64,000 nucleotides of DNA, from positions 2,409-66,408 of the forward strand of contig JBHLRJ010000003.1 in assembly GCA_048882645.1 (NCBI GenBank), in the 5' to 3' direction. The stretch is from Candidatus Thorarchaeota archaeon. Its GTDB lineage: Archaea; Asgardarchaeota; Lokiarchaeia; Sigyniarchaeales; SOKP01. Every line of letters starts with the position of its first letter. Positions within the stretch are counted from its first letter, which is position 1. The notes under the pieces are model-generated. The model was given only the letters and a program-made list of their open reading frames with translations, was not told where the DNA came from and made no database searches. The translations under genes and the position numbers were made by a program. Shown here piece after piece: positions 1 through 64,000 of the stretch.

Positions 1-2
1 AG

Positions 3-257
3 CTGATCCTAAGAAGAGCAAAGGAACTCCATAATCTCCTCATTAGCTCTGGAAAAGTCTTTATAGTTGAGGAAGGGAAAGAATTCGTTAGAAAAATCGA
101 TAAGGAAGGAAAACAAATTACCTATTATCCTCCAACTGAAGAAGAATTCTTTTCAAAAGAAAAATTTAGAGAAATTAAAATAATTTTATGGCTAATTTAT
201 TATTTCTTTGGAGGTTTTATTAGTAAAATCATTATAACCGCCATTACTGACATATAA
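3..257 (+). CDS. partial ORF entering from the left edge (C-terminal part, unknown function)
   Basis: The frame is open from base 3 to TAA at 255-257, with no start in the window. The tail overlaps the convergent MFS gene, so the true end is uncertain. Confidence 0.2.
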   Translation: MILRRAKELHNLLISSGKVFIVEEGKEFVRKIDKEGKQITYYPPTEEEFFSKEKFREIKIILWLIYYFFGGFISKIIITAITDI

Positions 258-1483
258 CCCATAAGGATAAATAGTACTAAATAGCTCCCTAAAGCTGTAA
301 CAAATAAATTTACCCCAACAGCTCCAATAAATCCCGCAATCCCATACGCCGTAAAAACTATTCCATAGTTTGGCCCTAAATTTTTTGATCCGAAAAGATC
401 AGCTGTTGCGGTTGGAAAAAGACTAAAGTTCCCCCCAAAATTAAAATAAATCGCACATGTCATAATCAAAAAGTATATTTCATTGAAATTAGTGGTGAAG
501 TAGAATAATAACAGAATTGCTTGGAAAGAAAACATCAATAGCATAGCTTTTTGATATGTTATTAAATCAGCCATCTTACCCCACACTATACGACCTAAAC
601 CATTAAAAAGTGCTGCTAAGCTCCCTATTAGGACAAAATCGGATGTACCAATAATGTAAATGTAATTTTCAGATGCATCAACGGTTTTAGCAAACGCAGC
701 ATAAGACCCAATTACCATCAATCCAGAAATCGCACTTAATATAAAAGTTATCCATAGCATCCAAAATTGTGGTAATTTTATCATCTTATTACGTTCAAAT
801 TCTATACCTGAGATTCCACTTTCCTCAGAAGGAGGTGGCGGTATCCAACCTTCAGGTTTCCAGCCTTCAGGCGGATTACTTAACGTAAAGGCACCTACTA
901 TTACCAAAACGAGATAAATAACTCCTAAAACAATGAACATTGGTGGAATATTAGGAGCGATAGTTGCTCTAAAATTAACCGCATCAGTTTCTAGTCCTGT
1001 AGGATTCGCAAGAGCTTTAATTACAAAATTGAAAATAAACGAGCCAGCTCCGAAACCTGCCACAGCAATACCATTTATTAAACCTTTCTTGTCTGGAAAC
1101 CATTTACCTGCAGAAGCTATAGGGCACACATATCCAAAACCAATTCCTGCCCCGAAAATAACACCATAAGTTATCAACAATCCTATGAAAGTTGTCATAA
1201 ATGCTGATAATATGACGCCGCTTCCTATTAAAATACCTCCAAGTATAGCGATATTTCGAGGTCCATATTTTTGTTGTAATTTTCCTGCGAAAATCATAGT
1301 GACGGCAAACGATAACAATCCTATACCAAATATGTAAACTGTCAATTCTCTCACTTCATATAAGTATGGGCTGATAAAAATAGTAAGTGTACCCCATGAA
1401 TAAATAGTACCCAAGGCTAACTGAATCATTATCGCACCAATAACAACAATCCAACGGTTTCTAACTTTATTCTCTACAGACAT
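200..1483 (-). CDS. MFS transporter, oxalate/formate antiporter (OFA)-like
   Basis: Multiple hydrophobic segments. The N-terminal RWIVVIGAIMIQLALGTIYSWG pattern is typical of OFA-type MFS. ATG at 1483 (MSVENK) is preferred over the TTG at 1522 used by the ORF track. Confidence 0.7.
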   Translation of the reverse strand: MSVENKVRNRWIVVIGAIMIQLALGTIYSWGTLTIFISPYLYEVRELTVYIFGIGLLSFAVTMIFAGKLQQKYGPRNIAILGGILIGSGVILSAFMTTFIGLLITYGVIFGAGIGFGYVCPIASAGKWFPDKKGLINGIAVAGFGAGSFIFNFVIKALANPTGLETDAVNFRATIAPNIPPMFIVLGVIYLVLVIVGAFTLSNPPEGWKPEGWIPPPPSEESGISGIEFERNKMIKLPQFWMLWITFILSAISGLMVIGSYAAFAKTVDASENYIYIIGTSDFVLIGSLAALFNGLGRIVWGKMADLITYQKAMLLMFSFQAILLLFYFTTNFNEIYFLIMTCAIYFNFGGNFSLFPTATADLFGSKNLGPNYGIVFTAYGIAGFIGAVGVNLFVTALGSYLVLFILMGYMSVMAVIMILLIKPPKK

Positions 1484-1651
1484 TATTATATCAATCTTAC
1501 GTATTACTAGTATTTTATTCAAATTATTTGAAGGTTAAAAAATTACTATTAATAATTTAGAAAAAAAAAGCTAATTTGTATACCTTCTTAATAATTGCTT
1601 TATATGGTTTATTTATTTTTTCTTAAAAAAATCCTAGCTGAGGAAAATATT

Positions 1652-2653
1652 CTATTTCTCTTCAAATTTTTTCATAATCTCTTGTCTTCGCTTCTCTAAT
1701 CGTTGCATTCTGTTAATCTCTTGCTCACGAAGTTCTGGTTTTAAATATTTCAAGTCATCCATAACTTTCATGGCACCTTCTTGCATTCTCGAAAGCACTT
1801 TTTGTTTCTCTTCTGGATCTAGTTGATATAACATTTTATAATATCTTTCCATACTCTCTTCAGGATCTTGAGGGATTCTTCCAGACAATAATCCTCCTTC
1901 TACTTTAAGAGTTATACCAGTAATAAAACTGCTTGCATCTTCAGCTAGAAACAATGCTGCTTGGGCTATATCTTCTGGTAATCCTGCACGCCTAATAGGT
2001 TGCAAGTTTGCTAGATTTTCTTCCATTAGTTCCCCAAATTTTACAGCTGCTTTGGGTGATAAACCATAAGCTTGACCAAAGATACCTGTCATAATACCTC
2101 CAGGCGCAATTGCATTTGCTCTTATTCCGAAAGCTCCCAATTCTACAGCAGCGATTCTCGTAAGCTGGACAATTCCTGCTTTAGAAAGTGAATAAGGTAA
2201 TGTACCCATCCCATGTTGAAAAGCCGCGACTGAACTAGTAGTTATGAAACACCCTGAACCTTGTTCTTTCATGATTGGAATCGAGTATTTCATACATAAG
2301 AAAGCGGCACGTAGATGGATAGCTACAGTATGATCAAACTCCTCAGTGGGAACCTCCTCAATTGCACCAACAGGACCAGGATTACCAGCATTTGAAAAGA
2401 CTATATCAAGTCGTCCAAATTTTTTAATAACAAGATCAATAGCTTTTTTTATATCAACCTCTTGAGATACATCTGTATGAATGTAAACTGCGTTAGGACC
2501 AAGTTCACTCGCAATTTTTTTTCCCATTTCATCCCATATGTCGGCTAATATGACCCCTTTACATCCTTCTTCAATGAACAGCTTCGATGTTGCTCTTCCT
2601 ATTCCACCAGCTGCTCCTGTTATTAAGGCTACTTTATTATCTAATTTTCCCAT
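1652..2653 (-). CDS. short-chain dehydrogenase/reductase (SDR) with a ~75-aa helical C-terminal extension
   Basis: TGAAGGIGRAT Rossmann motif, NAG motif and YSLSKAG (YxxxK) catalytic motif. Tandem paralogue of 2736-3731. Confidence 0.85.
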   Translation of the reverse strand: MGKLDNKVALITGAAGGIGRATSKLFIEEGCKGVILADIWDEMGKKIASELGPNAVYIHTDVSQEVDIKKAIDLVIKKFGRLDIVFSNAGNPGPVGAIEEVPTEEFDHTVAIHLRAAFLCMKYSIPIMKEQGSGCFITTSSVAAFQHGMGTLPYSLSKAGIVQLTRIAAVELGAFGIRANAIAPGGIMTGIFGQAYGLSPKAAVKFGELMEENLANLQPIRRAGLPEDIAQAALFLAEDASSFITGITLKVEGGLLSGRIPQDPEESMERYYKMLYQLDPEEKQKVLSRMQEGAMKVMDDLKYLKPELREQEINRMQRLEKRRQEIMKKFEEK

Positions 2654-2735
2654 AGTTCAACAAAATGAATGATTTTTTAATACTTTGATGATTAAAAAGA
2701 AGGTTGAATAGAATTCTAGATCGATTTATCTCAAT

Positions 2736-3731
2736 TTATTTTTCTAGATTCAAGACTCTATTCCTTATTTTAGCTAATTTCATCATTCTTTTTATTTCCT
2801 TATCCCGAATTTTTGGCTTTAAATATTTCATTCTTTCCAGTGTTTTCTGAGCTCCTTCCTCTGCCATGTCTGCTATTATCTTTTGATCTTCCGAATCCAA
2901 CTGACTAATCATATTAAACCATCTTTCTGTAGATTCTTCAGGATCTTGAGGGATTCTTCCAGATAACAGTCCTCCATCTACTTTAAGAGTTATTCCAGTA
3001 ATAAAACTACTAGAATTACTTGCTAAAAATAAAGCCGCTTGAGCAATATCTACTGGCAAACCGGAACGCCTAATTGCTTGATCTCCAGAAATAGAATCTT
3101 TCATTAATTTACCCAGTTTTTCAGCTCCTTCACGAGATAACCCCATGCCCTGTCCAAAGATTCCAGTAGCTATAAAACCCGGTGCAATTGCATTGGCTCT
3201 AATTCCATAAGCTCCTAATTCCACAGCGGCAAGACGTGCAAGATGGATTAATCCTGCTTTCGAAATTGAATAGGCTAATCCTCCCATTCCCTGTTGAAAA
3301 CCCGCCACAGAACTTGTAAATATAAAGCATCCTGAACCTTGTTTTTTCATGATTAGTATTGAATGTTTCATAAATAAAAATGCAGCTCGAAGATGGATAG
3401 CAATTGTTTGATCAAATTCATCTGTAGGGATTTCTTCAATTACTCCTCCAGGGCCAGGATTTCCTGCATTTGAAAATACAATGTCAAGCCTTCCAAACTT
3501 TTCAACAGTTATCTCAATAACTTTTATGATGTCATTTTCCTGAGACACATCTGCATGGATATATAATGCATTTGGACCAAGTTCTTTAGCAGTTTTTTCA
3601 CCCATCTCATCCCAAATATCTACCATTACAACACCCTTAGCTCCTTCTTGAATAAAAAGTTTTGATGTTGCTCTACCTATACCGCCAGCAGCACCTGTTA
3701 TAAGTGCCACTTTCCCATCTAATTTTCCCAT
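2736..3731 (-). CDS. short-chain dehydrogenase/reductase (SDR), tandem paralogue
   Basis: TGAAGGIGRAT, NAG and YSISKAG motifs. Roughly two thirds of residues are identical to 1652-2653 by eye, including the C-terminal extension (PQDPEES.ER ... KYLKP). Confidence 0.85.
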   Translation of the reverse strand: MGKLDGKVALITGAAGGIGRATSKLFIQEGAKGVVMVDIWDEMGEKTAKELGPNALYIHADVSQENDIIKVIEITVEKFGRLDIVFSNAGNPGPGGVIEEIPTDEFDQTIAIHLRAAFLFMKHSILIMKKQGSGCFIFTSSVAGFQQGMGGLAYSISKAGLIHLARLAAVELGAYGIRANAIAPGFIATGIFGQGMGLSREGAEKLGKLMKDSISGDQAIRRSGLPVDIAQAALFLASNSSSFITGITLKVDGGLLSGRIPQDPEESTERWFNMISQLDSEDQKIIADMAEEGAQKTLERMKYLKPKIRDKEIKRMMKLAKIRNRVLNLEK

Positions 3732-3821
3732 AGTTTACAAAAAATGAATAATCAATTAATATTTTAATCATAAGACTACATTTGTTATAAGAATATTAGA
3801 TGGCATTTATTATCAAAATAT

Positions 3822-4460
3822 ATGGATTCAGAGAATAAAGATAATTCGACTAAATTAGATAAACGAGAAAAGATTCAGTTTTTTGATCTCTTTTTTGGCA
3901 TATTTAATATATTTGTAATGGTGATCATGATACTATTAACACAAAAAAATTTATTACTCATAATTTTAGCCTATAGTTTTACCGTGTTAATGTTAATTGG
4001 ATTATTTATGACTTATAAGGTACGAAATCCGTTTTATATATATTTTGTGTACGGTCCATTGCTCTGTGGTGCTTTTTATGCATTGCCCAGGCTAATATTA
4101 ATTCCATTGGAGAATTTTAGTGCTGGAATCTTCGATTATATTATTTTCATTTGTGCTATTCTAGAAATTGGATATCTTATACAAATCACTAAAAATTCAA
4201 CCTTTCTGGAAAATTTTGGACGGATCGCAAATATTGGATATTCTTGGAGGACTGGAAGAGCACAATATGACGCTACCCTTCAATATGCTATTATGGATCC
4301 AGAAGCACTGCAGAAACAGCAAGAGCAAGCTCTCGAACAGGAATTAAGAGAGAAGCGCAAAAAAAAAGATTACAACAAGAGATTTCAAAGAAATTCTATT
4401 ATTGCAATATGTGTTATCTGTGTTATTGGATTTTACATATCTTATCTAATAGGACTTTAA
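3822..4460 (+). CDS. membrane protein, unknown function
   Basis: Several hydrophobic helices, then a charged coiled-coil-like segment (QKQQEQALEQELREKRKKK) and a final TM helix. Confidence 0.5.
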   Translation: MDSENKDNSTKLDKREKIQFFDLFFGIFNIFVMVIMILLTQKNLLLIILAYSFTVLMLIGLFMTYKVRNPFYIYFVYGPLLCGAFYALPRLILIPLENFSAGIFDYIIFICAILEIGYLIQITKNSTFLENFGRIANIGYSWRTGRAQYDATLQYAIMDPEALQKQQEQALEQELREKRKKKDYNKRFQRNSIIAICVICVIGFYISYLIGL

Positions 4461-4614
4461 GAAACAATTGATATACTTAATTCGGGATTTTTTAATTTTA
4501 GCTCATTTGGCTTCCATCTCTTTAAAAATGTAAGTTTATAATTACTACCATATTACTGTATTAAATTATCAAATTTATAACCCATTACTTTTCATTTCAC
4601 AAGTTGCTAACATA

Positions 4615-4797
4615 ATGAAATATAAATTTACGATAAATTATCTAACGTTTGTAGTAAGCACCGCTCTGTATGTTTTAACGAGTTATATCGCAGCTGATTC
4701 TAAAGAAATGTTTTACTCTCTTTTAACTTTTGGATTGATGATAATAATGTTCATATTTTTATGTGTTCTTGTATTCTTTTTTGATGCTAGAAAATAA
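4615..4797 (+). CDS. small membrane protein (hypothetical)
   Basis: 60-aa ORF with two hydrophobic helices; no homology recognised. Confidence 0.3.
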   Translation: MKYKFTINYLTFVVSTALYVLTSYIAADSKEMFYSLLTFGLMIIMFIFLCVLVFFFDARK

Positions 4798-5125
4798 TGA
4801 ATGAATAATCGTTAGTGTCATCACTTTTTCCGAGTACTTCGTGCTAATTTTTTTAAAAATTTATATGATTCTGGCGTAAGTATATTCTTTTTTATCTTTT
4901 TATGATACACCTTGAACCGAGAAAGTGAGAAAGAAGTATATCATTATTTCTTGTATTCCCACCATAATCTTTATATTCTTTAATTTTCTTGTCATAATGG
5001 ATTAAATTTGGAAATCCAGTTTAATTAAATCATATCACTTTGGTAAAATATAATAGCAAAATAATTAATATAAAGCAAAAATGAATTAATAGTAAATATA
5101 CAATAATAAATCAATTTGGTGTAAA

Positions 5126-7051
5126 ATGCCCGATTTTAAAAATTGGTTCAAAAAAATCAACCTTCCAATAACCTATGATTCTACGGTTGAAGATGTGATT
5201 GAAACAAATTCTCAGCTGATAGATTTTAAAGTATTTGATGAATTTTTCCTCAGAGATGAAGGAATTACCATTAATAATTTTTTTAAGCTCCTCATTGAAG
5301 AAATTCTCAAATCGAGCCCCGACACTTTAGCATTGTTTAAAGATTTAAGTGTAATAAATCCTGAATTACTCACTAATATTAACAGAAAATGTGTTATTGC
5401 TAGCTATGACGTGGTAGATATAGAAACCGCGTTTGATGAGTTAGTCAATACAAAATTATTGGAAAAAAAAGCAGAAAGTGAATCGGAATATGAATATTTC
5501 ATTGACAGGGTTCAATTAGAGTATGCAATAATAGCAGAAAAAAAAACTCATGAAAAAGCGCTAAAATACTATGAAACTAAGAAAAAAGTACTTGGTGAGG
5601 ATAGAAATGATCTGGTTGAAGTTCTATTTCATAAGGCGGTAATTAACCCTAATGAAGAGTTAGTTTCTGAGTTTATTCAAATTATGGGTAAACTTAGCAT
5701 AATGGATTATGGATATGGAAATTTAGTCAATGTGGGGAAACTTTTACTTACTCTCGATGATAAATACAGTGCTCCAATTCAAGTTAGAATGGGAAATATT
5801 TATTCCGATTTAGGATACTTTAGAGAAGGAGAAAAGCAATATAAGGATGCTTTAGAGTCTTATAATAGGTTAGCAAAAAAATATTATAAGATCTATTTAC
5901 CTTATATTGCTGCTACTCAGAAAGCCCTTGGTAAACTTTATGTCGATCTAAAAAGATTTGAGGAAGCTGAAAAGGTTTTTCTCGAGATACTGGAGGTTTA
6001 TAAAGAATTAGAAGAAAAGTTTTATGATGTCCATTCAACTGATATTGATCCTGAAGGTGAAGTCCCCGAGGCCGACTTCCATACCAAAGCTATCGAAATC
6101 GATGATTTTGAGGATCCTGAGAGTTTATGTCAAGATGCGTTAAATGCCTACAATGAAGTAGCTCAAAAATATTATGACGTGTACTTACCTGATGTAACAA
6201 GAACCCAATCTTATTTTGGAAACATATGGTTTGATACAAAACTTTTAGAAGAAACTGGAAAGAAATCTCCTGAGTCTTTAAACTATCCCAAATTATTAGC
6301 AAAATTGAGTTATGATTCACATTTAGCTGACATTGCCACAACTCAAAATAATCTTGCGTTGATTTATCGTGAAATGGGGAGATTTGCTGAAGCAGAAAAA
6401 AGGCATCTTGAAGCCTTAAAAATTAGAAAAAAATTATTTGAGCAATACATCCAGAAAGAATCTCCAAATCTTGCTTTAACAATGATTGATCTTGGGGATC
6501 TCTATGTGATGTCATTTAGGTATGATGAGGCTGAGCCATTGTACCGAGATGCTTTACAAATCGCAAAGAATTTAGCCCTCCAAAATCCTGAGATGTATTT
6601 AGTTCCTGTGGCTAATCTTCAGAACAAAATTGGCAATGTAAATGTAAATACGCAAGATTATGAAGAAGCAGAACCTATGTATCTAGACGCCCTCGAAGTC
6701 TATAAGAAATTAGCGAAAAGATTTCCTAAAATTTATTTAGCTCATGTTGCAATAATCCAAAATAACCTTGGTAATCTGTATATACATTCAAGAGAATTAG
6801 ATAAAGCTCAAGAATACCTTAATGCCGCACTAAAGTCTGATCCTAACAATGATGATGTTTTATATAGCCATGCATGCCTTGAATCCCTTAAAAATAACAA
6901 GGAAAAAGCATTAGAATTTTTATCTAAAGCAATAGAAGTTAATAAAAAAGTAGCTGAATGGGCTCTGATGGATAATTATTTCGAAAGTATTAAGGATTTA
7001 AAAGAATTTAAGGAATTAACTGGTCAAGAGATTAAAACTACACAGGAATAA
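5126..7051 (+). CDS. TPR repeat protein (kinesin-light-chain-like TPR units) with an unknown N-terminal domain
   Basis: Repeated units of the type NLALIYREMGRFAEAEKRHLEALKIRKKL and LGNLYIHSRELDKAQEYLNAALK. Confidence 0.75.
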   Translation: MPDFKNWFKKINLPITYDSTVEDVIETNSQLIDFKVFDEFFLRDEGITINNFFKLLIEEILKSSPDTLALFKDLSVINPELLTNINRKCVIASYDVVDIETAFDELVNTKLLEKKAESESEYEYFIDRVQLEYAIIAEKKTHEKALKYYETKKKVLGEDRNDLVEVLFHKAVINPNEELVSEFIQIMGKLSIMDYGYGNLVNVGKLLLTLDDKYSAPIQVRMGNIYSDLGYFREGEKQYKDALESYNRLAKKYYKIYLPYIAATQKALGKLYVDLKRFEEAEKVFLEILEVYKELEEKFYDVHSTDIDPEGEVPEADFHTKAIEIDDFEDPESLCQDALNAYNEVAQKYYDVYLPDVTRTQSYFGNIWFDTKLLEETGKKSPESLNYPKLLAKLSYDSHLADIATTQNNLALIYREMGRFAEAEKRHLEALKIRKKLFEQYIQKESPNLALTMIDLGDLYVMSFRYDEAEPLYRDALQIAKNLALQNPEMYLVPVANLQNKIGNVNVNTQDYEEAEPMYLDALEVYKKLAKRFPKIYLAHVAIIQNNLGNLYIHSRELDKAQEYLNAALKSDPNNDDVLYSHACLESLKNNKEKALEFLSKAIEVNKKVAEWALMDNYFESIKDLKEFKELTGQEIKTTQE

Positions 7052-7091
7052 GAATAAAAAGTATATAACATTAATATTTGAGCGAAAAAAG

Positions 7092-7817
7092 ATGCAAGAT
7101 TTAAAAAAATGGTTTACGAAAGCAAAACTACTTTTGAAATTAGAAAGAAAACCTTTAACATGGGCTGGAAATTCAGATATTTTTCAATTATCAATTGCTA
7201 CAAAAGGATCGAAAAATAAACGAGAGATTTTTCGATTGTTTCCTGGAGATGAAGAAAATGAAGTGAGAGTAGTCGATGTTGATCCTGAAAAGCAACAGTT
7301 AATATTACTGGTAAATGAACCTTCCCGTGAATTTGTTACTGAAGAATGGAATTTCACAACTAAAAGGATGGAAGAGGTTAAACATAGAACTCCCGGTTTC
7401 ACCAGAAGATATTTATTAGGAATGGACGAAGCTCATTTATTCATTGCTGAGTTACCGCAAGAAGGAGCTATTAATAAAATAAAAGAGGCACATGAAATTC
7501 TCAAACCGGAATATGTAATTAAAAGTGAAAAAGAAACTAAAAGAATTAAAAGACAAGGGGAATGGTTTTTTATCCCTGTTACTACAAAAGAACAGAATTT
7601 AATCGAAGAAAATGAAAATTTCATTAAGAAAAAACAACCAATCGGGGGAGCAAATCCTCATATTGCTGATCTACTAATAAGAATTGATGATGAGATATAT
7701 GTAAAAGGAAAAGTTAAACACGTCGAACATCGAACGTTGAAATTAAATGGTTGGTTTAGAGTTCTAAGGAACACTGAAGTAACAAGTCGAACTAGAGTCC
7801 TTGGTTGGATAGATTAA
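7092..7817 (+). CDS. hypothetical protein
   Basis: 241-aa ORF lying 40 bp after the TPR gene; no family recognised. It shares the N-terminal M-x-D-x-K-x-W-F-x-K motif with 5126-7051. Confidence 0.5.
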   Translation: MQDLKKWFTKAKLLLKLERKPLTWAGNSDIFQLSIATKGSKNKREIFRLFPGDEENEVRVVDVDPEKQQLILLVNEPSREFVTEEWNFTTKRMEEVKHRTPGFTRRYLLGMDEAHLFIAELPQEGAINKIKEAHEILKPEYVIKSEKETKRIKRQGEWFFIPVTTKEQNLIEENENFIKKKQPIGGANPHIADLLIRIDDEIYVKGKVKHVEHRTLKLNGWFRVLRNTEVTSRTRVLGWID

Positions 7818-7843
7818 ATATATAACAGTACCCTGACTTTAGG

Positions 7844-8275
7844 ATGAAAAAAATCATTAAAGAATTCAAAAATAAATATTTCTTTCTCTCAAACTTTTTT
7901 CCCGTTAAAATTAAGATAGATGGAGTAGAATATAGATCTTCAGAACATTATTTTCAAGCAATGAAATTTACCGATCCCATAATTCAAAAACATATAATTA
8001 ATGCCCCTAGTGCTTCAGTTGCCAAAAAAATGGCTAAGAAGTATAATCGACGAGAAGATTGGTATGAAATCAGTTTGGATGTAATGGAGAAAGCATTAAG
8101 AACAAAGTTTGCCATACCCGAATTGCGCGATAAATTACTTGCTACAGATAATATGTATCTCCAAGAGGGTAATCGATGGAACGATACTTTTTGGGGTGTT
8201 GATTTACGTACAAGGAGAGGAAAAAATCATTTGGGTAGATTGTTAATTAAAATCAGGTCTGAATTAAAGAAATAA
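7844..8275 (+). CDS. NADAR (YbiA/DUF1768) family protein
   Basis: F..FS.F.P...IDG..Y.S.EHYFQAMKF motif and the C-terminal W..D.FWG......G.N.LG.LL pattern characteristic of NADAR domains (recalled, not searched). Confidence 0.75.
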   Translation: MKKIIKEFKNKYFFLSNFFPVKIKIDGVEYRSSEHYFQAMKFTDPIIQKHIINAPSASVAKKMAKKYNRREDWYEISLDVMEKALRTKFAIPELRDKLLATDNMYLQEGNRWNDTFWGVDLRTRRGKNHLGRLLIKIRSELKK

Positions 8276-8281
8276 AGATCA

Positions 8282-9178
8282 TTAATGCAGAGGTGGCTTC
8301 TTATTAAAAAAAGTTCGATAACAGTTACAACATGGGATCCCAAGAACAATCTTATTGGAATAATATTTATCGAAATCTTCGGAAATTAATTCTATTAATT
8401 GATTTTTAAGTTTAATATCTTTCTTCTTTTTGCTAAAATAAAAATTTAGAAGATAGTTAGTGTGGTTGTTTATTTTACAAAAAGGGCATCTTGAAAAATA
8501 CTCGATAAATCTATCACATAACCTTTTGGCTTTGCCATTAAGTGATTGGTATCGCTGGTCTAACACCTCTACGGGATAACGATTATTCCCTAACAATTGG
8601 CTAACGATATCTTCCACACTTTCTCTAATTGGTTCAACTTGCTCATAACTCACTCTTTTTGATGTACGAGAATATAATATGTTAGTAACTAATTGTTTAA
8701 TAATACAATCCTTTTTACTTTCTTCATAGATATTTGTTGAGTAATATGTAATGATTCCCTTATTCCTCACAAATTCGTTAATCTCCTCTGAATTTACTTC
8801 TGGTTCAAGATCACTTTTAGTGCCGATTAAGATTGTAGGGATATTCCCATTAATTTTTCTTATCAATTTTATCCATGCATCAAGATCTTCAAAAGTCTGG
8901 TGACGAGAAAGGTCAAAAAATAACAATGTTCCTGCAGAACCCTTAAAAAACGAAGGATAAAACAATGGTATTCGAACTCGTTGACCTATTTCCCAAGTAG
9001 CACACCTGCATAGATCACCATTATCTAAAAAACTGTCTACTACATCAAAATCTATCCCAAAATGCCGCATTGTATTAAATCCTCCACTTCTAGTATCTAT
9101 AGTACCTCTGATAAAGGTTGTTTTTCCCACATAGGACGATCCCACCACTGTAATTTTGATCCGCCAACTTGCAGACAT
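8282..9178 (-). CDS. Ras/Rab-like small GTPase with a C-terminal Cys-rich (zinc-ribbon-like) domain
   Basis: G1 GSSYVGKT, G3 WEIGQ, G4 TKSD. C-terminal SRCPFC..NH...GIPCCNC. GGAGAGG SD-like run before the ATG. Confidence 0.75.
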   Translation of the reverse strand: MSASWRIKITVVGSSYVGKTTFIRGTIDTRSGGFNTMRHFGIDFDVVDSFLDNGDLCRCATWEIGQRVRIPLFYPSFFKGSAGTLLFFDLSRHQTFEDLDAWIKLIRKINGNIPTILIGTKSDLEPEVNSEEINEFVRNKGIITYYSTNIYEESKKDCIIKQLVTNILYSRTSKRVSYEQVEPIRESVEDIVSQLLGNNRYPVEVLDQRYQSLNGKAKRLCDRFIEYFSRCPFCKINNHTNYLLNFYFSKKKKDIKLKNQLIELISEDFDKYYSNKIVLGIPCCNCYRTFFNKKPPLH

Positions 9179-9272
9179 GTCCTTACCTCTCCTTCAATAG
9201 TGATTAGAATTAGTTAAATAATGAATAAAAAAATATATTTCTAGAAATTGATTCAGTTCTAGAGTTCTCATT

Positions 9273-10361
9273 TTAAAATAAACTCATGTGAGCCAAATCT
9301 TCTGAAGCATCCTCTATAAATCCGCAATTGGGGCATATTTTTTTTCGCTGTTTCGGTTGTTTGCATGAAGGACAGTTAACAGAATAGAATGCTGTTATAT
9401 AAGCTTCTCCTTTGAGATTATGAGATTGTATTATCACACCATCAATTTCGATCTGGTTTAAACTGCTTTTATTCTCTTCTAATTCTGAAATCTCTTTAAA
9501 CATTTTCCTTGTCTTTTCAATTGCTTTCTTATAGGGTCCTTTCCCCTTCACTTCCCATGAGATATTCGATTCTATAGATTCAAATAATCCCTCTTGACGA
9601 ACTTGGAAATTACGTGGTGAACGATAAATTTCTACACCCTTAATTTCTCCTTCATTATTGATCACGACTACACCAACTGTATTTTTTGGAAACTTGACTT
9701 TCTTTGCCCTTTTTTTGATTCTTCCTCTTCTAGCTGATATTCCTAATGTATATTGTGAATGATCTGAAATTCCTTTTTCACTTGCCATTTCCTCACTGAC
9801 TTTATTCCACACTTTATATTGGCTAATATGGGAAGCTCCTATAAATCCAGAAGCACTAGAATATTTCATCGATCTCATTTCATTGAGCATTCCTCGACTG
9901 GCTTTTCCTCCGTACCCAAATGAAGCACCTGATGATAAACGATGAGGAGCATGTACACATTTAACACTGATGACTTGAGATATGCCTGCTTCAACCATTA
10001 CAGTGCCAATACAAATTCGATCTTGTGTTCCCTGCCCTAGAAAAATTTCTCCTTCCTCAATAAGAATTGGCATGTTTCCTAAGTTTTCAAAAACAATATG
10101 AGCTACTTCAGTCCCTTTATCAATGATATTACAAACTCCCGTCTCAATTGCTTCTGAAAGAGTAAGATAATCACGTTCTTCTTTTGGAATCTCATGCTTA
10201 AGAATCGGTACAAACGAAATTTCGTCTAAAATAACAGGAGTTCCTATTTCGAACCCATCCATTTCTAGCACACGCATTGCGAATTTTTTAATTGTTTCGG
10301 TCTTTGACATTTTCAAATTCAACTTATTTTTGTTATGTAGATTTTGAACTAAAGCCTTCAA
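9273..10361 (-). CDS. ARPP-1/DUF6569-like protein with a C-terminal zinc ribbon
   Basis: The motifs YLTLSEAIETG, EEGEIFLGQGTQDR, VKCVH, QYKVW and GVVVINNEGEIKGVEIY resemble the DUF6569/ARPP-1 pattern (from memory). C-terminal CPSC-x10-CPNC. The track start is TTG at 10361; the first ATG is at 10310. Confidence 0.5.
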   Translation of the reverse strand: MKALVQNLHNKNKLNLKMSKTETIKKFAMRVLEMDGFEIGTPVILDEISFVPILKHEIPKEERDYLTLSEAIETGVCNIIDKGTEVAHIVFENLGNMPILIEEGEIFLGQGTQDRICIGTVMVEAGISQVISVKCVHAPHRLSSGASFGYGGKASRGMLNEMRSMKYSSASGFIGASHISQYKVWNKVSEEMASEKGISDHSQYTLGISARRGRIKKRAKKVKFPKNTVGVVVINNEGEIKGVEIYRSPRNFQVRQEGLFESIESNISWEVKGKGPYKKAIEKTRKMFKEISELEENKSSLNQIEIDGVIIQSHNLKGEAYITAFYSVNCPSCKQPKQRKKICPNCGFIEDASEDLAHMSLF

Positions 10362-10505
10362 TTGTTATTTTTATAAACTAATTGAATTTTCGCTTTAAAT
10401 CTTGTATACCAAGAAAAAAAACTTATATAAACTTATGGATCACTAAATTTCATGGATCCTAGCTCAACCCTCCACATATATTAAAAAATAAAAAAAAATT
10501 AAAAA

Positions 10506-11405
10506 TTAAAATTTAAAAATTTCCCTAAATTTATCCTCCTTTAAAACATTAACTCCTAAGACATATTCCATATAGTTCAAACCATTCTTATGCCCTGCTT
10601 GGCTGAAACTAGCGCTTAAATCCTCACATAGGTATACATTTTTAAAATTGTGGATAACTTTTAATTCGAAAGTCAATAATTTCAATTTTACATCTGTTAC
10701 TACTCCAAAAACTCCAATAATTGCTTTCTCTGTTGAGCTATTATGATTATTAATGATAGAATCTAGTATAAAATCAAGTTTGGTTTCAGTAAAAGAGCTA
10801 AGACTGTTAGAATTGATTACTTGCGTAAAAGTGTTATAAGGAGGTGTTTCTACGTATTTTGCCAAGGATTCGATAAATTTTGCTCCATGCGATCCTTTTA
10901 TACAATGATATCCAAAGTTCGTCATTTCTTCTACCTGACTAGGATCAATTGGATCATGCCAATCTCTTAAATGTATAAAATAGTAGCGATCTTTATTATC
11001 AGCTTTATTTGTATCAGAAGCTTTTTTCATAAGATCGTCTATAAATTTTACTAACCTATCATTATCCCATAATCGATTTGATTGATCGATATTGATGTGG
11101 ACTCTGTGTTTATATTTTTTAATAAATTGATGGTAAGAATACTTTAACTCGTTTGCCCTAGGGTCATCAAAATTTTTTATCATTTCAATGAAATTATCAA
11201 TATCTTTCTCGCCTGGTGGTATTGTTTTATTTTTAAAATACCTTATCCATTGTTCTCTACACACTTCATAGCTTACTTTCCAAGGATCACTAATATCATT
11301 TTTAATTTCAGCTAGATATTCTCTTTCAATGAAATCATTCTGCATCGAATTTGTTATAATTATATATAAATTGCCAGATTCGTTATTTTCTATATACTTA
11401 GACAT
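10506..11405 (-). CDS. isochorismatase/nicotinamidase-fold protein with the catalytic Cys and Lys positions substituted
   Basis: IIITNSMQNDF, DWHDPID, YHCIKGSHGAKF and GVFGVVTDVKL align with the PncA motifs (vvD.QNDF, DWHP.H.SF, HCV.GT.GA.F, G.A.D.CV). ATG is preceded by GAGGGG, 12 bp after the WD40 gene stop. Confidence 0.6.
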   Translation of the reverse strand: MSKYIENNESGNLYIIITNSMQNDFIEREYLAEIKNDISDPWKVSYEVCREQWIRYFKNKTIPPGEKDIDNFIEMIKNFDDPRANELKYSYHQFIKKYKHRVHINIDQSNRLWDNDRLVKFIDDLMKKASDTNKADNKDRYYFIHLRDWHDPIDPSQVEEMTNFGYHCIKGSHGAKFIESLAKYVETPPYNTFTQVINSNSLSSFTETKLDFILDSIINNHNSSTEKAIIGVFGVVTDVKLKLLTFELKVIHNFKNVYLCEDLSASFSQAGHKNGLNYMEYVLGVNVLKEDKFREIFKF

Positions 11406-11417
11406 ATTTAGCCCCTC

Positions 11418-14159
11418 TTAATTTGTTTTTATTCCCCCTGTTCCTAATCTTCTTCTTGCTAGGACAGTTTTAATTGGTTTTTTAATCAAAATTAATATAA
11501 AAACAGTGATAAACAAGACACTTACAAATGCATTTAGACTTAATAGAATTATCCAAATAGGTTCTATAAAACGTCCAGGTTCCTCAAAAATATCTTTATA
11601 AAGAATTAAAACACTTATTATAGTGAAAAGAAAATCGAGCATTACCAATCCCGCAAGATATTTGTCTAGAATTTTCCCTCCTCTTGACCATGAACCTTTC
11701 CCAATTTTAATTATAGCATGTGGATTTGGAGGAGAGTGAAAATTATTTCTAAATGCTTCAAATAATTCAATGTCCCCTTTTACCTCCTTTCTAGATTCTA
11801 AAGGGTTTAAACTTTCAGTTAATTCAACGGAAATCTTTCTTATTTTAATTTTTGCATAATCTTCCACACTGTATCTCTCGTTTAATTTAAAGATACAATC
11901 AGAATAATAGAATTTATCAGGAATACCCTCCTTTGTATTATTGTAGGCCTTTTCATACGGTTCAGAATGCTTATCCTTTATTGATTTATACGGTTTTTTT
12001 AATATATATAATGGCACATATCGTTGATCATTTTCCTTTTCATTGTTTTCTTTTTTATCCTTTTGTTTTTTCTTCTCACTTTGTTCAGCCTTTGGCTTAA
12101 TTGATAGTTTAAAATCTGTAAATATTAACTTATCTTTGTCGCCACGATCGTCTTCAATATCTAGATTAACTGCTTTTAATAATGGTATGAATGTGGTTGG
12201 AACCCTATCTAAAACCATTAAGAACCTTAATTGTGATTGGGTTCGATCCCTGAGAATTATAAAGGGTTCTTGTTCATTTTTCCTATTTGAAAAACTATTA
12301 AAATTGGTAATTTCAATAAAACGTGCGTATTCGATTGGTTTTTCTATGTCTGTGGTTAAAAACAGTTTAAATTTCCATTGTAAATGGGGAACTTCATGAA
12401 ACATCTTTGTCGTACTGAACCAATAACTCTCATAATTTGTCCTTACACTATCGATATATATTCTCTGATCCTTGTCAACTCCCTCGAACTTTATAAATGA
12501 TGGTACAAAGAGAGCACCTAACTTTCTTGGATTATACCCTTCAATTGGATCTTTTAACCTTGTTTTAATCTCAGTATAGATCTTCTTTAATGATTCTTCA
12601 TCTTCATCCAAAGTTTTTACAATTTGTTTTAAATTAGGACCATATATTTTTTTATAGAGATCCTTATGCTTAAGCTCTAAAAGTTTAAGCTGCTGATAAA
12701 AATGCCATATTCGACCATAATTTCTGAGAATTAAGACTTTATTTTTCTTTATTGCAAAAATATATTGATCTCTAGGAGAAAGTAAGATCTGTCTCAAAAA
12801 ATCTAAACCCAAACCGTAATCTTTTAATTTTAACTCTTCGTGGTTCATTTGATGTTCTTTCTCTTTGCTTTTTTTCTGGAGCTTAATTTCATTATATATG
12901 TCGATTTCGTCATCAAGATTTATGTTTCTTACTAAAACTTTATCAGTTATATTCCATACCTTTATTGTGTTATCTTTTGAAGCAGAAAAAAGATATTTAT
13001 CGTCATCCTGGACAACTAATGATACAATCTCTTTAGTATGGTCAAACTTCTCGAAAATTTTCTTTCTTTTTTCGATATCCCATACCCTAACTACATTATC
13101 AAGGCAACCTGAAGCTACTTTAGTTCCATCTTTAAAGATTTTTACACAAGTTATACCATTTTCATGGGATCCGATTACTGATTCCTTCCTATCATTGTCT
13201 AAATCAAATTTATATATGTTATTATCATTGGAACCACTGATTAAAAATTTCTGATCCTTTCCATTATATAAATCAAATGTTAGAATCCACTCACCTTTTG
13301 TGCTTAGATTAGAATCACGTTGTATTGGTTGCTCACTAGAAGGTATTAGATGCAACTCTCCAATGAAATTTTCTCCAGTCTTATCTTTAGAATATATTCC
13401 GATAGTGTTAGCAGAAAAAAATATTCTAAATCCCTCTTTTAGATTTCCATCTAATTTATCTGCTAGTTTATCTGGTAAAATTTTGATATCAAAAATAGCT
13501 TTCTGAGTTTTACTCTCTTCTGAAAATTTTTGATAAAATTTAGGTTTTAAATTCCATTCTTTCTGTTTTTCATCAACATCACCAATCCAAACATATATTT
13601 CTCCGTTGATACTCCCCGCACATACAATCCATATTTCCTTATTATTTATTTCGGTTGTTAAAGCGTCAACACATAGCAACCAATTAGTTTTTTTTACTTC
13701 TCCTACACCCTCTCCTCTCTCTTCTGCTCTTATAGATCCTTCTAAAATAAATTCTTCTTTCCCTACCTTTTGCAAGATTTTATCTATTGACCATACACAT
13801 ACTCTTGGAATTTCACCTTCCTCAAGTTCAGAGCAAATTATTAAATATTCACCATTTGGAGTTATTACCATGCTTCTAACATCAAGATCTTTGCTTAAAC
13901 CTGTTTCTCGATAACATTTTAGCACTTGTCTTATGACTGGTTTTTGAGCTTTTTCTTCAATTTTGACCTTTTTCTTTACATCTTGCATTTCTATAGTTAA
14001 ATCATCTAATTTACTTGCATCAATAATAATTTCATTTTTACCTTGCCTAAGAACTATCTTTTTATCCTCTGTCTTAGCTTTCAATATATTAGTTATCTTC
14101 TGAGATGGGTCATCATATTTAGTTTCATTATGAGTATTACTTGTCAAATTATTCGCCAT
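11418..14159 (-). CDS. WD40 beta-propeller protein with a large middle region and a C-terminal two-helix membrane anchor
   Basis: Canonical WD units (GHENGITCVKIFKDGTKVASGCLDNVVRVWDI; DHTKEIVSLVVQDDDKYLFSASKDNTIKVWNI). C-terminal hydrophobic helices LVMLDFLFTIISVLILY and IWIILLSLNAFVSVLFITVFILILI. Confidence 0.8.
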   Translation of the reverse strand: MANNLTSNTHNETKYDDPSQKITNILKAKTEDKKIVLRQGKNEIIIDASKLDDLTIEMQDVKKKVKIEEKAQKPVIRQVLKCYRETGLSKDLDVRSMVITPNGEYLIICSELEEGEIPRVCVWSIDKILQKVGKEEFILEGSIRAEERGEGVGEVKKTNWLLCVDALTTEINNKEIWIVCAGSINGEIYVWIGDVDEKQKEWNLKPKFYQKFSEESKTQKAIFDIKILPDKLADKLDGNLKEGFRIFFSANTIGIYSKDKTGENFIGELHLIPSSEQPIQRDSNLSTKGEWILTFDLYNGKDQKFLISGSNDNNIYKFDLDNDRKESVIGSHENGITCVKIFKDGTKVASGCLDNVVRVWDIEKRKKIFEKFDHTKEIVSLVVQDDDKYLFSASKDNTIKVWNITDKVLVRNINLDDEIDIYNEIKLQKKSKEKEHQMNHEELKLKDYGLGLDFLRQILLSPRDQYIFAIKKNKVLILRNYGRIWHFYQQLKLLELKHKDLYKKIYGPNLKQIVKTLDEDEESLKKIYTEIKTRLKDPIEGYNPRKLGALFVPSFIKFEGVDKDQRIYIDSVRTNYESYWFSTTKMFHEVPHLQWKFKLFLTTDIEKPIEYARFIEITNFNSFSNRKNEQEPFIILRDRTQSQLRFLMVLDRVPTTFIPLLKAVNLDIEDDRGDKDKLIFTDFKLSIKPKAEQSEKKKQKDKKENNEKENDQRYVPLYILKKPYKSIKDKHSEPYEKAYNNTKEGIPDKFYYSDCIFKLNERYSVEDYAKIKIRKISVELTESLNPLESRKEVKGDIELFEAFRNNFHSPPNPHAIIKIGKGSWSRGGKILDKYLAGLVMLDFLFTIISVLILYKDIFEEPGRFIEPIWIILLSLNAFVSVLFITVFILILIKKPIKTVLARRRLGTGGIKTN

Positions 14160-14272
14160 TTTTTTAAGAATTAAAATATAGATTAATTGAAGTGACGTTT
14201 TAATTTAAGATTTTTTATAATCATCTTATAGAAATTAAAAAGAGATACTAACAGATTTTTTACAATGTACGT

Positions 14273-15070
14273 CTATGACTCTTTCGAAAACACTTTTTTG
14301 AAGCAGTTACAACACGGGATTCCAATCTTAATTTTACCTACTAAAAACTTATCAAAAAACTCAGAATCTTCCATAAGTTCAATAAGATTTTCCTTTAATC
14401 GCTTTGTAAAAGGATCATTAGAGAAGAAAACTCTATTTAAATTACTATGATGATTTTTTCCCAAACAAATGGGACATCGGGAAAAATACAAAAGGAATGT
14501 CTGATAGATATGTTTTTCTTGATCAGATAATTTTAGGTTTTCAGGTCTATAATAAACAATGTGTTCAAAAATACGGGAGACTATATTATCGAAAATCTGG
14601 GGAGTTTTCAGTTTGTCATGAGTAGAAATAAGATAAAATCTTGAAATTTCATTTGTTTCTACAAATTCACTAATCTCTTCCAAATTTATTTTGTCCTTTA
14701 TAGCTGATTTGAAAGCGATTAAAAAAATTGGAATTTGTCCAGAATATGATCTTATCTGTTCTAACCAATAATTTAAATCCTCAAAACTCTGTAAAACTGA
14801 AATATCATAGAATAGAAGACACGCTACAGCACCCCTAAAAAAGGTAGAACTCATAAATCGAAATCTTTGAGCACTATTAATATCCCAAATGCTTATAGTC
14901 AGACTGTCGCCATATTCGTTTGAACAAGATGTAGTTTTGATGTCAGTTCCTACAGTAATAAATGAATTCTTAAAAAAACTATTTATATTTTGCTCACACC
15001 CTTTAAAAAAAGCACTCTTAGCAGGATTCCATCCAACAGCCACAACCTTTACTTTAAATGAGCTAGACAT
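14273..15070 (-). CDS. small-GTPase-like protein with degenerate nucleotide-binding motifs and a C-terminal Cys-rich domain
   Basis: Ras-like fold pattern, but G1 is GWNPAKS, G3 is WDINSAQ and G4 is FKSA. The C-terminal SRCPIC..NHH...GIPCCNC is paralogous to 8282-9178. GGGGAG precedes the ATG. Confidence 0.6.
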   Translation of the reverse strand: MSSSFKVKVVAVGWNPAKSAFFKGCEQNINSFFKNSFITVGTDIKTTSCSNEYGDSLTISIWDINSAQRFRFMSSTFFRGAVACLLFYDISVLQSFEDLNYWLEQIRSYSGQIPIFLIAFKSAIKDKINLEEISEFVETNEISRFYLISTHDKLKTPQIFDNIVSRIFEHIVYYRPENLKLSDQEKHIYQTFLLYFSRCPICLGKNHHSNLNRVFFSNDPFTKRLKENLIELMEDSEFFDKFLVGKIKIGIPCCNCFKKVFSKES

Positions 15071-15231
15071 TATTATCTCCCCAAGAGAATTTAAAGGATG
15101 AAAAAGAAAATCCCATATTGAAATAGAAAATTCATGTATAAAAATTTTCAGTCTAATAAAAGAAAAATATTAAATTTTAGAATTAAAAGTAACGATTAAA
15201 GATTTATAATTCATTATTACTAATTGTAACT

Positions 15232-15666
15232 ATGAGATCCAATCCTATAGTGATTCGCATAATTAAGAGAAAAAAAGAGGTCTATTACCCTCTATTTACA
15301 CTCTCCATAACTTTTCTAATCTATTGGATCCTAATTATTTTCATTAATTTTATTGACAGCCAAGTTGTTTTACCATTTCTAGTATGGAATTTAACCATAT
15401 TAGTCTTCAGGTACTCCTTCGACTTGTATTATGAAAAAAAAAATGAAATTGAATCCCGTTCAAATCAAATATTAATTTTCTTATTTGTAATGACGATTTT
15501 TACAACTTCCATTATTGTATTAAGATTGGTTGTACTGATATTATTTAATATATATTATGTTATTCCAATCTCAATCGATTTGTTTCTCTCACTTTTAATT
15601 TATTTTGTTTTACGAAAAGAAATAAAGAAATATTATTCTGCTAAAGATAAAGAGATTCCTAAATAA
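15232..15666 (+). CDS. membrane protein (hypothetical)
   Basis: Four hydrophobic helices; no family recognised. Confidence 0.45.
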   Translation: MRSNPIVIRIIKRKKEVYYPLFTLSITFLIYWILIIFINFIDSQVVLPFLVWNLTILVFRYSFDLYYEKKNEIESRSNQILIFLFVMTIFTTSIIVLRLVVLILFNIYYVIPISIDLFLSLLIYFVLRKEIKKYYSAKDKEIPK

Positions 15667-15707
15667 TATCTATCTCTTACTCAATAAAAGAGATTTTAAA
15701 AGTAATT

Positions 15708-16658
15708 ATGAAGTCCGCTGAATCGGAGTATGACAAAGAACAACAAGAGTCGCATCTCTTAATTTACATACTCTTCATAATCATGATCACAGCAGTTTTA
15801 ATTTCTCTTCGGATTATCTTTATTTACATGCAAGGAAAACCATCTACATCCTTTTTTTTTGATTTATTAATACATAACAGAGATTTAAACTTTAAAACCA
15901 ATTACGAATTAATGCAAAACGGAATTATCCACTACTATGACGAACAAGCTCTAATAGATGAAAGAGCAATTTACATCTACTTTTGGTATTTTATCTTTTA
16001 CCCTTTCTACCTTATGCCTCTCAATATATCACTTTATATTTGGGATCTTTTTAGAATCATTTCTACAATATACATCGCTATTAAAATAAGTAAAATAATT
16101 AAATTAAAAAGAGATTTGCTTTTTTACTTCTTGCTTTCCGGTATTGGATACATCGCAGACATGTATTTAAATAATACAAATTGGATAATTCAATTTTTCA
16201 TATATGAGTCCTATATTCAACTAGATAGGAATAAGAAAATCTTGTCTGGGATTTTTTTTGCTTTATCGATGTTTAAAATAACCCTAGCTATTTTTCCACT
16301 TTTACTTCTTATTATAAAAAGAATAAAAATAAAGGATTTTCTCTATTACCTTATCCCCTTTGCCTTAATCTGCATTCCTTATCTAATTTTTCCCAATTAC
16401 CTTTTAAAGATGATTTCTAATTGGTTTCATAGTGTAGATTACGTTTCGGGTTTCTCTCTTGTAAATTTCTTTTTTGCACTCTGGCGTATTATTCAACCAG
16501 CTCATTTGATGTTTATAAGCATTATCTTAGTAGTTATTTTTCTAAATATAAAAAAGGAAGGTGTAAAACAAAAAATTGGTTCATGGATCTATTTATTTGT
16601 TTTTGTGTTGTGGGGCCTTATTTGGCTAATCCTTCTAGAATTAGCAATCTTCTTATAA
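15708..16658 (+). CDS. polytopic membrane protein (possibly GT-C/DUF2029-like glycosyltransferase)
   Basis: About 9 TM helices and aromatic-rich loops. The family call is weak. Confidence 0.4.
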   Translation: MKSAESEYDKEQQESHLLIYILFIIMITAVLISLRIIFIYMQGKPSTSFFFDLLIHNRDLNFKTNYELMQNGIIHYYDEQALIDERAIYIYFWYFIFYPFYLMPLNISLYIWDLFRIISTIYIAIKISKIIKLKRDLLFYFLLSGIGYIADMYLNNTNWIIQFFIYESYIQLDRNKKILSGIFFALSMFKITLAIFPLLLLIIKRIKIKDFLYYLIPFALICIPYLIFPNYLLKMISNWFHSVDYVSGFSLVNFFFALWRIIQPAHLMFISIILVVIFLNIKKEGVKQKIGSWIYLFVFVLWGLIWLILLELAIFL

Positions 16659-16667
16659 ACAGAGCAC

Positions 16668-17075
16668 TTAAGTATTGTCTTTATGAATAATGATTACAGC
16701 AAAGGAGATATAAATAAAAACCATAGTTGAAAAACTGAATGCTGGAACAAAACAAGCAAATCTTAATAACCGGATTAAAAAAATAAGACTCCCCAAGATT
16801 CCAAAAACAAATTTCGATATTAGTACTGCTTTATATCTTCTACTAAATTCTTTAATCCTTAAAGTGAGTATTCCTGAAAAAAACATAAGCATGAGCCTAA
16901 TGATTTCTAACATAGGTAAACATATACCTAATAATATATATACCCATTCACTTAAAAAGAGTGATTCATTTATCCCTAAAATAAGTATTAAATTAACCAT
17001 GAACAAGATAAGCGATATAAATACATTAAACACAACAAATTGAGTTAATAATTTATATCCTTCTTTGTAATTCAT
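16668..17075 (-). CDS. membrane protein (hypothetical)
   Basis: 135-aa ORF, four hydrophobic helices. Confidence 0.4.
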   Translation of the reverse strand: MNYKEGYKLLTQFVVFNVFISLILFMVNLILILGINESLFLSEWVYILLGICLPMLEIIRLMLMFFSGILTLRIKEFSRRYKAVLISKFVFGILGSLIFLIRLLRFACFVPAFSFSTMVFIYISFAVIIIHKDNT

Positions 17076-17207
17076 GAATCTTTCTAACCTTTAATAAACA
17101 TAATAGTACTTAAACATGTAAGGAGTAAATATTTTTATATTTACCATTCTTAATAAGATTATTTTACATAAAAATGAAATTCAAAAACACAAAATTCGTG
17201 AAGTTAT

Positions 17208-17870
17208 ATGTCAGAAAATGAAGTAATTTGTCCCAAATGCGGTAAAGTAAATAGAAAAGACAGTAAATATTGTATCCAATGTGGCAACTCCCTAGAAGAA
17301 ATTGAGAAGGTTTCATTTGAGGAAAAATATCGTCTCGATAAACCTGTTAGCTCCATCAGCTCCACTACACCCCCAAAAATTAGAAAGAAAATTAAACCAC
17401 TTTACAAAGTTTTGATATTCTTTGCCGTAGCTACTATTGTTAATTTCATATTCGCGGCAATAATAATGGGTGCATTTCAACTTCCAGGAAATGCTTATTT
17501 AAGCCTATTCTTTGGATTATATATTTTATCAATTATCCTCACTGCAATATTTTGGGGAGCGGGGACTTATACTCATGTCCATGGAGGTGGTGGTGAAGCA
17601 GTTGGAATAATTATAGGTGGCATCGTGGTGGCTATTATTGCAATTCCCGCTTATATTTTCACCATTTTCCAAGCAATTCTTGGAACCATTTTTGCAAGTA
17701 TAGGTGAAGTAATTAACAATGCAATTAATAATGCAATCAGCAGTTTTTTTTCAGAATTATTTTCTGGTATTGAAATTCCTGGATTTGAGCCGTTTTTGTT
17801 CGTTGGTTTATTCTTGGTTCTTTCGTTTTTTATTATCTATAGATATCATTTAAAGGTAAAAAATAAATAA
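17208..17870 (+). CDS. zinc-ribbon membrane protein with a PGF-CTERM-like C-terminal sorting signal
   Basis: N-terminal CPKCG-x12-CIQCG and three internal TM helices. The C-terminus is IPGFEPFLFVGLFLVLSFFIIYRYHLKVKNK (PGF + TM + basic tail, 17778-17867). Confidence 0.6.
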   Translation: MSENEVICPKCGKVNRKDSKYCIQCGNSLEEIEKVSFEEKYRLDKPVSSISSTTPPKIRKKIKPLYKVLIFFAVATIVNFIFAAIIMGAFQLPGNAYLSLFFGLYILSIILTAIFWGAGTYTHVHGGGGEAVGIIIGGIVVAIIAIPAYIFTIFQAILGTIFASIGEVINNAINNAISSFFSELFSGIEIPGFEPFLFVGLFLVLSFFIIYRYHLKVKNK

Positions 17871-17965
17871 TCTTTAAAATCAATACTCTTTTTATTTCTT
17901 ACTTTTTAGTATTTATAATTATTATATTAATAGGACGAACCGAACACTCTCTAGAGAATCATATC

Positions 17966-18655
17966 ATGGTAGAACTGAAAGAAAGACAAGTTGATCGAAT
18001 TAATTATGATAGACCAACCCTTCAACTTGATGGAAAAAATTATAGATTTTCTACTATCCAACTCCTCAATTTAATTATATGTGGACCGATATTAACTATT
18101 TTAATTTATTACTTCCTGAAACTTCGAATTAATTATTGGGTATATGAAATCACTGCTAGGCAGGTTGGTTTCATTTTAAATTTCATATTTAATATTAATT
18201 CAACGGTGATTATCGATCCATCCCATCGTATTTACCCTATTATCTATATGCCTGACCATCCTCTTAATGAAAACTATGCCATAACTACAAATTGCTTTGC
18301 CGCTCATATTTTTAGTATTTTAATAGGAATTATTTTGTTTATACCTAACTCAAAAGATAACTTAAACAAAAAGGATTTTATTGTCAGAAAAATTGAAATA
18401 TTAACAATTGCTGTCTTTAGTATTCATATTCTAAATATTTTAAGAATTGCTTTTCTATTATTTTTTAATTTTAATGGGGTCTCATTCGAATTTATTCATA
18501 GTTCTTTATTCTTTTTATCTGCGATAATTGGATCTTGGTTGTTTTTTATCTTAATTAAAAAATGGTTACCAGAGTTATTTATATCCATTTATTACGCATA
18601 CTTTTTATTATCTCAAAAGAAAAGAACAAAAAATGTCAGAGTTCAATCCAGTTAA
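17966..18655 (+). CDS. archaeosortase/exosortase family protein (putative)
   Basis: Polytopic protein with ordered Cys (TTNCFAAH, residue 110), Arg (NILRIAF, 160) and His (FIHSS, 178), as in the exosortase/archaeosortase catalytic triad pattern. Confidence 0.5.
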   Translation: MVELKERQVDRINYDRPTLQLDGKNYRFSTIQLLNLIICGPILTILIYYFLKLRINYWVYEITARQVGFILNFIFNINSTVIIDPSHRIYPIIYMPDHPLNENYAITTNCFAAHIFSILIGIILFIPNSKDNLNKKDFIVRKIEILTIAVFSIHILNILRIAFLLFFNFNGVSFEFIHSSLFFLSAIIGSWLFFILIKKWLPELFISIYYAYFLLSQKKRTKNVRVQSS

Positions 18656-18714
18656 CAACCAGATACATTATTTATTTATACGAATGCATGGTTATTTACT
18701 TAAAGGTTTTAATC

Positions 18715-19884
18715 ATGTATGATGTTGTAATCTCAGGAGCGGGACCGGCTGGTTCGCAGTGCGCTGAAGTTTTAGCTAAAGCGGGATATAAAGTTGCTTT
18801 AATAGAAAAGAATACAGATTGGCGGAAACCGTGTGGGGGTGCAGTCCATTCTAGCGTTGTGGATCTGTACCCAACTCTGAAAAAGTTAAACAAACCAAAA
18901 ATATCTGATGTTGTTATGCATTCAGCTGACTATCATAAATTAGAATTCAAGGGGAGTAGTAAAGAATATTCGATCATTATGGACAGACTGGAACTCGATA
19001 ATTTAATGAGAACTGCAGCAGTCGAAGCCGGAGCAGAACTATTTGATAGAAATACATCCTTTGATTTTATTAGGAAAGATCAGAAAAGAATTGGTATTAA
19101 AACAAAAACTCCTAATTATCACCTAGAATATCATGCTAAGATAATTATAGTCGCCGATGGAATGAGTTCTAAATTAGCTCTGAAATCAGGTATTAGATCT
19201 AAGTGGAAAAATTCTGAAATAGCTGTCGGAAAATGCGCTATTATGGAAGGTGATAACCATTTAGATGAGGAAACCGTTTACGTATACTTTAAACCATATC
19301 AAGGATATGGATGGATTTTTCCCCTAAGTAGAAAACAGTTTAATATTGGAATTTTTACTTTTGGGAAAGACAACCTCAACCATAACCTTCATCACATATA
19401 TAATGAATTCCTTGATAATCCAAATGTAAAAAAATACATTCCCGGTGTAAATTATAAGATTGTTTGGTCAGGAGCGTATTCTTTTCCTGCAGAAGGAGTA
19501 ATAGAGAAAGGTTTATATGATGATAACTTAATGCTTATAGGAGATGCGGGAGGGTTTGTCTCCCCCATAAGTGGCGAAGGGATTCAAACAGCTGTAATCT
19601 CCGGTAAAGTTGCTGCGGAAACAGCTATAAAAGCTTTACAAAATGAGGATTATACTAAAAATTCTTTAAAAAAATATAAGTCTAACCTTGAAATTAAAGA
19701 TATTATAAGAAATTTTAAACTTAAACGTTCTATGATCAACTACTTCTATGAAAATGAAGGGAAAAATCTCAATAACATGCTTAAATTGGCTCAAGAAGAC
19801 CCAAAATTTAGAACACAAATAGTAAACTTGTTTGCTTTCGGAGAAATTCCCTCAAAAGATTTACTTGCAAGAATAAATGATTAA
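18715..19884 (+). CDS. geranylgeranyl reductase family FAD-dependent oxidoreductase
   Basis: MYDVVISGAGPAGS dinucleotide-binding motif directly after the ATG at 18715. GDAGGFVSPISGEGI motif. The track's upstream extension from 18562 overlaps the preceding gene. Confidence 0.85.
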   Translation: MYDVVISGAGPAGSQCAEVLAKAGYKVALIEKNTDWRKPCGGAVHSSVVDLYPTLKKLNKPKISDVVMHSADYHKLEFKGSSKEYSIIMDRLELDNLMRTAAVEAGAELFDRNTSFDFIRKDQKRIGIKTKTPNYHLEYHAKIIIVADGMSSKLALKSGIRSKWKNSEIAVGKCAIMEGDNHLDEETVYVYFKPYQGYGWIFPLSRKQFNIGIFTFGKDNLNHNLHHIYNEFLDNPNVKKYIPGVNYKIVWSGAYSFPAEGVIEKGLYDDNLMLIGDAGGFVSPISGEGIQTAVISGKVAAETAIKALQNEDYTKNSLKKYKSNLEIKDIIRNFKLKRSMINYFYENEGKNLNNMLKLAQEDPKFRTQIVNLFAFGEIPSKDLLARIND

Positions 19885-19927
19885 TTGACAAAATATAGAT
19901 TAAATTATTGGTTGAAAAGTGATAAAT

Positions 19928-20788
19928 ATGAATGGTTTAATAATCTTGTTTTCCCAAACAGGTGGAACAGAAAAAATTGCGTTAAAAATCCGAGAAGGTA
20001 TCATAAATAGTGGAAATAAATGTGAAATCATTAAAATAAAGAGAGCCAAACTAGCGAATTTATCCCATTACGATTTAATTGGTATTGGCACCCCGACTTT
20101 CTATTATAGGGAACCAATAAATGTCCGAAATTTCATTCAGAATGTGGCAAAGTCGGATGGAAAACATGTTTACTTATTTTGTACACATGGAAGTGTAATT
20201 GGGAATACATTTTACTATATGGAAGAAGAATTAAAAAAGAAGGGATATACAATAATAGGGACTTTTGACTCTTATTCTGCATCTTCTTTACAATTCTATC
20301 CTGAAATCATGCATACTATTAATCACCCTGATGAAATAGAGCTTGAAGAAGCATATTCTTTTGGAAAAAGTATATGTGATACTAGTTTGAGAATAAAAAA
20401 TGGAGAAACAAGCCTAATTCCAAAATTTGAACTGATTGATGATACTTGGTGGGCCCAAGATTCCAAAAAATTAACTCCTGAACTTCTGAGGAATATCTTT
20501 CCTAAATTTAAAATTAATGCTGAGCTATGTACTAAATGCCTTGCATGTCAAGATGAATGCCCTACTGATGCCATCGATATTGAAGCACACCCTCCTGAAA
20601 TTCAAAAAGAATCTTGCATATTTTGTGGATACTGTGAAAAGTTATGCCCAGAAGGAGCAATTGAAACAGATTGGAAATTCATGAGAATTGCATCTAAAGG
20701 AAATTTAGAAAAATATGTTCAAGAGCTTAAAAAAGCAGAAGAAGAGGGAAAATTCCGACCTTATATTGATTACGAAAAAATAACTTAA
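19928..20788 (+). CDS. flavodoxin-like domain fused to a 2x[4Fe-4S] ferredoxin domain
   Basis: [15 protein letters not shown] flavodoxin-type N-terminus. [12 protein letters not shown] and [12 protein letters not shown] cluster motifs. ATG at 19928 (GTG at 19919 is possible). Confidence 0.8.
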
Positions 20789-20855
20789 ATACTAAAAATT
20801 ATTAAAGGTGCTGGAAATATGTTGTCTTTATAACATTACTTTATAATACTTCAGT

Positions 20856-21056
20856 ATGACTGAGCTCCTTTCTAAATTAAAAAGACGAAAATTTACCAAA
20901 GAACAAAAATCCTTCGCAGAAAGATATAAACAGTGTAATCGCTGTGATCTGAAATTAAACATTTATAATGATGAAGAAATTGTGTGTGCTATATGTGGAG
21001 AGACTTTTTGCATGACTTGTATAAATAGACATCAACGATTTTGCTTTCAATACTAA
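20856..21056 (+). CDS. small cross-brace zinc-finger protein (HIT/MYND-like)
   Basis: C-x2-C-x13-C-x2-C-x4-C-x2-C-x3-H-x3-C in a 66-aa ORF. Confidence 0.5.
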   Translation: MTELLSKLKRRKFTKEQKSFAERYKQCNRCDLKLNIYNDEEIVCAICGETFCMTCINRHQRFCFQY

Positions 21057-21061
21057 TAAGC

Positions 21062-21634
21062 TTACTCTATTAAACTCTTCAGATCTTGAATCAAATCCTT
21101 AACTTCTACCTTATCTAAATTCAATTTCACCTTACCTCCTCCAGGGTGCTCTACAGCCAGAAAGAAGTTATCATTGTTTTTATTAACTGACCATCTTTTA
21201 TCATCAGGCATTTTCATTGAAGAGTTAAGCCAATCTGTAGGCTTGAACTCAGCTATCTGGAGTAGAACGCCAAAAGCGTCTTTTGGATGGATAAAAAGTT
21301 CTTTCCACAACTCACTTCTCCTGTAGCCAAAATAAGGTATATTGTTTTTTTCCAAAACCTCTATTGTCATTTCAATATCTGGAGTTTGTAATACTAAGTG
21401 GTGAATACCTCCCTCCTTATTTTTAAAGAAATTTTCTAAGAAACTTCCTTCTCCAGTTGACTTTAGTAGTTCAAATCTTGAAAGATCTCCTAATGTGAAT
21501 GTTTCCCAATAATACTTTAAGCTATTATCAGTTCCACTGAATTGAGAAACGGCACCGAGAATTTTTGTATAGAAATCAAGAGCACCCTCATAATCTTTTA
21601 CTGCTAAAGAAACATGATCAATTCGCAAAATCAT
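21062..21634 (-). CDS. VOC (glyoxalase/bleomycin-resistance/dioxygenase) family protein
   Basis: IDHVSLAVKDYEGALDFYTKILG N-terminal VOC motif and a second beta-alpha-beta module with HHLVLQ. Confidence 0.75.
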   Translation of the reverse strand: MILRIDHVSLAVKDYEGALDFYTKILGAVSQFSGTDNSLKYYWETFTLGDLSRFELLKSTGEGSFLENFFKNKEGGIHHLVLQTPDIEMTIEVLEKNNIPYFGYRRSELWKELFIHPKDAFGVLLQIAEFKPTDWLNSSMKMPDDKRWSVNKNNDNFFLAVEHPGGGKVKLNLDKVEVKDLIQDLKSLIE

Positions 21635-21862
21635 ACTAGTTTGTTTTATCCAAATTTTATATTCTTTACCCTTAAAACTAGTCTTTTATAAAATTGTAAA
21701 ATTTATGGAGAAGATTTACTATGCAAAATTCAGAAAACGTAGAGGATATCATCAGAACAACAGTCTAAGATTGAGAATTTAACTCAACTCAAAACACGTC
21801 AATGAAATGAGTTATCTACTATAAGCTTAACATTTAATAAAATTTCATATTTATTTTTCATA

Positions 21863-22036
21863 ATGGATTTGTGCATTTTTTGTAATTCATTAACTTCTTT
21901 TAAGTTTGAAGGTAATGGTACGTTCAACGGAAAACCTGTTTGCCCAAAATGTCAAACTGAAAGATTCAATACAAATTTTAATACGGGTTGTGCCTCAGAT
22001 GATGAGTGCTCAATAAAAATAAAAAGAGATGATTAG
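21863..22036 (+). CDS. small zinc-ribbon protein (57 aa, below the ORF-track cutoff)
   Basis: Own translation: MDLCIFCNSLTSFKFEGNGTFNGKPVCPKCQTERFNTNFNTGCASDDECSIKIKRDD. CxxC-x20-CxxC. The TAG at 22034-22036 abuts or overlaps the DUF362 start. Confidence 0.35.
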   Translation: MDLCIFCNSLTSFKFEGNGTFNGKPVCPKCQTERFNTNFNTGCASDDECSIKIKRDD

Positions 22037-22916
22037 TATGACTAAAGTAGCTGTTATATCTACAAAAGATCGTGTGTATGGTGTAAATAAATCCCTTGAA
22101 TTGTTAGGAATCAATCCTGTTAAAGATAAAAACGTAATTTTCAAACCAAATTTCAATACTGCTGATCCTCCTCCTGCGTCAAGCTCAATAGAGACTGTTA
22201 AGCAATTTATCATTAAACTTAAGGAAATGGGAGCTAAATCTATTACAGTAGCAGAAAGAAGTGGTCCCGCAAATACTAAAAAAGTCTTTGAGGATAAAGG
22301 TTTATATGAATTAGCTAAAGAATTAGATTTTAAAATTGTGGATTTAACTCAAGTACCTGATGAGGAATATATCCTTAAAACCACTCAAGATTGCCATTGG
22401 AAAAAAGGATTCCTTTTTGCTAAAATCTATGATGAGGCGGAATGCATTGTAGAGACGTGTTGTTTAAAAACTCATATGTATGGAGGCCACTTTACTTTAT
22501 CTCTTAAAAACGCAGTAGGATTGGTTTCCAAAAAGTATATGGGAGAATTACATGGTTCGAAAGATCAAAGAAAAATGATAGCTGAAATAAATGCTGTATA
22601 TAAACCTGATTTAATCATTATAGATGGTATCATCTCTTTTATTGATCGTGGACCGATGGAAGGAACCCGAAAGAATGCTAATGTCTTTATTGCAGGAACA
22701 GATAAAATAGCTATTGATGCTGTAGGTGTAGCTCTTTTACGAATTCTTGGAACAACTCCAGAAGTAACCAAGGGACCGATTTTTGAACAAGCTCAAATTA
22801 AAAGAGCCGTAGAACTCGGTATAGGAATATCTTCACCAGAGCAAATCGAGTTTATAACTGATTCTGAAGAATCTGAAAGGTTAGTTGCCCAAATTAAAGA
22901 AAAATTAGCAGAATAA
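22029..22916 (+). CDS. DUF362 domain protein
   Basis: VIFKPNFN, ETCCLKTH and AIDAVG patterns typical of DUF362. Alternative ATG at 22038, directly after the upstream small-ORF stop. Confidence 0.6.
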   Translation: MISMTKVAVISTKDRVYGVNKSLELLGINPVKDKNVIFKPNFNTADPPPASSSIETVKQFIIKLKEMGAKSITVAERSGPANTKKVFEDKGLYELAKELDFKIVDLTQVPDEEYILKTTQDCHWKKGFLFAKIYDEAECIVETCCLKTHMYGGHFTLSLKNAVGLVSKKYMGELHGSKDQRKMIAEINAVYKPDLIIIDGIISFIDRGPMEGTRKNANVFIAGTDKIAIDAVGVALLRILGTTPEVTKGPIFEQAQIKRAVELGIGISSPEQIEFITDSEESERLVAQIKEKLAE

Positions 22917-22937
22917 ACGTTGTATAGTTCTTGATTT

Positions 22938-23732
22938 TTAATTTTGAAGTTGTTTAATATGTTTTTCAATATTTTTTATAGTTGAAGGAGGAAGTTCACT
23001 TAGCGATTTTCCTTGAAACCTATTAAAACAACTACAACAAAATCTTAATTCATTTACTCTAAATTTACCTAAGGTATGTCTTCTTCCAGGTTCTTCTAAC
23101 CATGCTCCGCAGTTAACACATTTCTTAAAAAGATTAATTCTTCTATTAAGTTGAATTCTTGTTGATAAACCCAAATCCCTTCTTACGTTATTTATATTAC
23201 ATCTGATTCTTTGCATATCAGTTTGAAAAAGAGAACAGAGAACCATATCAAACAATTCATTAACATTTCTTCCCGTTTTATGAGATACTTCAATGAATCC
23301 ATCCAAATTGAAGTCTCTTGATAGTTGAAGCCCTTCTGAATAAGAGACATCTCTACAGGTTTCCAAATCTGAGTTGGTTCCCGCTAAGATTATAGGTATA
23401 TTTCCTGCATTTTCTCTAACAACCTGTAACCACTTGGGGAAATTTTCCAGTGTAAACTTATTTGTAATATCATAGAGAAAAATTGCACTATCGGTGCCCC
23501 TACAGTATTGAGAAAGTAAGAACCTAAATCGTTCTTCGCCCCCAAAATCCCAAATTTGTATTTTTGCCTTTTTTCCTTCAAAACTAACAGTCTTGGAGTA
23601 AAAATCAACTCCGATAGTTAATCCTAATCCTTCTGTATAAAATCCTGTTATATATCGGATTGTTAAGGAGGCTTTTGGGACAGAAGAATCCCCTAACAAC
23701 ATAACCTTAAAAGTATAATCATAATCTGTCAT
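22938..23732 (-). CDS. Rab-like small GTPase with an atypical P-loop and a C-terminal CxxC...CCxC domain
   Basis: G1 GDSSVPKA (no GK[ST]), G3 WDFGGEE, G4 TNSD, G5 SHKTG. C-terminal CVNCGAW...FCCSCF. Confidence 0.7.
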   Translation of the reverse strand: MTDYDYTFKVMLLGDSSVPKASLTIRYITGFYTEGLGLTIGVDFYSKTVSFEGKKAKIQIWDFGGEERFRFLLSQYCRGTDSAIFLYDITNKFTLENFPKWLQVVRENAGNIPIILAGTNSDLETCRDVSYSEGLQLSRDFNLDGFIEVSHKTGRNVNELFDMVLCSLFQTDMQRIRCNINNVRRDLGLSTRIQLNRRINLFKKCVNCGAWLEEPGRRHTLGKFRVNELRFCCSCFNRFQGKSLSELPPSTIKNIEKHIKQLQN

Positions 23733-23963
23733 TTTAAATGAACTATTACCATAGAATTATTCTTAAAATTAATTGATACCGATCAATGACCTTAACCCAA
23801 CTAGTTGTGATGTATGAAAAAACTCTCCTTAAAATGTATGAAAAGGTCGCGATATTTGTAATTTAATATAGAAGTATTTAAACACCATGATTCCTTATGA
23901 AATCAGGTTAAAATTAAATAATAATGAGTTAAATTTATGTGTTAAAAAATATAAGAATTAAGC

Positions 23964-23991
23964 CCTCCTAGTAGTGAAAGCTACTAGGAGG
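23964..23991 (-). terminator. GC-rich hairpin followed (on the minus strand) by a T6 run
   Basis: CCTCCTAGTAG-tgaaag-CTACTAGGAGG is a perfect 11-bp stem in an AT-rich spacer. The minus-strand continuation GCTTAATTCTTATATTTTTTAAC contains the T-run. It lies ~70 nt after the 28-aa ORF stop. Confidence 0.4.
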
Positions 23992-24058
23992 TAATTCCGC
24001 CCAAGTCTTCAATATGGAAATAAAAAAGAATAAGTATGATATAATAAAATATTAAAAC

Positions 24059-24145
24059 TTATTTGACAATAAACACTGGATTGAATCCTGCGTGTTTACC
24101 AATATCATGTCTTATTTTTATTTCTTTCTTGGCTGCTTTTTTCAT
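24059..24145 (-). CDS. 28-aa basic peptide, copy 1 (MKKAAKKEIKIRHDIGKHAGFNPVFIVK)
   Basis: Own translation. ATG at 24145 and TAA at 24059-24061. Conserved paralogue at 26752-26838 with conserved upstream TATA. Confidence 0.4.
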   Translation of the reverse strand: MKKAAKKEIKIRHDIGKHAGFNPVFIVK

Positions 24146-24200
24146 TTTTTTCACTCTTTTTTAGTTTTTTTTTTTCTAATTATTATACTGATTATATTGC

Positions 24201-24208
24201 ATATATAG
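24201..24208 (-). promoter_or_regulatory. TATA-box-like element of peptide cassette copy 1
   Basis: The minus strand reads CTATATAT preceded by an A-rich BRE-like stretch, ~56 nt upstream of the ATG. Identical in copy 2. Confidence 0.4.
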
Positions 24209-24324
24209 TTTTTATTACAAAACTTTCTGTGAAGTTCGAATTAAATAAAAAGTTATAAAAGAAATTTGTAAAATTGCTCTTAAACGTTGAAGGATCCTAT
24301 TAAAACAGTTTTAAACCTAGGTCT

Positions 24325-25383
24325 CTAGACCAAAGTCTCAAAAATAGTTTTCGCTAGGTATGGGAATGATATTGTTTGATTTTTATACTCGGATAGAATT
24401 CTTTTGACTTCCTCAAATCTGTTTTTCAAGAGATTATGAAATTCATTAGATTTTAAGAAATCGTTAAACAACTCTGCGAATTCCAATTTAAACTTGTCTA
24501 TTCGCATTTCCTCTTTATCAAATAAATTGATCTCCCGTTTGAGTTCATAAATATGATTATAAAGATCCTCCCCAAAGATAGAGATATCATTTTGATAAGG
24601 TATCCCTTTTATTTCTCCTAATTGAAATGATTCACCTGTAGAGTTAATTAAAGATATTTGGTTTAAGCTCTCCCATGTTAAATTTGGTCCTAAAATGGGG
24701 ATAATTGGTATTTGATTGTCTAGTGCCAACTGTAGTTCAAATTTACATGGTTCAGAGTGTAATGAATTTTCAGTAGCAAAAAATAATAAGATATGACTTA
24801 ATGGGACGTATTTTCTCATAAATTCTATAAAGTTCATACCACCCTGAATCGCTTCTTCACTATAATATACTTTATAAATTTCTTCTCGCTCAGAAAGAAA
24901 TTTAGATGTATCCAGTATATTGATCAAATTGCTCTCAAAATCCTTTTCAGCATGACTACAAAACACAGTAATTGCATCATGTCTCCTGCAATAATCAAAT
25001 ATTTCAACTATATTGTTCTTTACAACCTGTGTCCACTCACCTTCCCATGGATTCCCATCTAAATGGATCTCATTTACACTTTTTAAATGCCACAATTTCA
25101 TAGGAAGTCCAGTTAATCTGTTACTCGTTAATCCGAGAAATTGTATCTTTTCGAGATTCATTATCGAATCTGGAAGGTTGGGTAGCTGATTATATGATAA
25201 GTTTAATATTTTTAGCGACTTCAGTTTATGAAAAGATTCTGGAAGTTTCTTAATTTTGTTGAAATATAGATTCAAATTTATCAAAAATCGTAAATTACCA
25301 AAACTTTCCGGCAACTGTTCTAATTTATTATTACTACAATCTAACTCTTCAAGTGTGATCAAATCTCCAAAACAATCTGGCAA
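24325..25383 (-). CDS. LRR + TIR-like domain protein (downstream part of an in-frame TAA-interrupted GTPase-LRR-TIR gene)
   Basis: LRR units (LxxLxLxxNxLxxLP) continue in register from the upstream ORF. TIR-like region ITVFCSHAEKDF ... ILLFFATENSLHSEPCKFELQLA. No ATG; the first codon is a TTG directly after the TAA. Confidence 0.7.
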   Translation of the reverse strand: MPDCFGDLITLEELDCSNNKLEQLPESFGNLRFLINLNLYFNKIKKLPESFHKLKSLKILNLSYNQLPNLPDSIMNLEKIQFLGLTSNRLTGLPMKLWHLKSVNEIHLDGNPWEGEWTQVVKNNIVEIFDYCRRHDAITVFCSHAEKDFESNLINILDTSKFLSEREEIYKVYYSEEAIQGGMNFIEFMRKYVPLSHILLFFATENSLHSEPCKFELQLALDNQIPIIPILGPNLTWESLNQISLINSTGESFQLGEIKGIPYQNDISIFGEDLYNHIYELKREINLFDKEEMRIDKFKLEFAELFNDFLKSNEFHNLLKNRFEEVKRILSEYKNQTISFPYLAKTIFETLV

Positions 25384-26490
25384 TTATTCTAATCGATTTT
25401 CAGCTAAGTCAAGTTGTTTTAGAGATTTTAATTGACAGACTACTTCTGGAAGATGAATAAAATGGTTTCCATTCAAGTTTAGATAATCAAGCTTCTCTAA
25501 TCTATTCAGAGAATCAGGAAGATCTGATATCCTATTTCCCCTTAAGGATAAATATTCGAGCAATTCCAACTTCCCTATTGATGAAGATAAATTCTCTAAA
25601 TTGTTTTTAGTAAGACCTAAAATTTTAAGATTTTTAATTGTAAAGACAAATTCTGGAATACTTGATATTAAATTATCATAAATCCTCAATTCTTCTAGTG
25701 AATTAAGTTTTGTTAGAATATCGGGGATTGCCTTTAATCCACATCTAAATAAGCCGAGACCTTTTACTTGATCTCCATCGATAATTACCCCAAAAGGTTC
25801 TGAAGATAATTTAGTGACTACTGGGATTTCTTGTTTTATTAATTTCTCTAGTTCTTCAAGAACTCTTGCTTGTTCTTGTTCAATTCCCCATCTATTCTGC
25901 TTAATGATTTGTTCAATTTCCATTGTAGGACGAAAACCAACTTCATCCTCGCTAATTTTATAATCAATTCCTTTACTTTTTAAAATTTGAGATATTAATT
26001 CCTGGAAAAGCATATCAACGTTTTTTCCTGTTTTTGCAGAGGTTTCAACATATGGGCAAGACAATTTATTAGCGACTGATATTGCATCCGACTCTGACAC
26101 TTTTCGATCATCTACTAAATCACTTTTGTTTCCTGCTAGAACTATTGGAATCCGACCTGTAGTTTGATATAACTCATCAAGCCAAGCAGTAACGCTTAAG
26201 TTAAAGGTATTAGCATCAGCAAGATCAAATACGACAATGGCTGCAGAAGCTCCCCTGAAAAACGTAGTTTTTGGTAATTTTAAACGTTCTTGGCCTGCCA
26301 TATCCCATAAGGTAAGATTAAGTACTAGATCTCCCACTTCTATTTGTTTGATAGAAAAATCAGCCCCGATAGTTAGAATATAGGATTCTTTGAAATGACG
26401 ATCTACATACCTCCTAATCAGACTGGTCTTCCCAACTCCAAAATCTCCTATTAACACAATTTTAAAGACTAAAGTGGTTTTTTCAGACAT
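25384..26490 (-). CDS. Ras/Rab-like (Roc-type) small GTPase fused to LRRs
   Basis: G1 GDFGVGKTS, G3 WDMAGQE, G4 NKSD, G5 SAKTG. A pre-LRR motif EQARVLEELEKLIKQEIP is followed by 5-6 LRRs. Ends at TAA 25384-25386 inside an LRR. Confidence 0.8.
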   Translation of the reverse strand: MSEKTTLVFKIVLIGDFGVGKTSLIRRYVDRHFKESYILTIGADFSIKQIEVGDLVLNLTLWDMAGQERLKLPKTTFFRGASAAIVVFDLADANTFNLSVTAWLDELYQTTGRIPIVLAGNKSDLVDDRKVSESDAISVANKLSCPYVETSAKTGKNVDMLFQELISQILKSKGIDYKISEDEVGFRPTMEIEQIIKQNRWGIEQEQARVLEELEKLIKQEIPVVTKLSSEPFGVIIDGDQVKGLGLFRCGLKAIPDILTKLNSLEELRIYDNLISSIPEFVFTIKNLKILGLTKNNLENLSSSIGKLELLEYLSLRGNRISDLPDSLNRLEKLDYLNLNGNHFIHLPEVVCQLKSLKQLDLAENRLE

Positions 26491-26751
26491 AATAATATCA
26501 ACTTAATAAATTGCTTTTCTTAAGTATTAGGATTATTATAGCATTTTTATTTTATTATCATTATCTTGTTTTTTTATATTAATAATGATTAAATAAAGCT
26601 TTAATTGATTCATTGAAAAAAATGAAGAATAATTGTTCAATTATAGTTCTAGATAGGAAAAAACAAATATTATATCATACCCATTAACATTTGAAAAGAG
26701 AAACCTTAAACATTTCTAATAAAATTAATAAAAAAAGGAGAATAAAAAAAA

Positions 26752-26838
26752 TTATTTAACAATAAACACGGGATTAAATCCTGAATAACTACCAACATCA
26801 CTTCTTATTTTAATTTCTTTCTTTACTTTTCTTTTCAT
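26752..26838 (-). CDS. 28-aa basic peptide, copy 2 (MKRKVKKEIKIRSDVGSYSGFNPVFIVK)
   Basis: Own translation. 20/28 residues are identical to copy 1, and the C-terminal GFNPVFIVK is identical. Confidence 0.4.
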   Translation of the reverse strand: MKRKVKKEIKIRSDVGSYSGFNPVFIVK

Positions 26839-26947
26839 TTTTGGCACCTTTTTTAGGTTTGTTCTAATTAATAATATTGATAGAATTTCATATATAGTTT
26901 TTATTCCAAAACTTTCTACGAAGTTTGAACAAAAGAAAAAGTTATAA
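26752..26947 (-). repeat. ~200-bp cassette (promoter + 28-aa ORF), copy 2
   Basis: See 24059-24258. The TATA-like ATATATAG is at 26890-26897. Confidence 0.7.
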
Positions 26948-26985
26948 TATTAAATTTATATTTAGGGAAAAACACCCATCATCTC

Positions 26986-27486
26986 TTAGATTTTTGAAGA
27001 GTATAACCTTTCTATATATAACTTTAATGATTCTATATCTTCAAAATAAAAAAGGTTTTTATCCTCCTTAAAAAAAGGAGTTAATAATCCTCCTCTATTT
27101 AAGACCTCAGTAATTTTAACATCCCTTAAAACAAATACTTTCGTTTTTTCATAAAATTCTTTAAAAGAAAGAATAATTCCCATTTCAATCATATGACCTC
27201 CTTTATCATGTTCTATAATCATGATGATTTCATTTGAGAATTTTGCGATAAGATCGAATTTTAAAACTAAATTTTCTAGATGCGTTCGCCTGAATTTATT
27301 TTCGAAAAATGCCAAGTTATTTTCAATTCTGTTTATGATCTTTTGTACTTCCTGAAGGTTTATAAAGGTGTCTTCATCGTATGAACCACATATAAAGATC
27401 TTGTTTTTATTCAAATCATAGACAGAAAAGATATTAATAAACTCATCTAAGAAATCATCCCATGCACTATCATGTGAAAATTGCAA
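26986..27486 (-). CDS. hypothetical protein (weak resemblance to nucleoside 2-deoxyribosyltransferase-like fold)
   Basis: KIFICGSY early strand and a later DKGGHMIEMGI motif are reminiscent of the D.G..fE.G motif of NDT-like enzymes. Weak. Confidence 0.3.
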   Translation of the reverse strand: MQFSHDSAWDDFLDEFINIFSVYDLNKNKIFICGSYDEDTFINLQEVQKIINRIENNLAFFENKFRRTHLENLVLKFDLIAKFSNEIIMIIEHDKGGHMIEMGIILSFKEFYEKTKVFVLRDVKITEVLNRGGLLTPFFKEDKNLFYFEDIESLKLYIERLYSSKI

Positions 27487-27658
27487 TTTAATCCCCTAAA
27501 ATCAATAAAATAATTTAGAGATTCATTACTCCTATAAATTATTATATATCAATAATAATTGACTCAGTCAGTTTTGAGTTAAATTTAAATATGCGGTTAT
27601 CTTTATTGAGCATGGAATTAAATGTAAAAATGAATATATAAAAGGAGAGGACAAAGAT

Positions 27659-28000
27659 TTGGATAAATTGAAAAAGCTTGAAGATAGAAGGAAAGAATTG
27701 GAAATTATTTCTGAAAAAACACGATACAAAATACTCCTTACGTTATTAGCTAGTGAGACCTCACTTTCCTTCACTAGATTAAAAGAATTATTACCCTCCA
27801 TTCAAGAAAATAATTTAAATTATCACCTTAAAATACTTAAGGAGAATGGATTCATCAAGAATGAGAAGAGAATCGATTATAAACGCTCTGAGCCTCGCTC
27901 ATTTTACTCTCTCAGTCGAAAGTCTCTTGATTTGCTTGGATCCTTAGGATTAACGGCAGTAAAAGAAGAATTCCAAGCTCTTTTTAAGCAAATGACATAA
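27659..28000 (+). CDS. ArsR-type winged-helix transcription regulator
   Basis: TRYKILLTLLASETSLSFTRLKELL...NLNYHLKILKENGFI pattern. TTG start preceded by AAAGGAGAGG. Confidence 0.65.
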   Translation: MDKLKKLEDRRKELEIISEKTRYKILLTLLASETSLSFTRLKELLPSIQENNLNYHLKILKENGFIKNEKRIDYKRSEPRSFYSLSRKSLDLLGSLGLTAVKEEFQALFKQMT

Positions 28001-28012
28001 AAAACTAAGTTT

Positions 28013-28624
28013 CTAAAGACTTTTTTTTTCTCTTTTGATAGTGTCCAATAATCGTCGTGCTTCACTGAAATCTGGTCTGAGATTTAATGCTTTTTCGGCG
28101 CACTTTTCAGCTTGTTCATAATCACCTAATTCTCTATATTTTAATGCCAAATTAAACCAGGTTTCAATTTTATCAGGTTTAAATTCTACTGCTTTTTTAT
28201 AACATTCTATTGCTTTTTCTGGTTCACCTTTGAAAGTATAAGTATTACCCATATTATTCCATGCTTCGTGATCTTTAGGATCTAATTCAACGACCCTCAT
28301 ATAAGTATCTATCGCTCTGTCGAATTCTCTATCATCCCTGTAGGCATTACCCATATTGTATAATACATCAATGTTATTTGGTTTTAATTCTAAGGCTTTA
28401 TTCCAACACTCAATTGCCTTTTCAATATTTCCTTTTCCTAAATGATATGCATTACCCAGATTATACCATCCCTCAAAATGTTCAGGATTGAGATCAACAG
28501 TTTTTTGCCAACACTCAATCGCTCCATCGGCATCACCTTCTTGTCCATAAACTAATCCCTTATCATAGAATTCTTGGGCTTCTTTAATTTTCTTCTTTTT
28601 TAAATCATCCTTTTTACCTGTCAT
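28013..28624 (-). CDS. TPR repeat protein
   Basis: Five regular 34-aa units with W.N.GN.Y.....A.E...KA.EL.P. Confidence 0.85.
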   Translation of the reverse strand: MTGKKDDLKKKKIKEAQEFYDKGLVYGQEGDADGAIECWQKTVDLNPEHFEGWYNLGNAYHLGKGNIEKAIECWNKALELKPNNIDVLYNMGNAYRDDREFDRAIDTYMRVVELDPKDHEAWNNMGNTYTFKGEPEKAIECYKKAVEFKPDKIETWFNLALKYRELGDYEQAEKCAEKALNLRPDFSEARRLLDTIKREKKSL

Positions 28625-28720
28625 ACTGTTTACTTATTGATATTCTTTAAAAAGTATTTGGAAAATAGTATGATCCAATAAATATATAGGTTTTTTATAT
28701 GAAGTAGTAATCAATATTAA

Positions 28721-29032
28721 TTGGGTCCTATGAAGATTACAGAGATGTACATGGATGAAACCATACGTGCCATAGGATATTTAACGAGAGATAATTACAA
28801 CTCTCTTATTACTGTCAAAAAAATCAGAGATTTTTATGAGATTGACCCACTTGATTATTCAAAAATAAGTTTTTATTGGAGAAGTTTACAGTCTCTCGAA
28901 AACGATGGTGTTCTAAAGAGAACTAGCTCTAAAAAGCCAAAACAATATCGGGTTCTTAATTATTTCAAATTTTTTGAACTTCTTCATGATGCTTACGTAA
29001 GTAGAGCTTTGAGAGCAAAAGGATTGAGCTAA
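28721..29032 (+). CDS. hypothetical protein (possible winged helix)
   Basis: 103-aa ORF; the ATG at 28730 is more likely than the TTG at 28721. Confidence 0.4.
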   Translation: MGPMKITEMYMDETIRAIGYLTRDNYNSLITVKKIRDFYEIDPLDYSKISFYWRSLQSLENDGVLKRTSSKKPKQYRVLNYFKFFELLHDAYVSRALRAKGLS

Positions 29033-29062
29033 AATATTGAAACTTAAATAATCTAAATTTGT

Positions 29063-30850
29063 TTAGAATAAAAGTGAAACGGCACCGACACCAACCACAT
29101 TTGAAATAACCGCAGAAAAAAATAATGAAACTATACAAAAAGAGCTTATTAATACTGCACTAAATTGCCCAGTATGTTCATAAATTATTGTATTAAATAT
29201 CGTTACTATTAATAACACAATAAATGTGAATAAAACTGATGGTAAATATGAATAACTGCGAGCTAAGAGCATTAAGTTCACATAAATTATTACAGCTGTT
29301 ATTGTAGTTATTCTCGCTTTAGATTTTTCTGATTTTAGAAAACTTAAATTTGGATAAATAAGTTTTCTAAATAAGATTTCAATTGAAAAATATACTGGAA
29401 AGAAGAAAAACGACAAAAAAATATTCATTATATTAGAAGGCCACATAAAAGCAAAGGGGTAATAAAATGAGAATAAAAGATAAACTATAATGAAATAGAC
29501 TGCACAAATCAGGGTGTATGCGAGTACGCTTTTATTAACTTCTTCTTTCATAAGAGTTATAAACGCTTTTCTCATTGACTCAACTTTTTCTTTCTTAAAA
29601 CGCCAAAAATATTTGATACCTTTGACTAATAAGAAAGCTGAGCTAAAAAGTAGTGATGCATAAAATATCCCAATTACCCCAAAGTATGTCGTAAAAAATT
29701 GCCAATTTATTATGAAAAGTGATGAGTATATCAAAATTAGTGCTACTTTACTGATTTTCTTCAATTCAACTACAATCCTTTTTTTCTTCTTTTCACCTTT
29801 ATCGATAATCTCAGGTTTTAAATGAAAGTATTTAGATGATTGGGAGATAAGGAGTGAAATAATAAATACAAGCAATACTAAATTCAAAATAATTAATATA
29901 TAATTCCAAATGAACGATATATTTATTGGTCCATTTTTCACACTGGAATTAAAAAATTTTTCTTCAAACCATCTAATGGATTGAGCAAGAACTTCATTCG
30001 AAAATAATTGGTGCCCTCCTCCGAGTAATGGCTTGGTTATATTAATTACTGTACAATTCGTCAACTCTTTAGCTTTCAATGCATTAGCTTTAAAATCCAA
30101 GACTTCGTCTTGTGTATGCATTATGATTAATAGGTTATCAGTATTGTTACTGTTTAATAAATTAACTGGAATGAAATCCTCATAATCTTGCCATTCAAGT
30201 CCAAATTGCGGAGGTATAAAATTTACAAGTGGAGCCCACGCGACAGTATATTTAAATTCAGGATTCAATGCTTGATTCATGAGAACAACTAATCCTCCTA
30301 AAGAGTGGCCAATTAATCCTATTTGAGACGAATTTACATTCGAGTAAAATGCCATAGTTTTAAGTTTTTCTAAAAGTTTCGTACAATCTTGAGCAAGAGC
30401 AGGACCAGCGCTACCTATTGGGTCTAAATGTGGATCTATATTATTAATATTACCACCACTCTCACCATGTCCTTGATAATCAAGTGCAGCAACATAAAAT
30501 CCTCTTTTTGTAAATTCAATTGGAATTCTAAGGTCAAAATCTCGCTTTGAGCCAATTCCATGACAAAAAATCAGTAACGGTCTCTTTTCTTGAAATGATA
30601 AAGTTTTCGTAGGAGTATACAAATTAGCATAAAGTGTAGCTCCTGCTGAAGTAAAACGAATCCTATCATATTTTCTATAACTTTGAGCTCTATTTAGTTG
30701 TAAAAATGTAAGAGCAAGAGCAAGGAGTACAATTAAAAAAATTAATCTTTCTAGGTTCTTTAAATCTTCAGTTTTAACATCCTCTCTAATAAAAGCTCCT
30801 AACTTTTTACTTACTTTTTTCTTAATTTCCTTCTTTTTGATTGAGACCAT
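29063..30850 (-). CDS. alpha/beta hydrolase fused to a C-terminal polytopic membrane domain
   Basis: N-terminal TM. HGIGS oxyanion region, GHSLGG nucleophile elbow, and later HTQDE and GGGHQLF (Ser-Asp-His). The C-terminal ~280 aa has about 8 hydrophobic helices. Confidence 0.75.
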   Translation of the reverse strand: MVSIKKKEIKKKVSKKLGAFIREDVKTEDLKNLERLIFLIVLLALALTFLQLNRAQSYRKYDRIRFTSAGATLYANLYTPTKTLSFQEKRPLLIFCHGIGSKRDFDLRIPIEFTKRGFYVAALDYQGHGESGGNINNIDPHLDPIGSAGPALAQDCTKLLEKLKTMAFYSNVNSSQIGLIGHSLGGLVVLMNQALNPEFKYTVAWAPLVNFIPPQFGLEWQDYEDFIPVNLLNSNNTDNLLIIMHTQDEVLDFKANALKAKELTNCTVINITKPLLGGGHQLFSNEVLAQSIRWFEEKFFNSSVKNGPINISFIWNYILIILNLVLLVFIISLLISQSSKYFHLKPEIIDKGEKKKKRIVVELKKISKVALILIYSSLFIINWQFFTTYFGVIGIFYASLLFSSAFLLVKGIKYFWRFKKEKVESMRKAFITLMKEEVNKSVLAYTLICAVYFIIVYLLFSFYYPFAFMWPSNIMNIFLSFFFFPVYFSIEILFRKLIYPNLSFLKSEKSKARITTITAVIIYVNLMLLARSYSYLPSVLFTFIVLLIVTIFNTIIYEHTGQFSAVLISSFCIVSLFFSAVISNVVGVGAVSLLF

Positions 30851-30966
30851 AAACCTTTACTAATTTTTTATACCTTAATCTTAATTGATTTCCATCTTTT
30901 TAAGTGTTTTTTCTCTTTTAAATTTCAGATAAATTGATAGTAAGCTACCTTTCTGAAAATAATTCT

Positions 30967-31440
30967 CTATTTGTTAAAAATCATATTCTCTGGAATTTTT
31001 ACAGTAATGACTTCTCCTTTAACGCATAATTCATCATTTGCAAATACCTCTACCTCTACAATGACTTTTCTCCCTTTGATATCTTTTGGTTTGCCAACTA
31101 AGACTAATTCAGCACCAATCGGTGTCGGTTTTAAAAAATTAACATGGATTGATGCAGTAACATATCGTAATTCCGGTTCAGTTCCCATTTCACGTCCTTC
31201 TGATTTATAAGCAGCAGCTGAAGCTGTTCCTGTACCATGACAGTCGATTAGTGAAGCAATCAAACCTCCATAGACGAATCCGGGAAATGCGATTTGGTAA
31301 GATTTTGGGGTGAATCTCGCAATACATTCATCATCTTTCCAAAAGCTTTTAATTTTCAGCCCCTGCTCATTTAATCTTCCACAACCATAACAATAACTCA
31401 TTTGTTTTGAATAAAAATCTTGAACTGCCTTTTTTTCCAT
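30967..31440 (-). CDS. PaaI-type hotdog-fold thioesterase
   Basis: N-terminal CYGCG and FPGFVYGGLIASLIDCHG motif. Confidence 0.65.
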   Translation of the reverse strand: MEKKAVQDFYSKQMSYCYGCGRLNEQGLKIKSFWKDDECIARFTPKSYQIAFPGFVYGGLIASLIDCHGTGTASAAAYKSEGREMGTEPELRYVTASIHVNFLKPTPIGAELVLVGKPKDIKGRKVIVEVEVFANDELCVKGEVITVKIPENMIFNK

Positions 31441-31607
31441 TATGCCTTACCTACTTATTCAACCAGAAATTTCAGATATACCTATTAATTTCTAATTTTT
31501 GAAATCTTAAAAATAAAATCTTAAATAAAGTACTATCTAAATATTAATCATTAGAATTTTATACTTTACAATATTTATTACTAAATGGGAATAAGGAGAC
31601 AGAATTT

Positions 31608-31979
31608 ATGCTATTTCAATTAGAAAATTTACTTTCCTATTTTCTATCATATTTACCGATAATTATCTATTTAGGATTCGATATAGCGCTGTTTATTATC
31701 GCCATCTTCATCTATAAAAGAAATTCATATAAATATGGGCTATATTTAATGATTTCTTCAATTATTTCTATCGCTTCAAGTATTCTCTTTATTTCTCTTA
31801 ATTATCCATTTCTAGTTTATGAACTGGTGAGTCGGGGGCTCTCTATGGTTGAAATCTCAATCATTCTAATGATACTCAATCTTGTCTCACTTATCCTCGG
31901 TACTACCAGTGCAGTATTCTTATTCCTCGCAGTGTATAAGATCTATCAAACTCATAAAAAGGATAGAATTAAGGATTAA
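31608..31979 (+). CDS. small membrane protein, paralogue of 36212-36601
   Basis: Four TM helices. Shares MLFQ...YLP.I.Y..FDIA..I...FI.K.NS.KYGLYL and the C-terminal YKIYQTHKK with 36212-36601. Confidence 0.5.
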   Translation: MLFQLENLLSYFLSYLPIIIYLGFDIALFIIAIFIYKRNSYKYGLYLMISSIISIASSILFISLNYPFLVYELVSRGLSMVEISIILMILNLVSLILGTTSAVFLFLAVYKIYQTHKKDRIKD

Positions 31980-31988
31980 AATTATAAT

Positions 31989-33638
31989 TTATGAAATATC
32001 TTCATTAATAGATTTTAATACTAATTTGAAAATACTTCCTTTTCCAAATTTACTGTTTACAGATAAATCTCCCCCAAGGAGATTCGCTAATTTCTTAGAG
32101 AGATGAAGTCCTAAACCACTTCCCTCTTTAGTTCTCCCTGGTTCAATAATCTGACTAAATGGTTTAAATAATTTATGTACATCCTCCTCTTTTATACCTA
32201 ACCCCGTATCTTTCACTAAAATCTCTGAAATCCCATTCTTTTGTTTTACTACAACAGAAATTTTTCCTTTCTCTGTAAATTTTATTGCATTTCCAATAAG
32301 ATTTGTTAAAATTTGATTTATACGCTGCTTATCATTGTAAATAATAAAAGGTTCAGGAGAATCTATAAGTAACTTAAGTCCTTTCCCATTTAATGCTACA
32401 CTAAACGTCTCCTTTAACCTTTTTAGTTCCTCTACGAGATCAAATTTATCTTTTCTTATAGTTAATTTTTTTGCATCTATTTTAGTTATATCAAGGATGT
32501 CATTTATCAAACCAAGCAACCTATTAGAATTATTTAATATAATATTAAGTTGGTTTTCTTGTTCTTCATTTAAAGCCCCAATTTTACCATTCAATAGCAT
32601 TCCTGTAAACCCAATGATTGAAGTTAGTGGTGTTTTTAATTCATGACTTATACTCGCTAAAAAAGTAACTTTTTGCGGTCTCGTGAACATCTCTAAAAAA
32701 TCAGTCTCGATATCATCATCAATATGCATTCCTTGAGTTACAGAAATTCTTTCAGTTCTTATTTCTCTTATTACAAGAAAAAACAGAATATATACATATA
32801 ATGTAGCTCCTATGAATTCCAGTATAAAAATAAAATTTAGTTCATTAAAGATATCAATAATTAGGATACTAAAAAGTAAGGGTATAGTTAAAATCGCAAA
32901 AAAAATCCAATATTTCAACGCACCAGAAAGAGCTTTAGGATTAATTATTATTGGCACTATGGTAAAACAACAACCTATAATTAAAACAAGTGGACTTAAG
33001 AATAATGGAAAAACATCAAGTAATTTATGAGCTCTCTTTGCTAAATTCAATGATATCATGAATAAAATAAACCCAAATAAAAGAAATGAAGATACGGCTT
33101 TAAACTCAAGATGAGACCATTTTGTATAGAAATATAATATAAGTGGAACAGAAAAAATTAAGCCGGGTAGTAATAAGTAATTAAATAAATTTCTTGTTAT
33201 ATTAAAAGGAAAAACAAACTCTATAACAATTATTAATAAGAAACTTATACTGAGAAGATATTTCGTGCGTTTTACGATGATCTCAAAAGCCAAAATAAAG
33301 ACTAATCCTCCGATTCCTAGTGAAATATAACTCAATCTGCCAAAAATTTCATATAGAAAACTTTCTCCATTATAAACACCGCAAAATGTCAAGGAATCGT
33401 AATTAAAATATCCTGAAATTTGAAAACTTTGAAATAAGGTAAATAAAAGAGCCAAAGCAAAACCTAAAGGCAAGCTTCCTAGTCCTAACATTATAATCTG
33501 TTCATTAAAAATTTCCCTTTTTTTCCCTATACGTAAAAAATATATTCCACATATTAGAGCTATCGCGATTGCAATCCCCCATAAAAATATTTCAAAGGGA
33601 TCCCAAATCATCACCACTGTGTCTCCAGGACATGCCAT
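31989..33638 (-). CDS. membrane-bound sensor histidine kinase
   Basis: About 10 N-terminal TM helices. H-box SISHELKTPLTSI, N-box LIGNAIKFT, G1 DTGLGI, G2 GSGLGL. Confidence 0.85.
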   Translation of the reverse strand: MACPGDTVVMIWDPFEIFLWGIAIAIALICGIYFLRIGKKREIFNEQIIMLGLGSLPLGFALALLFTLFQSFQISGYFNYDSLTFCGVYNGESFLYEIFGRLSYISLGIGGLVFILAFEIIVKRTKYLLSISFLLIIVIEFVFPFNITRNLFNYLLLPGLIFSVPLILYFYTKWSHLEFKAVSSFLLFGFILFMISLNLAKRAHKLLDVFPLFLSPLVLIIGCCFTIVPIIINPKALSGALKYWIFFAILTIPLLFSILIIDIFNELNFIFILEFIGATLYVYILFFLVIREIRTERISVTQGMHIDDDIETDFLEMFTRPQKVTFLASISHELKTPLTSIIGFTGMLLNGKIGALNEEQENQLNIILNNSNRLLGLINDILDITKIDAKKLTIRKDKFDLVEELKRLKETFSVALNGKGLKLLIDSPEPFIIYNDKQRINQILTNLIGNAIKFTEKGKISVVVKQKNGISEILVKDTGLGIKEEDVHKLFKPFSQIIEPGRTKEGSGLGLHLSKKLANLLGGDLSVNSKFGKGSIFKLVLKSINEDIS

Positions 33639-33744
33639 AGATTCTTCCTCTCTTTACTAAAGAGATCTCATTTTTTTTCCATATTTATGTTATATTTAAA
33701 TTTAATAAAAACATAAATATCAAAGTTATTCACGAGGGAGATAT

Positions 33745-34629
33745 ATGATACCCTTAATATTATTAGTTGAAGATGATCCAAACATCTTAAAATATCTAAA
33801 AATGACATTAGAACTTAACGAATGTAAAATTGTTAGTGCAATCAACGGTAAAGAGGGACTAAAAGTACTTTCGGAGTTAAAAAATTGCCCTGATCTCATT
33901 ATAAGTGATATTATGATGCCAGAAATGAATGGTTATGACTTTTTCAATGCTGTTTCCCGCAATCCAAACTATTATCATGTGCCATTCCTTTTTTTATCTG
34001 CTCTAGATTCCACTGAAGATATCCGATTTGGAAAAATGTTAGGAGTAGATGATTATATTACTAAACCCATAAATGAAAAAGATTTTCTAGCAGTGGTATT
34101 TGGGAAAATTAAACGTAGCAAAACTATTGACTCAATTAGTGAAAAGTTGAATGAGATTTATACATCATATGAAATTGAAAAAGCAACCATTCCTGAAAAA
34201 CTTAAAGACTTAATGATTTTAGTTGAGGTACACTGGAATGATATTGTAGGCCCACAAATAATAAGATACTTTCCCACTGATTTAGAATTAGATTTCCCAC
34301 TAAGTGCTGTTAGTGAACAACTTTACGATGGATCAATAGCCATGTATGGACAAGAACACATATTAAATGCCGAAGGACTTTTGATAAACATCAAGAACTT
34401 TAACATAATGGCATATGTGTTTTTTGATTCGTATCCAGACGATTATTATAGAGGTGGAAGAAAGAATTACATGTTTTCACTGATTTCTTCAAAAATAACA
34501 TATTTTCAGTCATTGAAAATAAAACAGATTTTTATGAACCTTTCATCAATCTTCAAAAAGTATGGGAAATGGGATATAAAAGAGTTTTGGATGAAATTTT
34601 CAGAGATTCTTGTAAAACCTTCAATTTAA
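33745..34629 (+). CDS. response regulator (REC) with a non-DNA-binding, longin/uDENN-like C-terminal domain
   Basis: REC motifs LLVEDDP, DLIISDIMMPEMNG, LSALD and DDYITKP. The C-terminal ~145 aa (34192-34629) contains VGPQIIRYFP ... YMFSLISSKITYFQSLKIKQIF, with no HTH. Confidence 0.8.
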   Translation: MIPLILLVEDDPNILKYLKMTLELNECKIVSAINGKEGLKVLSELKNCPDLIISDIMMPEMNGYDFFNAVSRNPNYYHVPFLFLSALDSTEDIRFGKMLGVDDYITKPINEKDFLAVVFGKIKRSKTIDSISEKLNEIYTSYEIEKATIPEKLKDLMILVEVHWNDIVGPQIIRYFPTDLELDFPLSAVSEQLYDGSIAMYGQEHILNAEGLLINIKNFNIMAYVFFDSYPDDYYRGGRKNYMFSLISSKITYFQSLKIKQIFMNLSSIFKKYGKWDIKEFWMKFSEILVKPSI

Positions 34630-34697
34630 ATAAAATCATTACTTCCATACAATAAATATATAGAAAATTCAAGTAGAAAAAAGAGATGAAATAATTA

Positions 34698-35249
34698 ATG
34701 GGTGCGGAAAATGAAGATTTACCTATAAAACTTGTAATTATGGGTATGGAGAATGCTGGAAAAACCACAATTTTAGATGTACTTACAGGAAAAATTAAAG
34801 AGCCACTCCGTAAACCACCAAGTATGAATCCAACTAAAAATGTTGAAAGAAGTACCATTTTATTTTTTCAGAAGGAAACGAAGGTTTGGGATTTTGGTGG
34901 ACAGGAGGTATATCGTAATGAATACATAGCACATCCTGAGAAATATTTTCACTCAATTTCGTTTTTCTATTACGTTGTCGATATCCAAGATTACTACAGA
35001 CTCTTCCCTTCCGTTATGTATTTTAAAGGAATATTTAATAAGATCAAAAACTATAGCCCTGAAGCTAAAATCATTTTCCTTTTCCATAAATCAGACCCTG
35101 ATTATGCTGCGGATGAAAGAGACTTAAAGGGACAGTTCTTAGAAAAGATTATACCTGAATTAAACTTGACAAATACACCATATATAATATATGATACTAC
35201 AATTTTTGATATAAAGAGTATAAAAATTGCCTTTGGTTTGGAATCATAG
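34698..35249 (+). CDS. Arf/Arl-like small GTPase
   Basis: G1 GMENAGKTT, G3 WDFGGQ (Arf-family hallmark), G4 HKSD. Confidence 0.75.
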   Translation: MGAENEDLPIKLVIMGMENAGKTTILDVLTGKIKEPLRKPPSMNPTKNVERSTILFFQKETKVWDFGGQEVYRNEYIAHPEKYFHSISFFYYVVDIQDYYRLFPSVMYFKGIFNKIKNYSPEAKIIFLFHKSDPDYAADERDLKGQFLEKIIPELNLTNTPYIIYDTTIFDIKSIKIAFGLES

Positions 35250-35307
35250 CTATTAAACAAAGAAATTTATAATTATCATTAGATAGCAGAAATTTCTGTT
35301 ATTGAAG

Positions 35308-35976
35308 TTAATTTAAAGGAGTATTACAGTTTGGACATCTTTTTAAATCAGCGTTAATTTTATTTCCGCAATACTGGCAAAACACTACGCCTTCTTTTTC
35401 TACTCTTTTTATTGAGGTAGGTGTTCGTGGCTTTTTAATATAGTCATGCGATTTTCGTCTAGCTTTCAGTAATAGGATTATTAAACCAAAAATTAAGATC
35501 AATACTGTAGGTACTATTAGAACTAATAGATATGTACCATTAAAGAATTCAATATTTGGACCTGTCGCAGGACTTGTTATTCCTGTATTTACACCAATAT
35601 CAAAAAATCCTGAACCAGAATTAACCCCAATTTGAACATAATAATCCCTAGTTCGAGGTGCAGTAAAATGCATAGTTTCTCCAGAGTAAGACGAAACATC
35701 AACTTCTGTGCCCGTTATCATATAAGGCGTTTCACTTATTTTTATTGCCAGGTCCATATCCCAAAAAGAATCTACATTAATATAAATCGTGTATTGTTGA
35801 CCTCCCTCCAAACTTATAACATATTTTTTTGGTAATTCAAAACCCCACGCATGTTCCGCTATTTCAAGAGTATTAAGTGATAACCTTTTAGGAAACACAT
35901 ATGGCATCGTAGTTGTAAATGCCAAAGGAATCAGGGAAATAATTATTATTAATAAAATTGATTTGTACTTTTTCAT
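35308..35976 (-). CDS. secreted/membrane-anchored protein with a cytoplasmic C-terminal zinc ribbon
   Basis: N-terminal signal-like helix, beta-rich ectodomain, TM (LLVLIVPTVLILIFGLIILLL), then CQYCG-x10-CPNC. Confidence 0.55.
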   Translation of the reverse strand: MKKYKSILLIIIISLIPLAFTTTMPYVFPKRLSLNTLEIAEHAWGFELPKKYVISLEGGQQYTIYINVDSFWDMDLAIKISETPYMITGTEVDVSSYSGETMHFTAPRTRDYYVQIGVNSGSGFFDIGVNTGITSPATGPNIEFFNGTYLLVLIVPTVLILIFGLIILLLKARRKSHDYIKKPRTPTSIKRVEKEGVVFCQYCGNKINADLKRCPNCNTPLN

Positions 35977-36211
35977 TGATCTAAGATTTTACGAACTAAT
36001 GCATATGGAATTAAATTTAGTATGATTAGTATGATTATTTTCAAATAAAAATATTGATATCAATTCTTTTAATATCTTCGAAAAAAAAGGAGAATATCCA
36101 TTCTTAATTCTGAATAATAGAAATGAATTTTGATAACAAAATTTAAAATAAAATGATCACAAGATAAGATATTGTATTCAACCATTAATCCAGACTATTC
36201 AAAATATAAAA

Positions 36212-36601
36212 ATGCTCTTTCAGACTTTTGATTTTTTATTGTATATTATGACATATCTCCCAGCGATAATGTATTCTAGCTTCGATATAGCCATACTCAT
36301 TTTCGGAGTCTTCATTAAAAAGAAAAATTCGTTTAAATATGGACTTTATTTAATAATCGCATCGATAGTTTCATTACTATCAACTATTATATATTATTCG
36401 ATCTACTATCCACTCTTAGTCTCTGATATAAGTAATAATCCCTTTCAGCCACCGGCTCCTCAAGATATTATGATACAATTAATTCTCTTAATCTGTAATC
36501 TCCTCTTTTTAGGTCTAGGAATTAGTAATGAAATTCTGTTGGTCCTCGCTTTTTATAAGATATATCAAACTCATAAAAAAATCAAAAAAACACGTGAATG
36601 A
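36212..36601 (+). CDS. small membrane protein, paralogue of 31608-31979
   Basis: See 31608-31979. Confidence 0.5.
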   Translation: MLFQTFDFLLYIMTYLPAIMYSSFDIAILIFGVFIKKKNSFKYGLYLIIASIVSLLSTIIYYSIYYPLLVSDISNNPFQPPAPQDIMIQLILLICNLLFLGLGISNEILLVLAFYKIYQTHKKIKKTRE

Positions 36602-36636
36602 AAAAAAATAAAAAGTGGTAATATAGATAACAGAGC

Positions 36637-36861
36637 TTATTCGCGCTTGATTAAGTGGTAAAACATCAAATTATCCCCATACACGTTAATAATATCGAAT
36701 CCATTTTTAGTTATGTAATCTTCGATATATGCTAAAATATTAGTTGAAAAACTTTTTTTCTCATACTTTGTTGTTTCAACTCCTGTAGATTTCGCATGAG
36801 TCATAGTACGGGCAAGTAAGTTTACCGCGATATATTCAACTTTCATTTTAATTCTCCTCAA
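36637..36861 (-). CDS. hypothetical protein
   Basis: 74-aa ORF; no family recognised. Confidence 0.35.
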   Translation of the reverse strand: MRRIKMKVEYIAVNLLARTMTHAKSTGVETTKYEKKSFSTNILAYIEDYITKNGFDIINVYGDNLMFYHLIKRE

Positions 36862-37007
36862 AATTATTCATTTTAGATGTAAGATAGTAGTAAATTAATT
36901 GCTTTTATTTTTTTTAGATAATGATTATTAACTCTACAATGAAAAGGTATTTTTGTAAAAAAAAGAAATTAGTTATTAAAATAATTATTATTGTTAATAG
37001 CTTTCCC

Positions 37008-37391
37008 TCATTCTTTATCAACAACTGCACGTGCTTTTTCTATATCATCAACACCAATCACTATTCTGTTATTCTCGGCTAAATAAATAAGATCAATATT
37101 TACTTTTGCATTGCCGATTTTTCTAGCAAGTTTCCCACCTGTGCCTGGCTTACCTGCAATATGTCCAATATCAAGAACCATTACCTCACGAACTGCGCGT
37201 ACTTCAAAATCAGCTTCTTCAAGAGCCCAACGTGCTGTCGTTTCATCTTCGACTAAAATATGGATAATAGCTTCTTCTTTTAAGGGAAATCCACATAATC
37301 CCTCCATATTGATGCCCATTTTACCTAAAGTCTCTCCCATGTCAGCTAACGCACCGGGTCTATTTTTTAAAATAACTGTTAGATCTTTCAA
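37008..37391 (-). CDS. ACT domain protein
   Basis: LKNRPGALADMGETLGKMGINMEG ACT-type motif and a second half-domain. Visibly more GC-rich than its surroundings. Confidence 0.65.
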   Translation of the reverse strand: MKDLTVILKNRPGALADMGETLGKMGINMEGLCGFPLKEEAIIHILVEDETTARWALEEADFEVRAVREVMVLDIGHIAGKPGTGGKLARKIGNAKVNIDLIYLAENNRIVIGVDDIEKARAVVDKE

Positions 37392-37601
37392 ATTTTTATT
37401 CCACCACTCTCTTTCTACTTTGTATTATTATTGTTAGATTCCTTTCCAATTTTTAATTAGGTCTTTACCCTATTTAAGTTTTTTTTAGTAAATTTTACCA
37501 ATGATTAGAAAAATCTCTATATATCACACTTTAAGGCAAAAATAAAGGATTTAATAAAACAAAATAGATCTGTTATTAGAACAAAAGACTTGAGGCTTTA
37601 T

Positions 37602-38432
37602 TTAACACCAGTTTTTATAAATCTTTTCAATTTTCGTTGCGATATTGTTCGCAGTAATTTCACACATTCCTAATGGAACCGTGGCAGAATAAAGAAGGAT
37701 TAAGAATTCTTGGTTGACAATTTCTTTTGTAACAACCTTATCACCATTTTTTAGCACATATATCATAAGAGGAAGATCCAAATATCCTAATTGAAGTCTA
37801 ATGTCCAATTCTTTTAATGTACGTGATAATAATTTCTCTGATAATGTAGAGTATATACTAGTTCCTGTGACAGATAATAACGCCGCTCCTAAAAATTCAT
37901 CTTCATGGATTAAATCATCAAGCAAGTTTTCAACTTGTTTATAGTAGTCTTTATAACTATCGATTTCCCAATTACCTAATATAATTGAATCAATTATAGT
38001 GTCTAGTTCATCACTATGGAACACGGCCGTATCCAATGAGGTTAAATTATCTTTATAAACATTACAAAAATGTGTCATTATCATAAGTAAACTGTCTTTC
38101 AAGAAAACATTATTTTCATCAATATCTGCTATAGTAGCAAAAATGAGATTTTCCTTAATATCGTCTAAATCTTTACTAGAAATAAATACTAATTTCACAT
38201 TTGCCATCTCAAGCACTTCTATTTTTTCTGAAGTTACCTCTTCCGCAAATGAAGAAAACGCTGCGAAAAAATTAGTTACTAAATCAATATCCAATTTTTC
38301 AAATTTACTGGAAAAATTCCTATTGTAAATACAAGTACCATTCTCTTTTAGAATGAAAAAAGAATGGATTTTCCGTTTAACAATTTTTAAGATTTCATTC
38401 ACTTTTTTAAACCTACTTTTCTTGAAATTCAA
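37602..38432 (-). CDS. longin-like + roadblock/LC7-like two-domain protein (putative GTPase regulator)
   Basis: N-terminal half FFILKENGTCIYNRNF...LVTNFFAAFSSFAEEV (longin/SNARE-like pattern). C-terminal half GAALLSVTGTSIYSTL...LLYSATVPLGM (roadblock/MglB-like pattern). Motif-level only. Confidence 0.4.
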   Translation of the reverse strand: MNFKKSRFKKVNEILKIVKRKIHSFFILKENGTCIYNRNFSSKFEKLDIDLVTNFFAAFSSFAEEVTSEKIEVLEMANVKLVFISSKDLDDIKENLIFATIADIDENNVFLKDSLLMIMTHFCNVYKDNLTSLDTAVFHSDELDTIIDSIILGNWEIDSYKDYYKQVENLLDDLIHEDEFLGAALLSVTGTSIYSTLSEKLLSRTLKELDIRLQLGYLDLPLMIYVLKNGDKVVTKEIVNQEFLILLYSATVPLGMCEITANNIATKIEKIYKNWC

Positions 38433-38756
38433 TAATTGGGTTATAGCTTTTTTGAACTCAATTCTATAAGACTAGGTAAAAAACTATCACCTTTCATTAA
38501 AAAGTTTTTTAAAAACTCTTCTCATTTCTGAAAATCAAAAACCCACACTCATATTTTTTAAGAAATGTATCTTTAGTTATACTAATAAAAATAAAAATCC
38601 ACAAGATTAGTAAATATCTAATTTTGGGTGTTTCATCATTTAATGTAATTGAGAATTCCATTTAAAATTGCAATTTCACCCAAGAAAACCAAATATCATC
38701 AATAAATTTATCTCTAATAAGAATTTATATAAAATCAAAGAGAAGAGGTTGGAATT

Positions 38757-38996
38757 ATGGGAAAAAAATTGGAAGGAATGAGTTTTTGTTTTACAGGAAA
38801 ACTTGAAACCATGAAAAGAGCAGAAGCAGAACAGCTAGTTCGAGATCATGGTGGTGAAGCGAAGAGCAGTGTGGTTAAAAATTTATCCTATCTGGTAACA
38901 AACTCAGATGAGCCAACGACGAAATATAAGAAAGCTCAAGCCCAAGGAACTAAAATTATTACCGAAGAAGAATTTCTCAAAATGATAAACGAATAA
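38757..38996 (+). CDS. stand-alone BRCT domain protein
   Basis: LEGMSFCFTGKLETMKRAEAEQLVRDHGGEAKSSVVKNLSYLVT...KYKKAQAQGTKIITEEEFLKMI matches the LigA-type BRCT pattern. Confidence 0.75.
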   Translation: MGKKLEGMSFCFTGKLETMKRAEAEQLVRDHGGEAKSSVVKNLSYLVTNSDEPTTKYKKAQAQGTKIITEEEFLKMINE

Positions 38997-40234
38997 TGAA
39001 CGAAAAAGCTAAAATTATTCTTCGGAATGAGTCATTTGGGGGAATCTATTTCAACCAAGCTAATGGGAGGATGGTAATGGTAGATGCCCAAGGTTTTAAT
39101 ACACTCCTGAAAAATCTTGGAAAAAAAAGGCTTAATGAAAAAGAGAAAAAATTCAGTAATTTCTTTTTTAATTCCAAATTCCCTAAAGAAGTGGAATTGC
39201 GTATTGATCCCACTATAAAATATTCAAATAATTATTCAATTCCAATAACTAAAACACCTATTTTAGTTGATCTGTCTTTAAGTAATTACTGTAATTTAAA
39301 TTGTGATTATTGTTATATGTCATCAACTTCTATTAAAGAAGGAACAAACTTGTTAATGGAAAATTTTGAATCTCTCCTCTCAAAAATGGTTAAAACTAGA
39401 GTTCTTCAAATTGCCTTAGGAGGCGGGGAACCGACTTTATATCCACATTTTCCTCTCATTCTTAAAAAATTGCGTGTTGATGCAAACATAGTTCCAAATT
39501 ATACCACAAATGGTTCAAACCTCACTAATGAGATATTAAAGGCCTCAGAACAGTATTGTGGGGCTATAGCTGTAAGTTATTCTGAAGAACGATTTGATGA
39601 AACTATTAACGCTACGAAAAAGTTAATTTCTCATGGTATTCAGACAAATATGCATTTAGTATTATTAAAATCGAGAATACCTCGACTTTCTGAAATTACT
39701 GAACAATTTGCGAAGATAGGAATCTCGAATGTTGTACTGTTACTATTTAAACCTATGGGTAGAGGAATTAATTTGACTCATGAAATTCTCGACTCAACAG
39801 ATAGAAAAATACTTTCATTAGAGCTTCTAAAAATTCTGGCTCTTCGCAAAAAATATGGAGTACGGCTAAGTATTGATGCATGTTCTTCATTTATTCTAAA
39901 AGATTTTCCTTTCCTTCCCCAATCAATTGAAGGATGTACAGGAGGCACGTATTCTGCTTATATTGATTGGGATCTGAATATGAAGCCTTGTTCGTTTATG
40001 CAAATCGACCAAGGATATAATATAAAACAAAAAAGTATTCTAAGTGCGTGGGAATCAGATTTGTTTGAAAACTTTAGAAAAAGGTTAATATCACCTCGTT
40101 ATGAAGGTTGTCAAGCCTGTGATCATTTCCTTAGTTGTTTGAGTGGATGTCCAATAAGTCCTGATATTGTGTTCTGTGAACTAAAGGGAGATAAAATTGA
40201 CAAATCTTATATCTTTGAGGAGGATCTTCTTTGA
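38996..40234 (+). CDS. radical SAM / SPASM-domain protein
   Basis: CNLNCDYC (Cx3Cx2C), GGGEPTL, and C-terminal Cys clusters CTGG...PCSF and CQACDHFLSCLSGCP. Its start overlaps the BRCT stop (TAATG). Confidence 0.85.
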   Translation: MNEKAKIILRNESFGGIYFNQANGRMVMVDAQGFNTLLKNLGKKRLNEKEKKFSNFFFNSKFPKEVELRIDPTIKYSNNYSIPITKTPILVDLSLSNYCNLNCDYCYMSSTSIKEGTNLLMENFESLLSKMVKTRVLQIALGGGEPTLYPHFPLILKKLRVDANIVPNYTTNGSNLTNEILKASEQYCGAIAVSYSEERFDETINATKKLISHGIQTNMHLVLLKSRIPRLSEITEQFAKIGISNVVLLLFKPMGRGINLTHEILDSTDRKILSLELLKILALRKKYGVRLSIDACSSFILKDFPFLPQSIEGCTGGTYSAYIDWDLNMKPCSFMQIDQGYNIKQKSILSAWESDLFENFRKRLISPRYEGCQACDHFLSCLSGCPISPDIVFCELKGDKIDKSYIFEEDLL

Positions 40235-40533
40235 AAGAATTTTAATTAAACAAGCATCTCTCCTTATGTTTAGAAAATGGGAAATTCTACAAAGGATAAA
40301 GTAAAAATTTTTTATGAATAAGACCTATGGTTTTTAGATAATTCAAATTACTATATCAGAATAGTTTAATTTAATCTCTTTTATTATCATTGAAATCGAC
40401 ACTTCTTCATTAAGTTCTAAATATCTTAAAGTACTATTCTTTGGGTTTTGTTTTTACTATCAATTACAATCTGAATAACAACAGAATTATTTCCACTTTT
40501 TTAATCGTTTCTCTAAATACAAAATAGGAGTTG

Positions 40534-40992
40534 TTATTTTGTCCTAGCTCTTCCTATGAAAAATGCAATAACAACGATAACAAAAGTACTTATTCCGACA
40601 ATATAAAATATGAAAATCCCATCAACACCTAACAGGAAATTTACAATTAAAGTTTTTAGCCCCCACATGAAGAGACCACCAAGGAACACAAATAAGACGT
40701 CCCAAAATGCGTTCTTAGGTGAATCGCGTCTCCCCTCAAACTTGAAACCTTTATCATATAAAACTGTATTTTCCAATATTTCCCATATAATTGCCACCCC
40801 CACTGTTAAAACTATTGAAAACCAGAAAGGGACAATATACATTATGGTTTTTTCAAATGCACTGGGAAGTAAATTAATTAAGGACCACAATAGAAACACC
40901 GCTATCCCTATATCAATATGACCCCAACTAAAAAAATCTATTGCAACTCTTCCAACCTTTTCCTTAGATTCTGCTACTACTTCATCGTTCAT
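40534..40992 (-). CDS. membrane protein (hypothetical)
   Basis: Four hydrophobic helices. Confidence 0.5.
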   Translation of the reverse strand: MNDEVVAESKEKVGRVAIDFFSWGHIDIGIAVFLLWSLINLLPSAFEKTIMYIVPFWFSIVLTVGVAIIWEILENTVLYDKGFKFEGRRDSPKNAFWDVLFVFLGGLFMWGLKTLIVNFLLGVDGIFIFYIVGISTFVIVVIAFFIGRARTK

Positions 40993-41206
40993 TAAATTTC
41001 ACTTTTTAGATTTGTTAATATTTTTGATAATAATTTTGATAATTATAATAAATTAAAAGTAGATTACTTTCAAATAAATCTTTATTTATCTAGAAACTCT
41101 ATAAAAAAATTTGGAAATAAATAAATTTAAAAAATTCAAATATTATTATTTTACTGTATTTATCTAATACTGATCTATGGTATAGGAATCAATAGAAAAG
41201 AGTAGA

Positions 41207-41662
41207 ATGAAAGTTAATAAGATATCGATTAGGCCTAATAAAGTAGGAATAGATTTAGTGCTTTGTCCAAAAACTAACTTGTACCTCCAAGATTTGTATT
41301 GTCGAAGATGTTCTTACTATAAATTAGATACTGAAAAACATGTTCAGTGTGAGTTTGTTGGACATAGATATAATCAATCAGATCCAATCAAAGATAAATT
41401 ATTTGAAGATTTGTCGAAATCTTTTATCACAGAACTTCCTCAAGAAGATATAAATAACACTCCTATAGAGATAGAAGAAACAATTTCCAAAGAGCAGAAT
41501 AGTGAAATAACCGCAACTAATCACTTTACCCAAACCTTAGAAAAAGCTAAAAACCAAAAAATTAAAAAAGAATTAGAAAAAACTCATCTTTCTAAATATA
41601 TTCAGAAGACAAATCTTTCTACTCGATTAGAGAATATTAAAAAGACTCCTAACAACGAATAA
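41207..41662 (+). CDS. hypothetical protein
   Basis: 151-aa ORF with a Cys/His-containing N-terminus and a low-complexity charged C-terminus. Confidence 0.4.
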   Translation: MKVNKISIRPNKVGIDLVLCPKTNLYLQDLYCRRCSYYKLDTEKHVQCEFVGHRYNQSDPIKDKLFEDLSKSFITELPQEDINNTPIEIEETISKEQNSEITATNHFTQTLEKAKNQKIKKELEKTHLSKYIQKTNLSTRLENIKKTPNNE

Positions 41663-41679
41663 ACGTATAATTTCCTTTT

Positions 41680-42540
41680 TTATGCTAAACTTTTTTCAAA
41701 CAATATAACACAGACACGTGGATCGTTATAAGGTTTAAATCCCATTCTTTTAAGAAGATCCGCAATTTCTGGGCTGCAAAAAACCTGAAAGACTGCATTA
41801 AGCTGTACTTCTTCTTGAATTGTGTCAAGAATTAAATCAAGAGCTGCTTTTGCATTTCCATATGAAATTAACCATATCTCATTTTTTAATGGAACCTCCG
41901 AACCATGAGAAATAATATGTTCAATTTTGAGTAAAATTGAGTCTTCATTATATTTCCATGAGCCATGCGTATCAGTTATAAAATTTAATGGTATATAAGA
42001 CCATCCGATACAGATTTCAGTTCCGGGACCAATATCAAACTCCGTATAGTACTTTTTTGCTTCTTTCGCTGACATCTTCTCGAACGTTGAGATTTTCCTT
42101 TTGGTTAAATTGATATTTTGAGAGCTGAATTCTATAAGCTCCATGTATTTCTTTCGCTTAAAACCATAATATTTAGCAAGTGAAATTGAGGCAAAATTGT
42201 TAGAACTAGTGTCGTATTGGGCTACTTTCGCCCCTATTTTTCTAGCATATTCTATAGCATAATATAATTGGAGTTTACCAATTCCTTTTCCTTGATAAGA
42301 AACTTTTATTCTTCCACCTTCTAACCATGCAATATCCTTATTATATAGCTTAACCCTACCAAATCCTATCAAATTTGTTTTAGTTTCATCTGTAAAAGTT
42401 CCATAATTCATACAGTTCTCATCTTGGAGCCATCCTTGGATAACATGAGGGATATAATCCTCTCCTTCCCAGATATCTTTACTTATATCATTGATTGCCG
42501 GAATATCCTCTATCGTTAATTCTCGAAAATATACGTTCAT
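41680..42540 (-). CDS. GNAT family N-acetyltransferase (two-domain)
   Basis: YQGKGIGKLQLYYAIEYARKIG acetyl-CoA-binding motif and NFASISLAKYYGF. Confidence 0.7.
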   Translation of the reverse strand: MNVYFRELTIEDIPAINDISKDIWEGEDYIPHVIQGWLQDENCMNYGTFTDETKTNLIGFGRVKLYNKDIAWLEGGRIKVSYQGKGIGKLQLYYAIEYARKIGAKVAQYDTSSNNFASISLAKYYGFKRKKYMELIEFSSQNINLTKRKISTFEKMSAKEAKKYYTEFDIGPGTEICIGWSYIPLNFITDTHGSWKYNEDSILLKIEHIISHGSEVPLKNEIWLISYGNAKAALDLILDTIQEEVQLNAVFQVFCSPEIADLLKRMGFKPYNDPRVCVILFEKSLA

Positions 42541-42634
42541 AATAAATCAGTAAAAAGGACTGTGTTAAGAAGATTATTAAATTATAAAATTAGAATAAAT
42601 ATAACTTTTTATTTAACGTAAAAACGATTCTAAT

Positions 42635-42847
42635 CTAATCTAATGCTTCGCTTAATTTGAACATATATCCTTCGTCTTTGACTATTAACAAAATTCCATT
42701 TTTTCTAAACTTATTCAATAAAGGCTTAATTTCTTTAAGAGGAATATTGTACTTCTCAGCCATTATTTCTATCATAAATTTAGGGAACTTCTTGTATGAA
42801 CGCTGAAGAAATTGGAGCATTTCATAAAATGCATTTGAATAATCCAT
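42635..42847 (-). CDS. hypothetical small protein
   Basis: 70-aa ORF, possibly wHTH-like. Confidence 0.4.
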   Translation of the reverse strand: MDYSNAFYEMLQFLQRSYKKFPKFMIEIMAEKYNIPLKEIKPLLNKFRKNGILLIVKDEGYMFKLSEALD

Positions 42848-43019
42848 TGTATGACTTTCACCTCAGTACTCCTAATTCTATTATGATTTTAAATCTTATT
42901 TAAATGAGTGTATAAACGAGAAGATACCGTCGTAATATAGTTGATATGTCCTATTAATAGGACAAATAGAAAATTAAGAAAAAGGAGTAAATAAAAAAAA
43001 TTGGCAAAAAGGGTTAAAT

Positions 43020-43226
43020 TCAAGAATCACTTGTAGATGGCTCAGTTTCTACTCTATTCTGATTAAATAGATCTATCATAATATTTCCGAAGAGTGCTCT
43101 TCGTTGCCTAAAATGAAGTCCTTGTTCATACTTATTCTTGATTAGTGTAAGTTTCCACTTAATCAACCTATATCTACCCTTTTTATCTAATAATACTCCA
43201 CCTATTCTTTTTTTATATGTACCCAT
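43020..43226 (-). CDS. hypothetical protein (possibly the 3' part of a frameshifted ORF)
   Basis: Overlaps ORF 43202-43303 in the -1 frame at an A7 run. Confidence 0.3.
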   Translation of the reverse strand: MGTYKKRIGGVLLDKKGRYRLIKWKLTLIKNKYEQGLHFRQRRALFGNIMIDLFNQNRVETEPSTSDS

Positions 43227-43682
43227 ATTTGACCAGGTTTTACAGGTATTATATTGGCTATATCATACCATCTTACCCATTTGCTTTTACCACTTTTTGT
43301 CATATATGAGATCCCTATAATATCAACGCCAAAATATGGATCTACTTATAGATATGTTAGTAAAAATTCAAAAAGAATTAATTAGCGAACACGAACTTCA
43401 AGAGAATTGTCCAAAATGTTCATTATCACGTAAGATTAGACTTTCAAGGTGTTCATGATGTGGAAAAGTTTTTTAACAAAAATAAAGATTTAGATTTTTT
43501 TCTAACTCTAGGTTAAATTACACAAATATTTACTTAACAATAGCTCACATAGAAGAAGGTCTATCAATAGTAGTTCTTTACTAGGTTTTCCTTAGTTAAG
43601 TTTTATATAGGATGGGAAGTTACCAGCCTTTGATTCCAATTATCATATTTTATAAAAAAATCATAAAGAGAGATGAAACCGT

Positions 43683-44021
43683 ATGGTTGTTGTTATTCAA
43701 CGAATGGTCCAAACACTTTATCCTGGAAAATGGGATGAACTTGAAAAAATTGATGAAAAATTTAATGAAATTGAAAAAAAATATGGCTTTCCACAGAATA
43801 AAAAGAGACTTAGGTGCTTATTTTGGGCTGTAGGATTCAATTCTATTATTATTGAATTTGAATGGCCAAGTTTGAGCAAAATGGAAAAAACTATGACAAA
43901 AGCATACCTTGATCCAGAATATCAAAAACTTACTGAAAAGTTAAATTCCATTATAATGGAACAAACTACGGAACTTTATACTCCAGTTATTAATATAAAG
44001 GATTTACAAGAACAAGAATAG
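43683..44021 (+). CDS. hypothetical protein
   Basis: 112-aa ORF. The overlapping 43612-43833 ORF is judged spurious. Confidence 0.45.
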   Translation: MVVVIQRMVQTLYPGKWDELEKIDEKFNEIEKKYGFPQNKKRLRCLFWAVGFNSIIIEFEWPSLSKMEKTMTKAYLDPEYQKLTEKLNSIIMEQTTELYTPVINIKDLQEQE

Positions 44022-44088
44022 AATTAATAATTTTTCAATTATATTTTTATTTTTATCTATCTATATTTTTTATAAAGCTGAGAGAGAG

Positions 44089-45912
44089 ATGGTAAATTCA
44101 ATTTTTCACAATGAATTAACACAAGCAAAAAAGCTTAAAAAAAGTGGCAAATATCAAAAAGCTCTCCAAATTGTGAATGATTTAGAGAATAAAGGTGAAT
44201 ATTCTAAAGAAGATTTGCTTTCCTTACTCCTTGTAAAAAGTTCTATACTTCTAGAGATTCGTCAATTACATGACGCTTATGATCTAGCCAAAAAAGTGTT
44301 AGACCAGAGTGAGGAATTAAAAAGTTACGAAAAAATTTTTGACGCTTTATATATTATTGCATGGGTTCATCGAAGACTTGGTAAATTAGAAGAAAGTATT
44401 GAGACTATTGATAAAGCTGAAAGAATAATCAACTCATATTTCCCTGAACCTGACAAACAAATTAAGAAAAAATATGCTGAACTATTCTTATTAAAAGGAA
44501 GTATATCATTTGCACGAGGAAACCTAAACTTAATTAAAGAATATCTCACCCAAGGTTTGGAGATCGCGAAAGAAGTAATTGATAAAAAATTAATTATGCA
44601 ATTTACCATCAACTTTGGAACATATTATGGAATAAAAGGTAACTTAGAGTATGCGATTAATTTTAATAACCAGGGATTAGCAATTGCTGAGGAAATTAAC
44701 GATACTCAAAATATCATTATTGCTTTAAATAATTTAGGGTGGATTTATCGAGAACAGGGTAAATTAGATGATGCATATGATAGAATAAATCAGAGTTATA
44801 TCCTTTGTAAGGAAGTAAAAAGTCCCACAATACCAATTGTCCTTGATTCACTATTTCATTTAGCTCTTGATAAAGAAAACCTCGAATTAGCCCAAAAATA
44901 TCTAAACGAAATAGCTGAACTTAAAGATAAAGAAGAATACAAAATCATTGAACAAAATTATTTAATAAATAAAGCTTTATTACTAAAAGCAAATCCCCGA
45001 ACACGAAATCTCTATGAAGCAGAAAAAATTCTACGAAAAGCTGTAGAGAAAGAAATCATTTTATATGAAGCGCATATTGATGCACTACTTAATCTATGTG
45101 ACATATTAATATTTGATCTTCGCAATTCTAATGATTTCCAAATAATAGAAGAAATACAACCCTTAATATCCCATCTGATTAATATAGCTCAACAAAATAA
45201 CTCTTATCCTTTGCTTGTTGAGATATATCTTCTGCAATCCAGATTAGCATTATTAACCTTTGATATAAAAGGCGCAAGGCGATTATTATCAGAAGCTCAA
45301 AATGTTTCCGAAAAATATGGACTTAATCGGTTAACAATAAAAATATCAAATGAGCATGATGAATTATTAAAACAACTGGACCTTTGGCAGGATCTTAAAC
45401 TTAAAGATTCATCCTTAAGTGAACGGTTACAGTTAACTCATATTCAAGAACAATTAACTCGAATGATAAAAAAGCGCACTTCTGAACTTCCAAAATTGGT
45501 CGAAGAAGATCCTTTGTTGCTTTTATTTATAGCTGAAGGGGGCACACCAATATTTTCGCACGCATTTTCAAAAGATTGGAAATTTTCAAACGAACTTCTA
45601 AGTGGTTTCTTAACTGCATTTGACTCGATTAGTAAAGAAGTCTTCTCAGAAGGTTTGGATCGAGCAAAATTTGGAAATCATACTATTCTAATAAATACTA
45701 TTGAAGACCTCTCAATTTGCTATTTATTTAAAGGGCAATCTTATTATGCAAAACAAAAGATAATGGATTTTATAGATAGGATACAAAACTCTTCTACTTT
45801 ATGGCAAACTTTAACCAAATCTATTAGTAGTAATCAAATCCTTAGATTAAAAGATCATCCTTCACTCGAATCTCTTATTGAGGAAATTTTTCCTATAAAC
45901 ACCGTTAATTAA
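44089..45912 (+). CDS. TPR-rich protein with a C-terminal longin-like domain
   Basis: TPR-like helical repeats over ~450 aa. The C-terminus LLLFIAEGGTPIFSHAFSKDW...LLSGFLTAFDSISKEVF resembles the N-terminal half of 37602-38432. Confidence 0.65.
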   Translation: MVNSIFHNELTQAKKLKKSGKYQKALQIVNDLENKGEYSKEDLLSLLLVKSSILLEIRQLHDAYDLAKKVLDQSEELKSYEKIFDALYIIAWVHRRLGKLEESIETIDKAERIINSYFPEPDKQIKKKYAELFLLKGSISFARGNLNLIKEYLTQGLEIAKEVIDKKLIMQFTINFGTYYGIKGNLEYAINFNNQGLAIAEEINDTQNIIIALNNLGWIYREQGKLDDAYDRINQSYILCKEVKSPTIPIVLDSLFHLALDKENLELAQKYLNEIAELKDKEEYKIIEQNYLINKALLLKANPRTRNLYEAEKILRKAVEKEIILYEAHIDALLNLCDILIFDLRNSNDFQIIEEIQPLISHLINIAQQNNSYPLLVEIYLLQSRLALLTFDIKGARRLLSEAQNVSEKYGLNRLTIKISNEHDELLKQLDLWQDLKLKDSSLSERLQLTHIQEQLTRMIKKRTSELPKLVEEDPLLLLFIAEGGTPIFSHAFSKDWKFSNELLSGFLTAFDSISKEVFSEGLDRAKFGNHTILINTIEDLSICYLFKGQSYYAKQKIMDFIDRIQNSSTLWQTLTKSISSNQILRLKDHPSLESLIEEIFPINTVN

Positions 45913-46029
45913 TAACAGTAGATTTCCCTACTATTTAGATTGAAATAAAAAAAGTAATTTAAATTGAATACAACAGCGTGAAAGAGAGAAAAAAAGAAGA
46001 TTATTAAACAAGGTGATTTAAGGAAAAAT

Positions 46030-49000
46030 TTAAATATCTTGATACCCACGCTTTTTAGCTTCAGAATATGCTTTTTCGGCTTCTTTCTTTTTACCCATTT
46101 CTTCATTAGCAGCTCCTATATTTGCCCAATATACTGCTTCATCTGGATTATTTTCAGCTGCCTCCTTGAAACATGACACAGCATCTTTAAATTTACGTTG
46201 ATTGAAGTGTAATAATCCAATAGCATTCCAAATTCCTGCATTCTTAGGGTTAAGATCCAAGGCTTTTTTAAAATATTCAATCGCTTTTTTGTACTCAGCC
46301 AAATTCTCATAAGCCCTTCCTATGTTCTCAAGATAAATGTCATCTGTAGATTTAAGTTGATGAGCTTTTTCATATTGTTTAATTGCATCTTCATATCTTT
46401 CCATGTGAAAATATACATTTCCGAACATATTCCAAGTGGATGATTCATTGGGATTTACTTCCAACGCTTTATTATAATATTCAATCGCTTTATCATATTC
46501 TTCTAACTGATCATAAACACCCCCCATAATCGAAAGATAGAATTCATTTGGGGGTTCTAATTCAATGGCTTTTTCATAATATGTAATCGCTTCATTATAG
46601 TTTTCTAAACGTAAATAAAGATCTCCTAATTTATACCATGTGGACGCATCATCTGGATTAACATCCAAAGCTTTATTGAAATATTCTATTGCTTTATCAA
46701 ATTCCCCTAATTCACTATATGATCCTCCTATATTCTCAAGATAGACTCCCTTTGTTTCAAGCTCTACGGCTTTTTCATAGTTAGTGATTGATTTATGGTA
46801 CTCTCCCATCGCATAATAAACATTACCTAACCTATTCCAATTAGACGAACTTTCTGGATTGATATCCAGAGCTTTATTTAAGTACTCAATCGCTTTATCA
46901 TATTGGTTTAAAAGATTATATGATATGCCTATAACCGAAAGATACAATTCACTCTTTGGTTCAAGTTCTAAAGCCTTTTCATATTTTGTAATCGCTTCTT
47001 GGTATTTTTGCATGTAATAAAAAACATTTCCGAATTTATACCAAACCGACGGATCATCTTGTTTAATTTCCAAAGCCTTATTATAATATTCAATCGCATT
47101 ATCGTATTCTTTTAACTCGGTATAAGATCCTCCTATATTTTCATAATAGACTTCATCATCAGGCTCTAGTTCTACAGCTTTTTTATAATTAGCAATCGAC
47201 TCATGAAATTTCTCCATACTATAATACACATTTCCTAATTTATTCCAAGTAGATGCCATCTTTGGGTTAAGTTCCAACGTCTTTTCAAAATATTCAATGG
47301 CTTTTTCATGTTGTCCTAATTTTTCATAAGCTCCCCCCAAATTTTCATGGTAAACATCGTTCTTAGGATCTACCTCGATAGCTTTCTCATATTCTTTAAT
47401 CGCCTCTTCGTAATTTTTTAGGTAATAATAAACATTTCCTATTTTATTATGGCTTGAAGACCTTTCTGGATTAATTTCCAAAGCTTTCTTATAATAATCA
47501 ATCGCTTTCTCGTGTTGATCCATATCTTCATAAGTTCCCCCTATATTCTCATGGTAAACTTCAATCAAAGGATCAAGCTCAACAGCCATTTCATATTGTT
47601 TAAGTGCTTCCTCATAATCTTCCATATGATAATACACATTGCCTAATCTATTCCAAATAGACGATTGTTTCGGATTAACTTCCAAAGCTTTTTTAAAATA
47701 TTCAATTGCCTTATCATATTTTTTTAATTGATCGTACACTCTTGCAATATCTGAAATAAAGAATTCATTACTCTTGAAAATCTCATGGGCTTTTTGATAA
47801 TACTCTAATGCTTCCTCGTACTTTTCTTGTTCATAACTCAGATTCCCAAGTCCCGACCAAACTTGAGGATTTGTAGCATTAATTTCCAATGCCTTTTTAA
47901 GAGTTTCTGTAGCTTTATCGAATTTTTTAAGTCTTGTGTAAGCACCTGCTAAATTTATATAGGCAATTGCATCATTGGGGACAATTTCGATTGCTTTTTT
48001 ATACATTTTAATTGATTCTTCATATTCCTCTTTCTCATAATAAATATGTCCAAGTCCCGTCCACCCCCAACTTGATCTGATATTAGATTCTTTACGAAGA
48101 TCAAGAAAATCACTGACTTCATCTGTAGGGCTTAGTTTTGTTGTTTTTTCATAACATTCTCGAGCCTTTTCATAATCTTTTTGAAATCTATAGATATCTC
48201 CAAGTCCTGACATCGCATCAGTATTCAGATTATCTAATTCAAGAGCTTTCTCGAAACATTTCCTTGATCGATCATAATCTTTTATTCTATAATATGAATA
48301 TCCCATATTAGACCAGAGATAGGATTCAGAACTATTCAATTTCAACAATTTTTGATAGGTATCAATCGCTTCTTGATCTTTTCCCAATTTTGAATATACT
48401 AAAGCTAAGGTGTTTAATACAGATCCACTATTTTCATTGATAGCGAGAGCTCGGTTAATGTATTCCATCGCTTTATCCATATCAAATAAACAATAACTAA
48501 TATATGCAATATCATCAAGTGCATATTCATTATTAGGATCATATTGCAGTACTTCTTCTGCCAGTTTTAATCCTTCGTCATATTGCAGCTTATAATAATA
48601 AATTCCGGCTAAAAGCAATAGTAAATATTCATTTTTTGGATGATCTTTTTGTAAATCTTTAAGGATTTTAAATGCCTCATCATGTTTCTTTTGACCAATT
48701 AAAAGTTCACTTCTTAACAAAAGGCATTCAAATGAATCGGGCTTACGTGCATGGATATAATTAACATACTTCTCCGCAGATTCATAATCTTTAATTTCAA
48801 TATTAAGGCGTCCGAGCGCTATGGCTCGATTATTACTTGGTTCAACTGCTTCTATTTCATTTATTAAAGTCTCAACATAGTTTTTTCCTAAGCCTGGTTT
48901 CCATAACCATTTTGAGATAATAAAAGGATCCTCGGCAATTTGATCAATTATCCCTTGAATTTCATCTACCTCAAGATCAGGTTCTGTAGATTCATCTTTT

Positions 49001-49431
49001 TCTTTTATATCTAAATCAGGGAATTTCTCCAAAATCTTAGGGATATTATCTTTTATTTTTGTGTAAATTGCATTTAAAGTCTCCTCAATATCTGTGAAAT
49101 CAAACTCAACACCTCTATATTGTTTAATTATTGTAGGGATGTGGTCTAATTTATGGTATACGGGTATTATGACTTTGTCAAGTAATAACGCAGGACTCCA
49201 TTCCTTTTGTTGTCCTTTCGATGTTTCTGTCTTTTTAGAACAAATCAATAACATGATATGACAGTCCTTAAGACTTTGATCCATAAATTGGATCATATCA
49301 CCCGTTGCATCTCTATACCAATACATAACTTCTTCAATCTCAGGCATTTCACTCAATCTGTCCGCCATTTGTTCAATTTTAAAATTATCTAAATCGCCCA
49401 ATGAATAACTAATAAACACTTTAAGTTTCAT
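46030..49431 (-). CDS. TIR-like domain fused to a very long TPR array (1133 aa)
   Basis: N-terminus KVFISYSLGD ... IMLLICSKKTETSKGQQKEW (TIR-like), then more than 25 TPR units. Confidence 0.8.
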   Translation of the reverse strand: MKLKVFISYSLGDLDNFKIEQMADRLSEMPEIEEVMYWYRDATGDMIQFMDQSLKDCHIMLLICSKKTETSKGQQKEWSPALLLDKVIIPVYHKLDHIPTIIKQYRGVEFDFTDIEETLNAIYTKIKDNIPKILEKFPDLDIKEKDESTEPDLEVDEIQGIIDQIAEDPFIISKWLWKPGLGKNYVETLINEIEAVEPSNNRAIALGRLNIEIKDYESAEKYVNYIHARKPDSFECLLLRSELLIGQKKHDEAFKILKDLQKDHPKNEYLLLLLAGIYYYKLQYDEGLKLAEEVLQYDPNNEYALDDIAYISYCLFDMDKAMEYINRALAINENSGSVLNTLALVYSKLGKDQEAIDTYQKLLKLNSSESYLWSNMGYSYYRIKDYDRSRKCFEKALELDNLNTDAMSGLGDIYRFQKDYEKARECYEKTTKLSPTDEVSDFLDLRKESNIRSSWGWTGLGHIYYEKEEYEESIKMYKKAIEIVPNDAIAYINLAGAYTRLKKFDKATETLKKALEINATNPQVWSGLGNLSYEQEKYEEALEYYQKAHEIFKSNEFFISDIARVYDQLKKYDKAIEYFKKALEVNPKQSSIWNRLGNVYYHMEDYEEALKQYEMAVELDPLIEVYHENIGGTYEDMDQHEKAIDYYKKALEINPERSSSHNKIGNVYYYLKNYEEAIKEYEKAIEVDPKNDVYHENLGGAYEKLGQHEKAIEYFEKTLELNPKMASTWNKLGNVYYSMEKFHESIANYKKAVELEPDDEVYYENIGGSYTELKEYDNAIEYYNKALEIKQDDPSVWYKFGNVFYYMQKYQEAITKYEKALELEPKSELYLSVIGISYNLLNQYDKAIEYLNKALDINPESSSNWNRLGNVYYAMGEYHKSITNYEKAVELETKGVYLENIGGSYSELGEFDKAIEYFNKALDVNPDDASTWYKLGDLYLRLENYNEAITYYEKAIELEPPNEFYLSIMGGVYDQLEEYDKAIEYYNKALEVNPNESSTWNMFGNVYFHMERYEDAIKQYEKAHQLKSTDDIYLENIGRAYENLAEYKKAIEYFKKALDLNPKNAGIWNAIGLLHFNQRKFKDAVSCFKEAAENNPDEAVYWANIGAANEEMGKKKEAEKAYSEAKKRGYQDI
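46081..47709 (-). repeat. eight tandem 204-bp (68-aa, two-TPR) super-repeats inside the TIR-TPR gene
   Basis: Units start AIEY[FY].KAL..NP and contain W..LGNVYY ... YE.A.EL.P....Y.ENIGG.Y. One unit is 67 aa. Confidence 0.7.
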
Positions 49432-49948
49432 TTTAATCGTTCTTTAGATCTGTGATTTAAAGGATTAATCTTATTGATGTTTCCTATCTATATTAATTTT
49501 TTTCATAGATTTCATTTATGTAGAGATTATTGAGTTCAAGGGTTATATATAGATTTCTCAACCATACTAAGAAATACTACACAAATTTAGTCCGAATTTC
49601 GAACCGGATTTAATAAGAAATAACCCATCTTCAAGTTTCTCATAGGTTAACATACAATTTTAATAAAATAATGATTTGGATTTACTTTTATTGATTTTTA
49701 AAGATGTCGAATATGCTAAAGTATGATAGATCTTAGCTTAAATGGAAGTTTAGAAAAAGAAGAATAAGAATAGGGATGTAAGACTTACCATAAATAGGTC
49801 ATAAGTATTAGTCTGTATGGGTCTATAATCCCTATTCAACTAAGTTGTGTGTGTGTTAAATTAAGTCTAGACTTTCACATATTTAAAGTCTTCTCAGATA
49901 GATTATTAGTGTACCCTAGGTATGATAGTATGAATTATTAATAAAGGT

Positions 49949-50015
49949 TAGGGTGGGAAGGATTTGAACCTTCGATATCCACGTCCCAAACATGGAATAT
50001 TAACCAACATATATT
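49949..50015 (-). tRNA. tRNA-Pro(UGG)-like sequence covering positions ~10-73; no matching 5' acceptor strand
   Basis: Hand fold: D arm ATAT-atgttggtta-ATAT; anticodon arm CCATG-tttggga-CGTGG; variable ATATC; T arm GAAGG-ttcaaat-CCTTC; 3' acceptor CCACCCT + A. The 9 nt upstream (GAAAAAGTC) cannot pair with CCACCCT. Confidence 0.4.
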
Positions 50016-50024
50016 GACTTTTTC

Positions 50025-50107
50025 ACGGGAATGGCTGTGTATTAAATGTAATAGATTCAAAATCTATCCTTCATAAGAGGTTCTACGGTTCGAATCTACA
50101 TTCCTGT
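50025..50107 (+). other. structured tRNA-like element (long closing helix, internal hairpin, GGTTCGAATC motif)
   Basis: ACGGGAATG (50025-50033) pairs with CATTCCTGT (50099-50107). Internal hairpin ATAGATT-caa-AATCTAT (50051-50067). T-loop-like GGTTCGAATC, but no foldable T or D stems. Confidence 0.25.
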
Positions 50108-50178
50108 AACACATCTTAGGAAGATTATTTAGCAGCGGACTCCGATTAATTTTTATTAAATGAGATTAAAACGATCCT

Positions 50179-50799
50179 ATGGTATCAAAAGAAAGTATTA
50201 TAACGTTAAATAAAAATCAAATTAAGACCGCTGGAGAAGTTTTAGGGCGTGCCTTGAAGGATGATCCAGTTTCGGTATATGCTGTTCCCGATAAAGAGAA
50301 ACGGCATGCTGAAATAAAACATGTATTCCAAGTAACAAGCTGTTTAGGTGTTAAATATGGGGAGACACATGCAACTTCTCCTAACTTTGAAGGAATAGCC
50401 GTCTGGATACCATATGTCAATAAGCAATATAAAATGATAATGGATATCGGATGTATCATTAAAGCAAAAATCTATAAATTGGGATTGAAAGCCTCTAAAC
50501 GTATTAAACCCATTGAAGAACATAATGCCAATGTGCATCGAGAGTTTGCTACAGGTGATCACTGGTATTTACAGAATCTTGGTGTCGAACCTGAGCATCA
50601 AGGAAAAGGATATGGGAGTTTATTAATGGAATATATGCTTGAGAAAATTGATACAATGAATCCTTTGCCTATATTTCTTGAGACATCTACCGAAAGAAAC
50701 GTGAAATTCTATGAGAGATTCGGATTTCAGGTAATGCGAGATGAGGTTATACCTAATACTGGAGTTTATCAGTGGTATCTCCTTCGGGATATAAAATAA
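50179..50799 (+). CDS. GNAT family N-acetyltransferase
   Basis: LGVEPEHQGKGYGSLLMEYML and NVKFYERFGF motifs. Confidence 0.75.
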   Translation: MVSKESIITLNKNQIKTAGEVLGRALKDDPVSVYAVPDKEKRHAEIKHVFQVTSCLGVKYGETHATSPNFEGIAVWIPYVNKQYKMIMDIGCIIKAKIYKLGLKASKRIKPIEEHNANVHREFATGDHWYLQNLGVEPEHQGKGYGSLLMEYMLEKIDTMNPLPIFLETSTERNVKFYERFGFQVMRDEVIPNTGVYQWYLLRDIK

Positions 50800-51116
50800 C
50801 TCAGAAATCAAGAGAATGGTTTAGTTGGAAAAATGGCAGCATATTTACTTATATTATTAGATTAAAATCATTAAGTCTTGATTTCATGGTTGAATGTTCC
50901 CTTATATTTATTAACATTATCATCAAATCTAATTATAATTCCTCTAGGAGAACCATATCTAAACCCTAGATTTTACATAACAACTATTGCTTTTTTAATA
51001 GCTGAAAAATGAGGAATCTAAAGTGAATCCAAGAGTCCAAGCAAGGTTCCATATATCAAACTATAAATTGAACCAAGTTTTAATATAAGTAACAAACAAA
51101 AAAAAGTGAAAAAAAA

Positions 51117-51326
51117 ATGACCCAAGCTTATGAAGAAATGATGAAAACGAAAAGTATTGAAATTGAAGAAGTTGAAGTTCAAATTCCTGAAGAAAATGAA
51201 ATTGATGAACTACTTGGAGATTTAAATCCAAGATACTTCGAGGAAAGAATTACTCTAAAAGAAACAAAACAGAGAGCTTATGCTTCAACTATTAGCCAAA
51301 ATTTCAATCCCTTTAATCCATTTTAA
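51117..51326 (+). CDS. small acidic hypothetical protein
   Basis: 69-aa ORF; no family recognised. Confidence 0.3.
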   Translation: MTQAYEEMMKTKSIEIEEVEVQIPEENEIDELLGDLNPRYFEERITLKETKQRAYASTISQNFNPFNPF

Positions 51327-51914
51327 ACTATTAAAATTTTTTTTATCTAATTTTATTGTTATGAATTTTGTGTAGAGTATTTATTCTTAGTTCTATGTCT
51401 TTTTCTAGTTATAATTTTAACCTTTACTTGATTCATTATAACTGAGAAAAGAGTCTATGTAATAGTTTATAACACAATTTTAATTAAATAACACAAAATA
51501 ATGTATTACATTATACTTCAATAATATAAAAAACATCATTCCTCTTATCACGGGACATAAAGAACGAAATATTATCATCGGAGTAATCTCATCTATTACT
51601 AGTATAATGTTATTAATGTTCCTCATACCGTTAAACAAGCTGGGTATGGTGGAGGATTAGTTTCAGCAGATAGTAAAATAGAAAATGAACTTAAAAAAAG
51701 TGAGAAAAAAATTAGAAAAGCTATGAGTAAAAATCAAGGATATGCTAAGCGGCTATTCTAATCAATATCTATTCAATTGATCCGAACGACGGATTAGGTT
51801 TCATGAAACATTATAATAAGCAGTGGATTTTGAATTTCTATTCCAGTTATCTACTTTGAAGAGTTCTAAATTACTTCTGGAAACCTAAATTAGAAAAAAA
51901 AGATTTTATATTGT

Positions 51915-52811
51915 TTACCCTTCTATAAGACCACTTATTTTTAGGCCGTTTATCATCATACCCACTATGAAGGTAAAAACCATTTCATTCCAATTTTTTG
52001 AGTTTGGCATTAAGTTTCTACAATATTTACTTGTTATGCTTTCTATTGAAGGATCTTCAGTATACCATTCCATTAAGGAGTTCTTTACTTTAAAATAAAG
52101 ATCCTCCATTTCATTTAAAATTTGATCACAATGGGTATCTTTCCATACTCCAAAATGGGCTAAAGAAATGGAACTTAACCTATCCTTCATAGCTCGTAAC
52201 TTAGTAAAAGATTTTAGAAGCTTCTCTTCGTCAAAGTTAGGGGGCATGAGAGGACAAAAGAATGCATTTTCATCCAATCTCATACAAACCGCATCTCCAA
52301 CAAAAATATTTCTGTTTAATTTGTCGAATAATGCAATAGAATCCATGGTATGTCCAAAAAATTTCACTACGTCTAATTCTAACCCATTTATATCAATTAT
52401 ATCACCTTCTTTCAAAGGGGTAATCTCACCTTCATAAGGAATAGTATTAATACCCTCAAAGCCCTCAATCATTCTCTCGGGATGTCTTAGATTTTCAATA
52501 GCATTCTCAGAAGCTAGAACTTCCACTTCAGAATCTTTCATTAGATTTTTGATTTTTGAAAGTCCCTGAGCATGATCCCAATGAGAATGTGTTAGCAATA
52601 TTTTATGAATAGGGTAGAGATCAAATTCTTTGAGCTTCTTTATAATTGAGCGAGCTTTTGTGGCTTCACCAACGTCTATCATTAATCGTATGTCTTCATT
52701 TTCGACAATATAAATTGAAAGAAACTTGGGTACTCCCAAAACCATTCCATCTATGTGAAAATAATTATCATCAAACTTGCCTTCAGAATTTATTATTACT
52801 ATTTCCATCAC
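51915..52811 (-). CDS. MBL-fold metallo-hydrolase
   Basis: LLTHSHWDHAQG (HxHxDH) motif and a later GH and D. Confidence 0.8.
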   Translation of the reverse strand: MMEIVIINSEGKFDDNYFHIDGMVLGVPKFLSIYIVENEDIRLMIDVGEATKARSIIKKLKEFDLYPIHKILLTHSHWDHAQGLSKIKNLMKDSEVEVLASENAIENLRHPERMIEGFEGINTIPYEGEITPLKEGDIIDINGLELDVVKFFGHTMDSIALFDKLNRNIFVGDAVCMRLDENAFFCPLMPPNFDEEKLLKSFTKLRAMKDRLSSISLAHFGVWKDTHCDQILNEMEDLYFKVKNSLMEWYTEDPSIESITSKYCRNLMPNSKNWNEMVFTFIVGMMINGLKISGLIEG

Positions 52812-52832
52812 CTCTTTATACTCTGAGATATA

Positions 52833-53141
52833 TTAAATTTTAAATTCAGGGGGATTTCCAAAAGCTTTTAGAACCAATGCTGTTAAAATAGGTCCAGCAA
52901 CGTCTGTAACAGAAGCTTCATAAAGAGTAAAATTATCTAAGATTCCTTGAACCGCTATCGCCTTCCCTTCATACTGAGTTAAATCCACTTGTCGAGCTTC
53001 AGGAGGTATAACTTCTACTCTGCTAATCTCAGTTAAGCGGCTTGGGGCACTTATCGTAGGTTCTGGTAACAAAGGATGAAACTTTCCATCTCTAACAATT
53101 CCAATATATATTTCTTTTTCAGTCATGGATAACTCTCCCAT
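52833..53141 (-). CDS. hypothetical protein
   Basis: 102-aa ORF, 21 bp upstream of the MBL gene on the same strand. Confidence 0.45.
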   Translation of the reverse strand: MGELSMTEKEIYIGIVRDGKFHPLLPEPTISAPSRLTEISRVEVIPPEARQVDLTQYEGKAIAVQGILDNFTLYEASVTDVAGPILTALVLKAFGNPPEFKI

Positions 53142-53321
53142 TGAATTTATATATATAAGAATGACACTCTGTTATAAAAACCTTTACAAAGAAGTAAAAT
53201 CCATAGTCTAAGATTTCTTTCTTTGGGAGATTTTACCCCATTAGATATAATTTAAAATTAGTGTTCCCTACTAGACATAAGGATTAAAAAATCTTTCAGT
53301 TTTATTAGTGTTGGTGAAATA

Positions 53322-53738
53322 ATGATATACCAAATTGGAAAATTAGTTATTGGGGACGATTGGAAACAAATGCGCAGTTGGTGGGGAAGATATATAAGCA
53401 AATCTAAAAAATGGCTAACTGGTGTATTAACCTATAATTCGGAAGAGAGATGTTTATATTTTTTTGAGAGTAGATTAACTGGTGAAGAAGAAATTTTCGC
53501 TTTTGATATTGATACAACCCAATTTGAATTAGTAAGAAGAGGAAAGATGACTTATCATTTTTTCGTGCAAATAAAAGATAAAAATAACAAAGAATTTCTC
53601 TTTGATTCAGATATATCGTTCTATGGTCGTAGTCAAGCTGACTTAGCATATGCTCAAGCGAAACAAATTGTTTATAACCAGAATATTATTAACATAATTA
53701 ATCACTTAAAAAAGAAATCTAATCTATCATTCAAATAG
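53322..53738 (+). CDS. hypothetical protein
   Basis: 138-aa ORF; no family recognised. Confidence 0.45.
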   Translation: MIYQIGKLVIGDDWKQMRSWWGRYISKSKKWLTGVLTYNSEERCLYFFESRLTGEEEIFAFDIDTTQFELVRRGKMTYHFFVQIKDKNNKEFLFDSDISFYGRSQADLAYAQAKQIVYNQNIINIINHLKKKSNLSFK

Positions 53739-53851
53739 AAAAGATAATCACTACTTGTATACTTATAGATTTATAGCTTATTACAGAATTCCCTCCCGAA
53801 AGCTACTCTCCTTCCAATTCAGAATCGCCATAAATTATCGTTTGCTGTTTC

Positions 53852-55264
53852 CTATTTATTTTCTTTTAGAAGTTGGGCACATTTGGAAAAATATTCAACT
53901 GAATTAATTCGACCGCTACTTAAATCTTGAAATAATTCAGCAAACTGATCCCAAACTTCTTCAAACTGTTCTTTAAAACCTTCAGAATCTATATAGTTAT
54001 TTACCGACGTCTTAAAATTTACCCGTTCTCTATCAATTTTTGCTTGCTCTGGTTCAAATAAATGAATCTCCCGTTTCAATTTCAGGATATAATCATAAAG
54101 TTTCTGACAGAATGCTACGAAATCTTCTTGCTCAAATTCATAACCTAATTCTCTGCTTAAATTCAATTCTTTTAACTCTTTCCAATCTATATCTGGTCCT
54201 TTTATTGGTAAAATCTGAATATTATGTTTTCGAGCAAGCTCGAGTTCATGTTTACAATCCTCTGAATTATATATTGATTTGTTGGAAGCGAAAAACAATA
54301 CAAGCTGACACTTTGGTAATTTTTCATCCATGAAATCATCGATATTTCCAGCTAAATCTTCTTCACAGTAGAAAACTTTATAGATTTCATCCTGTTTTTG
54401 TAAATATTCTGAAATCTCTTTAATGTGAGAAATTTCAAAATCAACAACTGCATGACTTAGAAAAACGTTGATTGAAGCTCTCTGCCTACAATAATCAAGG
54501 ATAGTAAGAATATCTCTATCAGCAATTTCTTTCCATTCACCTTCCCATGGATTATGCCATAAAAAAAGAGTCTCTAAATTTTTTAATTTCCATAGTGTAT
54601 TTGGGAGTGATGTTAAAAGATTTTCTTCTATTAACAATTTTTTAAGAGATGTTAGGGTAGTTATTGCGTCTGGAAGGGAGGTAAATTGATTACTACCCAA
54701 ATCTAACTCTACGAGTGGAGTGAGATTGCCTAATGAATTAGGAATAGATTTTAATTCATTATGATTTAAGTTTAAGCTTTCAAGTGACTTTAGATTACCT
54801 ATTGACTCAGGGAGGGACCGTAACCGATTTTGCCTTAGGAATAACGCGTGGAGCGATTTTAATTGGCGTATAGAATTTGAGAGTGAAACTAATTGATTGT
54901 CATTCATGAAAAGTACTTGAAGGGATAACAATTTTGTTACTGGCTCCGGGAAAACAGAAAATTGATTTTCTGATAAATCTAGAAATTGGAGTGATTGCAG
55001 ATTCGCCAAAGATTCAGGAAGATTCGTCAGTTTGTTCCTAATTAAAAATAGTTTTTGAAGGGAATACAGATTCCCAATTTCTTCTGGAATGAATGTTAAT
55101 TTACAATCATATAAACTTAATGTTTTAACCATATCATCTTCGATTTTTACACCAATCCACAATGCACTTAAATCTTCTAACTTTGGAATCTGTCTGCCAA
55201 TCAATTCCTCTAATGCCATTAAAACTTGTGCTTGTTCAGGCTTTATCCCCCATTTATTACTCAT
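53852..55264 (-). CDS. LRR + TIR-like domain protein (uninterrupted paralogue of 24325-26490 minus the GTPase)
   Basis: Pre-LRR motif EQAQVLMALEELIGRQIP and about 9 LRRs. TIR-like INVFLSHAVVDF ... LVLFFASNKSIYNSEDCKHELELA. Confidence 0.8.
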   Translation of the reverse strand: MSNKWGIKPEQAQVLMALEELIGRQIPKLEDLSALWIGVKIEDDMVKTLSLYDCKLTFIPEEIGNLYSLQKLFLIRNKLTNLPESLANLQSLQFLDLSENQFSVFPEPVTKLLSLQVLFMNDNQLVSLSNSIRQLKSLHALFLRQNRLRSLPESIGNLKSLESLNLNHNELKSIPNSLGNLTPLVELDLGSNQFTSLPDAITTLTSLKKLLIEENLLTSLPNTLWKLKNLETLFLWHNPWEGEWKEIADRDILTILDYCRQRASINVFLSHAVVDFEISHIKEISEYLQKQDEIYKVFYCEEDLAGNIDDFMDEKLPKCQLVLFFASNKSIYNSEDCKHELELARKHNIQILPIKGPDIDWKELKELNLSRELGYEFEQEDFVAFCQKLYDYILKLKREIHLFEPEQAKIDRERVNFKTSVNNYIDSEGFKEQFEEVWDQFAELFQDLSSGRINSVEYFSKCAQLLKENK

Positions 55265-55560
55265 ATAACCACATCTAGCCTATTTTATTTACCTTAGCAT
55301 AGTCAAATACAATTAATATATCTATTTCTTTTAAAATATCAAAATCCACTAATCATCGAAACCATAGAAAAATAGATAACAATAACTCAAATGCTCTTAT
55401 AAAGTTAAAAAAGAAGATGGAAAAAAAAAATGCCCCCACATTTCCCTTGAGTTATAATGAACTAAAGGATTTCATTTATCACCCTAGCAGCTTAAAACCT
55501 CTCTTTATGAAGAATGGAGATTAAACCTTTAGTTACAAGAATCCAAAGTTAAGAAAGAAC

Positions 55561-55845
55561 CTAGAAATTCTCAATAACCTTTCCACCAGGAAGAATCTTG
55601 TATACGATTTTATCTTCCATATCTTCTTTTTCAACGCAAAAAGTCTGCAGTAAGAAGTCCATGTGGTATTTAAAAACATCTTTGCTCTCAATGGTTCCAT
55701 TTTCCTTCAATTTATCTATTAGGGCATCTTCTGAGATTTTCTCTTCCTCATTTACAAATTTCAGTATTTCTCTTCTAATGGGATGATTAACTGCTTTTAG
55801 ATGTTGAGCATGTCCAACTTTTTTCTGTTCAGACATATTATTCAC
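55561..55845 (-). CDS. ArsR-like winged-helix protein
   Basis: LKAVNHPIRREILKFV pattern. Confidence 0.55.
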   Translation of the reverse strand: MNNMSEQKKVGHAQHLKAVNHPIRREILKFVNEEEKISEDALIDKLKENGTIESKDVFKYHMDFLLQTFCVEKEDMEDKIVYKILPGGKVIENF

Positions 55846-56102
55846 ACAATTGTAGATAATTTAAACTACAAACAGGATTATTTTATGATAACATTGATTA
55901 GAGTAAACTAAAATTTTGAGTTTTTAGATTATAAACAAGCTTAAGAAAGAGCTTTAGAATTATCATAAGACTACAAAGATAGGTTTTGAAATATTAATTT
56001 CTAACTTTTTCCCTTATTAATGAGATTGCTCTACCTTTTAAATAGAATGGTTAACTATATTCCAGATATTCAATAAATAAAATAATTAAGACGTGATTTT
56101 AA

Positions 56103-56417
56103 GTGCCAAAATGCCCATATTGTCAAGGAGAACTCAAATTAAACCTCGAAATAAACCCAACACCTATCAATGAAAAATTTAAAGATGATCTAATAAAAGC
56201 TTACGAGAGTTTCATAGAAATTCAAGCTGAGGTTGTCCCATTTGGAGGGAAGATGATGAAAAGTATGGCTAAATATAGTCTCAAATTTGTTGACCGATAT
56301 TTAGATCATATTGGAGCTATACCTCTAGTAATGCACTCTTGTTCGAATTGTAATGCTGTAATAACAACCGAATCCTTATTTGATTTGGTAGGCTCAAGAA
56401 GCTCAAGCTCATCATAA
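56103..56417 (+). CDS. zinc-ribbon protein (hypothetical)
   Basis: CPYC near the N-terminus and CSNC near the C-terminus; GTG start. Confidence 0.4.
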   Translation: MPKCPYCQGELKLNLEINPTPINEKFKDDLIKAYESFIEIQAEVVPFGGKMMKSMAKYSLKFVDRYLDHIGAIPLVMHSCSNCNAVITTESLFDLVGSRSSSSS

Positions 56418-56538
56418 AAAATAACACTTTGTTTTCTACAAAGTGGAATTAAGAATTTTTTTTTCATTATTTTATTTTCGTATTCAACTGTCATTTCTTA
56501 TAACAATTAGATTTTTTCTCAGATAAAACCAATTTTTT

Positions 56539-59500
56539 TTACATTGCATCTTTAAATATCTCATTAGACATTAAATTTCCCATTAATAAACTTTCAAATC
56601 CTATTCTAACCTCCAGATTTTTTAACGGTTTCACTAAAGCCCTGAGTTTTGGCATGTCATGCAAAAGATGGTTGGAAACTTGAATGAATTTTAGGTTTTT
56701 TAGATTTTTCATTGAACTAGGCAGAGTCTCTATTTTGGTTTCTGCCATACGCAAGTATGCAAGACTGGTTAAATTCCCTATGGATTCAGGAAGCGTTTTA
56801 AGTGGACATGCTTCAATAGATAATTGATTAAGATGTATTAAATTTCCAATGGTATCTGGAAGAGATGTCAAGGGATTCCAGCTTAAACTTAAATTTTCAA
56901 GAGATTTTAAGTTCCCTATTGAATTAGGAAGCTGAGTTATCTGGTTTATACTGTTAATGTAGAGCTTTTTCAGTGAAGTTAAATTGCCTATAGAATTTGG
57001 AAGTGCCGTTAAATGATTATAATTTATTTCTAATTGTTCTAGAGATGTTAGTTCCCCTATTGAATCAGGTAATGAAGTGATCCCAGCATAAGCTAAACCG
57101 ATAGCTTCCAAATTTTTAAAAATTCCTATCTCTTCTGGAAGAGTCTGAAAATTGTTATGATTCAAGCATAATCTGATTATCAATGGGAAATCCAAGATTA
57201 TATCAAAAATCTTTCTCACTTGCTCATCTTTTAATTTACAATATGCTCCACTAAAAAATATTAACTGATCGTCTTTCAGTGAAAAGGATAATCTCTTTCC
57301 ACTCGTCAACGATTTTACATATTTATGGGACATATATGAAAAGGAATGGTGTGAAATATCCTCAATTTCTCTCAATCTAAGGATTTCTTTGGGAAATAAA
57401 TTCCAAAATTTCTCTCTGTCCAAATGTTTTAACTGATCTTTCTCCGCAAGGATTTCTCTCATTTTTTGTTTACCTTCATAATCCGTTTCTATAATAATTG
57501 GTATGGATGCTAGATCCTCGATTTCCTTTAAAAACTTTATATATCCTTCCCTATACTGCTTATTTTTAAATACAGGTAATATTTGTAAAACAGAGGAAGA
57601 AAAGTTTAAACTGGGGTTTTTGAATAACGGAATTAATCTACTTGGACCCATCTTCTTAAGCAATTCTGACCCAATAGCGTTTCGAAATGCAAACATGTCT
57701 TTTTCAGTAAGAATGGCTTCCAATCCCGCTTCAGGGATGTTAGAACATTTGCTAATCTCCTCAACAGTATCCCACTTTCTTCTATCTAAACCACTTTCTC
57801 CTTCGACTCTATACCATTTATAAAAGAATACAACATCTTCAACACTTGGCTCAGTAATATGGAGCTTTAGTACAAGGTTCCAAAATTGAGGTGAAGGAAG
57901 TCCTTCAAGGAAATTATTCTCCAAAAATGTTAAAAAATGCTGGATTTTTTGAGGACTTAGTTTTCCTTTAAGATTTCGTAAAAATATACACAGATTTTCT
58001 ATATAAAAAGGATACCAATCCATAAATGGCACATTTGAAGCAAACTTATTTTTCGTGTGATCATATTCTATCTTATTTGCGATTGCCGTAAATGCGTTCT
58101 TCATTGTAAGAGTAAGGTTTATATTATTCGCGATAAATACACATTCTTCGGCAGTAAGATATTCGAATAACCTTAGAGCAAATATAATATCTAATAATTC
58201 AACATTGTACTGTCGCAAAATAGAAAAGACACCTTCCCCTAATTCAATTGCATGAAATTCCCCCACATATCTACATATCCCCATTGCATTTCCGAAAAGG
58301 GTTCTATTACCTTTCTCTCTAGAGAGCTGGTATACAATGTTTTCTACTAATATTTTTCCAGTATCTTCTGGAATTAATACATTAATTTCTTTAACATTGA
58401 GAATCTTTAAAGTTTCAATTTCAATTTTTTGGGAGATTTCCCGTTCATTCTTATCTTCTTCACTAAATTCTACTTCAATTATTAGTAGACTTTTGTCCGC
58501 AATTTCCTTTAACTCTGCTATACCTTGAGTTCTTAATAAGTCTATTCCTTTACGCGCTGGATTCCCAAAGTCGGCAAAAAATACCGAATAAGCTACAAGA
58601 TGAAGTTTGTAATTAAAAAGCTCAGAATCGTAAAATTTCAGTAAATTCTCTGCAACATTATATACAAATTCCTCATAGTTCTTTTCGCTCAAATGATTCT
58701 TTACTCGAATTCCCCCCTTTCTTTTGTATTCTTGATAATCTATACTCCGTCTATGCCATTTAGTAAATCTTATATAGGAGTAAAACACCAATGCTTCCAA
58801 AGAAAAGCTAAAGATATACTTGTCTTTATGTTCTAATCCTGAAATAAGGATATTGGTAATTCTTTCCCTGAAATCCAGATCATTCTGAATATAATAGTCA
58901 TTAAAACCCTGCTCTAAATAAAGATAAATAAGCGAGTAGATATCACTTCCCATGAAAATACCCTCAATCAATTTTGGATTCCGAAATTTTGCTAATTTTT
59001 TTACAGTTGTCATTACGGGAATAGCTTGTTCGTTTTTTTTCAAAAATTGAATTTTTCTCCCTTGGCTTCTTAATGCTTCTAAATATGCGAGGAATTCGTT
59101 ATGTAATAATTCTATAAAACTCTCTATTAGCCATTTACTTGGAGTTTCAAATAATGATTCTAATTCATATTCATTTAATAAAGGGACATAACCCTCCAAT
59201 ATAAGAAATTTGATTACAGTTGGATGTCTACTCTCGAGTCTTTTCGCAATCTCTTCCTTGAAAACAGCTCTGGCCACCGGGTCTCCTGCTTGTGTAAGTT
59301 CCTTCAGTAGCACAAATGCTAAATTTCTATGGAGTATTCTAGTATCGTAATTATTTTCTGCCCATGCCTGCATATTAGAACAATGTCCCCAAAATTCAGT
59401 TTCAGGAGGAATGTCATATGTGTATACATCTTGTCCCTCTAAAGAATGATCCAATGTTTCGGCAGCTTCATCGATAGAATCAATCTCTTCATAATCTTCT

Positions 59501-59628
59501 AACACCTCCGTTGGAATTTCTAAAAGTAAATATTTACATTGTCTGAAAAACTTTCCATTCACATAGATATTCGTCTCATATCCTTCTAATTTGAGGGTAA
59601 GATATTCATTAATCTTAAATTCCGCCAT
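56539..59628 (-). CDS. large protein (~1029 aa) with a C-terminal LRR domain
   Basis: C-terminal ~200 aa has regular LxxLxxLxLxxNxLxxLPxSIGNL repeats; the N-terminal ~800 aa is unrecognised. ATG at 59628 is preferred over GTG at 59637. Confidence 0.75.
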   Translation of the reverse strand: MAEFKINEYLTLKLEGYETNIYVNGKFFRQCKYLLLEIPTEVLEDYEEIDSIDEAAETLDHSLEGQDVYTYDIPPETEFWGHCSNMQAWAENNYDTRILHRNLAFVLLKELTQAGDPVARAVFKEEIAKRLESRHPTVIKFLILEGYVPLLNEYELESLFETPSKWLIESFIELLHNEFLAYLEALRSQGRKIQFLKKNEQAIPVMTTVKKLAKFRNPKLIEGIFMGSDIYSLIYLYLEQGFNDYYIQNDLDFRERITNILISGLEHKDKYIFSFSLEALVFYSYIRFTKWHRRSIDYQEYKRKGGIRVKNHLSEKNYEEFVYNVAENLLKFYDSELFNYKLHLVAYSVFFADFGNPARKGIDLLRTQGIAELKEIADKSLLIIEVEFSEEDKNEREISQKIEIETLKILNVKEINVLIPEDTGKILVENIVYQLSREKGNRTLFGNAMGICRYVGEFHAIELGEGVFSILRQYNVELLDIIFALRLFEYLTAEECVFIANNINLTLTMKNAFTAIANKIEYDHTKNKFASNVPFMDWYPFYIENLCIFLRNLKGKLSPQKIQHFLTFLENNFLEGLPSPQFWNLVLKLHITEPSVEDVVFFYKWYRVEGESGLDRRKWDTVEEISKCSNIPEAGLEAILTEKDMFAFRNAIGSELLKKMGPSRLIPLFKNPSLNFSSSVLQILPVFKNKQYREGYIKFLKEIEDLASIPIIIETDYEGKQKMREILAEKDQLKHLDREKFWNLFPKEILRLREIEDISHHSFSYMSHKYVKSLTSGKRLSFSLKDDQLIFFSGAYCKLKDEQVRKIFDIILDFPLIIRLCLNHNNFQTLPEEIGIFKNLEAIGLAYAGITSLPDSIGELTSLEQLEINYNHLTALPNSIGNLTSLKKLYINSINQITQLPNSIGNLKSLENLSLSWNPLTSLPDTIGNLIHLNQLSIEACPLKTLPESIGNLTSLAYLRMAETKIETLPSSMKNLKNLKFIQVSNHLLHDMPKLRALVKPLKNLEVRIGFESLLMGNLMSNEIFKDAM

Positions 59629-59866
59629 TAAGAACACTCGTGATTATAGTCAAAAAATAATTTTTGCCTTTATTATAAAAACACAAGATATATCGTTTAA
59701 AAACTTTTATCCCCTCTGTTCCTTACCTTGTTTACAAGATGATTAATTTCAGGTTTCTAATTGTTGAATTTTTATTGGTATGCATGATCTCTTTTAAAGG
59801 AATAAACTTTTAAAAATAAATGGAATCTTAATAACATAAGACAAGACTTTTATAGGAAGAATATCC

Positions 59867-59950
59867 ATGACTAAATGTGCCTTCTGTGGTGAAAATGTAG
59901 GCTTTTTACCTTTCAAGTGCCGTTATTGCGGGAAAAATTTTTGTGCTTAA
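59867..59950 (+). CDS. 27-aa ORF encoding the first five Cys ligands of an AN1-type zinc finger, ending at an in-frame TAA
   Basis: Own translation: MTKCAFCGENVGFLPFKCRYCGKNFCA*. Same frame as 59957-62278. Confidence 0.5.
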   Translation: MTKCAFCGENVGFLPFKCRYCGKNFCA

Positions 59951-59956
59951 CATAGA

Positions 59957-62278
59957 ATGCCCGAAAATCATGATTGTTCCCAGGATTTAGCACTTGAAAA
60001 AATAAAAGATGAGGTAATTAAGAAAGTTTTAGATGAAGAAGATTTTCCGGAATTAATTAAAGGAGTAAAATTAGTGGAAAAAACAGTCAGCTTTCAAGGT
60101 ACTTTCTCAGGAGAGACTTTAATGTTAAAGGTGATAAAGGGGCATTCCTATGAAATACATTACCACATTAATCGACCATATTTTCAAAAGTTTGGTATTT
60201 TGATAAGTGATGAGAAAGTTTCGATGCAAGGAACAAGTCCAGTCTCTCAAGATGGTAAATTTTTATATAGTGCTTTAAGCACGGGAATGATAGGGGTTAA
60301 TACAAGGTACTTAGCTTCCCTTAATGATTTTCCACAGTTATTTGTGGATATTATCATATACGATCTAGGATCAAAAACAGAACTTACAGATAGATTTAAG
60401 AATATTCCAATTATACCGGAAGAAAAGCAAATTATCATTGAATTAGAGAGTTATCTAAATGAAACAATCCCAGTTGTTGAGAAATTGGGAGAAAATACGT
60501 TTGGAATTATAATTAAAAATAACCATGTAAAACATATAGATTTACACAGTAAGGGTTTGGAAGAGATACCTAGTTCAATTTGGGAATTAAAACAATTGAA
60601 AACACTTGATTTAAGTTCTAATCGTTTTAAATCTTTACCAGAGATTCCTAAATGGCATGATTCACTTCAAGAACTAAACTTAAGTCATAATCTATATCTA
60701 CAAGAGTTACCTAAAACAATAGATTCTTTAAAAGCACTCAAAAAATTAAATTTGAGTCATCGTAAATCTTTAAGTAGATTACCTTTAAAATTCAAGGATA
60801 TAGGCAAACCTTTTGGGTTAGACAGTGTGGATTTGAGCCACTGTAATATCTCTATAATCGTCGATTTAGAAAACTCGACAAATATTTTTACCAAATCACT
60901 AGATTTTAGAGGTAATCCAATTAGCCTTAAAGAAAGAAAAAGAATTTACCAATGGGACTTTCCAAAGTTATTCATTGAACCAATCTTATTTTTTATAGAA
61001 AAAGAGAGCAAATTGATTGAAGATACTCCAGTTGCTACATTACGAGATATCATTAAAAATGATCTTGAGGAGGATAATAGAGTTGTTGCTCTTTATATTA
61101 TTATCAATAATTATTTCAGTGAAGAGATACCACTCATTAGAGATATAATTATACAAGACGAATCAACATTAGTAATTACAACTATGTTTAAACTGCTGAA
61201 GAAAATTAATAATAAGAAAAGTGATGTCCTCATAGAGGAGATCCTTATGAGATATTCAAGAGTGTATCATATTAGTGAAGATGAGGTTCAATTCTTCATT
61301 GATTTAGAGGCAGAGTTAGTTGAGGAAGGGGATTATGAAATTATAAAAATTGGACATTATACGGATTATATATATTACGGACCTCTTCAGCCCTCAATTC
61401 AGGATCTAGGGATTGAATATGATCAAATCATGGAGTATTTTGGAAACTCAGACATTTTTAGGAATCTTTTTTGGGTTGATGATGGAAATGTAAAACTTCT
61501 TGTCGTTGGAGGATTTTTAAATAAATTTCTGCCTGATTCAATTGGACATCTTAAAAATTTAGAATTTCTTGACTTGAGGGGAAGTAGGGTAAAGTTTTTA
61601 CCTAAATCCTTTAAAAATTTGAAAAAGCTTCGAAAATTTTTTGTTGATTGCGGTTTTGACTTCCAAAATTTAGATGAGACGGTAAAAAAATCCATTTTAA
61701 ACAATATTTCCCATAAATTCCATCAACTTGGTATTAGTGATGAGGAAACAAAAGCGTTGGCGTGTTTTGAAATAATTTATGGCCAATTCCTTCAAGTTGA
61801 CCAGATAAATGAAGAATATGCAAATGAATTCGTGTTAAATGATCATAATCAAGTTATTGCTATTAGTATATTTGGTGATATTGAGGATCCTTCTTTAACC
61901 ATCGACAGAAAGATCCCCGATGAAATAATTCTATTCAAGAATCTTGAAGAATTTTTGGTCAACTACAGCATAGTTGAAATTCCAGATTCAATAGGAACTC
62001 TAAAGAATTTAAAGAAGTTGAATCTTGTAGGAAATAAAATTAAATTGCTTCCATATTCACTGAATTCTTTAAAAAATCTTGAAGAATTATATCTTAGTTC
62101 AAATAAACTTAAAACAGTACCAAACAAATTCACGAATCTCCAAAACCTGAAGCGCTTAGAGATAAGCTATAACAAATTGAAATCTGTCCCAGATTTTATA
62201 TTAAGCCTCAAGAAGCTCGAGATTCTTGATCTGAGTAATAATAGAATAGAAGAAATTCCCAATGAAATTATTTATTAG
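59957..62278 (+). CDS. large LRR protein (two LRR blocks); its N-terminus completes the AN1 zinc-finger motif
   Basis: Starts MPENHDC (the H-x5-H-x-C end of AN1, counting the H two codons upstream). Pre-LRR motif EEKQIIIELESYLNETIP. LRR blocks at ~residues 195-330 and ~520-773. Confidence 0.8.
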   Translation: MPENHDCSQDLALEKIKDEVIKKVLDEEDFPELIKGVKLVEKTVSFQGTFSGETLMLKVIKGHSYEIHYHINRPYFQKFGILISDEKVSMQGTSPVSQDGKFLYSALSTGMIGVNTRYLASLNDFPQLFVDIIIYDLGSKTELTDRFKNIPIIPEEKQIIIELESYLNETIPVVEKLGENTFGIIIKNNHVKHIDLHSKGLEEIPSSIWELKQLKTLDLSSNRFKSLPEIPKWHDSLQELNLSHNLYLQELPKTIDSLKALKKLNLSHRKSLSRLPLKFKDIGKPFGLDSVDLSHCNISIIVDLENSTNIFTKSLDFRGNPISLKERKRIYQWDFPKLFIEPILFFIEKESKLIEDTPVATLRDIIKNDLEEDNRVVALYIIINNYFSEEIPLIRDIIIQDESTLVITTMFKLLKKINNKKSDVLIEEILMRYSRVYHISEDEVQFFIDLEAELVEEGDYEIIKIGHYTDYIYYGPLQPSIQDLGIEYDQIMEYFGNSDIFRNLFWVDDGNVKLLVVGGFLNKFLPDSIGHLKNLEFLDLRGSRVKFLPKSFKNLKKLRKFFVDCGFDFQNLDETVKKSILNNISHKFHQLGISDEETKALACFEIIYGQFLQVDQINEEYANEFVLNDHNQVIAISIFGDIEDPSLTIDRKIPDEIILFKNLEEFLVNYSIVEIPDSIGTLKNLKKLNLVGNKIKLLPYSLNSLKNLEELYLSSNKLKTVPNKFTNLQNLKRLEISYNKLKSVPDFILSLKKLEILDLSNNRIEEIPNEIIY

Positions 62279-62358
62279 TTAAAACTATGAATAAATCCCA
62301 ATTGGAGTTTAAAACGAGAATACTTTTATCTTATACAAGTACAGTATTATATTTTTAA

Positions 62359-63216
62359 ATGATACAGAGATCTAAAATTACGACGTTTCGTAAGATATTA
62401 ATAATAATTACTCTTAATTATAACTTAATTCAATTAAATTGCTTTTCAAGTGATCTCAAAATTCTAGGTTGGATTGTACTTTTTAGTGTTTTAGGAAGTG
62501 TAGGTGCTATTTTAGCCGCGGCAAGTTTCATTTTATTAAATCAAAAATTCCAAAAGATATTAATATCCATATTGATTTCTTATGCAATTGGTATATTGCT
62601 CACAGCATCTCTTTTTGGATTAATACCTGAAGCAATAGAAGGTTCAGGTGGAGAACCCCATTTCATAATGTTATTTGTTTTAGGTGGTATATTATTTTTT
62701 TTTATCATTGAAAAAATAATTATATGGCGGAACTGTCAAAATGAAGGATGTGAAGTACACAGTGCTGCTGGACCTTTAGTTTTAGTAGGAGATGCATTTC
62801 ATAATTTTACTGATGGAGTTGTTATCGCAGCAGCATTTTTAACTAATTTTTCAATTGGTATTGTTGCGGGAATATCTGTTTTGATACATGAAATCCCTCA
62901 AGAAACTGGAGATTTTGGAATATTATTACATCAAGGATATTCAAGAAAGAAGGCATTGCTTTTTAATATTCTTTCTAGCTTATCAACAATTCCTGCCGCA
63001 ATTATTAGTTTTTACGTATTGGATATTTTTTCTGTATTTGTGCCGTATTTATTAGCCATTTCTGCAGCTAGTTTTATATATATTGCATTAACAGATTTAA
63101 CCCCAGAACTTCACCAAAAAGCTGATGCTAAACACAGTATTCGTCAAATTCTTTTAATTTTTGTGGGCATTTTGACAATGGCAATGGTTATTTTATCTGT
63201 TGGGCATCAACATTAA
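62359..63216 (+). CDS. ZIP family metal (zinc/iron) transporter
   Basis: HNFTDG and HEIPQETGDFGILL signature motifs; about 8 TM helices. Confidence 0.8.
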   Translation: MIQRSKITTFRKILIIITLNYNLIQLNCFSSDLKILGWIVLFSVLGSVGAILAAASFILLNQKFQKILISILISYAIGILLTASLFGLIPEAIEGSGGEPHFIMLFVLGGILFFFIIEKIIIWRNCQNEGCEVHSAAGPLVLVGDAFHNFTDGVVIAAAFLTNFSIGIVAGISVLIHEIPQETGDFGILLHQGYSRKKALLFNILSSLSTIPAAIISFYVLDIFSVFVPYLLAISAASFIYIALTDLTPELHQKADAKHSIRQILLIFVGILTMAMVILSVGHQH

Positions 63217-63244
63217 TGAGAAATACTTTATGAGGAATTAAAAT

Positions 63245-63670
63245 ATGCTAGATATTGATTATAAAATAGTGCGCTACCTAAATAAGAATAAGAAACGAAA
63301 AGTGGGAGAGATTGCTAGACATTTTATGTTAGCCCATTCTACAGTTGGAAGCTCGGTTAAAAGGTTGGAAGAAGAGGATCTAGTTATCTATAAAAGATAT
63401 CAATGGGTTGAACTCACCATAAAAGGTAATAGCATTGCAATTGAATTGTCTCGTCATGCCCATTTGCTTGAATTATTGCTTCATAAGGAATTAGGACTAA
63501 CAGTTGAACAAGCACATCAGGAAAGTGAGAAATTTAATTTACTATTTTCCTGTGATACGATAAATAAAATATGTGAAAAATACAATCATCCTAAAATTTG
63601 CCCATGTGGCGTTGAAATAAATAGTACTCCTAATTGCTTATGTGAAGAAGATTTAAAAGGGCATCTATAG
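63245..63670 (+). CDS. DtxR/MntR family metal-dependent transcription regulator
   Basis: HSTVGSSVKRLEEEDLV...ELTIKGNSIAIELSRHAHLLELLL pattern. Follows the ZIP gene by 28 bp. Confidence 0.7.
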   Translation: MLDIDYKIVRYLNKNKKRKVGEIARHFMLAHSTVGSSVKRLEEEDLVIYKRYQWVELTIKGNSIAIELSRHAHLLELLLHKELGLTVEQAHQESEKFNLLFSCDTINKICEKYNHPKICPCGVEINSTPNCLCEEDLKGHL

Positions 63671-64000
63671 GATTAAGAATTTAGTTATTTGAAGTCATAA
63701 AAATAATCATAATCTTCCAAGTTTTTACCCTCATGGTAATAAATAAGCCATTTCTTAAAAAAGGCTAATCGAGCCCCTTTTAAGAAATCCAACAGAACCT
63801 CCTGCTAATGTCGGTGTTATTTTACCAGCATTCCAGAAGGCTTTCCATCTATATAAATTACAATTAAAACTATAGTAAAGCATATTAGTATGGTGCATTA
63901 TATGAACCTAATATAGTACTTCCAGAATTTAGATAATAAAGAAAGGAAAAACTAATAAAAAAAAAAGATTTTAGAATATATTTTTTATTTTGTACGAATG

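Follow-up and report, generated by a model that had tools for sequence, protein, structure and literature searches.

In the eukaryotic mTOR pathway it is a longin fold that turns off the Rag GTPases: GATOR1 (NPRL2-NPRL3-DEPDC5) acts on RagA/B, and FLCN-FNIP and Lst4-Lst7 act on RagC/D and Gtr2. Eukaryotic GAP longins function as heterodimers with another longin protein, together with DENN or other domains. Many longin proteins serve as GEFs or scaffolds rather than as GAPs, and precedents for longin exchange factors are DENN, TRAPP and Mon1-Ccz1. A GP motif combined with an arginine finger is reported to mark the GAP longins of eukaryotes, and it is also present in some longins of Asgard archaea (PMC12290439). 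Fusions of NPRL2-like longins with two-component domains in Asgard archaea were presented by Liu et al. (10.1101/2020.10.19.343400, Fig. 5c), who proposed that growth regulation in these archaea has two-component systems combined with 'eukaryotic' regulators at its centre and who, in the text of their preprint, place most eukaryotic-signature genes outside conserved neighbourhoods. In actinobacterial conservons a histidine kinase (CvnA) is encoded together with a roadblock/MglB-like protein (CvnB), CvnC and a small GTPase (CvnD) (PMC4316618, PMC13343842), and in Myxococcus RomR and FrzX/FrzZ are the response regulators that go with the MglA/MglB polarity module (PMC3441718, PMC6785124, PMC13408092).

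The locus described here lies in a window of 64,000 nucleotides from a Candidatus Thorarchaeota archaeon (contig JBHLRJ010000003.1; all coordinates are those of the window). Its regulator belongs to the same class as the fusions of Liu et al., REC plus NPRL2-like longin, and the architectures found by us match theirs. However, the preprint text names no client GTPase, whereas here the regulator has one specific orthogroup of Rag-like GTPases as its constant companion. The domain fusion itself is thus already published; for a fixed Rag-like partner we found no description in the preprint text of Liu et al., and such a partner makes the pairing of regulator and GTPase directly testable. Like the conservon operons, the locus brings together a membrane histidine kinase, a protein of the roadblock/longin superfamily and a small GTPase of the Ras superfamily, but conservons lack a receiver domain, include CvnC, and have a GTPase of the MglA group and a stand-alone roadblock protein instead of a Rag-like GTPase and a REC-longin fusion. 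In Myxococcus the output of a receiver-domain phosphorelay acts, much as is proposed here, on a small GTPase and a roadblock-fold GAP; according to the cited descriptions, however, the RomR output is a Pro-rich/Glu-rich region and not a longin, MglB is a separate protein, the GTPase is of the bacterial MglA type, and the genes form no fixed three-gene cassette. With these fusions, the conservons and Frz-RomR-MglA/B preceding it (10.1101/2020.10.19.343400, PMC4316618), the coupling was overstated when it was originally called not well described.

Organization of the locus

An ORF check of the block 31608-36601 returned six open reading frames, all of them at the coordinates originally predicted.

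31608-31979, plus strand: membrane protein A (123 aa; 3-4 hydrophobic segments)
31989-33638, minus strand: histidine kinase (549 aa; HisKA and HATPase_c, Pfam)
33639-33744: intergenic region from which kinase and regulator genes diverge (106 bp; GC 0.23)
33745-34629, plus strand: response regulator (294 aa; Response_reg, Pfam)
33745-34119, plus strand: REC domain of the regulator (residues 1-125; Pfam, Foldseek)
34120-34191, plus strand: linker of the regulator (AF2 full-length model)
34192-34629, plus strand: output domain with a longin fold, regulator residues 150-294 (AF2, Foldseek)
34630-34697: spacer between regulator and GTPase (68 bp; AT-rich)
34698-35249, plus strand: Rag/Gtr-like small GTPase (183 aa; Pfam, PDB matches)
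35308-35976, minus strand: zinc-ribbon signal/TM protein (222 aa)
36212-36601, plus strand: membrane protein B (129 aa)

The N-terminal domain of the kinase is polytopic (about 300 aa with some 9-10 TM or hydrophobic segments by hydropathy) and matches no known family. C-terminal to it follow HisKA (Pfam, E 1e-20), with the H-box SHELKTPL, and HATPase_c (E 1.5e-23). The intergenic region towards the regulator contains a 20+20 nt near-palindrome (33681-33720), which may have a regulatory role but may also have arisen by chance in AT-rich DNA.

The response regulator and its output domain

Residues 5-118 of the regulator match Response_reg (Pfam, E 7.7e-23), and the full-length model matches REC structures with a best E of 1.5e-11 (Foldseek). 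The acidic pair D10/D11, the phospho-acceptor D55, S85 and K107 are all in place; among relatives D55 is conserved in 74 of 77 and K107 in 73 of 79. One clade of orthologues, which has no adjacent kinase, carries Ile instead of K107 and has sometimes lost D55 as well. Control by phosphorylation is therefore not universal, although this clade retains the GTPase neighbour. In the AF2 model the last REC helix continues as a long helix that spans model residues 111-141 and plausibly serves dimerisation, followed by a low-confidence stretch (141-150).

The C-terminal half gave zero Pfam matches. Its model (residues ~150-294; AF2, pLDDT 87.5, pTM 0.84) has the order beta-beta-alpha-beta-beta-beta-alpha-alpha, and the top Foldseek matches are the longin domains of NPRL2/Npr2, FLCN-FNIP2, DENND10 and Lst4 (E 4.8e-5 to 1.4e-2). 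The first 14 PDB matches are each part of a Rag-GAP, KICSTOR or DENN complex, and those among them with an assigned identity are longin-domain proteins; they include chains that by their length fit NPRL2 in GATOR1 (9v0j_A, E 4.8e-5), yeast Npr2 (8adl_S), FLCN-FNIP2 (6ulg), DENND10 and Lst4. The output domain, originally described as non-DNA-binding, is therefore modelled as a longin domain of the NPRL2/FLCN type, a GTPase-regulator fold.

W164-x-D166-x-x-G169-P170 sits in the turn between beta1 and beta2, R236 in the loop between beta4 and beta5. Among 86 distinct relatives (38-100% identical), each of these five residues is kept in 84-86. When aligned to the NPRL2 longin with hhalign, the GP motifs coincide and R236 lies one residue off R78 of NPRL2, in an alignment that is weak (local P 0.0023, probability 12.7%) and fails in global mode. 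The Pfam models NPR2 and Folliculin gave nothing above threshold against the regulators, one of 25 members reaching E 0.012 with Folliculin. The eukaryotic Rag-GAP longin complexes are thus the closest structural matches and share the GP turn and the conserved beta4-beta5 Arg, but similarity in sequence stays under the family thresholds.

The GTPase

The original prediction took the GTPase for Arf-like. This identity was dropped, as Gtr1_RagA scores higher than Arf in Pfam (66.3 against 55.1 bits), and the G4 (HKSD, of the HKxD type) and G5 (TTIFD) motifs as well as the best PDB match point to a Rag/Gtr-like rather than an Arf-like protein. That match is 8zla (E 4.4e-29), which like 9m28 is LokiRagM, a 'monomeric Rag-like small GTPase from Asgard Lokiarchaeota' (PDB), followed by 8yl2 (E 1e-23) and Gtr1/RagA (about 3e-11); the alignments show equivalents of HKxD and TSIWD. 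LokiRagM and 8yl2 are the closest solved relatives and have HKxDP and TxIY/F in common with the GTPase of the window, but their chains of 385 and 342 residues include extra domain(s), whereas the latter is a bare G domain of 183 aa without the C-terminal roadblock domain of Rags. The remaining motifs are GMENAGKT (G1), T46 in switch I and WDFGGQ (G3), and K22, T23, T46, Q69 and K131 are invariant across 25 distinct orthologues. Judged from the sequence, a Rag-type G domain which has kept the switch-II Gln could accept an arginine finger in trans. No obvious membrane anchor is seen in the sequence of the GTPase itself.

Its position downstream of the regulator agrees with the original prediction, although the spacer is 68 bp and not 69 bp long. 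The spacer contains a TATA-like AAATATATA and no T-run.

Conservation of the gene neighbourhood

Across Asgard lineages the regulator and GTPase genes are tightly syntenic: of the 31 orthologous contigs that could be evaluated, 29 have the orthologous GTPase next to the regulator, at most 450 bp downstream, and the other two encode a GTPase fused to the same longin domain. Among regulator orthologues having downstream sequence the adjacency is complete (29/29). The GTPase is co-directional in 20 of these loci and convergent in nine; because of the convergent arrangements and the TATA-like box in the spacer, co-transcription is not required. When the search was reversed and began with the GTPase, three of four look-ups agreed, and genome loci in assemblies that carry the labels Loki, Hod, Odin and Thor agree as well. 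In 18 of the 25 contigs that could be evaluated for it, a divergent kinase gene precedes the regulator, with orthologues of both the TM part (49-63% identical) and the catalytic part. A paralogous subfamily (38-47% identity) shows the order GTPase(+/-) – kinase – regulator in 11 of 22 contigs with enough flank, and there a 145-aa roadblock/longin-like gene often adjoins the GTPase. The conserved unit comprises only the bacterial-type sensor histidine kinase, the response regulator and the GTPase.

The same longin domain was also found in other proteins, joined in place of REC to a Ras-like domain (L095, L096, P0122) or to an Arf-like domain (P0158). Further architectures are REC-longin, HisKA-HATPase-REC-longin and HATPase-longin, as well as fusions to the non-GTPase sensor modules RsbRD_N and DUF1638.

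Proposed mechanism and alternatives

Because regulator and GTPase are syntenic, the kinase is divergently encoded and the output is a longin, the phosphorelay feeding a small GTPase, as originally proposed, is a well-founded inference. The most likely mechanism is that a longin gated by phosphorylation regulates the adjacent GTPase directly, as its GAP or in another way. The membrane-embedded kinase would sense a signal, probably a membrane-associated one, and phosphorylate Asp55 of the regulator, whose longin domain would bind the neighbouring monomeric Rag-like GTPase. The longin would most likely act as a GAP, with the invariant Arg236 as arginine finger beside the invariant GP turn, and phosphorylation of the receiver would switch this activity on or off, plausibly by way of dimerisation through the long linker helix. 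In this way the kinase input would become the GTP/GDP state of the GTPase, which presumably has a downstream target. What the analysis shows are the domain identities, the intact catalytic residues of kinase, regulator and GTPase, the fold and its motifs, the adjacency in two gene orders and the longin–GTPase fusions in other proteins. The putative client, with its Rag-type G domain and HKxD and TSIWD-like motifs, resembles those of eukaryotic Rag-GAPs, but the cassette contains no second longin gene, no DENN/NPRL2 C-terminal domain, no DEPDC5, Ragulator or TOR kinase, its GTPase is without the roadblock dimerisation domain, and its input is a His-Asp phosphorelay instead of amino-acid sensors. 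Taken as a whole, the chain from kinase through a longin GAP to a Rag-like GTPase is the best explanation, and we give it somewhat better than even chances.

The synteny and the fusions would fit equally well if the longin bound the GTPase as an exchange factor or as a nucleotide-state-specific effector or scaffold. DENND10 is among the top structural matches and the DENN family are Rab GEFs; among regulators of GTPases that are built on longins, GEFs or platforms form the majority (general knowledge; PMC10933270), and RomR/RomX–MglA offers a precedent whose re-assignment from GEF to effector of MglA-GTP (PMC13408092) illustrates how uncertain such roles are. Since the best matches are nevertheless GAP-class longins (NPRL2, FLCN/FNIP2, Lst4) and the GP turn with the invariant Arg is the reported GAP-longin signature (PMC12290439), we consider this rather unlikely, though a serious candidate. 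The adjacency might also reflect shared regulation or a shared process only, the longin targeting a membrane, a SNARE-like or a longin/roadblock partner and the GTPase being controlled separately. GTPase genes of MK-D1 generally lie outside operons with roadblock/longin genes (PMC10933270), the GTPase may own a promoter and is convergent in nine loci, and the RsbRD_N and DUF1638 fusions involve no GTPase. But the adjacency, unbroken among the orthologues with downstream sequence, outlasts both inversion and the different gene order of the paralogous subfamily, and independent fusions to two kinds of small-GTPase domain argue for direct coupling, which makes mere shared regulation improbable.

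That the whole 5-kb block forms one unit, in which A, B and the zinc-ribbon protein anchor the GTPase at the membrane or are its targets, would fit a GTPase lacking an obvious anchor and a layout common to the window and a 97%-identical strain. It is in this near-identical contig only (L168, where the ORF of membrane protein A is intact) that genes for both membrane paralogues and for the zinc-ribbon protein were seen; beside the cassette in 87 related loci they are absent, and the next-closest relatives (~79% regulator identity) have isochorismatase-like and unrelated genes in the flank positions. DNA-level repeats, tRNA genes or mobile-element signs bracketing the block were not found either. 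The two membrane genes, originally read as a bracket, and the zinc-ribbon gene, originally counted among the genes between them, thus lie outside the conserved module, and a whole-block unit is largely refuted by this comparison and in our view very improbable.

Flanking genes

Membrane proteins A and B are 48% identical across 123 residues (E 7e-35), well above chance, and the motifs MLFQ, FDIA, KYGLYL and YKIYQTHKK fall together in their alignment; they are true paralogues, as had been proposed. The zinc-ribbon protein has a hydrophobic segment at its N-terminus, a TM segment at 150-168 and CxxC...CxxC at its C-terminus, where the match to Zn_Ribbon_1 (E 2.6e-4) falls under the Pfam cut-off.

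Gene content of the region

The six ORFs of the original prediction are all present in the region, and exactly those:

31608-31979, plus strand, small membrane protein A
31989-33638, minus strand, histidine kinase (hydropathy, Pfam HisKA/HATPase_c)
33745-34629, plus strand, response regulator (Pfam Response_reg, first 118 residues only)
34698-35249, plus strand, Rag-like GTPase, starting 68 bp after the regulator stop codon
35308-35976, minus strand, zinc-ribbon protein
36212-36601, plus strand, small membrane protein B

The kinase is polytopic as predicted: about 9-10 hydrophobic segments come first, then HisKA (73.9 bits) and finally HATPase_c (83.7 bits), each scoring over the cut-off. Its translation shows SHELKTPL, NLIGNAIKFT, DTGLGI and GSGLGL. 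The regulator is indeed divergent from it, on the plus against the minus strand with a 106-bp spacer between them. Its receiver domain (REC; Response_reg, 81.2 bits) has D10/D11, D55, S85 and K107 all in place, and among relatives D55 is conserved in 74 of 77 and K107 in 73 of 79 sequences. Kinase and regulator thereby show the domains of a two-component system, HisKA and HATPase_c on one side and a receiver with the phospho-acceptor pocket on the other. The GTPase lies downstream of the regulator as claimed; only the spacing differs by one from the predicted 69 bp. The window is AT-rich (30.5% GC), and the cassette genes, with 29%-32% GC, show no compositional break.

In the middle of the kinase-regulator intergenic region there is a near-perfect palindrome of 20+20 nt (33681-33720, ATATTTATGTTATATTTAAA/TTTAATAAAAACATAAATAT, 85% complementary, no spacer), which could be a shared operator, a pair of TATA boxes or a chance product in 23%-GC DNA. 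Members of the regulator family (P0001, P0022, P0024 etc.) are publicly annotated as 'PleD family two-component system response regulator', a misleading name for this orthogroup because there is no GGDEF domain.

The regulator output domain is a longin domain

The regulator had been credited with a non-DNA-binding output domain, which is borne out and can be corrected to a longin domain by AF2 modelling and Foldseek. Foldseek with the full-length regulator model returned receiver domains only, and the C-terminal domain was therefore modelled on its own. This AF2 model, which covers residues 150-294 and draws on 25 homologues, is of high confidence (pLDDT 87.5, pTM 0.84), and its elements follow the longin topology beta-beta-alpha-beta-beta-beta-alpha-alpha (in domain-model numbering strands 8-16 and 20-27, helix 37-52, strands 63-67, 72-82 and 90-99, helices 104-124 and 129-141). 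Against the PDB it matches NPRL2/Npr2, FLCN-FNIP2, Lst4 and DENND10 with probabilities of 0.87-1.0. The first 14 matches include four chains of GATOR1 complexes (9v0j_A with E 4.8e-5, 9o5d_D, 9o5a_H and 7t3b_B), which were taken as NPRL2 from their length (362-370 modelled residues) and the entry lists, together with yeast SEA-complex subunits including Npr2 (8adl_S), FLCN-FNIP2, DENND10, the Lst4 longin domain and one chain of a KICSTOR complex (9van_D). PAS/LOV-like folds ranked below these 14, with lower probability.

Pfam gave no match above the cut-off for the C-terminal half of the regulator and, with 25 members at E <= 10, nothing usable (Folliculin with E 0.012 in one of the 25); a profile search of PDB sequences with the output domain also found nothing at E <= 10. 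By sequence the domain belongs to neither Pfam NPR2 (PF06218) nor Folliculin (PF11704). In addition, the regulator ends with the longin domain, and a family-specific C-terminal domain (DENN or NPRL2-C) is not present. Therefore it is structurally a GAP-class longin and not an NPRL2 or FLCN orthologue.

For the eukaryotic longin GAPs (FLCN, NPRL2, SMCR8/C9orf72) and some Asgard longins the reported signature is an arginine finger together with a GP motif in the beta1-beta2 turn (PMC12290439). The regulator has this GP motif as G169-P170. With hhalign a single NPRL2 sequence gave a probability of 2%, and metazoan NPRL2 longin domains gave a weak full-length alignment of 119 columns (P 0.0023, probability 12.7%) that appeared in local mode only, global mode giving none. 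It pairs WND-IVGPQI of the regulator with FHPTLGPKI of NPRL2, aligning G169-P170 with G20-P21, and puts R236, which is located in the beta4-beta5 loop, one residue off NPRL2 R78, the catalytic arginine finger whose counterpart in FLCN is R164. Among 86 distinct relatives (38-100% identity) R236 is conserved in 86 of 86 sequences, G169 and P170 each in 85 of 85, W164 in 84 of 84 and D166 in 84 of 85.

The GTPase is Rag-like

The GTPase had been called Arf-like, an assignment we have to replace. Gtr1_RagA is its top Pfam family (66.3 bits), followed by Arf (55.1 bits, also above the cut-off). In the PDB it matches 8zla, a 'monomeric Rag-like small GTPase from Asgard Lokiarchaeota (LokiRagM)' (E 4.4e-29, 105 bits), 8yl2 (E 1e-23) and Gtr1 and RagA (about E 3e-11), while the best Arf structure reaches 36.8 bits. 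The G4 motif LFHKSD aligns with LLHKMD of Gtr1 and LVHKMD of RagA, which is the HKxD of the Rag type and not NKxD, and G5 is likewise of the Rag type (DTTIFD, aligned with PTSIWD of Gtr1). The WDFGGQ motif is common to Arf. All of 25 distinct orthologues keep the Lys/Thr of the P-loop, Thr46 of switch I and Gln69 of switch II. With 183 aa the protein matches positions 1-162 of the 232 in the Gtr1_RagA profile, its alignments to the 307-313-aa Rags in the PDB are confined to their G domains, and it has no C-terminal roadblock domain as used for obligate Rag heterodimerisation. For this reason we call it Rag-like and not a bona fide Rag.

The N-terminus also speaks against the Arf assignment: the P-loop strand is preceded by only about nine residues, the protein has no hydrophobic segment, and no amphipathic helix is seen, as judged by eye. 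Public entries of the family (P0391 etc.) read 'ADP-ribosylation factor-like' or 'SAR1 family', and the label 'ADP-ribosylation factor-like protein' is misleading for this orthogroup. In the literature searched nothing relevant was found on 8zla, 8yl2, 9m28 or 'LokiRagM'.

Conservation of the gene neighbourhood

A genome-contig scan with the full-length regulator alignment caught the generic receiver motif and thus bacterial REC proteins only; the metagenome scan was therefore run with the longin domain alone and combined with six encoding-contig look-ups. The resulting 87 loci were scored by tblastn and phmmer, and those with a longin domain at least 55% identical to that of the window were treated as the orthologous subfamily.

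The synteny of regulator and GTPase in Asgard genomes that the original prediction proposed to test is there. In 29 of 31 evaluable contigs of the orthologous subfamily, counted as contigs and not as independent events (near-duplicates such as L082/L083 and L111/L112 are included), a GTPase orthologue with 54-85% identity begins no more than 450 bp downstream of the regulator, 20 times co-directional and nine times convergent. The two exceptions, L095 and L096, encode Ras-longin proteins and no regulator. Starting reciprocally from GTPase orthologues on long contigs, a REC-longin gene was adjacent in three of four cases, the exception being the most divergent GTPase (51% identity). Of 25 evaluable orthologous contigs, 18 have a divergent kinase gene upstream of the regulator, usually with an orthologous polytopic domain, and it is this genomic pairing that links kinase and regulator.

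The paralogous subfamily (38-47% identity) has a different arrangement: a co-directional kinase upstream in 18 of 32 contigs and, beyond it, a more distant Rag-like GTPase in 11 of the 22 contigs with enough flank. In four of these 11 (L131, L141, L147, L148) a 145-aa roadblock/longin-like gene stands beside the GTPase. A motif scan for further divergent GTPases downstream in this subfamily found only one, in L137. The association of regulator and GTPase thus holds in two gene orders, two orientations and genomes of different Asgard classes, and the cassette is a real conserved signalling cassette.

In one clade of regulator orthologues (L085, L086, L107, L110, L113 and L114; in the alignment P0046, P0059, P0064, P0065, P0072, P0078 and P0084) the receiver lysine K107 is replaced by isoleucine (TKP to TIP), and in a few members N or A stands in place of the phospho-acceptor Asp as well. 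The receivers of this clade are probably pseudo-receivers. There is no kinase upstream in loci of this clade with enough upstream sequence; L085 and L086 have a TPR/HTH protein at that position, and others have different genes there. The longin motifs are kept in all members and the adjacent GTPase in five of the six loci, L107 being too short downstream to score. The longin-GTPase pairing is therefore the constant part, and some lineages can do without the phosphorelay input.

On the Helarchaeota contig L084 (7073-8007) an uncharacterised 137-aa ORF comes after the regulator, then a 167-aa Arf/Ras-type GTPase only 24% identical to that of the window, and several hybrid kinases and receivers lie upstream; the same wiring seems to occur here in a third variant, with a GTPase of another class. 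In the window itself, a 276-aa ORF without a Pfam family (37602-38432, minus strand) is located 2.4 kb downstream of the GTPase. Its orthologue in L114 (2441-3283, 59% identity) lies two genes upstream of the regulator. The 276-aa protein is weakly similar (14-17 bits) to the 145-aa roadblock/longin-like proteins and, in L111/L112, to a second REC protein in its C-terminal domain (L111:3423-4487), and may be a loosely linked accessory GTPase regulator.

Distribution and domain fusions of the longin domain

Full-length homologues of the regulator, with REC and the same C-terminal domain, were found in MAGs labelled Promethearchaeota (Asgard), Lokiarchaeota, Hermod-, Hod-, Thor-, Odin- and Helarchaeota, the nearest being 97% identical, and all homologues that carry a name come from Asgard genomes. 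Searched with a profile of the C-terminal domain only, 1.84 billion proteins gave 259 representative clusters, so that the longin-domain family is compact. Besides REC-longin, the domain occurs in the following fusions:

Ras-longin (P0122)
Arf-longin (P0158)
hybrid kinase-REC-longin (P0166, P0167)
HATPase-longin (P0250)
RsbRD_N-longin (P0131)
DUF1638-longin (P0132)

The fusions to sensor modules show the longin domain in use as a signalling output, and those to small GTPase domains are Rosetta-stone evidence that it works physically with such GTPases. In the 378-aa Ras-longin proteins of the metagenome contigs L095 (1113-2249, Ga0114921_10038737; 74% identity) and L096 (14-1150, Ga0209991_10066364; 69%) a Ras-like domain (Pfam Ras, E 1e-30) takes the place of REC; as in P0122, longin domain and linker are retained, with 69-74% identity to those of the window. 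The G motifs of the Ras-longin proteins look degenerate (GDSGIGKEN for GK[ST], WNFSGEE for DxxGQ, NKSK for NKxD), and the Ras domain may be a pseudo-GTPase.

Proposed mechanism

The core of the original prediction, a phosphorelay leading to a small GTPase, is supported, without its Arf-like label, its unnamed output domain and its flanking genes. The best-supported reading has three steps. The kinase would phosphorylate D55 of the regulator, the receiver would then govern the longin domain, perhaps by dimerisation along the long linker helix of the AF2 model, and the longin domain would act directly on the neighbouring Rag-like GTPase. The adjacency of regulator and GTPase might also reflect mere co-regulation, but this is less likely because the longin domain is itself found fused to small GTPase domains.

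For the last of these steps we favour GAP activity with R236 as the putative arginine finger, since the nearest folds are GAP-class longins, the motif pair is invariant and the GTPase keeps its catalytic Gln. The main rival is that the longin domain serves as a GEF or an effector of the GTPase. If GAP activity is the right reading, the cassette might, as a tentative proposal in which we place rather limited confidence, be a minimal archaeal counterpart of the Rag–GATOR1/FLCN axis, with a His-Asp-gated, single-polypeptide longin GAP of the GP/arginine-finger type acting on a monomeric Rag-like GTPase. This would name a natural client of the 'GAP-type' Asgard longins, answering a question raised in PMC12290439; the longin-GAP/Rag pairing would then predate eukaryotes, with two-component sensing where nutrient sensors later sit. 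The three proteins are small and soluble or truncatable, which opens phosphotransfer, binding and GAP/GEF activity to direct reconstitution.

Relation to known systems

The statement that such coupling is not well described was too strong. The preprint by Liu et al. (10.1101/2020.10.19.343400) already reports this class of regulator and suggests that two-component systems with eukaryote-like regulators are at the centre of growth control in Asgard archaea, so that the architecture and the general idea are known. A statement of a fixed Rag-like GTPase neighbour was found neither in the text of that preprint nor in the Asgard GTPase papers or the longin-GAP survey (PMC12290439), which explicitly asks which Asgard GTPases are longin clients. 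The cassette adds a specific candidate client to a published regulator class.

In eukaryotic nutrient signalling a central role falls to the longin-domain GAPs of Rag GTPases (GATOR1, folliculin), and it is only through structure and motifs that their origin has been traced back to longins of Asgard archaea. GTPase genes of MK-D1 are generally not in operons with roadblock/longin genes, and gene order seldom helps to pair Asgard GTPases with regulators (PMC10933270). The cassette is an exception, with a GP-motif/Arg longin fixed beside one Rag-like GTPase orthogroup in several Asgard classes, together with a presumably cognate kinase. It would document a working junction of prokaryotic His-Asp signalling and eukaryote-type GTPase switching.

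In outline the cassette would work like an actinobacterial conservon. However, that four-gene set (CvnABCD) includes CvnC (DUF742) and an MglA-group GTPase and has no receiver domain, whereas the cassette lacks a CvnC-like gene, its regulator has REC and its GTPase is Rag-like. The Frz-RomR-MglA/MglB module is a functionally similar prokaryotic circuit of which the cassette is not a member.

Flanking genes

The small membrane proteins A and B are paralogous as predicted (48% identity, E 7e-35) and share the motifs MLFQ, FDIA, KYGLYL and YKIYQTHKK. The zinc-ribbon protein (222 aa, minus strand) also has the expected layout: it starts with a hydrophobic segment, has a TM segment at 150-168 and carries its zinc ribbon at the C-terminus. 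That these genes form part of the system did not hold up: they recur only in a 97%-identical strain contig, and tblastn and phmmer found no homologue of the membrane paralogues or the zinc-ribbon protein next to the cassette in the 87 loci. The next-closest relatives (about 79% regulator identity) have an isochorismatase-like gene and unrelated genes at these positions. The paralogue bracket is real but local to this genome, and for the conserved system the flanking genes have no relevance.

A mobile cassette or segmental duplication marked by the paralogues was considered and rejected, as only short AT-rich chance repeats, no tRNA genes and no GC anomaly were found. The contig of the 97%-identical strain, L168 (GCA_048940205.1, JBHLOT010000208.1), encodes an orthologue of membrane protein A as an intact 123-aa ORF (1646-2017, 95% identity) that is not among its called genes; annotation probably misses a share of the small membrane genes of this family.

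What the first reader, a model, noticed from the sequence alone, without database searches (positions are those of the whole stretch)
33745..35249. Response regulator whose output domain looks longin/uDENN-like, immediately upstream of the Arf-like GTPase
The REC domain is canonical (DD, D in SDIMMPEMNG, S in LSALD, K in ITKP). The C-terminal ~145 aa (34192-34629) has no HTH.

Instead it shows V.GPQIIRYFP ... AEGLLINIKNFNIMAYVFF ... YMFSLISSKITYFQSLKIKQIF. This recalls longin/uDENN modules, which act as GEF or platform domains for small GTPases in eukaryotes. The downstream GTPase has Arf hallmarks (AGKTT, WDFGGQ).
Basis: partly seen in the sequence, partly recalled or inferred. Interest (0 to 1): 0.6.

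Follow-up and report, generated by a model that had tools for sequence, protein, structure and literature searches.

The report
Receiver-longin regulator beside Rag-like GTPase
An Asgard archaeon joins a bacterial-style phosphorylation receiver to a longin domain of the kind that switches off Rag and Arf GTPases in eukaryotes, and this gene sits in a conserved cassette with its sensor kinase and a Rag-like GTPase, so the regulator and its likely target can be tested together.

Summary
ORF 33745-34629 is a canonical response regulator (D10/D11, D55, S85, K107). Its C-terminal ~135 aa match no Pfam, NCBIfam or PDB sequence.

AlphaFold2 folds that part as beta-beta-alpha-beta-beta-beta-alpha-alpha (pLDDT 83). 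Foldseek's best PDB hits are all longin domains: FNIP2/FLCN, NPRL2/Npr2, DENND10, Lst4, C9orf72-SMCR8 and a Lokiarchaeal longin.

The family keeps an invariant W-D-x-x-x-G-P loop, spaced as in C9orf72, and an invariant Arg in the beta4-beta5 loop.

The neighbouring GTPase is closer to Rag/Gtr than to Arf.

Histidine kinase, receiver-longin and GTPase recur together: 32 of 43 loci, and all three paralogous copies in this genome. The domain is also fused directly to Ras-like and Arf-like GTPases.

The receiver-longin fusion was briefly reported (Liu et al., bioRxiv 2020). I did not find the conserved GTPase cassette or the motif reading in the papers searched. This scan has noted the same cassette in at least 13 other genomes.

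Biochemistry is untested. Verdict: a well-supported new member of a known, uncharacterised class.

The parts
31989..33638 (-). Membrane histidine kinase, 549 aa. About 9-10 hydrophobic segments lie in residues 17-290, followed by HisKA (H-box SHELKTP at residue 331) and HATPase_c. It is divergently transcribed from the regulator and is its likely cognate kinase.
   Evidence: Pfam HisKA 73.9 bits and HATPase_c 83.7 bits. Hydropathy scan. An orthologous kinase lies in the same divergent position in 13 of the related loci.
33639..33744 (.). 106-bp A+T-rich divergent intergenic region between the kinase and regulator genes. It presumably holds both promoters.
   Evidence: Sequence read. Promoter function was not tested.
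33745..34629 (+). Response regulator with a longin output domain, 294 aa plus stop.
33745..34104 (+). Receiver (REC) domain, residues 1-120. Acidic pair D10/D11 (33772-33777), phospho-acceptor D55 (33907-33909), S85 (33997-33999), K107 (34063-34065).
   Evidence: Pfam PF00072 81.2 bits. Residues checked. The AF2 model gives a (beta-alpha)5 fold with pLDDT about 90.
34075..34212 (+). Inter-domain connector. Receiver helix alpha5 extends to about residue 141 (helix 111-141), then a low-confidence flexible stretch runs to residue 156.
   Evidence: AF2 full-length model: H111-141, pLDDT below 50 for residues 137-154, pTM 0.48. No fixed arrangement of the two domains is predicted in the monomer.
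34213..34614 (+). Longin domain, residues 157-290. Strands 157-165, 169-176, 210-216, 221-231 and 239-248. Helices 186-201, 253-273 and 278-290.
   Evidence: AF2 domain model: pLDDT 83.2, pTM 0.79. Foldseek PDB top hits are all longin domains, E from 9e-5, TM about 0.5.
34234..34254 (+). W164-N165-D166-I-V-G169-P170. This is the beta1-beta2 loop 'WD + GP' motif. W, G and P are invariant in the family; the family consensus is WDDxxGP.
   Evidence: Alignments A1-A4. The spacing equals C9orf72 W33-D34...G38-P39 (sequence confirmed, aligned). The motif is defined in PMC12290439.
34450..34452 (+). R236, an invariant arginine in the beta4-beta5 loop (YRGG). Candidate arginine finger.
   Evidence: Invariant in alignments A2, A3 and A4. 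Kept in the other architectures read: P0111, P0075, P0190, P0011, P0034. It sits in the same loop as I place NPRL2 R78 (sequence). That equivalence is inferred, not superposed.
34698..35249 (+). Stand-alone small GTPase, 183 aa, Rag/Gtr-like with an Arf-like P-loop. G1 GMENAGKTT (34743-34769), T46, G3 WDFGGQ (34887-34904), G4 HKSD (35085-35096), G5 TTIFD (35196-35210). No C-terminal roadblock domain.
   Evidence: Pfam Gtr1_RagA 66.3 bits, Arf 55.1 bits. PDB sequence search: 8zla_A 4e-29, 8yl2_A 1e-23, Gtr1/RagA about 3e-11, Arf3p 4e-8. An orthologue lies next to the regulator in almost all orthologous loci.

Best explanation
The gene encodes an Asgard-archaeal two-component response regulator. 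Its output is not a DNA-binding domain but a longin domain of the folliculin / NPRL2 / C9orf72-SMCR8 class. Together with the divergently encoded membrane histidine kinase and the Rag/Gtr-like small GTPase gene 68 nt downstream, it forms a conserved three-gene signalling cassette.

Proposed mechanism:
1. The kinase senses a membrane-associated signal and phosphorylates D55.
2. Phosphorylation makes the receiver domains dimerise. The long alpha5 helix and the flexible connector then bring two longin domains together into a dimeric platform, of the kind seen in eukaryotic longin-domain GAP complexes.
3. The platform binds the neighbouring GTPase.
4. The surface formed by the invariant WDxxxGP loop and the invariant R236 loop stimulates GTP hydrolysis. 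The regulator would thus be a phosphorylation-gated GAP.

Shown here: the domain make-up, the longin fold (as a prediction), the motifs, the gene linkage and the GTPase-longin fusions.

Inferred: that the neighbouring GTPase is the target (I put this at about 0.75); that the activity is GAP rather than GEF or effector (about 0.45 of the total); that control works through dimerisation (speculative).
For: Receiver domain: canonical, with all phospho-chemistry residues.

Longin fold: the domain model has pLDDT 83 and pTM 0.79 with bb-a-bbb-aa topology (same). All Foldseek PDB hits with E <= 1e-3 are longin domains of GTPase regulators. They include chains of the FLCN-FNIP2 entries, chains of the GATOR1 entries, yeast Npr2 (8adl_S) and a Lokiarchaeal longin (8yqg) (identity of 8adl_S).

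Motifs: W164, G169, P170 and R236 are invariant across 25-41 sequences down to 34% identity. They are kept in the non-receiver architectures read. The GP motif at the start of beta2 and an arginine finger next to it are reported as specific to GAP-type longins and shared with some Asgard longins (PMC12290439). hhalign puts the family's WD and GP on C9orf72 W33-D34 and G38-P39 over 113 columns.

Gene linkage: 32 of 43 receiver-longin loci have a small GTPase in the cassette. All three copies in this genome are linked to a kinase and a GTPase, in two different gene orders. Only the kinase, regulator and GTPase are conserved neighbours. Longin and GTPase divergence matrices correlate, r = 0.89, Mantel 0 of 2000 permutations, and also within each paralogue group.

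Fusions: the same longin domain is fused to Ras-like GTPases (P0011-14, P0034) and to an Arf-like GTPase (P0111).

Full-length model: no fixed receiver-longin packing (pTM 0.48, flexible residues 137-154). This fits control by proximity or dimerisation.
Against: There is no biochemical evidence at all.

The link to eukaryotic GAP longins rests on fold and short motifs only. Pfam NPR2 and Folliculin models do not detect the domain. hhalign probabilities are low: 2% for NPRL2 and 18.6% for C9orf72.

Foldseek TM-scores are only about 0.5. The hit list also holds non-catalytic (FNIP2) and GEF-type (DENND1B, DENND10) longins, so the fold search cannot separate GAP from GEF.

The equivalence of R236 with NPRL2 R78 comes from loop position, not from a superposition. 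In the C9orf72 alignment R236 pairs with a non-Arg residue.

Eleven of 43 loci show no GTPase within the DNA held. The domain also follows sensor domains with no GTPase attached (RsbRD_N, DUF1638, kinase-receiver hybrids), so it may have more general uses.

The longin-GTPase distance correlation partly reflects shared species history.

Eukaryotic GAP longins work as heterodimers with DENN or other extra domains, which this protein lacks.
Confidence: 0.5

Rival explanations
1. One reading: the longin domain is a GEF or a passive platform, like DENND1B-Rab35, Mon1-Ccz1, the TRAPP longins or Ragulator. It would load or position the neighbouring GTPase, and receiver phosphorylation would switch this on.
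For: Most eukaryotic longin and roadblock regulators are GEFs or platforms (statement in PMC13408092). DENND10 and DENND1B are among the Foldseek hits. The synteny and fusion evidence fits any direct regulator.
Against: The GP motif is reported absent from DENND, TRAPP and adaptin longins and from the non-catalytic subunits FNIP2 and NPRL3 (PMC12290439). Here it is invariant, together with an invariant Arg in the adjacent loop.
Confidence: 0.2
2. The longin domain is an effector or adaptor module and not an enzyme-like regulator. Either the GTP-bound GTPase binds it to localise or gate the phosphorelay, or the regulator recruits the GTPase to a site. This would resemble RomR-RomX with MglA in Myxococcus, recently re-read as an effector complex.
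For: The bacterial precedent has a receiver-domain protein working with a small GTPase, and its GEF role has been re-interpreted as effector binding (PMC13408092). The domain occurs behind several kinds of sensor or signalling modules. AF2 predicts no rigid receiver-longin coupling.
Against: This view does not explain why W, GP and Arg, the residues at the catalytic pocket of GAP longins, are the invariant ones.
Confidence: 0.2
3. The C-terminal domain is a general dimerisation or ligand-binding output module (PAS- or profilin-like use of a similar fold). It would have no direct tie to the GTPase, and the adjacency would be historical.
For: PAS/LOV domains appear lower in the Foldseek list, at E 0.02-0.1 and TM about 0.3. 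Eleven of 43 loci show no GTPase in the DNA held.
Against: Linkage recurs in two gene orders and in all three paralogues of this genome. There are fusions to two different classes of GTPase. The divergence of longin and GTPase co-varies. The topology is longin, not PAS.
Confidence: 0.07

Closest known systems
Asgard 'NPRL2-like longin' domains fused to two-component signalling domains (Liu et al., bioRxiv 10.1101/2020.10.19.343400, Fig. 5c; published in Nature 2021)
   Same: The same kind of protein: a longin domain likened to NPRL2, joined to receiver or kinase modules in Asgard archaea. The architectures I found match that description: REC-X, PAS-HisKA-HATPase-REC-X and HATPase-X.
   Different: The text gives one sentence and proposes a role in growth or starvation control. 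In the text I could read it reports no conserved kinase-regulator-GTPase cassette, no WDxxxGP/Arg motif analysis and no GTPase partner. I could not see Fig. 5c, so I cannot confirm that this exact family is drawn there.
Eukaryotic longin-domain GAP complexes: GATOR1 (NPRL2-NPRL3-DEPDC5) for RagA/B, FLCN-FNIP for RagC/D, C9orf72-SMCR8-WDR41 for Arf (and Rab)
   Same: Longin fold. GP motif at the beta1-beta2 turn. A WD motif with the C9orf72 spacing. A conserved Arg in the neighbouring loop. A partner GTPase of Rag/Arf type.
   Different: No sequence-profile membership. A single longin domain with no DENN or other C-terminal domains. Probably a homodimer rather than a heterodimer. Controlled by His-Asp phosphorelay rather than by amino-acid sensors. 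GAP activity is untested.
Asgard GP-motif longins described as FLCN/SMCR8-type (Traffic 2025, PMC12290439)
   Same: [quoted passage not shown] That paper asks whether Asgard ArfR or Rag/Gtr GTPases are their partners.
   Different: That paper does not mention receiver fusions or gene neighbourhoods: 'response regulator', 'receiver' and 'CheY' occur 0 times. The present cassette supplies a specific candidate partner.
RomR-RomX / MglA-MglB polarity module of Myxococcus xanthus
   Same: A receiver-domain protein working directly with a small Ras-superfamily GTPase, and a roadblock-superfamily regulator, in a prokaryote.
   Different: RomR's receiver is not fused to a longin domain. MglB is a roadblock-fold protein, not a longin, and is a separate protein. 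The GTPase is MglA-type, not Rag/Arf-type. The systems are bacterial and not homologous as systems.
REC-NitrOD3 response regulators of Thaumarchaeota (Galperin et al. 2018, PMC5847659)
   Same: Archaeal response regulators whose output domain is related to the Roadblock/LC7 superfamily.
   Different: NitrOD3 is roadblock-like and found in Thaumarchaeota. That census reports no longin topology, GP/Arg motif or GTPase linkage.

Membership tests
Response regulator receiver domain (REC, PF00072) | Profile match above the curated cut-off | tested here: met
   81.2 bits against a cut-off of 30.2, residues 5-118.
Response regulator receiver domain (REC, PF00072) | Acidic pocket, phospho-acceptor Asp, conserved Ser/Thr and Lys | tested here: met
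   D10/D11, D55, S85 and K107 are present. D55 is at least 90% conserved and P108 is invariant in 41 homologues.
Response regulator receiver domain (REC, PF00072) | Cognate histidine kinase | tested here: met
   A HisKA + HATPase_c kinase is encoded 106 bp upstream, divergently. A kinase is adjacent in most related loci. Phosphotransfer itself cannot be tested here.
Longin fold | beta-beta-alpha-beta-beta-beta-alpha-alpha topology, with no N-terminal helix as in roadblock | tested here: met
   DSSP of two AF2 models. This is a prediction, pLDDT 83.
Longin fold | Structural similarity to solved longin domains | tested here: met
   All 7 Foldseek hits with E <= 1e-3 are longin domains. TMq is 0.45-0.58, which is only moderate.
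Longin fold | Sequence-profile match to a curated longin family | tested here: not met
   No Pfam or NCBIfam hit for the domain, alone or for 14 members. No PDB sequence hit with a profile.
GAP-type longins (FLCN, NPRL2, SMCR8, C9orf72) | GP motif at the end of the beta1-beta2 loop or the start of beta2 | tested here: met
   G169-P170 are invariant and lie at the start of strand 169-176. The definition is from PMC12290439. NPRL2 G20-P21 and C9orf72 G38-P39 were confirmed in PDB sequences and aligned.
GAP-type longins (FLCN, NPRL2, SMCR8, C9orf72) | WD motif five residues before the GP (C9orf72 W33-D34) | tested here: met
   W164 is invariant. The next residue is D in most members and N in this protein. 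The spacing is the same.
GAP-type longins (FLCN, NPRL2, SMCR8, C9orf72) | Arginine finger beside the GP motif (NPRL2 R78, FLCN R164, SMCR8 R147) | tested here: inconclusive
   R236 is invariant and lies in the beta4-beta5 loop, the same loop in which I place NPRL2 R78. No structural superposition was possible. hhalign does not pair it with an Arg.
GAP-type longins (FLCN, NPRL2, SMCR8, C9orf72) | Profile-level homology to NPR2, Folliculin or C9orf72 families | tested here: not met
   Pfam NPR2 and Folliculin do not hit the domain in this genome. hhalign probability is 2% (NPRL2) and 18.6% (C9orf72), against single sequences.
GAP-type longins (FLCN, NPRL2, SMCR8, C9orf72) | Longin followed by DENN or other C-terminal domains, and heterodimeric assembly | tested here: not met
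   The protein ends 4 residues after the longin domain. Oligomeric state cannot be tested here.
GAP-type longins (FLCN, NPRL2, SMCR8, C9orf72) | GAP activity toward a Rag or Arf GTPase | not testable with these tools
   Needs biochemistry.
Rag/Gtr GTPases | G-domain profile match and Rag-type G4/G5 motifs | tested here: met
   Gtr1_RagA 66.3 bits against a cut-off of 22. Gtr1/RagA are the best named PDB hits, about 3e-11. HKSD and TTIFD are present. Their likeness to Rag HKxD and TSIWD is from my own knowledge.
Rag/Gtr GTPases | C-terminal roadblock domain that mediates dimerisation | tested here: not met
   The protein is 183 aa, a G domain only.
Arf family GTPases | Profile match; N-terminal amphipathic helix | tested here: inconclusive
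   Arf 55.1 bits against a cut-off of 22.3, lower than Gtr1_RagA. The P-loop GMENAGKTT is Arf-like. Only about 10 acidic residues precede strand 1 (MGAENEDLPIK), so an Arf-type amphipathic helix is unlikely. No tree was made against the ArfR, ArfL and RagGtr groups.

The most novel reading that the evidence does not exclude
The cassette is a minimal, single-gene ancestor-like version of the eukaryotic longin GAP complexes. A homodimeric longin GAP would form its active site (WDxxxGP plus R236) only when His-Asp phosphorylation dimerises the receiver domains. This would put a Rag-like GTPase directly under a membrane sensor kinase. Rag/Arf off-switching by longin domains would then predate eukaryotes and would first have been wired to two-component signalling rather than to TOR-type amino-acid sensing.
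Probability: 0.3. Interest if true: 0.8.

Novelty: new member of a known kind. Interest (0 to 1): 0.55.

Why it matters
Asgard genomes hold dozens of small GTPases and longin or roadblock proteins, but almost none can be paired with a partner. Tran et al. 2024 note that GTPase genes are generally not in operons with roadblock or longin genes.

This cassette offers a specific trio that can be expressed: a sensor kinase, a receiver-longin regulator and a Rag-like GTPase. It also names the residues to mutate.

If the longin domain proves to be a phosphorylation-gated GAP, the catalytic principle of GATOR1, folliculin and C9orf72-SMCR8 would be shown to exist in archaea. That would also show how eukaryote-type GTPase switches were first connected to prokaryotic signalling.

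If it proves to be a GEF or an effector, it still gives one of the few regulator-GTPase pairs from Asgard archaea that could be characterised.

Tried and rejected
- Sequence searches of the output domain found nothing beyond chance: Pfam, NCBIfam, and PDB by phmmer and by profile.
- Pfam NPR2 and Folliculin models run over the whole genome did not hit the domain. Folliculin gave only a sub-threshold hit in an unrelated 506-aa ORF.
- hhalign of the family profile against single NPRL2 and C9orf72 sequences placed the motifs in register but gave low probabilities.
- A homologue search with NPRL2, meant to build a diverse eukaryotic profile, listed only near-identical vertebrate proteins and was not useful.
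- A search for papers citing PDB entries 8yqg, 8zla, 8yl2 and 9m28 found nothing relevant.
- The published Liu et al. paper (PMC11165668) is not held.
- I looked for heptad phasing of the receiver-longin connector. Lengths peak at 50 and 57 residues, but 55-59 are also common, so there is no clean coiled-coil signal.
- I tested whether other neighbours belong to the unit: the longin/roadblock-like 276-aa ORF, the two small membrane-protein paralogues, the Zn-ribbon protein and the ACT protein. None recurs in the related loci.
- The fused GTPases are not close relatives of the neighbouring GTPase.
- One genome search failed and was repeated with fewer genomes.
The two genes are in different frames, so no read-through chain could stand in for one.
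Full report
SETTING

The window has about 30% G+C. Its close protein relatives all come from Asgard archaea; source names include Promethearchaeota, Hermod-, Hod-, Thor-, Hel-, Odin- and Heimdallarchaeota. The window is contig C3 of a 3.79-Mb assembly with 168 contigs, 88% complete.

OBSERVATION

ORF 33745-34629 (+) encodes 294 aa.

Residues 5-118 match Pfam Response_reg at 81.2 bits against a cut-off of 30.2. D10/D11, the phospho-acceptor D55, S85 and K107 are all present.

The C-terminal part has no HTH. It has no match in Pfam or NCBIfam, and none in PDB sequences, whether searched alone, as 14 separate members or as a profile.

It is nonetheless a real, strongly conserved domain. Sixty-seven proteins share it at 50-96% identity. 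A profile finds 271 clusters at 50% identity among 1.84 billion representatives.

The 183-aa GTPase ORF 34698-35249 follows after 68 nt. A 549-aa membrane histidine kinase (31989-33638, minus strand; HisKA + HATPase_c; about 9-10 hydrophobic segments) lies 106 bp upstream, divergently.

FOLD

AlphaFold2 on the domain with 33 aligned sequences gives pLDDT 83.2 and pTM 0.79. The order of elements is beta-beta-alpha-beta-beta-beta-alpha-alpha, which is the longin order. Roadblock would begin with a helix. The full-length model reproduces this order.

All seven Foldseek PDB matches with E <= 1e-3 are longin domains of GTPase regulators:
- a chain of the FLCN-FNIP2-Rag-Ragulator entry (6ulg_N);
- chains of GATOR1 entries whose lengths fit NPRL2 (my inference from length);
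- DENND10;
- yeast Npr2 (8adl_S, named);
- the longin domain of a Lokiarchaeal Roadblock-Longin protein (8yqg).

Further chains of FLCN-FNIP2 entries, Lst4, DENND1B, C9orf72-SMCR8 and Sec22b follow lower down.

TM-scores are about 0.45-0.58. This is same-fold similarity, not close similarity. PAS/LOV domains appear only at E >= 0.016 with TM about 0.3.

MOTIFS

Across 25 domain sequences down to 34% identity, and across 41 full-length sequences, the invariant residues include W164, G169, P170, P177 and R236.

W164-[D/N]-D-x-x-G169-P170 lies in the beta1-beta2 turn and the start of beta2. R236 (YRGG) lies in the beta4-beta5 loop. In a longin sheet of strand order 2-1-5-4-3, these two hairpin loops sit at the same edge and next to each other. 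This last point is my inference from topology.

A 2025 survey (PMC12290439) reports three things:
- A GP motif at exactly this position is shared by FLCN, NPRL2, SMCR8 and C9orf72. It is absent from FNIP2, NPRL3, DENND, TRAPP and adaptin longins.
- The GP motif neighbours the arginine finger.
- C9orf72 has an essential W33-D34 just before its G38-P39.

I confirmed the human NPRL2 and C9orf72 N-terminal sequences against PDB chains. C9orf72 reads YWDNILGP. The window protein reads HWNDIVGP, and the family consensus is WDDxxGP. The spacing is the same.

hhalign places these in register over 113 columns with C9orf72, but at only 18.6% probability. With NPRL2 it aligns only the region around the GP, at 2% probability.

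NPRL2 R78 (KKYSR) falls, by my reading of its sequence, in the loop before the fifth strand, as R236 does here. This was not superposed.

The motifs therefore point to the GAP-type subclass. Homology at profile level is not shown; Pfam NPR2 and Folliculin do not detect the domain.

THE GTPASE

Pfam ranks Gtr1_RagA (66.3 bits) above Arf (55.1 bits).

By sequence, the nearest solved structures are two unnamed 'GTP-binding proteins', 8zla_A at 4e-29 and 8yl2_A at 1e-23. Gtr1 and RagA follow at about 3e-11, then Arf3p at 4e-8 and the Arl proteins.

G4 is HKSD and G5 is TTIFD, both Rag-like by my knowledge. The P-loop GMENAGKTT is Arf/Sar-like. There is no C-terminal roadblock domain and no long amphipathic N-terminus.

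This fits the remark of Tran et al. [quoted passage not shown] 'Arf-like' is therefore only partly right.

GENE LINKAGE

I took 43 loci from one genome per species plus this genome's own copies.

In the orthologous group (52-81% identity in the longin domain), the GTPase gene lies directly downstream of the regulator in 24 of 25 loci. Two of these have it inverted. The multi-pass kinase lies divergently upstream wherever upstream DNA is held in about half of them.

In the paralogous groups (34-45% identity) the order is instead GTPase - kinase - regulator, all co-directional. Both extra copies in this genome have this order: L050 has GTPase 3173-3721, kinase 3801-6335 and regulator 6401-7330; L051 is the mirror image.

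Overall 32 of 43 loci show a GTPase in the cassette. Several of the rest end at a contig edge.

Nothing else in the window's neighbourhood recurs in these loci.

Pairwise divergence of longin domains and of the linked GTPases correlates: r = 0.89, Mantel 0 of 2000 permutations, r = 0.61 and 0.93 within the two groups. This is partly shared species history. It still shows that the paralogous cassettes carry distinct, matched GTPase lineages.

FUSIONS

The same domain, with W, GP and Arg kept in the sequences I read, occurs in several architectures:
- after Ras-like GTPases (P0011-14, P0034);
- after an Arf-like GTPase (P0111, Arf 98.8 bits);
- after kinase-receiver hybrids;
- after a bare HATPase domain;
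- after RsbRD_N;
- after DUF1638.

The fused GTPases are not close relatives of the neighbouring one. The domain has thus been joined to, or placed beside, three kinds of small GTPase.

DISTRIBUTION

The domain was found in 50 of 201 sampled genomes of the phylum. It is concentrated in the window's own family (34 of 40) and in one other family (10 of 10). It was not found in most other families sampled.

MECHANISM

The full-length model shows a canonical receiver whose alpha5 runs on to residue 141. A flexible segment follows (pLDDT below 50 for residues 137-154), then the longin domain. The pTM of 0.48 means no fixed packing of the two domains in the monomer.

I therefore favour control by phosphorylation-driven receiver dimerisation, which would pair two longin domains. 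Eukaryotic GAP longins and the solved Lokiarchaeal longin (8yqg, 'dimeric structure') are dimers. The paired domains would form a platform whose WDxxxGP/R236 surface engages the GTPase and most probably supplies an arginine finger.

My odds:
- some direct action on the linked GTPase: about 0.75;
- within the total: GAP about 0.45, GEF or platform about 0.2, effector or adaptor about 0.2, unrelated function below 0.1.

All steps after 'domain, motifs, linkage' are inference.

WHAT IS KNOWN

Liu et al. [quoted passage not shown] The architecture class is therefore published.

Other papers read:
- Galperin et al. 2018 list a Roadblock-related receiver output (NitrOD3) in Thaumarchaeota, but nothing of this kind for Asgard.
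- Tran et al. 2024 describe GTPase-longin and GTPase-roadblock fusions. They say GTPase genes are generally not in operons with such genes.
- The 2025 Traffic paper describes GP-motif Asgard longins and asks which GTPases they serve. It does not mention receiver fusions.
- Further searches found no paper that describes the kinase-regulator-GTPase cassette.

The held library is incomplete, so this absence is not proof.

EARLIER NOTES OF THIS SCAN

Earlier notes describe the same kind of cassette in at least 13 other genomes and reach similar readings. I reached mine before reading them. They are not independent evidence.

VERDICT

The longin reading is supported. The 'GEF/platform' and 'Arf-like' details are better replaced by 'GAP-type longin' and 'Rag/Gtr-like'. 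This is a well-supported new member of a briefly reported, biochemically untouched class, with a concrete and testable regulator-GTPase pairing.

Noticed in passing
window 37602-38432 (-): A 276-aa ORF with only a faint NCBIfam MglB (roadblock) hit at residues 235-274 (E 0.033) and no Pfam family. It may be a longin/roadblock tandem. It does not recur next to the cassette in any of the 43 related loci.
   Followed up: partly
window 31608-31979 (+) and 36212-36601 (+): Two paralogous small membrane proteins (123 and 129 aa, both ending ...YKIYQTHKK) bracket the kinase-regulator-GTPase unit. Neither recurs in the related loci.
   Followed up: partly
L002:6001-7251 / L013:4188-5438 (P0034), and P0011-P0014: The Ras-like GTPase-longin fusions keep the same pre-longin connector (INEIYSSYEIE..IPE..KD) as the response regulators, and are 70-73% identical to the window's longin domain. 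They look like a recent swap of the receiver for a GTPase. No separate GTPase gene follows them.
   Followed up: partly
L014:4602-5195 (-) and L028:1127-1699 (-): In two genomes the orthologous GTPase gene is inverted. It converges on the regulator gene and overlaps it by 16 nt.
   Followed up: no
G000:C42, L056:472-1587 (-): A 371-aa ORF begins MPIGLVVMRWDDRAGTEVLAKYPE. This is a WDD motif in a longin-like N-terminus, but with AG in place of GP. It is a weak profile hit (E 0.065) and is possibly a more distant longin paralogue.
   Followed up: no
genomes of family f22 and f1 (for example G130:C9:190440-190841, G109:C98:11547-11792): More distant copies of the domain lie inside open frames of about 645-650 aa (E 1e-11 to 1e-15) and about 1130-1148 aa (E about 1e-8). 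These architectures were not examined.
   Followed up: no
G000:C68:6069-6248 (+), L052: A sub-threshold Pfam Folliculin match (18.1 bits, E 0.004; cut-off 23.3) inside a 506-aa open frame of the same genome. The control genomes also give such weak hits, so it may be noise.
   Followed up: no
window 35308-35976 (-): A 222-aa protein with an N-terminal signal anchor, a second TM segment and a C-terminal zinc ribbon (weak Pfam Zn_Ribbon_1/DZR hits). It converges on the GTPase gene and is not conserved in related loci.
   Followed up: no

Follow-up and report, generated by a model that had tools for sequence, protein, structure and literature searches.

In the genome of a Loki-type (Promethearchaeota) archaeon, we found a single-chain protein in which a genuine N-terminal TIR domain is followed by a linker and 27 near-consensus TPRs, divided 7 + 20 by a conserved 19-residue loop. 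In the reading that we prefer, to which we give about an even chance, this TIR-TPR protein would be a cytoplasmic, ligand-gated TIR NADase that joins sensor and effector in one polypeptide, like E. coli TIR-II. The window, i.e., the whole stretch of DNA that was analysed, comprises 64,000 nucleotides, and the features discussed below are collected in Table 1.

Table 1. Positions of the TIR-TPR gene, its parts and the two other TIR genes in the window
Feature	Position	Strand	Basis or remark
Whole CDS, TIR-TPR gene	46030..49431	(-)	1133 aa, intact ORF, ATG start, monocistronic
TIR domain, residues 1-130	49042..49431	(-)	Pfam TIR_2, AF2 model, Foldseek PDB matches
Glu77 codon	49201..49203	(-)	Catalytic-Glu position of NADase TIRs; motif S71-K-G-Q-Q-K-E77-W78
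Linker, residues 131-199	48835..49041	(-)	AF model and orthologue comparison
TPR repeats 1-7, residues 200-434	48130..48834	(-)	Helix pairs in full-length model
Insertion loop, 19 residues, 435-453	48073..48129	(-)	Low model confidence; interrupts TPR array
TPR repeats 8-27, residues 454-1127	46051..48072	(-)	Full-length model; near designed consensus TPR sequence
Eight tandem 68-aa (204-bp) double-TPR super-repeats, residues 585-1119	46075..47679	(-)	Anchor spacing, lag identity
LRR-TIR gene	53852-55264	(-)	TIR_2 at 33 bits
LRR-TIR gene	24325-25383	(-)	TIR_2 at 33 bits

With the N-terminal 199 aa as a query, the Pfam TIR_2 profile (PF13676) was matched over residues 5-111 with 42.1 bits (E 1.4e-10), above its curated gathering threshold of 28 bits, and it was also matched in 121 of the 121 scanned relatives. 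The predicted secondary structure of the domain comprises four strands and five helices (elements listed: E3-8, H19-27, E32-36, H46-56, E59-64, H72-83, E87-92 and H115-128). The AF2 model of the TIR part, built on a 22-sequence alignment, has a pLDDT of about 93-96 over residues 1-140, and a Foldseek search of the PDB with this model gave TIR or SEFIR domains for all of the best 50 matches, each with a probability of 1.00. At the top of the list are active NADase TIRs, namely SPARTA TIR-APAZ, SARM1, ThsB and RPS4. In the N-terminus, DUF4062 (PF13271; 12.6 bits vs. 24.7, E 0.16) and SEFIR (PF08357; 17.9 bits vs. 23) both remained below threshold, PADLOC bSEFIR matched the protein at E 2e-5 only, and the bacterial SEFIR structure 5y8e was a PDB sequence match of similar strength when the TIR profile was used; the DUF4062 and SEFIR signals are only sub-threshold echoes. 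The preliminary description of this DNA, which had proposed a 1133-aa protein with a TIR-like N-terminus, was borne out on these points: the ORF and its ATG start were confirmed, the quoted motifs KVFISYS (residues 4-10), IMLLICS (59-65) and SKGQQKEW (71-78) are all present, and both the profile and the fold are those of a TIR. It was also correct in calling this the third TIR-like domain in the window, the other two being held by the LRR-TIR genes.

A Glu at the catalytic position, likewise predicted beforehand, is retained. It is present as residue 77 in 160 of the 161 aligned relatives, and profile alignments match Glu77 with the Glu in "DWVHKE" of C. elegans TIR-1 (TIR-1/SARM1), in "VLKE" of SPARTA TIR-APAZ and in "SEWVKKE" of 9m0n, a solved TIR-TPR protein. 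Along with it, the polar residues D13, D41, S65 and S71 are nearly invariant in the subfamily. The WxxxE motif lacks its Trp throughout the subfamily; its place is taken by Gly73 in the TIR-TPR protein and mostly by Pro in the subfamily. This is not disqualifying, since the SPARTA TIR likewise has Gly, not Trp, four residues before the Glu. Animal TLR TIR domains that are non-enzymatic also have a conserved Glu at this position, so that Glu77 is necessary but not sufficient for catalysis, and we count this against the NADase sensor-effector reading. We count against it as well that, in the residues leading up to Glu77, the TIR-TPR orthogroup differs from the consensus of the subfamily (D58H, N67K, P73G and V74Q), changes that could affect a pocket.

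These features bear directly on the main rival explanation, which we consider somewhat unlikely: the TIR would be a non-enzymatic homotypic adaptor, as in MyD88 and the TLRs, without NAD+ chemistry, and the protein would serve as a TPR scaffold linked to the LRR-TIR, Roc-LRR-TIR, WD40-TIR and PCI-TIR proteins of its own subfamily in a signalling network of the archaeon. The subfamily-wide absence of the Trp is consistent with an adaptor, and so are the MyD88 and MAL TIR filaments, which also score well as fold matches. However, SPARTA is an active TIR despite the missing Trp, and the conservation of Glu77 together with the four polar residues goes beyond what a pure interface usually retains.

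The pocket also speaks to another alternative, in which the TIR would be enzymatic on a substrate other than NAD+, either RNA/DNA (a 2',3'-cNMP synthetase, as some plant TIRs are) or, by analogy with the related nucleoside 2-deoxyribosyltransferase-like enzymes, a nucleoside or nucleotide. Segment 66-74, which lines the pocket, is unlike that of canonical TIRs, and a fold search of the viral library gave many nucleoside 2-deoxyribosyltransferase-like proteins besides TIRs. The sequence profiles, however, give TIR_2 and not deoxyribosyltransferase families, and the best PDB matches are all bona fide TIR domains, making this alternative improbable.

An in-frame TGA found in one homologue (L003/L021) at the column of the invariant Cys64 raised the possibility of selenocysteine at this position, which was rejected. 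Neither Rfam nor the folds downstream of the TGA and of the ORF end, which were unremarkable, gave a SECIS-like element near it, and when 154 genomes of the order were scanned with a pattern, TGA was seen at this column in no further TIR (the seven hits were unrelated sequence). Most likely, the TGA is a nonsense mutation.

The preliminary description had counted more than 25 TPRs, in agreement with the 27 helix pairs at residues 200-1127 of the full-length AlphaFold model and the 24-25 TPR stretches that Pfam finds after the TIR domain. Its view of the rest of the protein as one continuous TPR solenoid did not hold: a linker of about 70 aa comes first, and the loop at 435-453 breaks the array. 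In the linker, an acidic stretch modelled with low confidence (131-152) precedes three conserved helices (153-194), which carry the orthologue-invariant motif DPFIIS.WLW.PG.GK.Y. By sequence, the TPR part finds its best PDB matches in engineered or consensus TPR proteins and in the TPR superhelix of OGT, and an NCBIfam search of the protein gave only generic TPR cross-hits. No Walker A pattern was found in the protein, and the listed Pfam hits include no NB-ARC, NACHT or AAA. In the full-length model, which is based on three sequences only, the TIR part is unfolded (pLDDT <50), so that it is uninformative on how the TIR domain packs against the TPRs.

Within the second block of TPRs, the anchors of the super-repeats are spaced by 68, 68, 68, 68, 67, 68 and 68 residues, and the identity at lag 68 is 0.42. 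Recent amplification of the 204-bp units was considered and rejected. The mean identity between units is about 40% in protein and about 58% in DNA, Tandem Repeats Finder reported nothing in the region, and the units pair one-to-one with those of the orthologue. The DNA identity, the blank Tandem Repeats Finder report and the one-to-one alignment all indicate that the amplification is old; the repeats themselves are real.

The orthologue is collinear and was found in another Promethearchaeia MAG (L004), with 63% identity over 888 aa. The identity is 58% in the TIR domain, 69% in TPRs 1-7 and likewise 69% in TPRs 1-11, 68% over residues 153-199 of the linker vs. 36% over its acidic stretch, and 74% in the insertion loop. 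That the TIR domain is less conserved than TPRs 1-11 is counted against the NADase sensor-effector reading. The overall collinearity, with conservation of the linker motif and the loop, argues against the view that this repeat protein is in decay or has no function, its TIR-like N-terminus being a relic, as do the intact frame of 1133 codons and a start codon consistent with that of homologues. What favours this view is an in-frame TAA that splits one of the window's sister genes (Roc-LRR / LRR-TIR), showing that decay does occur among family members; for the TIR-TPR gene itself, we regard decay as highly improbable.

A search of 24 genomes from the same genus gave no orthologue, and a length-matched search gave no full-length relatives with the same N-terminus. 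The L004 orthologue adjoins a Ras / WD40 / isochorismatase-like block, which in the window lies about 31 kb away, and a relative's contig on which the 112-aa and 606-aa TPR neighbours occur shows another order of these genes and lacks a TIR-TPR orthologue. The search for a conserved neighbourhood thus failed, as the neighbours differ between the window and L004 and no conserved partner emerged. Patchy occurrence combined with unconserved neighbours is typical of accessory or conflict genes.

In the window, a 747-bp gap separates the gene from a divergent GNAT gene upstream, a convergent TPR gene of 607 aa lies downstream, and no operon partner was found among the flanking genes. By Pfam, the flanking genes encode GNATs, a metallo-beta-lactamase, and LRR and TPR proteins; none encodes an adjoining effector of the ThsA type (SIR2, SLOG or macro), the partner of the ThsB TIR in Thoeris. 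PADLOC recognised no defence system among the ten flanking proteins, giving only generic TPR hits, cross-hits of radical-SAM proteins to pVip and weak matches, and PADLOC and Pfam together revealed no recognisable defence island in these ten genes. This lack of a defence system is counted against the NADase sensor-effector reading, and the abundance of small GTPases and repeat proteins nearby, in place of defence genes, is in line with the adaptor explanation. For a 112-aa ORF at 43683-44021, a WWE domain (an ADP-ribose reader) was considered and rejected as sub-threshold (22.1 bits vs. 24.5); besides the window copy, this ORF has 22 homologues, all without Pfam annotation.

The TIR domain belongs to a subfamily of 605 representatives, concentrated in the archaeal family of the window's genome and characterised by the motifs F.SY...D, YW.eD, C-D..LLFCS and S.PV..EW. 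It is specific to Promethearchaeota and has multiplied in this lineage, with seven copies in the window's genome and at least 12 matches in some relatives. Its TIRs are fused to LRR, Roc/Ras GTPase, TPR, WD40, PCI and SNAP modules, and the paralogues in the window's genome likewise join them to other repeat "sensor" modules. Both the multiplicity and the fusions to signalling modules, which are not classical defence effectors, agree with an adaptor. We also consider, as a rather doubtful proposal, that the gene is a node of an undescribed combinatorial repertoire of TIR receptors in one Promethearchaeota lineage, signalling via TIR-TIR assemblies. If so, this repertoire would be to archaea what TLR/MyD88- or TNL-like signalling is to eukaryotes, and it would occur in the prokaryotes most closely related to them.

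Our preferred reading, the NADase sensor-effector, is based on the TIR_2 score, the confident fold, the PDB matches led by NADases and the near-invariant Glu77, as well as on the precedents of 9m0n and TIR-II, the patchy distribution and the paralogues with sensor modules. From these we infer that the protein cleaves NAD+, is gated by a ligand and acts in immunity or conflict. The TPR superhelix would be the ligand-binding part, its ligand probably being a protein or peptide that comes from a virus or from the cell itself. Ligand binding, or self-association driven by the ligand, would gather the N-terminal TIR domains of several molecules, such that a composite active site could build round Glu77 and cleave NAD+, as in other TIR enzymes. 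The outcome would be NAD+ depletion or a signal derived from ADP-ribose, upon which the cell would stop growing or die.

Bacteria, plants and animals all use TIR domains in immunity, and the route of these domains into eukaryotes is still debated. The papers on Asgard defence systems that we found mention TIR only inside named bacterial-type systems, and in the literature searched no paper pairing "Lokiarchaeota" with "TIR domain" was found. A TIR subfamily expanded in the Loki-type lineage and tied to eukaryote-like repeat and GTPase modules is a concrete and testable set of proteins, and the TIR-TPR protein provides a clean single-chain representative for asking whether archaeal TIRs are NADases or adaptors.

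The architecture of TIR plus TPRs by itself is already known from bacteria, including anti-phage proteins. The STAND/NLR-type TIR receptors (Avs-like TIR-NTPase-TPR proteins and plant TNLs) combine, as here, an N-terminal TIR effector with a C-terminal repeat sensor, but they have a central P-loop NTPase, which the archaeal protein lacks. SPARTA TIR-APAZ and SARM1/TIR-1 have the fold and the aligned catalytic-position Glu in common with the archaeal TIR at an identity of only 17-23%, and their sensor modules (Argonaute/APAZ and ARM-SAM) are unlike the TPR array. In the BcTir/BcTpr system of Bacillus cereus, a TPR region is coupled with NAD+ cleavage in anti-phage defence and TPR length modulates the product; the NADase is the N-terminal domain of the TPR protein, and the TIR protein was reported inactive (bioRxiv 10.1101/2023.05.26.542521). 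The fold of the archaeal TIR domain matches the BcTIR structure 8fz9 well; however, BcTir/BcTpr is a two-gene operon, whereas the archaeal protein has both parts on one chain and no partner gene.

Among PDB sequences, the TIR profile best matches 9m0n (E 2.6e-6, residues 2-114), which together with 9umd represents a protein of 824 aa that has a TIR at its N-terminus and bears the deposited name "Tetratricopeptide repeat protein"; our literature search found no paper citing either entry. Like the archaeal protein, it has helical repeats after the TIR as well as the S..V.KE motif, the alignment being confined to the TIR part. E. coli TIR-II is a TIR + TPR anti-phage system, possibly a single polypeptide, where phage protection requires the active-site residues of the TIR and about 70% of the systems are missing the ATPase module (Nat Commun 2024, PMC11350192). 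TIR-II is bacterial or phage-borne, whereas the archaeal protein belongs to a subfamily specific to Promethearchaeota and is found in no recognisable defence island. Compared by domain content, the two are alike in combining TIR and TPRs, with no ATPase module in the archaeal protein, whose array of 27 repeats is far longer than that of TIR-II.

The motifs quoted in the preliminary description were all found in the TIR-TPR ORF (KVFISYS at residues 4-10, IMLLICS at 59-65 and SKGQQKEW at 71-78), and its ATG start is correct, since the homologues begin at the identical point (MGIKVFISY...). The TIR character proposed there for the N-terminal part was confirmed: residues 1-199 matched Pfam TIR_2 with 42.1 bits (E 1.4e-10, cut-off 28), the Pfam SEFIR and DUF4062 profiles both stayed below threshold on the same residues, and PADLOC gave only a weak bSEFIR echo. 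The AlphaFold model of the TIR part (alignment of 22 sequences) reached a pLDDT of ~93-96 across residues 1-140 and comprised four predicted strands alternating with helices. The top 50 Foldseek matches in the PDB were exclusively TIR or SEFIR domains, and the matched structures included SPARTA TIR-APAZ, B. cereus TIR, MyD88, SARM1, RPS4, ThsB and TIR-STING.

Features of the TIR-TPR gene and of the other loci discussed
Feature	Position	Strand	Identity to orthologue	Remarks
TIR-TPR ORF	window 46030-49431	-		1133 codons uninterrupted, ATG start
TIR domain			58%
Acidic stretch	residues 131-152			directly after the TIR domain
Three helices	residues 153-194			carry DPFIIS.WLW.PG.GK.Y
TPRs 1-11			69%
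Loop of 19 residues (SPTDEVSDFLDLRKESNIRSS region)	residues 435-453, window 48073-48129		74%	sole break in the TPR array, low confidence
Super-repeats	residues 585-1119		57%
Ras/Roc, WD40, isochorismatase-like block	window 7844-15070
Corresponding block beside the orthologue	L004:831-5248
Roc GTPase-LRR and LRR-TIR ORFs	window 24325-26490	-		368 aa and 352 aa
TAA between these ORFs	window 25384-25386
Radical SAM/SPASM enzyme	window 38996-40234	+
112-aa ORF	window 43683-44021	+		upstream of the 607-aa TPR gene
TIR_2 protein of 1136 aa	L035:1-2638			Ga0452204_014455
In-frame TGA	L003:6178-6180			DATKTP010000006.1

The expected conservation of the Glu at the catalytic position also held, as Glu77 is kept in 160 of the 161 aligned domains of the subfamily, that is, the TIR-domain relatives of the N-terminus. 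Near-invariant in these domains are also F6, S8, Y9, D13, W38, D41, M50, C57, L62, F63, C64, S65, S71, W78, A81, K86, I88-P90, P99 and G107; the two cysteines, C57 (139/161) and C64 (156/161), lie outside the canonical TIR motifs. In profile-to-PDB alignments, Glu77 fell on the Glu of 'DWVHKE' in C. elegans TIR-1, an annotated NAD+ hydrolase, of 'VLKE' in a SPARTA TIR-APAZ and of 'SEWVKKE' in 9m0n, a solved TIR-TPR protein; the aligned residues of SARM1/TIR-1 and SPARTA are their catalytic glutamates. Where the common WxxxE motif has its Trp, the subfamily has Pro and our protein Gly; SPARTA carries Gly there too, so catalysis may still take place. The substitutions D58H, N67K, P73G/A and V74Q near Glu77 are specific to the TIR-TPR orthogroup.

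Relatives were sought exhaustively with HMMER among 1.84 billion representative proteins; 605 came up at E up to 1e-3, and 431 remained at E up to 1e-10, the match always spanning residues ~1-126/130 of our protein. TIR_2 was matched in all 121 relatives scanned; the majority had no second recognised domain, and the partners found in the others were LRR (14/121), Roc/Ras/Arf GTPase (8/121), TPR (6/121), PCI (6/121), SNAP (3/121) and WD40 (2/121). Of 173 domain occurrences, 95 had the TIR at the C-terminus, 58 at the N-terminus and 20 at an internal position. The genome of the window (assembly of 3.79 Mb, 168 contigs, 88% complete) bears seven subfamily members and five more generic TIR_2 genes. 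Among the 301 genomes of the phylum surveyed, strong matches (E up to 1e-12) occurred in 48 of the 68 genomes of the same family and in five of the seven of a sister family, and were rare elsewhere; some genomes had at least 12 subfamily matches. The TIR + TPR architecture is already known, and the less ordinary point is this expansion restricted to one Promethearchaeota lineage; we came across no account of it in the literature searched, the coverage of which is incomplete, so its novelty is unproven.

In the window, the Roc GTPase-LRR ORF runs on in the same frame into the LRR-TIR ORF, with nothing but a TAA within an LRR unit (DLAENRLE*LPDCFGDL) between them; the pair is either one Roc-LRR-TIR gene that is split or decaying, or the product of an assembly error. 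A subfamily homologue on L003, a contig that looks Asgard-like although its MAG label is bacterial (Cand. Deferrimicrobium), has an in-frame TGA precisely where the 'LLFCS' strand carries Cys64, which is invariant in the family; the reading frame stays open for 329 codons, and the same sequence is present in L021. No SECIS-like element was found for this TGA, and 154 genomes held no second TIR with TGA at Cys64. A nonsense mutation is the probable cause, a rare Sec/Cys pair the less likely one.

Beyond the TIR domain, the protein lacks a Walker A motif and no NTPase family is among its listed Pfam matches, so it is not a STAND/NLR protein. In the full-length model, whose TIR part did not fold, the TPR region (residues 200-1127) consists of 27 helix pairs (TPRs), most of it at pLDDT >85, and the TPR sequences are very near the designed consensus TPR and the OGT superhelix. 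The super-repeats are eight 68-aa double-TPR units with ~40% protein and ~58% DNA identity to one another; Tandem Repeats Finder reported nothing for them and they are collinear with those of the orthologue, which together argues that their amplification is old.

The orthologue, on the Promethearchaeia MAG contig L004 (JBATUM010000102.1), is collinear and 63% identical over 888 aa, its ORF running into the contig end. The third orthogroup member, P0152, is a 241-aa fragment on an ENA contig, 60% identical with the linker motif DPFIIS.WLW.PG.GK.Y included, and this motif is identical across the three sequences. The loop is predicted to be disordered, yet it is the most conserved segment between the orthologues and may serve in regulation or binding; the regional differences in identity suggest that the loop and the N-terminal TPRs have a specific conserved function. 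Neither the 24 genomes of the same genus nor 16 others of the order yielded an orthologue; their best TIR matches were at most ~40% identical and separate from the TPR matches. A quick tree built from the domains places our protein in one cluster (SH-aLRT 99) with its two orthologues and the relatives P0004, P0002 (with three TIRs in tandem) and P0006 (whose C-terminal part is different). The remaining TPR-fused members are placed elsewhere, so TIR-TPR fusions originated more than once.

The window has a G+C content of ~30%, and Ras/Roc GTPases are numerous among its products, as are WD40, LRR and TPR proteins. Its nearest public-genome relatives are Promethearchaeota/Promethearchaeia MAGs, which marks the host as an Asgard archaeon of Loki type. 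The TIR-TPR gene stands alone: upstream, 747 bp separate it from a divergent GNAT gene, and a convergent 607-aa TPR gene follows downstream. Its flanking genes encode two GNATs, a metallo-beta-lactamase-fold protein, a radical SAM/SPASM enzyme, hypothetical proteins, an LRR-TIR protein and two large LRR proteins; PADLOC detected no defence system among ten neighbours. The radical SAM/SPASM enzyme is probably not a viperin, because its PADLOC cross-matches to pVip (E 2.5e-16) span the radical-SAM core only. The 112-aa ORF is kept in many Promethearchaeota (22 homologues besides the window's own, 48-79% identity), its sole family hint being a sub-threshold WWE_4 match (22.1 bits vs 24.5). Homologues of this ORF and of the window's 606-aa TPR gene lie near the 1136-aa protein of L035, a related Promethearchaeota contig; TIR_2 is the sole Pfam family recorded for this protein, which is thus another large TIR protein of the repertoire, with surroundings that partly resemble those in the window. 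The neighbours differ between the window and L004: the Ras / WD40 / isochorismatase-like block that adjoins the orthologue is syntenic with a block (Ras/Roc GTPase, 913-aa WD40 protein, isochorismatase-like protein) that lies at 10.5-15 kb of the window, ~31 kb from the TIR-TPR gene, and is bordered there by ARPP-1, a NADAR protein (ADP-ribose-related) and a second Ras/Roc gene. The non-defence neighbourhood of the TIR-TPR gene, together with the signalling type of the fusion partners, lends plausibility to the main rival reading, which is nevertheless rather unlikely: a non-enzymatic TIR adaptor that forms a network with its LRR-TIR, Roc-TIR and WD40-TIR paralogues.

Taken together, the protein is built like a repeat sensor joined to a TIR effector, with no NTPase switch. 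Because of this anatomy and the likeness to known systems, we consider a ligand-gated NADase the likeliest reading, with about an even chance of being right; its output would be NAD+ depletion or signal production. Of the systems characterised by experiment, the closest in kind is TIR-II of E. coli, which combines TIR and TPR, in some cases within one protein; it guards against phages and requires the TIR active site (PMC11350192). The two-gene BcTir/BcTpr pair of B. cereus and the solved TIR-TPR protein 9m0n are related to our protein as well.

Follow-up and report, generated by a model that had tools for sequence, protein, structure and literature searches.

Within the 64,000-nt stretch of Candidatus Thorarchaeota DNA that we analyzed (the window), the ATG at 59867 on the forward strand opens a reading frame that runs for 27 codons to a TAA at 59948-59950 and then stays open, in the same frame, to a TAG at 62276-62278. 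Around the stop the frame reads ATG (59867) ACT AAA TGT ... TTT TGT GCT TAA (59948-59950) CAT AGA ATG (59957) CCC GAA AAT CAT GAT TGT. The second of these ATG codons, 6 nt past the TAA, encodes the conserved methionine of HRMPENH and is the start of a 773-codon open reading frame (ORF; 59957 to 62278, forward strand) that holds a predicted beta-sandwich domain and LRR blocks. Its product is identical to NCBI MFW9864725.1, annotated [quoted passage not shown] An earlier sequence-only reading of this DNA had described the upstream ATG, the in-frame TAA, and the 773-residue ORF entered at the M of HRM, all of which our own reading of the sequence confirms.

Read through the TAA, the frame contains the ligand spacing C4-x2-C7-x10-C18-x2-C21-x4-C26-x2-H29-x5-H35-x-C37 (codons 4 to 37; 59876 to 59977, forward strand), with the TAA at codon 28, the second x between C26 and H29. 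With an X placed at the TAA, this motif matches zf-AN1 (PF01428) at 44.8 bits (E = 1.3e-11), above the gathering cutoff of 27.9 bits, and the AN1 domain of an intact relative, P0121, scores 45.5 bits against the same family. The earlier claim of an AN1 consensus across the stop, with the TAA at a variable position between the fifth Cys and the first His, thus stands. As encoded, the eight zinc ligands are not on one polypeptide, since the TAA parts C4 to C26 from H29 to C37. By itself, the 27-codon 5' remnant (59867 to 59947, forward strand), with the five Cys ligands C4 to C26, reaches 25.1 bits against zf-AN1, under the cutoff. Pfam gives no AN1 match in the N terminus of the 773-residue ORF, and there is no PF01428 entry for P0001. 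Several LRR families are matched in the remainder of the 803-codon frame, with LRR blocks at residues ~240 to 301 and ~690 to 800. Approximately 46 to 59 nt 5' of the ATG at 59867 lies an A/T-rich TATA-like box (TTTTAAAAATAAAT; 59808 to 59821, forward strand), which, judging from direct reading, is probably the promoter of the original full-length gene.

The locus at 59867 to 62278 is an orthologue in a small Asgard-archaeal family whose members combine an AN1 finger, a beta-sandwich, and LRR blocks. Besides the window copy, we found five distinct proteins (P0002 to P0005 and P0121), all from Asgard bins or metagenomes. P0002 to P0005 are 838 to 858 residues long and 55 to 62% identical, come from Hermodarchaeota and Promethearchaeota bins and Logan assemblies, and all carry PF01428 and LRRs. 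L008 and L009, both JGI metagenome loci, agree with the gene of P0002 over the stretches read, and a scan of GTDB representative genomes returned one full orthologue. The AN1-LRR fusion had been called unusual, which is fair; the architecture is real, with five intact proteins, and we found no description of it in the literature on AN1 in Asgard archaea. The beta-sandwich domain (ORF residues 37 to 139; 60065 to 60373, forward strand) is predicted by an AF2 model with a mean pLDDT of 64 and has weak GOLD-like and generic beta-sandwich matches. Its top Foldseek match is 5azw (E = 3e-4; TM 0.76 to 0.78 on target length), and p24 GOLD domains rank best among matches that include many generic beta-sandwiches. 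Because the model is mediocre and the matches are generic, a GOLD-like fold for this ~100-residue domain is a low-confidence lead. The intact family, which is small and uncharacterized, is perhaps of interest to those who work on Asgard signaling proteins.

The stop codon and the gene end in relatives

The stop codon is peculiar to the window copy. A closely related locus, L032 (gene at 1216 to 3726), is 97.5% identical in DNA to window positions 59800 to 62272, with 61 mismatches and 1 gap. Its product, P0121, is an 836-residue protein (MFX1490055.1) from the Promethearchaeota bin GCA_048940205.1 and shares a 90% cluster with the window protein. The codon that faces the window's TAA is GAA in L032. 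At the same position, three of the proteins P0002 to P0005 have Glu and one (P0003) has Lys, and the orthologous DNA reads GAA CAT AGA ATG CC at L001, L002, L008, and L009 (three distinct sequences). The TAA at 59948 is therefore conserved in no relative, and the GAA in L032 and the orthologues indicates that it is a single G-to-T change that arose in the lineage of the window. Recoding, which the sequence-only reading had raised as one of two options, is not upheld by this comparison, in which an ordinary Glu codon (Lys in one case) takes the place of the stop.

The window copy also differs from L032 at its 3' end. DNA alignment shows that 349 bp of L032 (3625 to 3973) are missing from the window, comprising the last 35 codons of the gene (one LRR and the tail) together with 247 bp of the spacer 3' of it. 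P0121 and P0002 to P0005 run ~35 residues past ...IPNEI, with one further LRR and a tail that ends in LKL or SKL. The deletion junction lies at 62273 to 62278 (forward strand); as homology to L032 resumes at window position 62276, the present TAG stop comes from former intergenic DNA. Relative to the intact L032, the disabling lesions of the AN1-LRR gene are this deletion and the change from GAA to TAA at codon 28. An LKL-TGA that follows the TAG was considered as a remnant of the orthologues' ...LKL C terminus and rejected, since the stretch aligns to intergenic DNA 247 bp 3' of the L032 stop and the resemblance is a coincidence.

At the 5' side, homology to L032 begins near 59800, ~67 nt ahead of the ATG at 59867, and includes the TATA-like box. 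The adjoining 3.4-kb segment of the window (56419 to 59800, reverse strand) is absent from L032 and carries a gene for a 1032-residue LRR protein (56539 to 59637) that is divergent from the AN1-LRR gene. Elsewhere among the nearby LRR and Ras loci, whole segments are likewise present or absent between the window genome and the relative. Neighborhoods of LRR, Ras, and TIR genes in these archaea turn over fast even between genomes that are ~95% identical.

Apart from the two lesions, the AN1-LRR gene shows few signs of wear. Its dN/dS relative to L032 is 0.50, from 37 nonsynonymous and 18 synonymous changes. When amino acid changes are polarized by four outgroups, 8 are derived in the window copy and 11 in the relative, with 17 ambiguous; among the window changes is the loss of a Cys that is invariant elsewhere (C299R). 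The 773 codons contain no frameshift. The lack of a frameshift, together with the lack of a missense excess, suggests that the decay is very recent, that the truncated ORF is still used, or that the TAA is a consensus error. The gene is thus a pseudogene of very recent origin or else a truncated allele that remains in use.

A second in-frame TAA and the use of TAA in the window

A second interrupted gene lies at 24325 to 26490 on the reverse strand, where a Ras/Roc GTPase-LRR frame of 722 codons is split in the ORF calls into parts of 368 and 352 residues. Its TAA, at 25384-25386, falls inside an LRR (...LDLAENRLE-stop-LPDCFG...) and leaves the frame intact, as the sequence-only reading had reported. 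TIR_2 (PF13676) is recorded for the orthologues of this gene only. The closest relative, P0122, is 721 residues long, 94% identical, and intact, with GAA at the site of the stop; it is encoded at L033, in the same Promethearchaeota bin as P0121, and is identical in the Logan assembly L034.

The codons at the second site are GAA TAA TTG in the window, GAA GAA CTC in the relative, GAA GAA CTT in L035, and GAA AAA CTT in L036. The window's TAA TTG (25381 to 25386, reverse strand), compared with GAA CTC in the relative and GAA or AAA followed by CTT in the outgroups, therefore holds three window-derived substitutions in 6 nt, which give both the stop and an adjacent possible TTG restart codon. The cluster is flanked by 69 and 20 identical bases and resembles a single complex mutation more than an error in base calling. 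No paralogous donor for it was found in the window. The second gene has a dN/dS of 0.16 relative to P0122 (0.25 before the stop and 0.09 after it), and its window copy has no clear excess of polarized amino acid changes; this stop, too, is therefore recent.

TAA is otherwise an ordinary terminator in the window, and the commonest. The 51 nonoverlapping ORFs of at least 100 residues end in TAA (38), TAG (11), or TGA (2), and TAA and TAG interchange at a homologous gene end, as the second interrupted gene ends in TAG in the window and in TAA in the relative. Together, L032 and L033 align with the window over 17,653 nt with 937 differences (5.3%), and every indel of 1 to 2 nt in this alignment falls between genes. 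Differences of the G>T type number 81 in one direction and 73 in the other; with a spectrum so symmetric, a flood of G>T artifacts was rejected. Had substitutions been unselected, the observed spectrum would give ~30 nonsense differences over the 13.9 kb of coding sequence in the alignment; 2 are seen, ~15-fold fewer than this expectation. Of the mutational routes to a stop codon, ~50% lead to TAA. A general leakiness of TAA fits poorly with nonsense changes being so strongly purged.

The two sites stand alone in the window. In-frame TAAs number 2 in ~50 genes, and Pfam scans of ~49 window ORFs revealed no further split domains. Two other pairs of ORFs separated by a TAA in the same frame, at 11418 and 52833, were rejected as interrupted genes; they are neighboring separate genes with unrelated domains. 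No domain-continuous same-frame pair exists in the window beyond the two TAA sites. The contexts of the two stops are unshared (TAA CAT AGA at 59948 and TAA TTG CCA at 25384), and predicted RNA structure in the 120 nt past each stop is no better than in shuffled sequences (z = +0.92 and -1.23, respectively). There are no tRNA or release factor genes within the window.

Origin and consequences of the interruption

Taken together, these results make it likely that the AN1-LRR gene has recently acquired a G-to-T nonsense mutation, which turned the Glu codon GAA into TAA at codon 28, along with the 349-bp deletion, and that it now persists as a decaying or truncated allele among LRR genes that turn over fast. 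The sequence-only reading had left the choice between decay by nonsense mutation and read-through of TAA. The first option is supported by the lineage-specific change from GAA to TAA at both sites, by the deletion, and by the presence or absence of whole segments around these loci. The second is unsupported, given the use of TAA at the end of 38 of the 51 ORFs, the lack of conservation of the stop, the lack of significant RNA structure past either stop, and the rarity of nonsense differences. We found nothing on LRR pseudogenes in Asgard archaea in the literature.

Because TAA is the ordinary and commonest terminator, translation from the ATG at 59867 should end after 27 residues, in which case no AN1 finger would form. 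Any product would most likely be the 773-residue protein, without AN1 finger or last LRR, made by termination-reinitiation at the conserved ATG at 59957, 6 nt 3' of the stop. In prokaryotes, translation is documented to resume at a nearby internal Met once a premature stop has ended it (PMC6728339). Direct reading shows no SD-like run (GGAGG- or GGTG-like) ahead of this ATG, as had been observed before, and no SD-like motif precedes the TTG at the second site. At most, then, an AN1-less protein may be made, via this putative restart. A possible restart codon follows both TAAs, an ATG 6 nt on at 59948 and a TTG as the next codon at 25384; the chance of this is ~0.10 x 0.04, a post hoc figure. 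It is conceivable, if quite improbable, that both genes are alive, newly split or truncated and maintained through termination-reinitiation or through near-cognate read-through of TAA at a low level. If true, Asgard multidomain signaling proteins would have in this a way to shed or separate modules.

The stop at 59948 might instead be a sequencing, assembly, or consensus artifact, or the call of a minor allele in a mixed population; the GAA of most cells would then encode a full AN1-LRR protein, short of the part lost to the 3' deletion. Only one base of a metagenome-assembled bin is at issue, G-to-T is a known type of oxidative-damage error, and the gene shows no missense excess. However, the assembly looks clean when set against the relative, both in its small indels, all intergenic, and in its balanced G>T-type differences; the same gene carries an independent structural lesion in the deletion; and the other in-frame TAA sits in a cluster of three substitutions, which is atypical of base-call error. 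We consider an artifact unlikely and infer that the mutation is present in the cells.

Useful read-through at both sites, whether programmed or through leaky near-cognate decoding, would yield full AN1-LRR and Ras-LRR-TIR proteins. It would fit the otherwise intact state of both genes and the low dN/dS of the second (0.09 past the stop), and a C at +4, as at 59948, is the weakest termination context in eukaryotes. However, dN/dS reflects the whole time of divergence and says nothing about when the stop arose. No relative has the stop, not even those that are 94 to 97.5% identical, so neither TAA is a conserved recoding site. The two stops share no context and are followed by no significant structure, TAA is the main terminator, and nonsense changes elsewhere are strongly purged. 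Further, the earlier statement that known archaeal recoding concerns TGA (selenocysteine) and TAG (pyrrolysine), and not TAA, agrees with a review that adds only -1 frameshifting to the demonstrated cases (PMC8211752); TAA read-through is not known in archaea. We regard read-through as highly improbable. A genome-wide reassignment of TAA to an amino acid in this lineage has nothing in its favor beyond the two in-frame TAAs, of which ~50 genes hold no more, and is excluded by the stop codon usage of the window: the ORFs that end in TAA have natural-looking ends with separate neighbors right after them, and GAA encodes Glu at both sites in the relatives. Its probability is negligible.

The value of these findings is mainly negative: neither in-frame TAA speaks for recoding of TAA in Asgard archaea, and the two are unfit as evidence for a variant code. 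NCBI lists the 773-residue coding sequence as an LRR domain-containing protein; it is what remains of an 836-residue AN1-LRR gene, and an annotation as disrupted would suit it better.

Comparison with known systems

The AN1-LRR gene resembles the premature-stop pseudogenes of prokaryotic paralogous families in having a single nonsense change relative to an intact orthologue, together with a 3' deletion, and in lying in a variable LRR/Ras/TIR cluster whose members are present or absent between near-identical genomes. Unlike typical pseudogenes, it has as yet neither a frameshift nor an excess of missense changes, which makes it at most a pseudogene of very recent origin, and it is annotated by NCBI as a normal coding sequence of 773 residues. 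With AN1 proteins (PF01428), which include eukaryotic ZFAND proteins and small archaeal AN1 proteins, the locus shares the eight-ligand pattern, but the motif is split over two ORFs, neither of which reaches the Pfam threshold. Other archaeal AN1 matches are short and contain AN1 only, whereas the intact members of the present family fuse AN1 to the beta-sandwich and LRR blocks.

As in archaeal UGA/selenocysteine and UAG/pyrrolysine recoding, an in-frame stop lies within a conserved domain and the frame is kept. In contrast to those systems, the stop is a TAA that no relative conserves, no downstream element accompanies it, and the relatives have an ordinary Glu in its place. In arrangement, the sites resemble termination-reinitiation coupling (Huber et al. 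2019, PMC6728339), as a start lies 6 nt past the stop at 59948 and 0 nt past the stop at 25384, within the reported range. Unlike the coupling of genes in operons, the arrangement in the window stems from mutation within one gene and lacks an SD-like motif, and the restart is putative.

Possible restart codons at the in-frame stops

The second in-frame TAA (25384-25386) lies in the Ras/Roc GTPase-LRR frame (24325-26490, minus strand). It belongs to a tight cluster of three substitutions derived in the window, all within 6 nt (25381-25386, minus strand), that convert GAA CTY to TAA TTG. The roughly 90 nt around this cluster are otherwise the same as the relative's sequence. The new TTG adjoining the stop is a possible site of restart. 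Likewise, at the premature TAA of the AN1-LRR gene (59867-62278), an ATG lies 6 nt 3' of the stop.

Gains and losses around the interrupted genes

The closest intact relative of the AN1-LRR gene lies at locus L032 in bin GCA_048940205.1. Compared with L032 (3625-3973), the window lacks 349 bp at 62273-62278, with junction microhomology of at most 1 nt. This deletion removes the last 35 codons of the AN1-LRR gene and 247 bp of spacer ahead of a gene for a ZIP-family zinc transporter (62359-63216). Immediately 3' of this AN1 zinc-finger gene, the window therefore encodes the zinc transporter and then a DtxR-type metal-dependent repressor (together 62359-63670), an adjacency that is probably coincidental.

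On the other side of the AN1-LRR gene, a 3.4-kb segment of the window (56419-59800), carrying a gene for a 1,032-aa LRR protein (56539-59637, minus strand), is not present in L032, which is 91 to 97% identical and has only about 107 bp in its place. The two genomes also differ in structure at an LRR-TIR gene of this LRR cluster (53852-55264, minus strand), whose 5' two-thirds and upstream region are missing from L032 (54119-55491 in the window versus 77-123 in L032). A flavodoxin/4Fe-4S ORF (19919-20788; segment 19949-20798) is found in the window only, whereas a 264-aa Ras gene intact in the window (22938-23732) is reduced to a 57-aa remnant in the relative (L033, same bin, 7261-7434), so that gene gain and loss goes both ways. 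Elsewhere, two short-chain dehydrogenase paralogues of 333 and 331 aa with near-identical Pfam profiles lie in tandem at 1652-3731 (minus strand).

At NCBI, the window's bin is named "Candidatus Thorarchaeota" and GCA_048940205.1 "Promethearchaeota." The NCBI taxonomy ranks these as two different phyla, yet the DNA of the two bins is 93 to 97.5% identical, so at least one label must be wrong.

Domains and modules of the interrupted genes

The AN1-LRR gene encodes a conserved domain (60065-60373) that follows the AN1 finger, precedes the first LRR block and has a predicted beta-sandwich fold. The top PDB fold matches to the model, which is of moderate confidence (pLDDT 64), are p24-family GOLD domains, with many generic beta-sandwiches matching about equally well. 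Inspection by eye alone also picked out a motif common to both interrupted genes directly ahead of the first LRR, EEKQIIIELESYLNETIPVVEKLGENTFGIIIKNNHVKHIDL (60419-60544) and EQARVLEELEKLIKQEIPVVTKLSSEPFGVIIDGDQVKGLGL (25735-25860, minus strand); similar stretches apparently recur ahead of later LRR blocks in the AN1-LRR gene. This motif resembles a shared cap module at the N-terminus of the LRRs.
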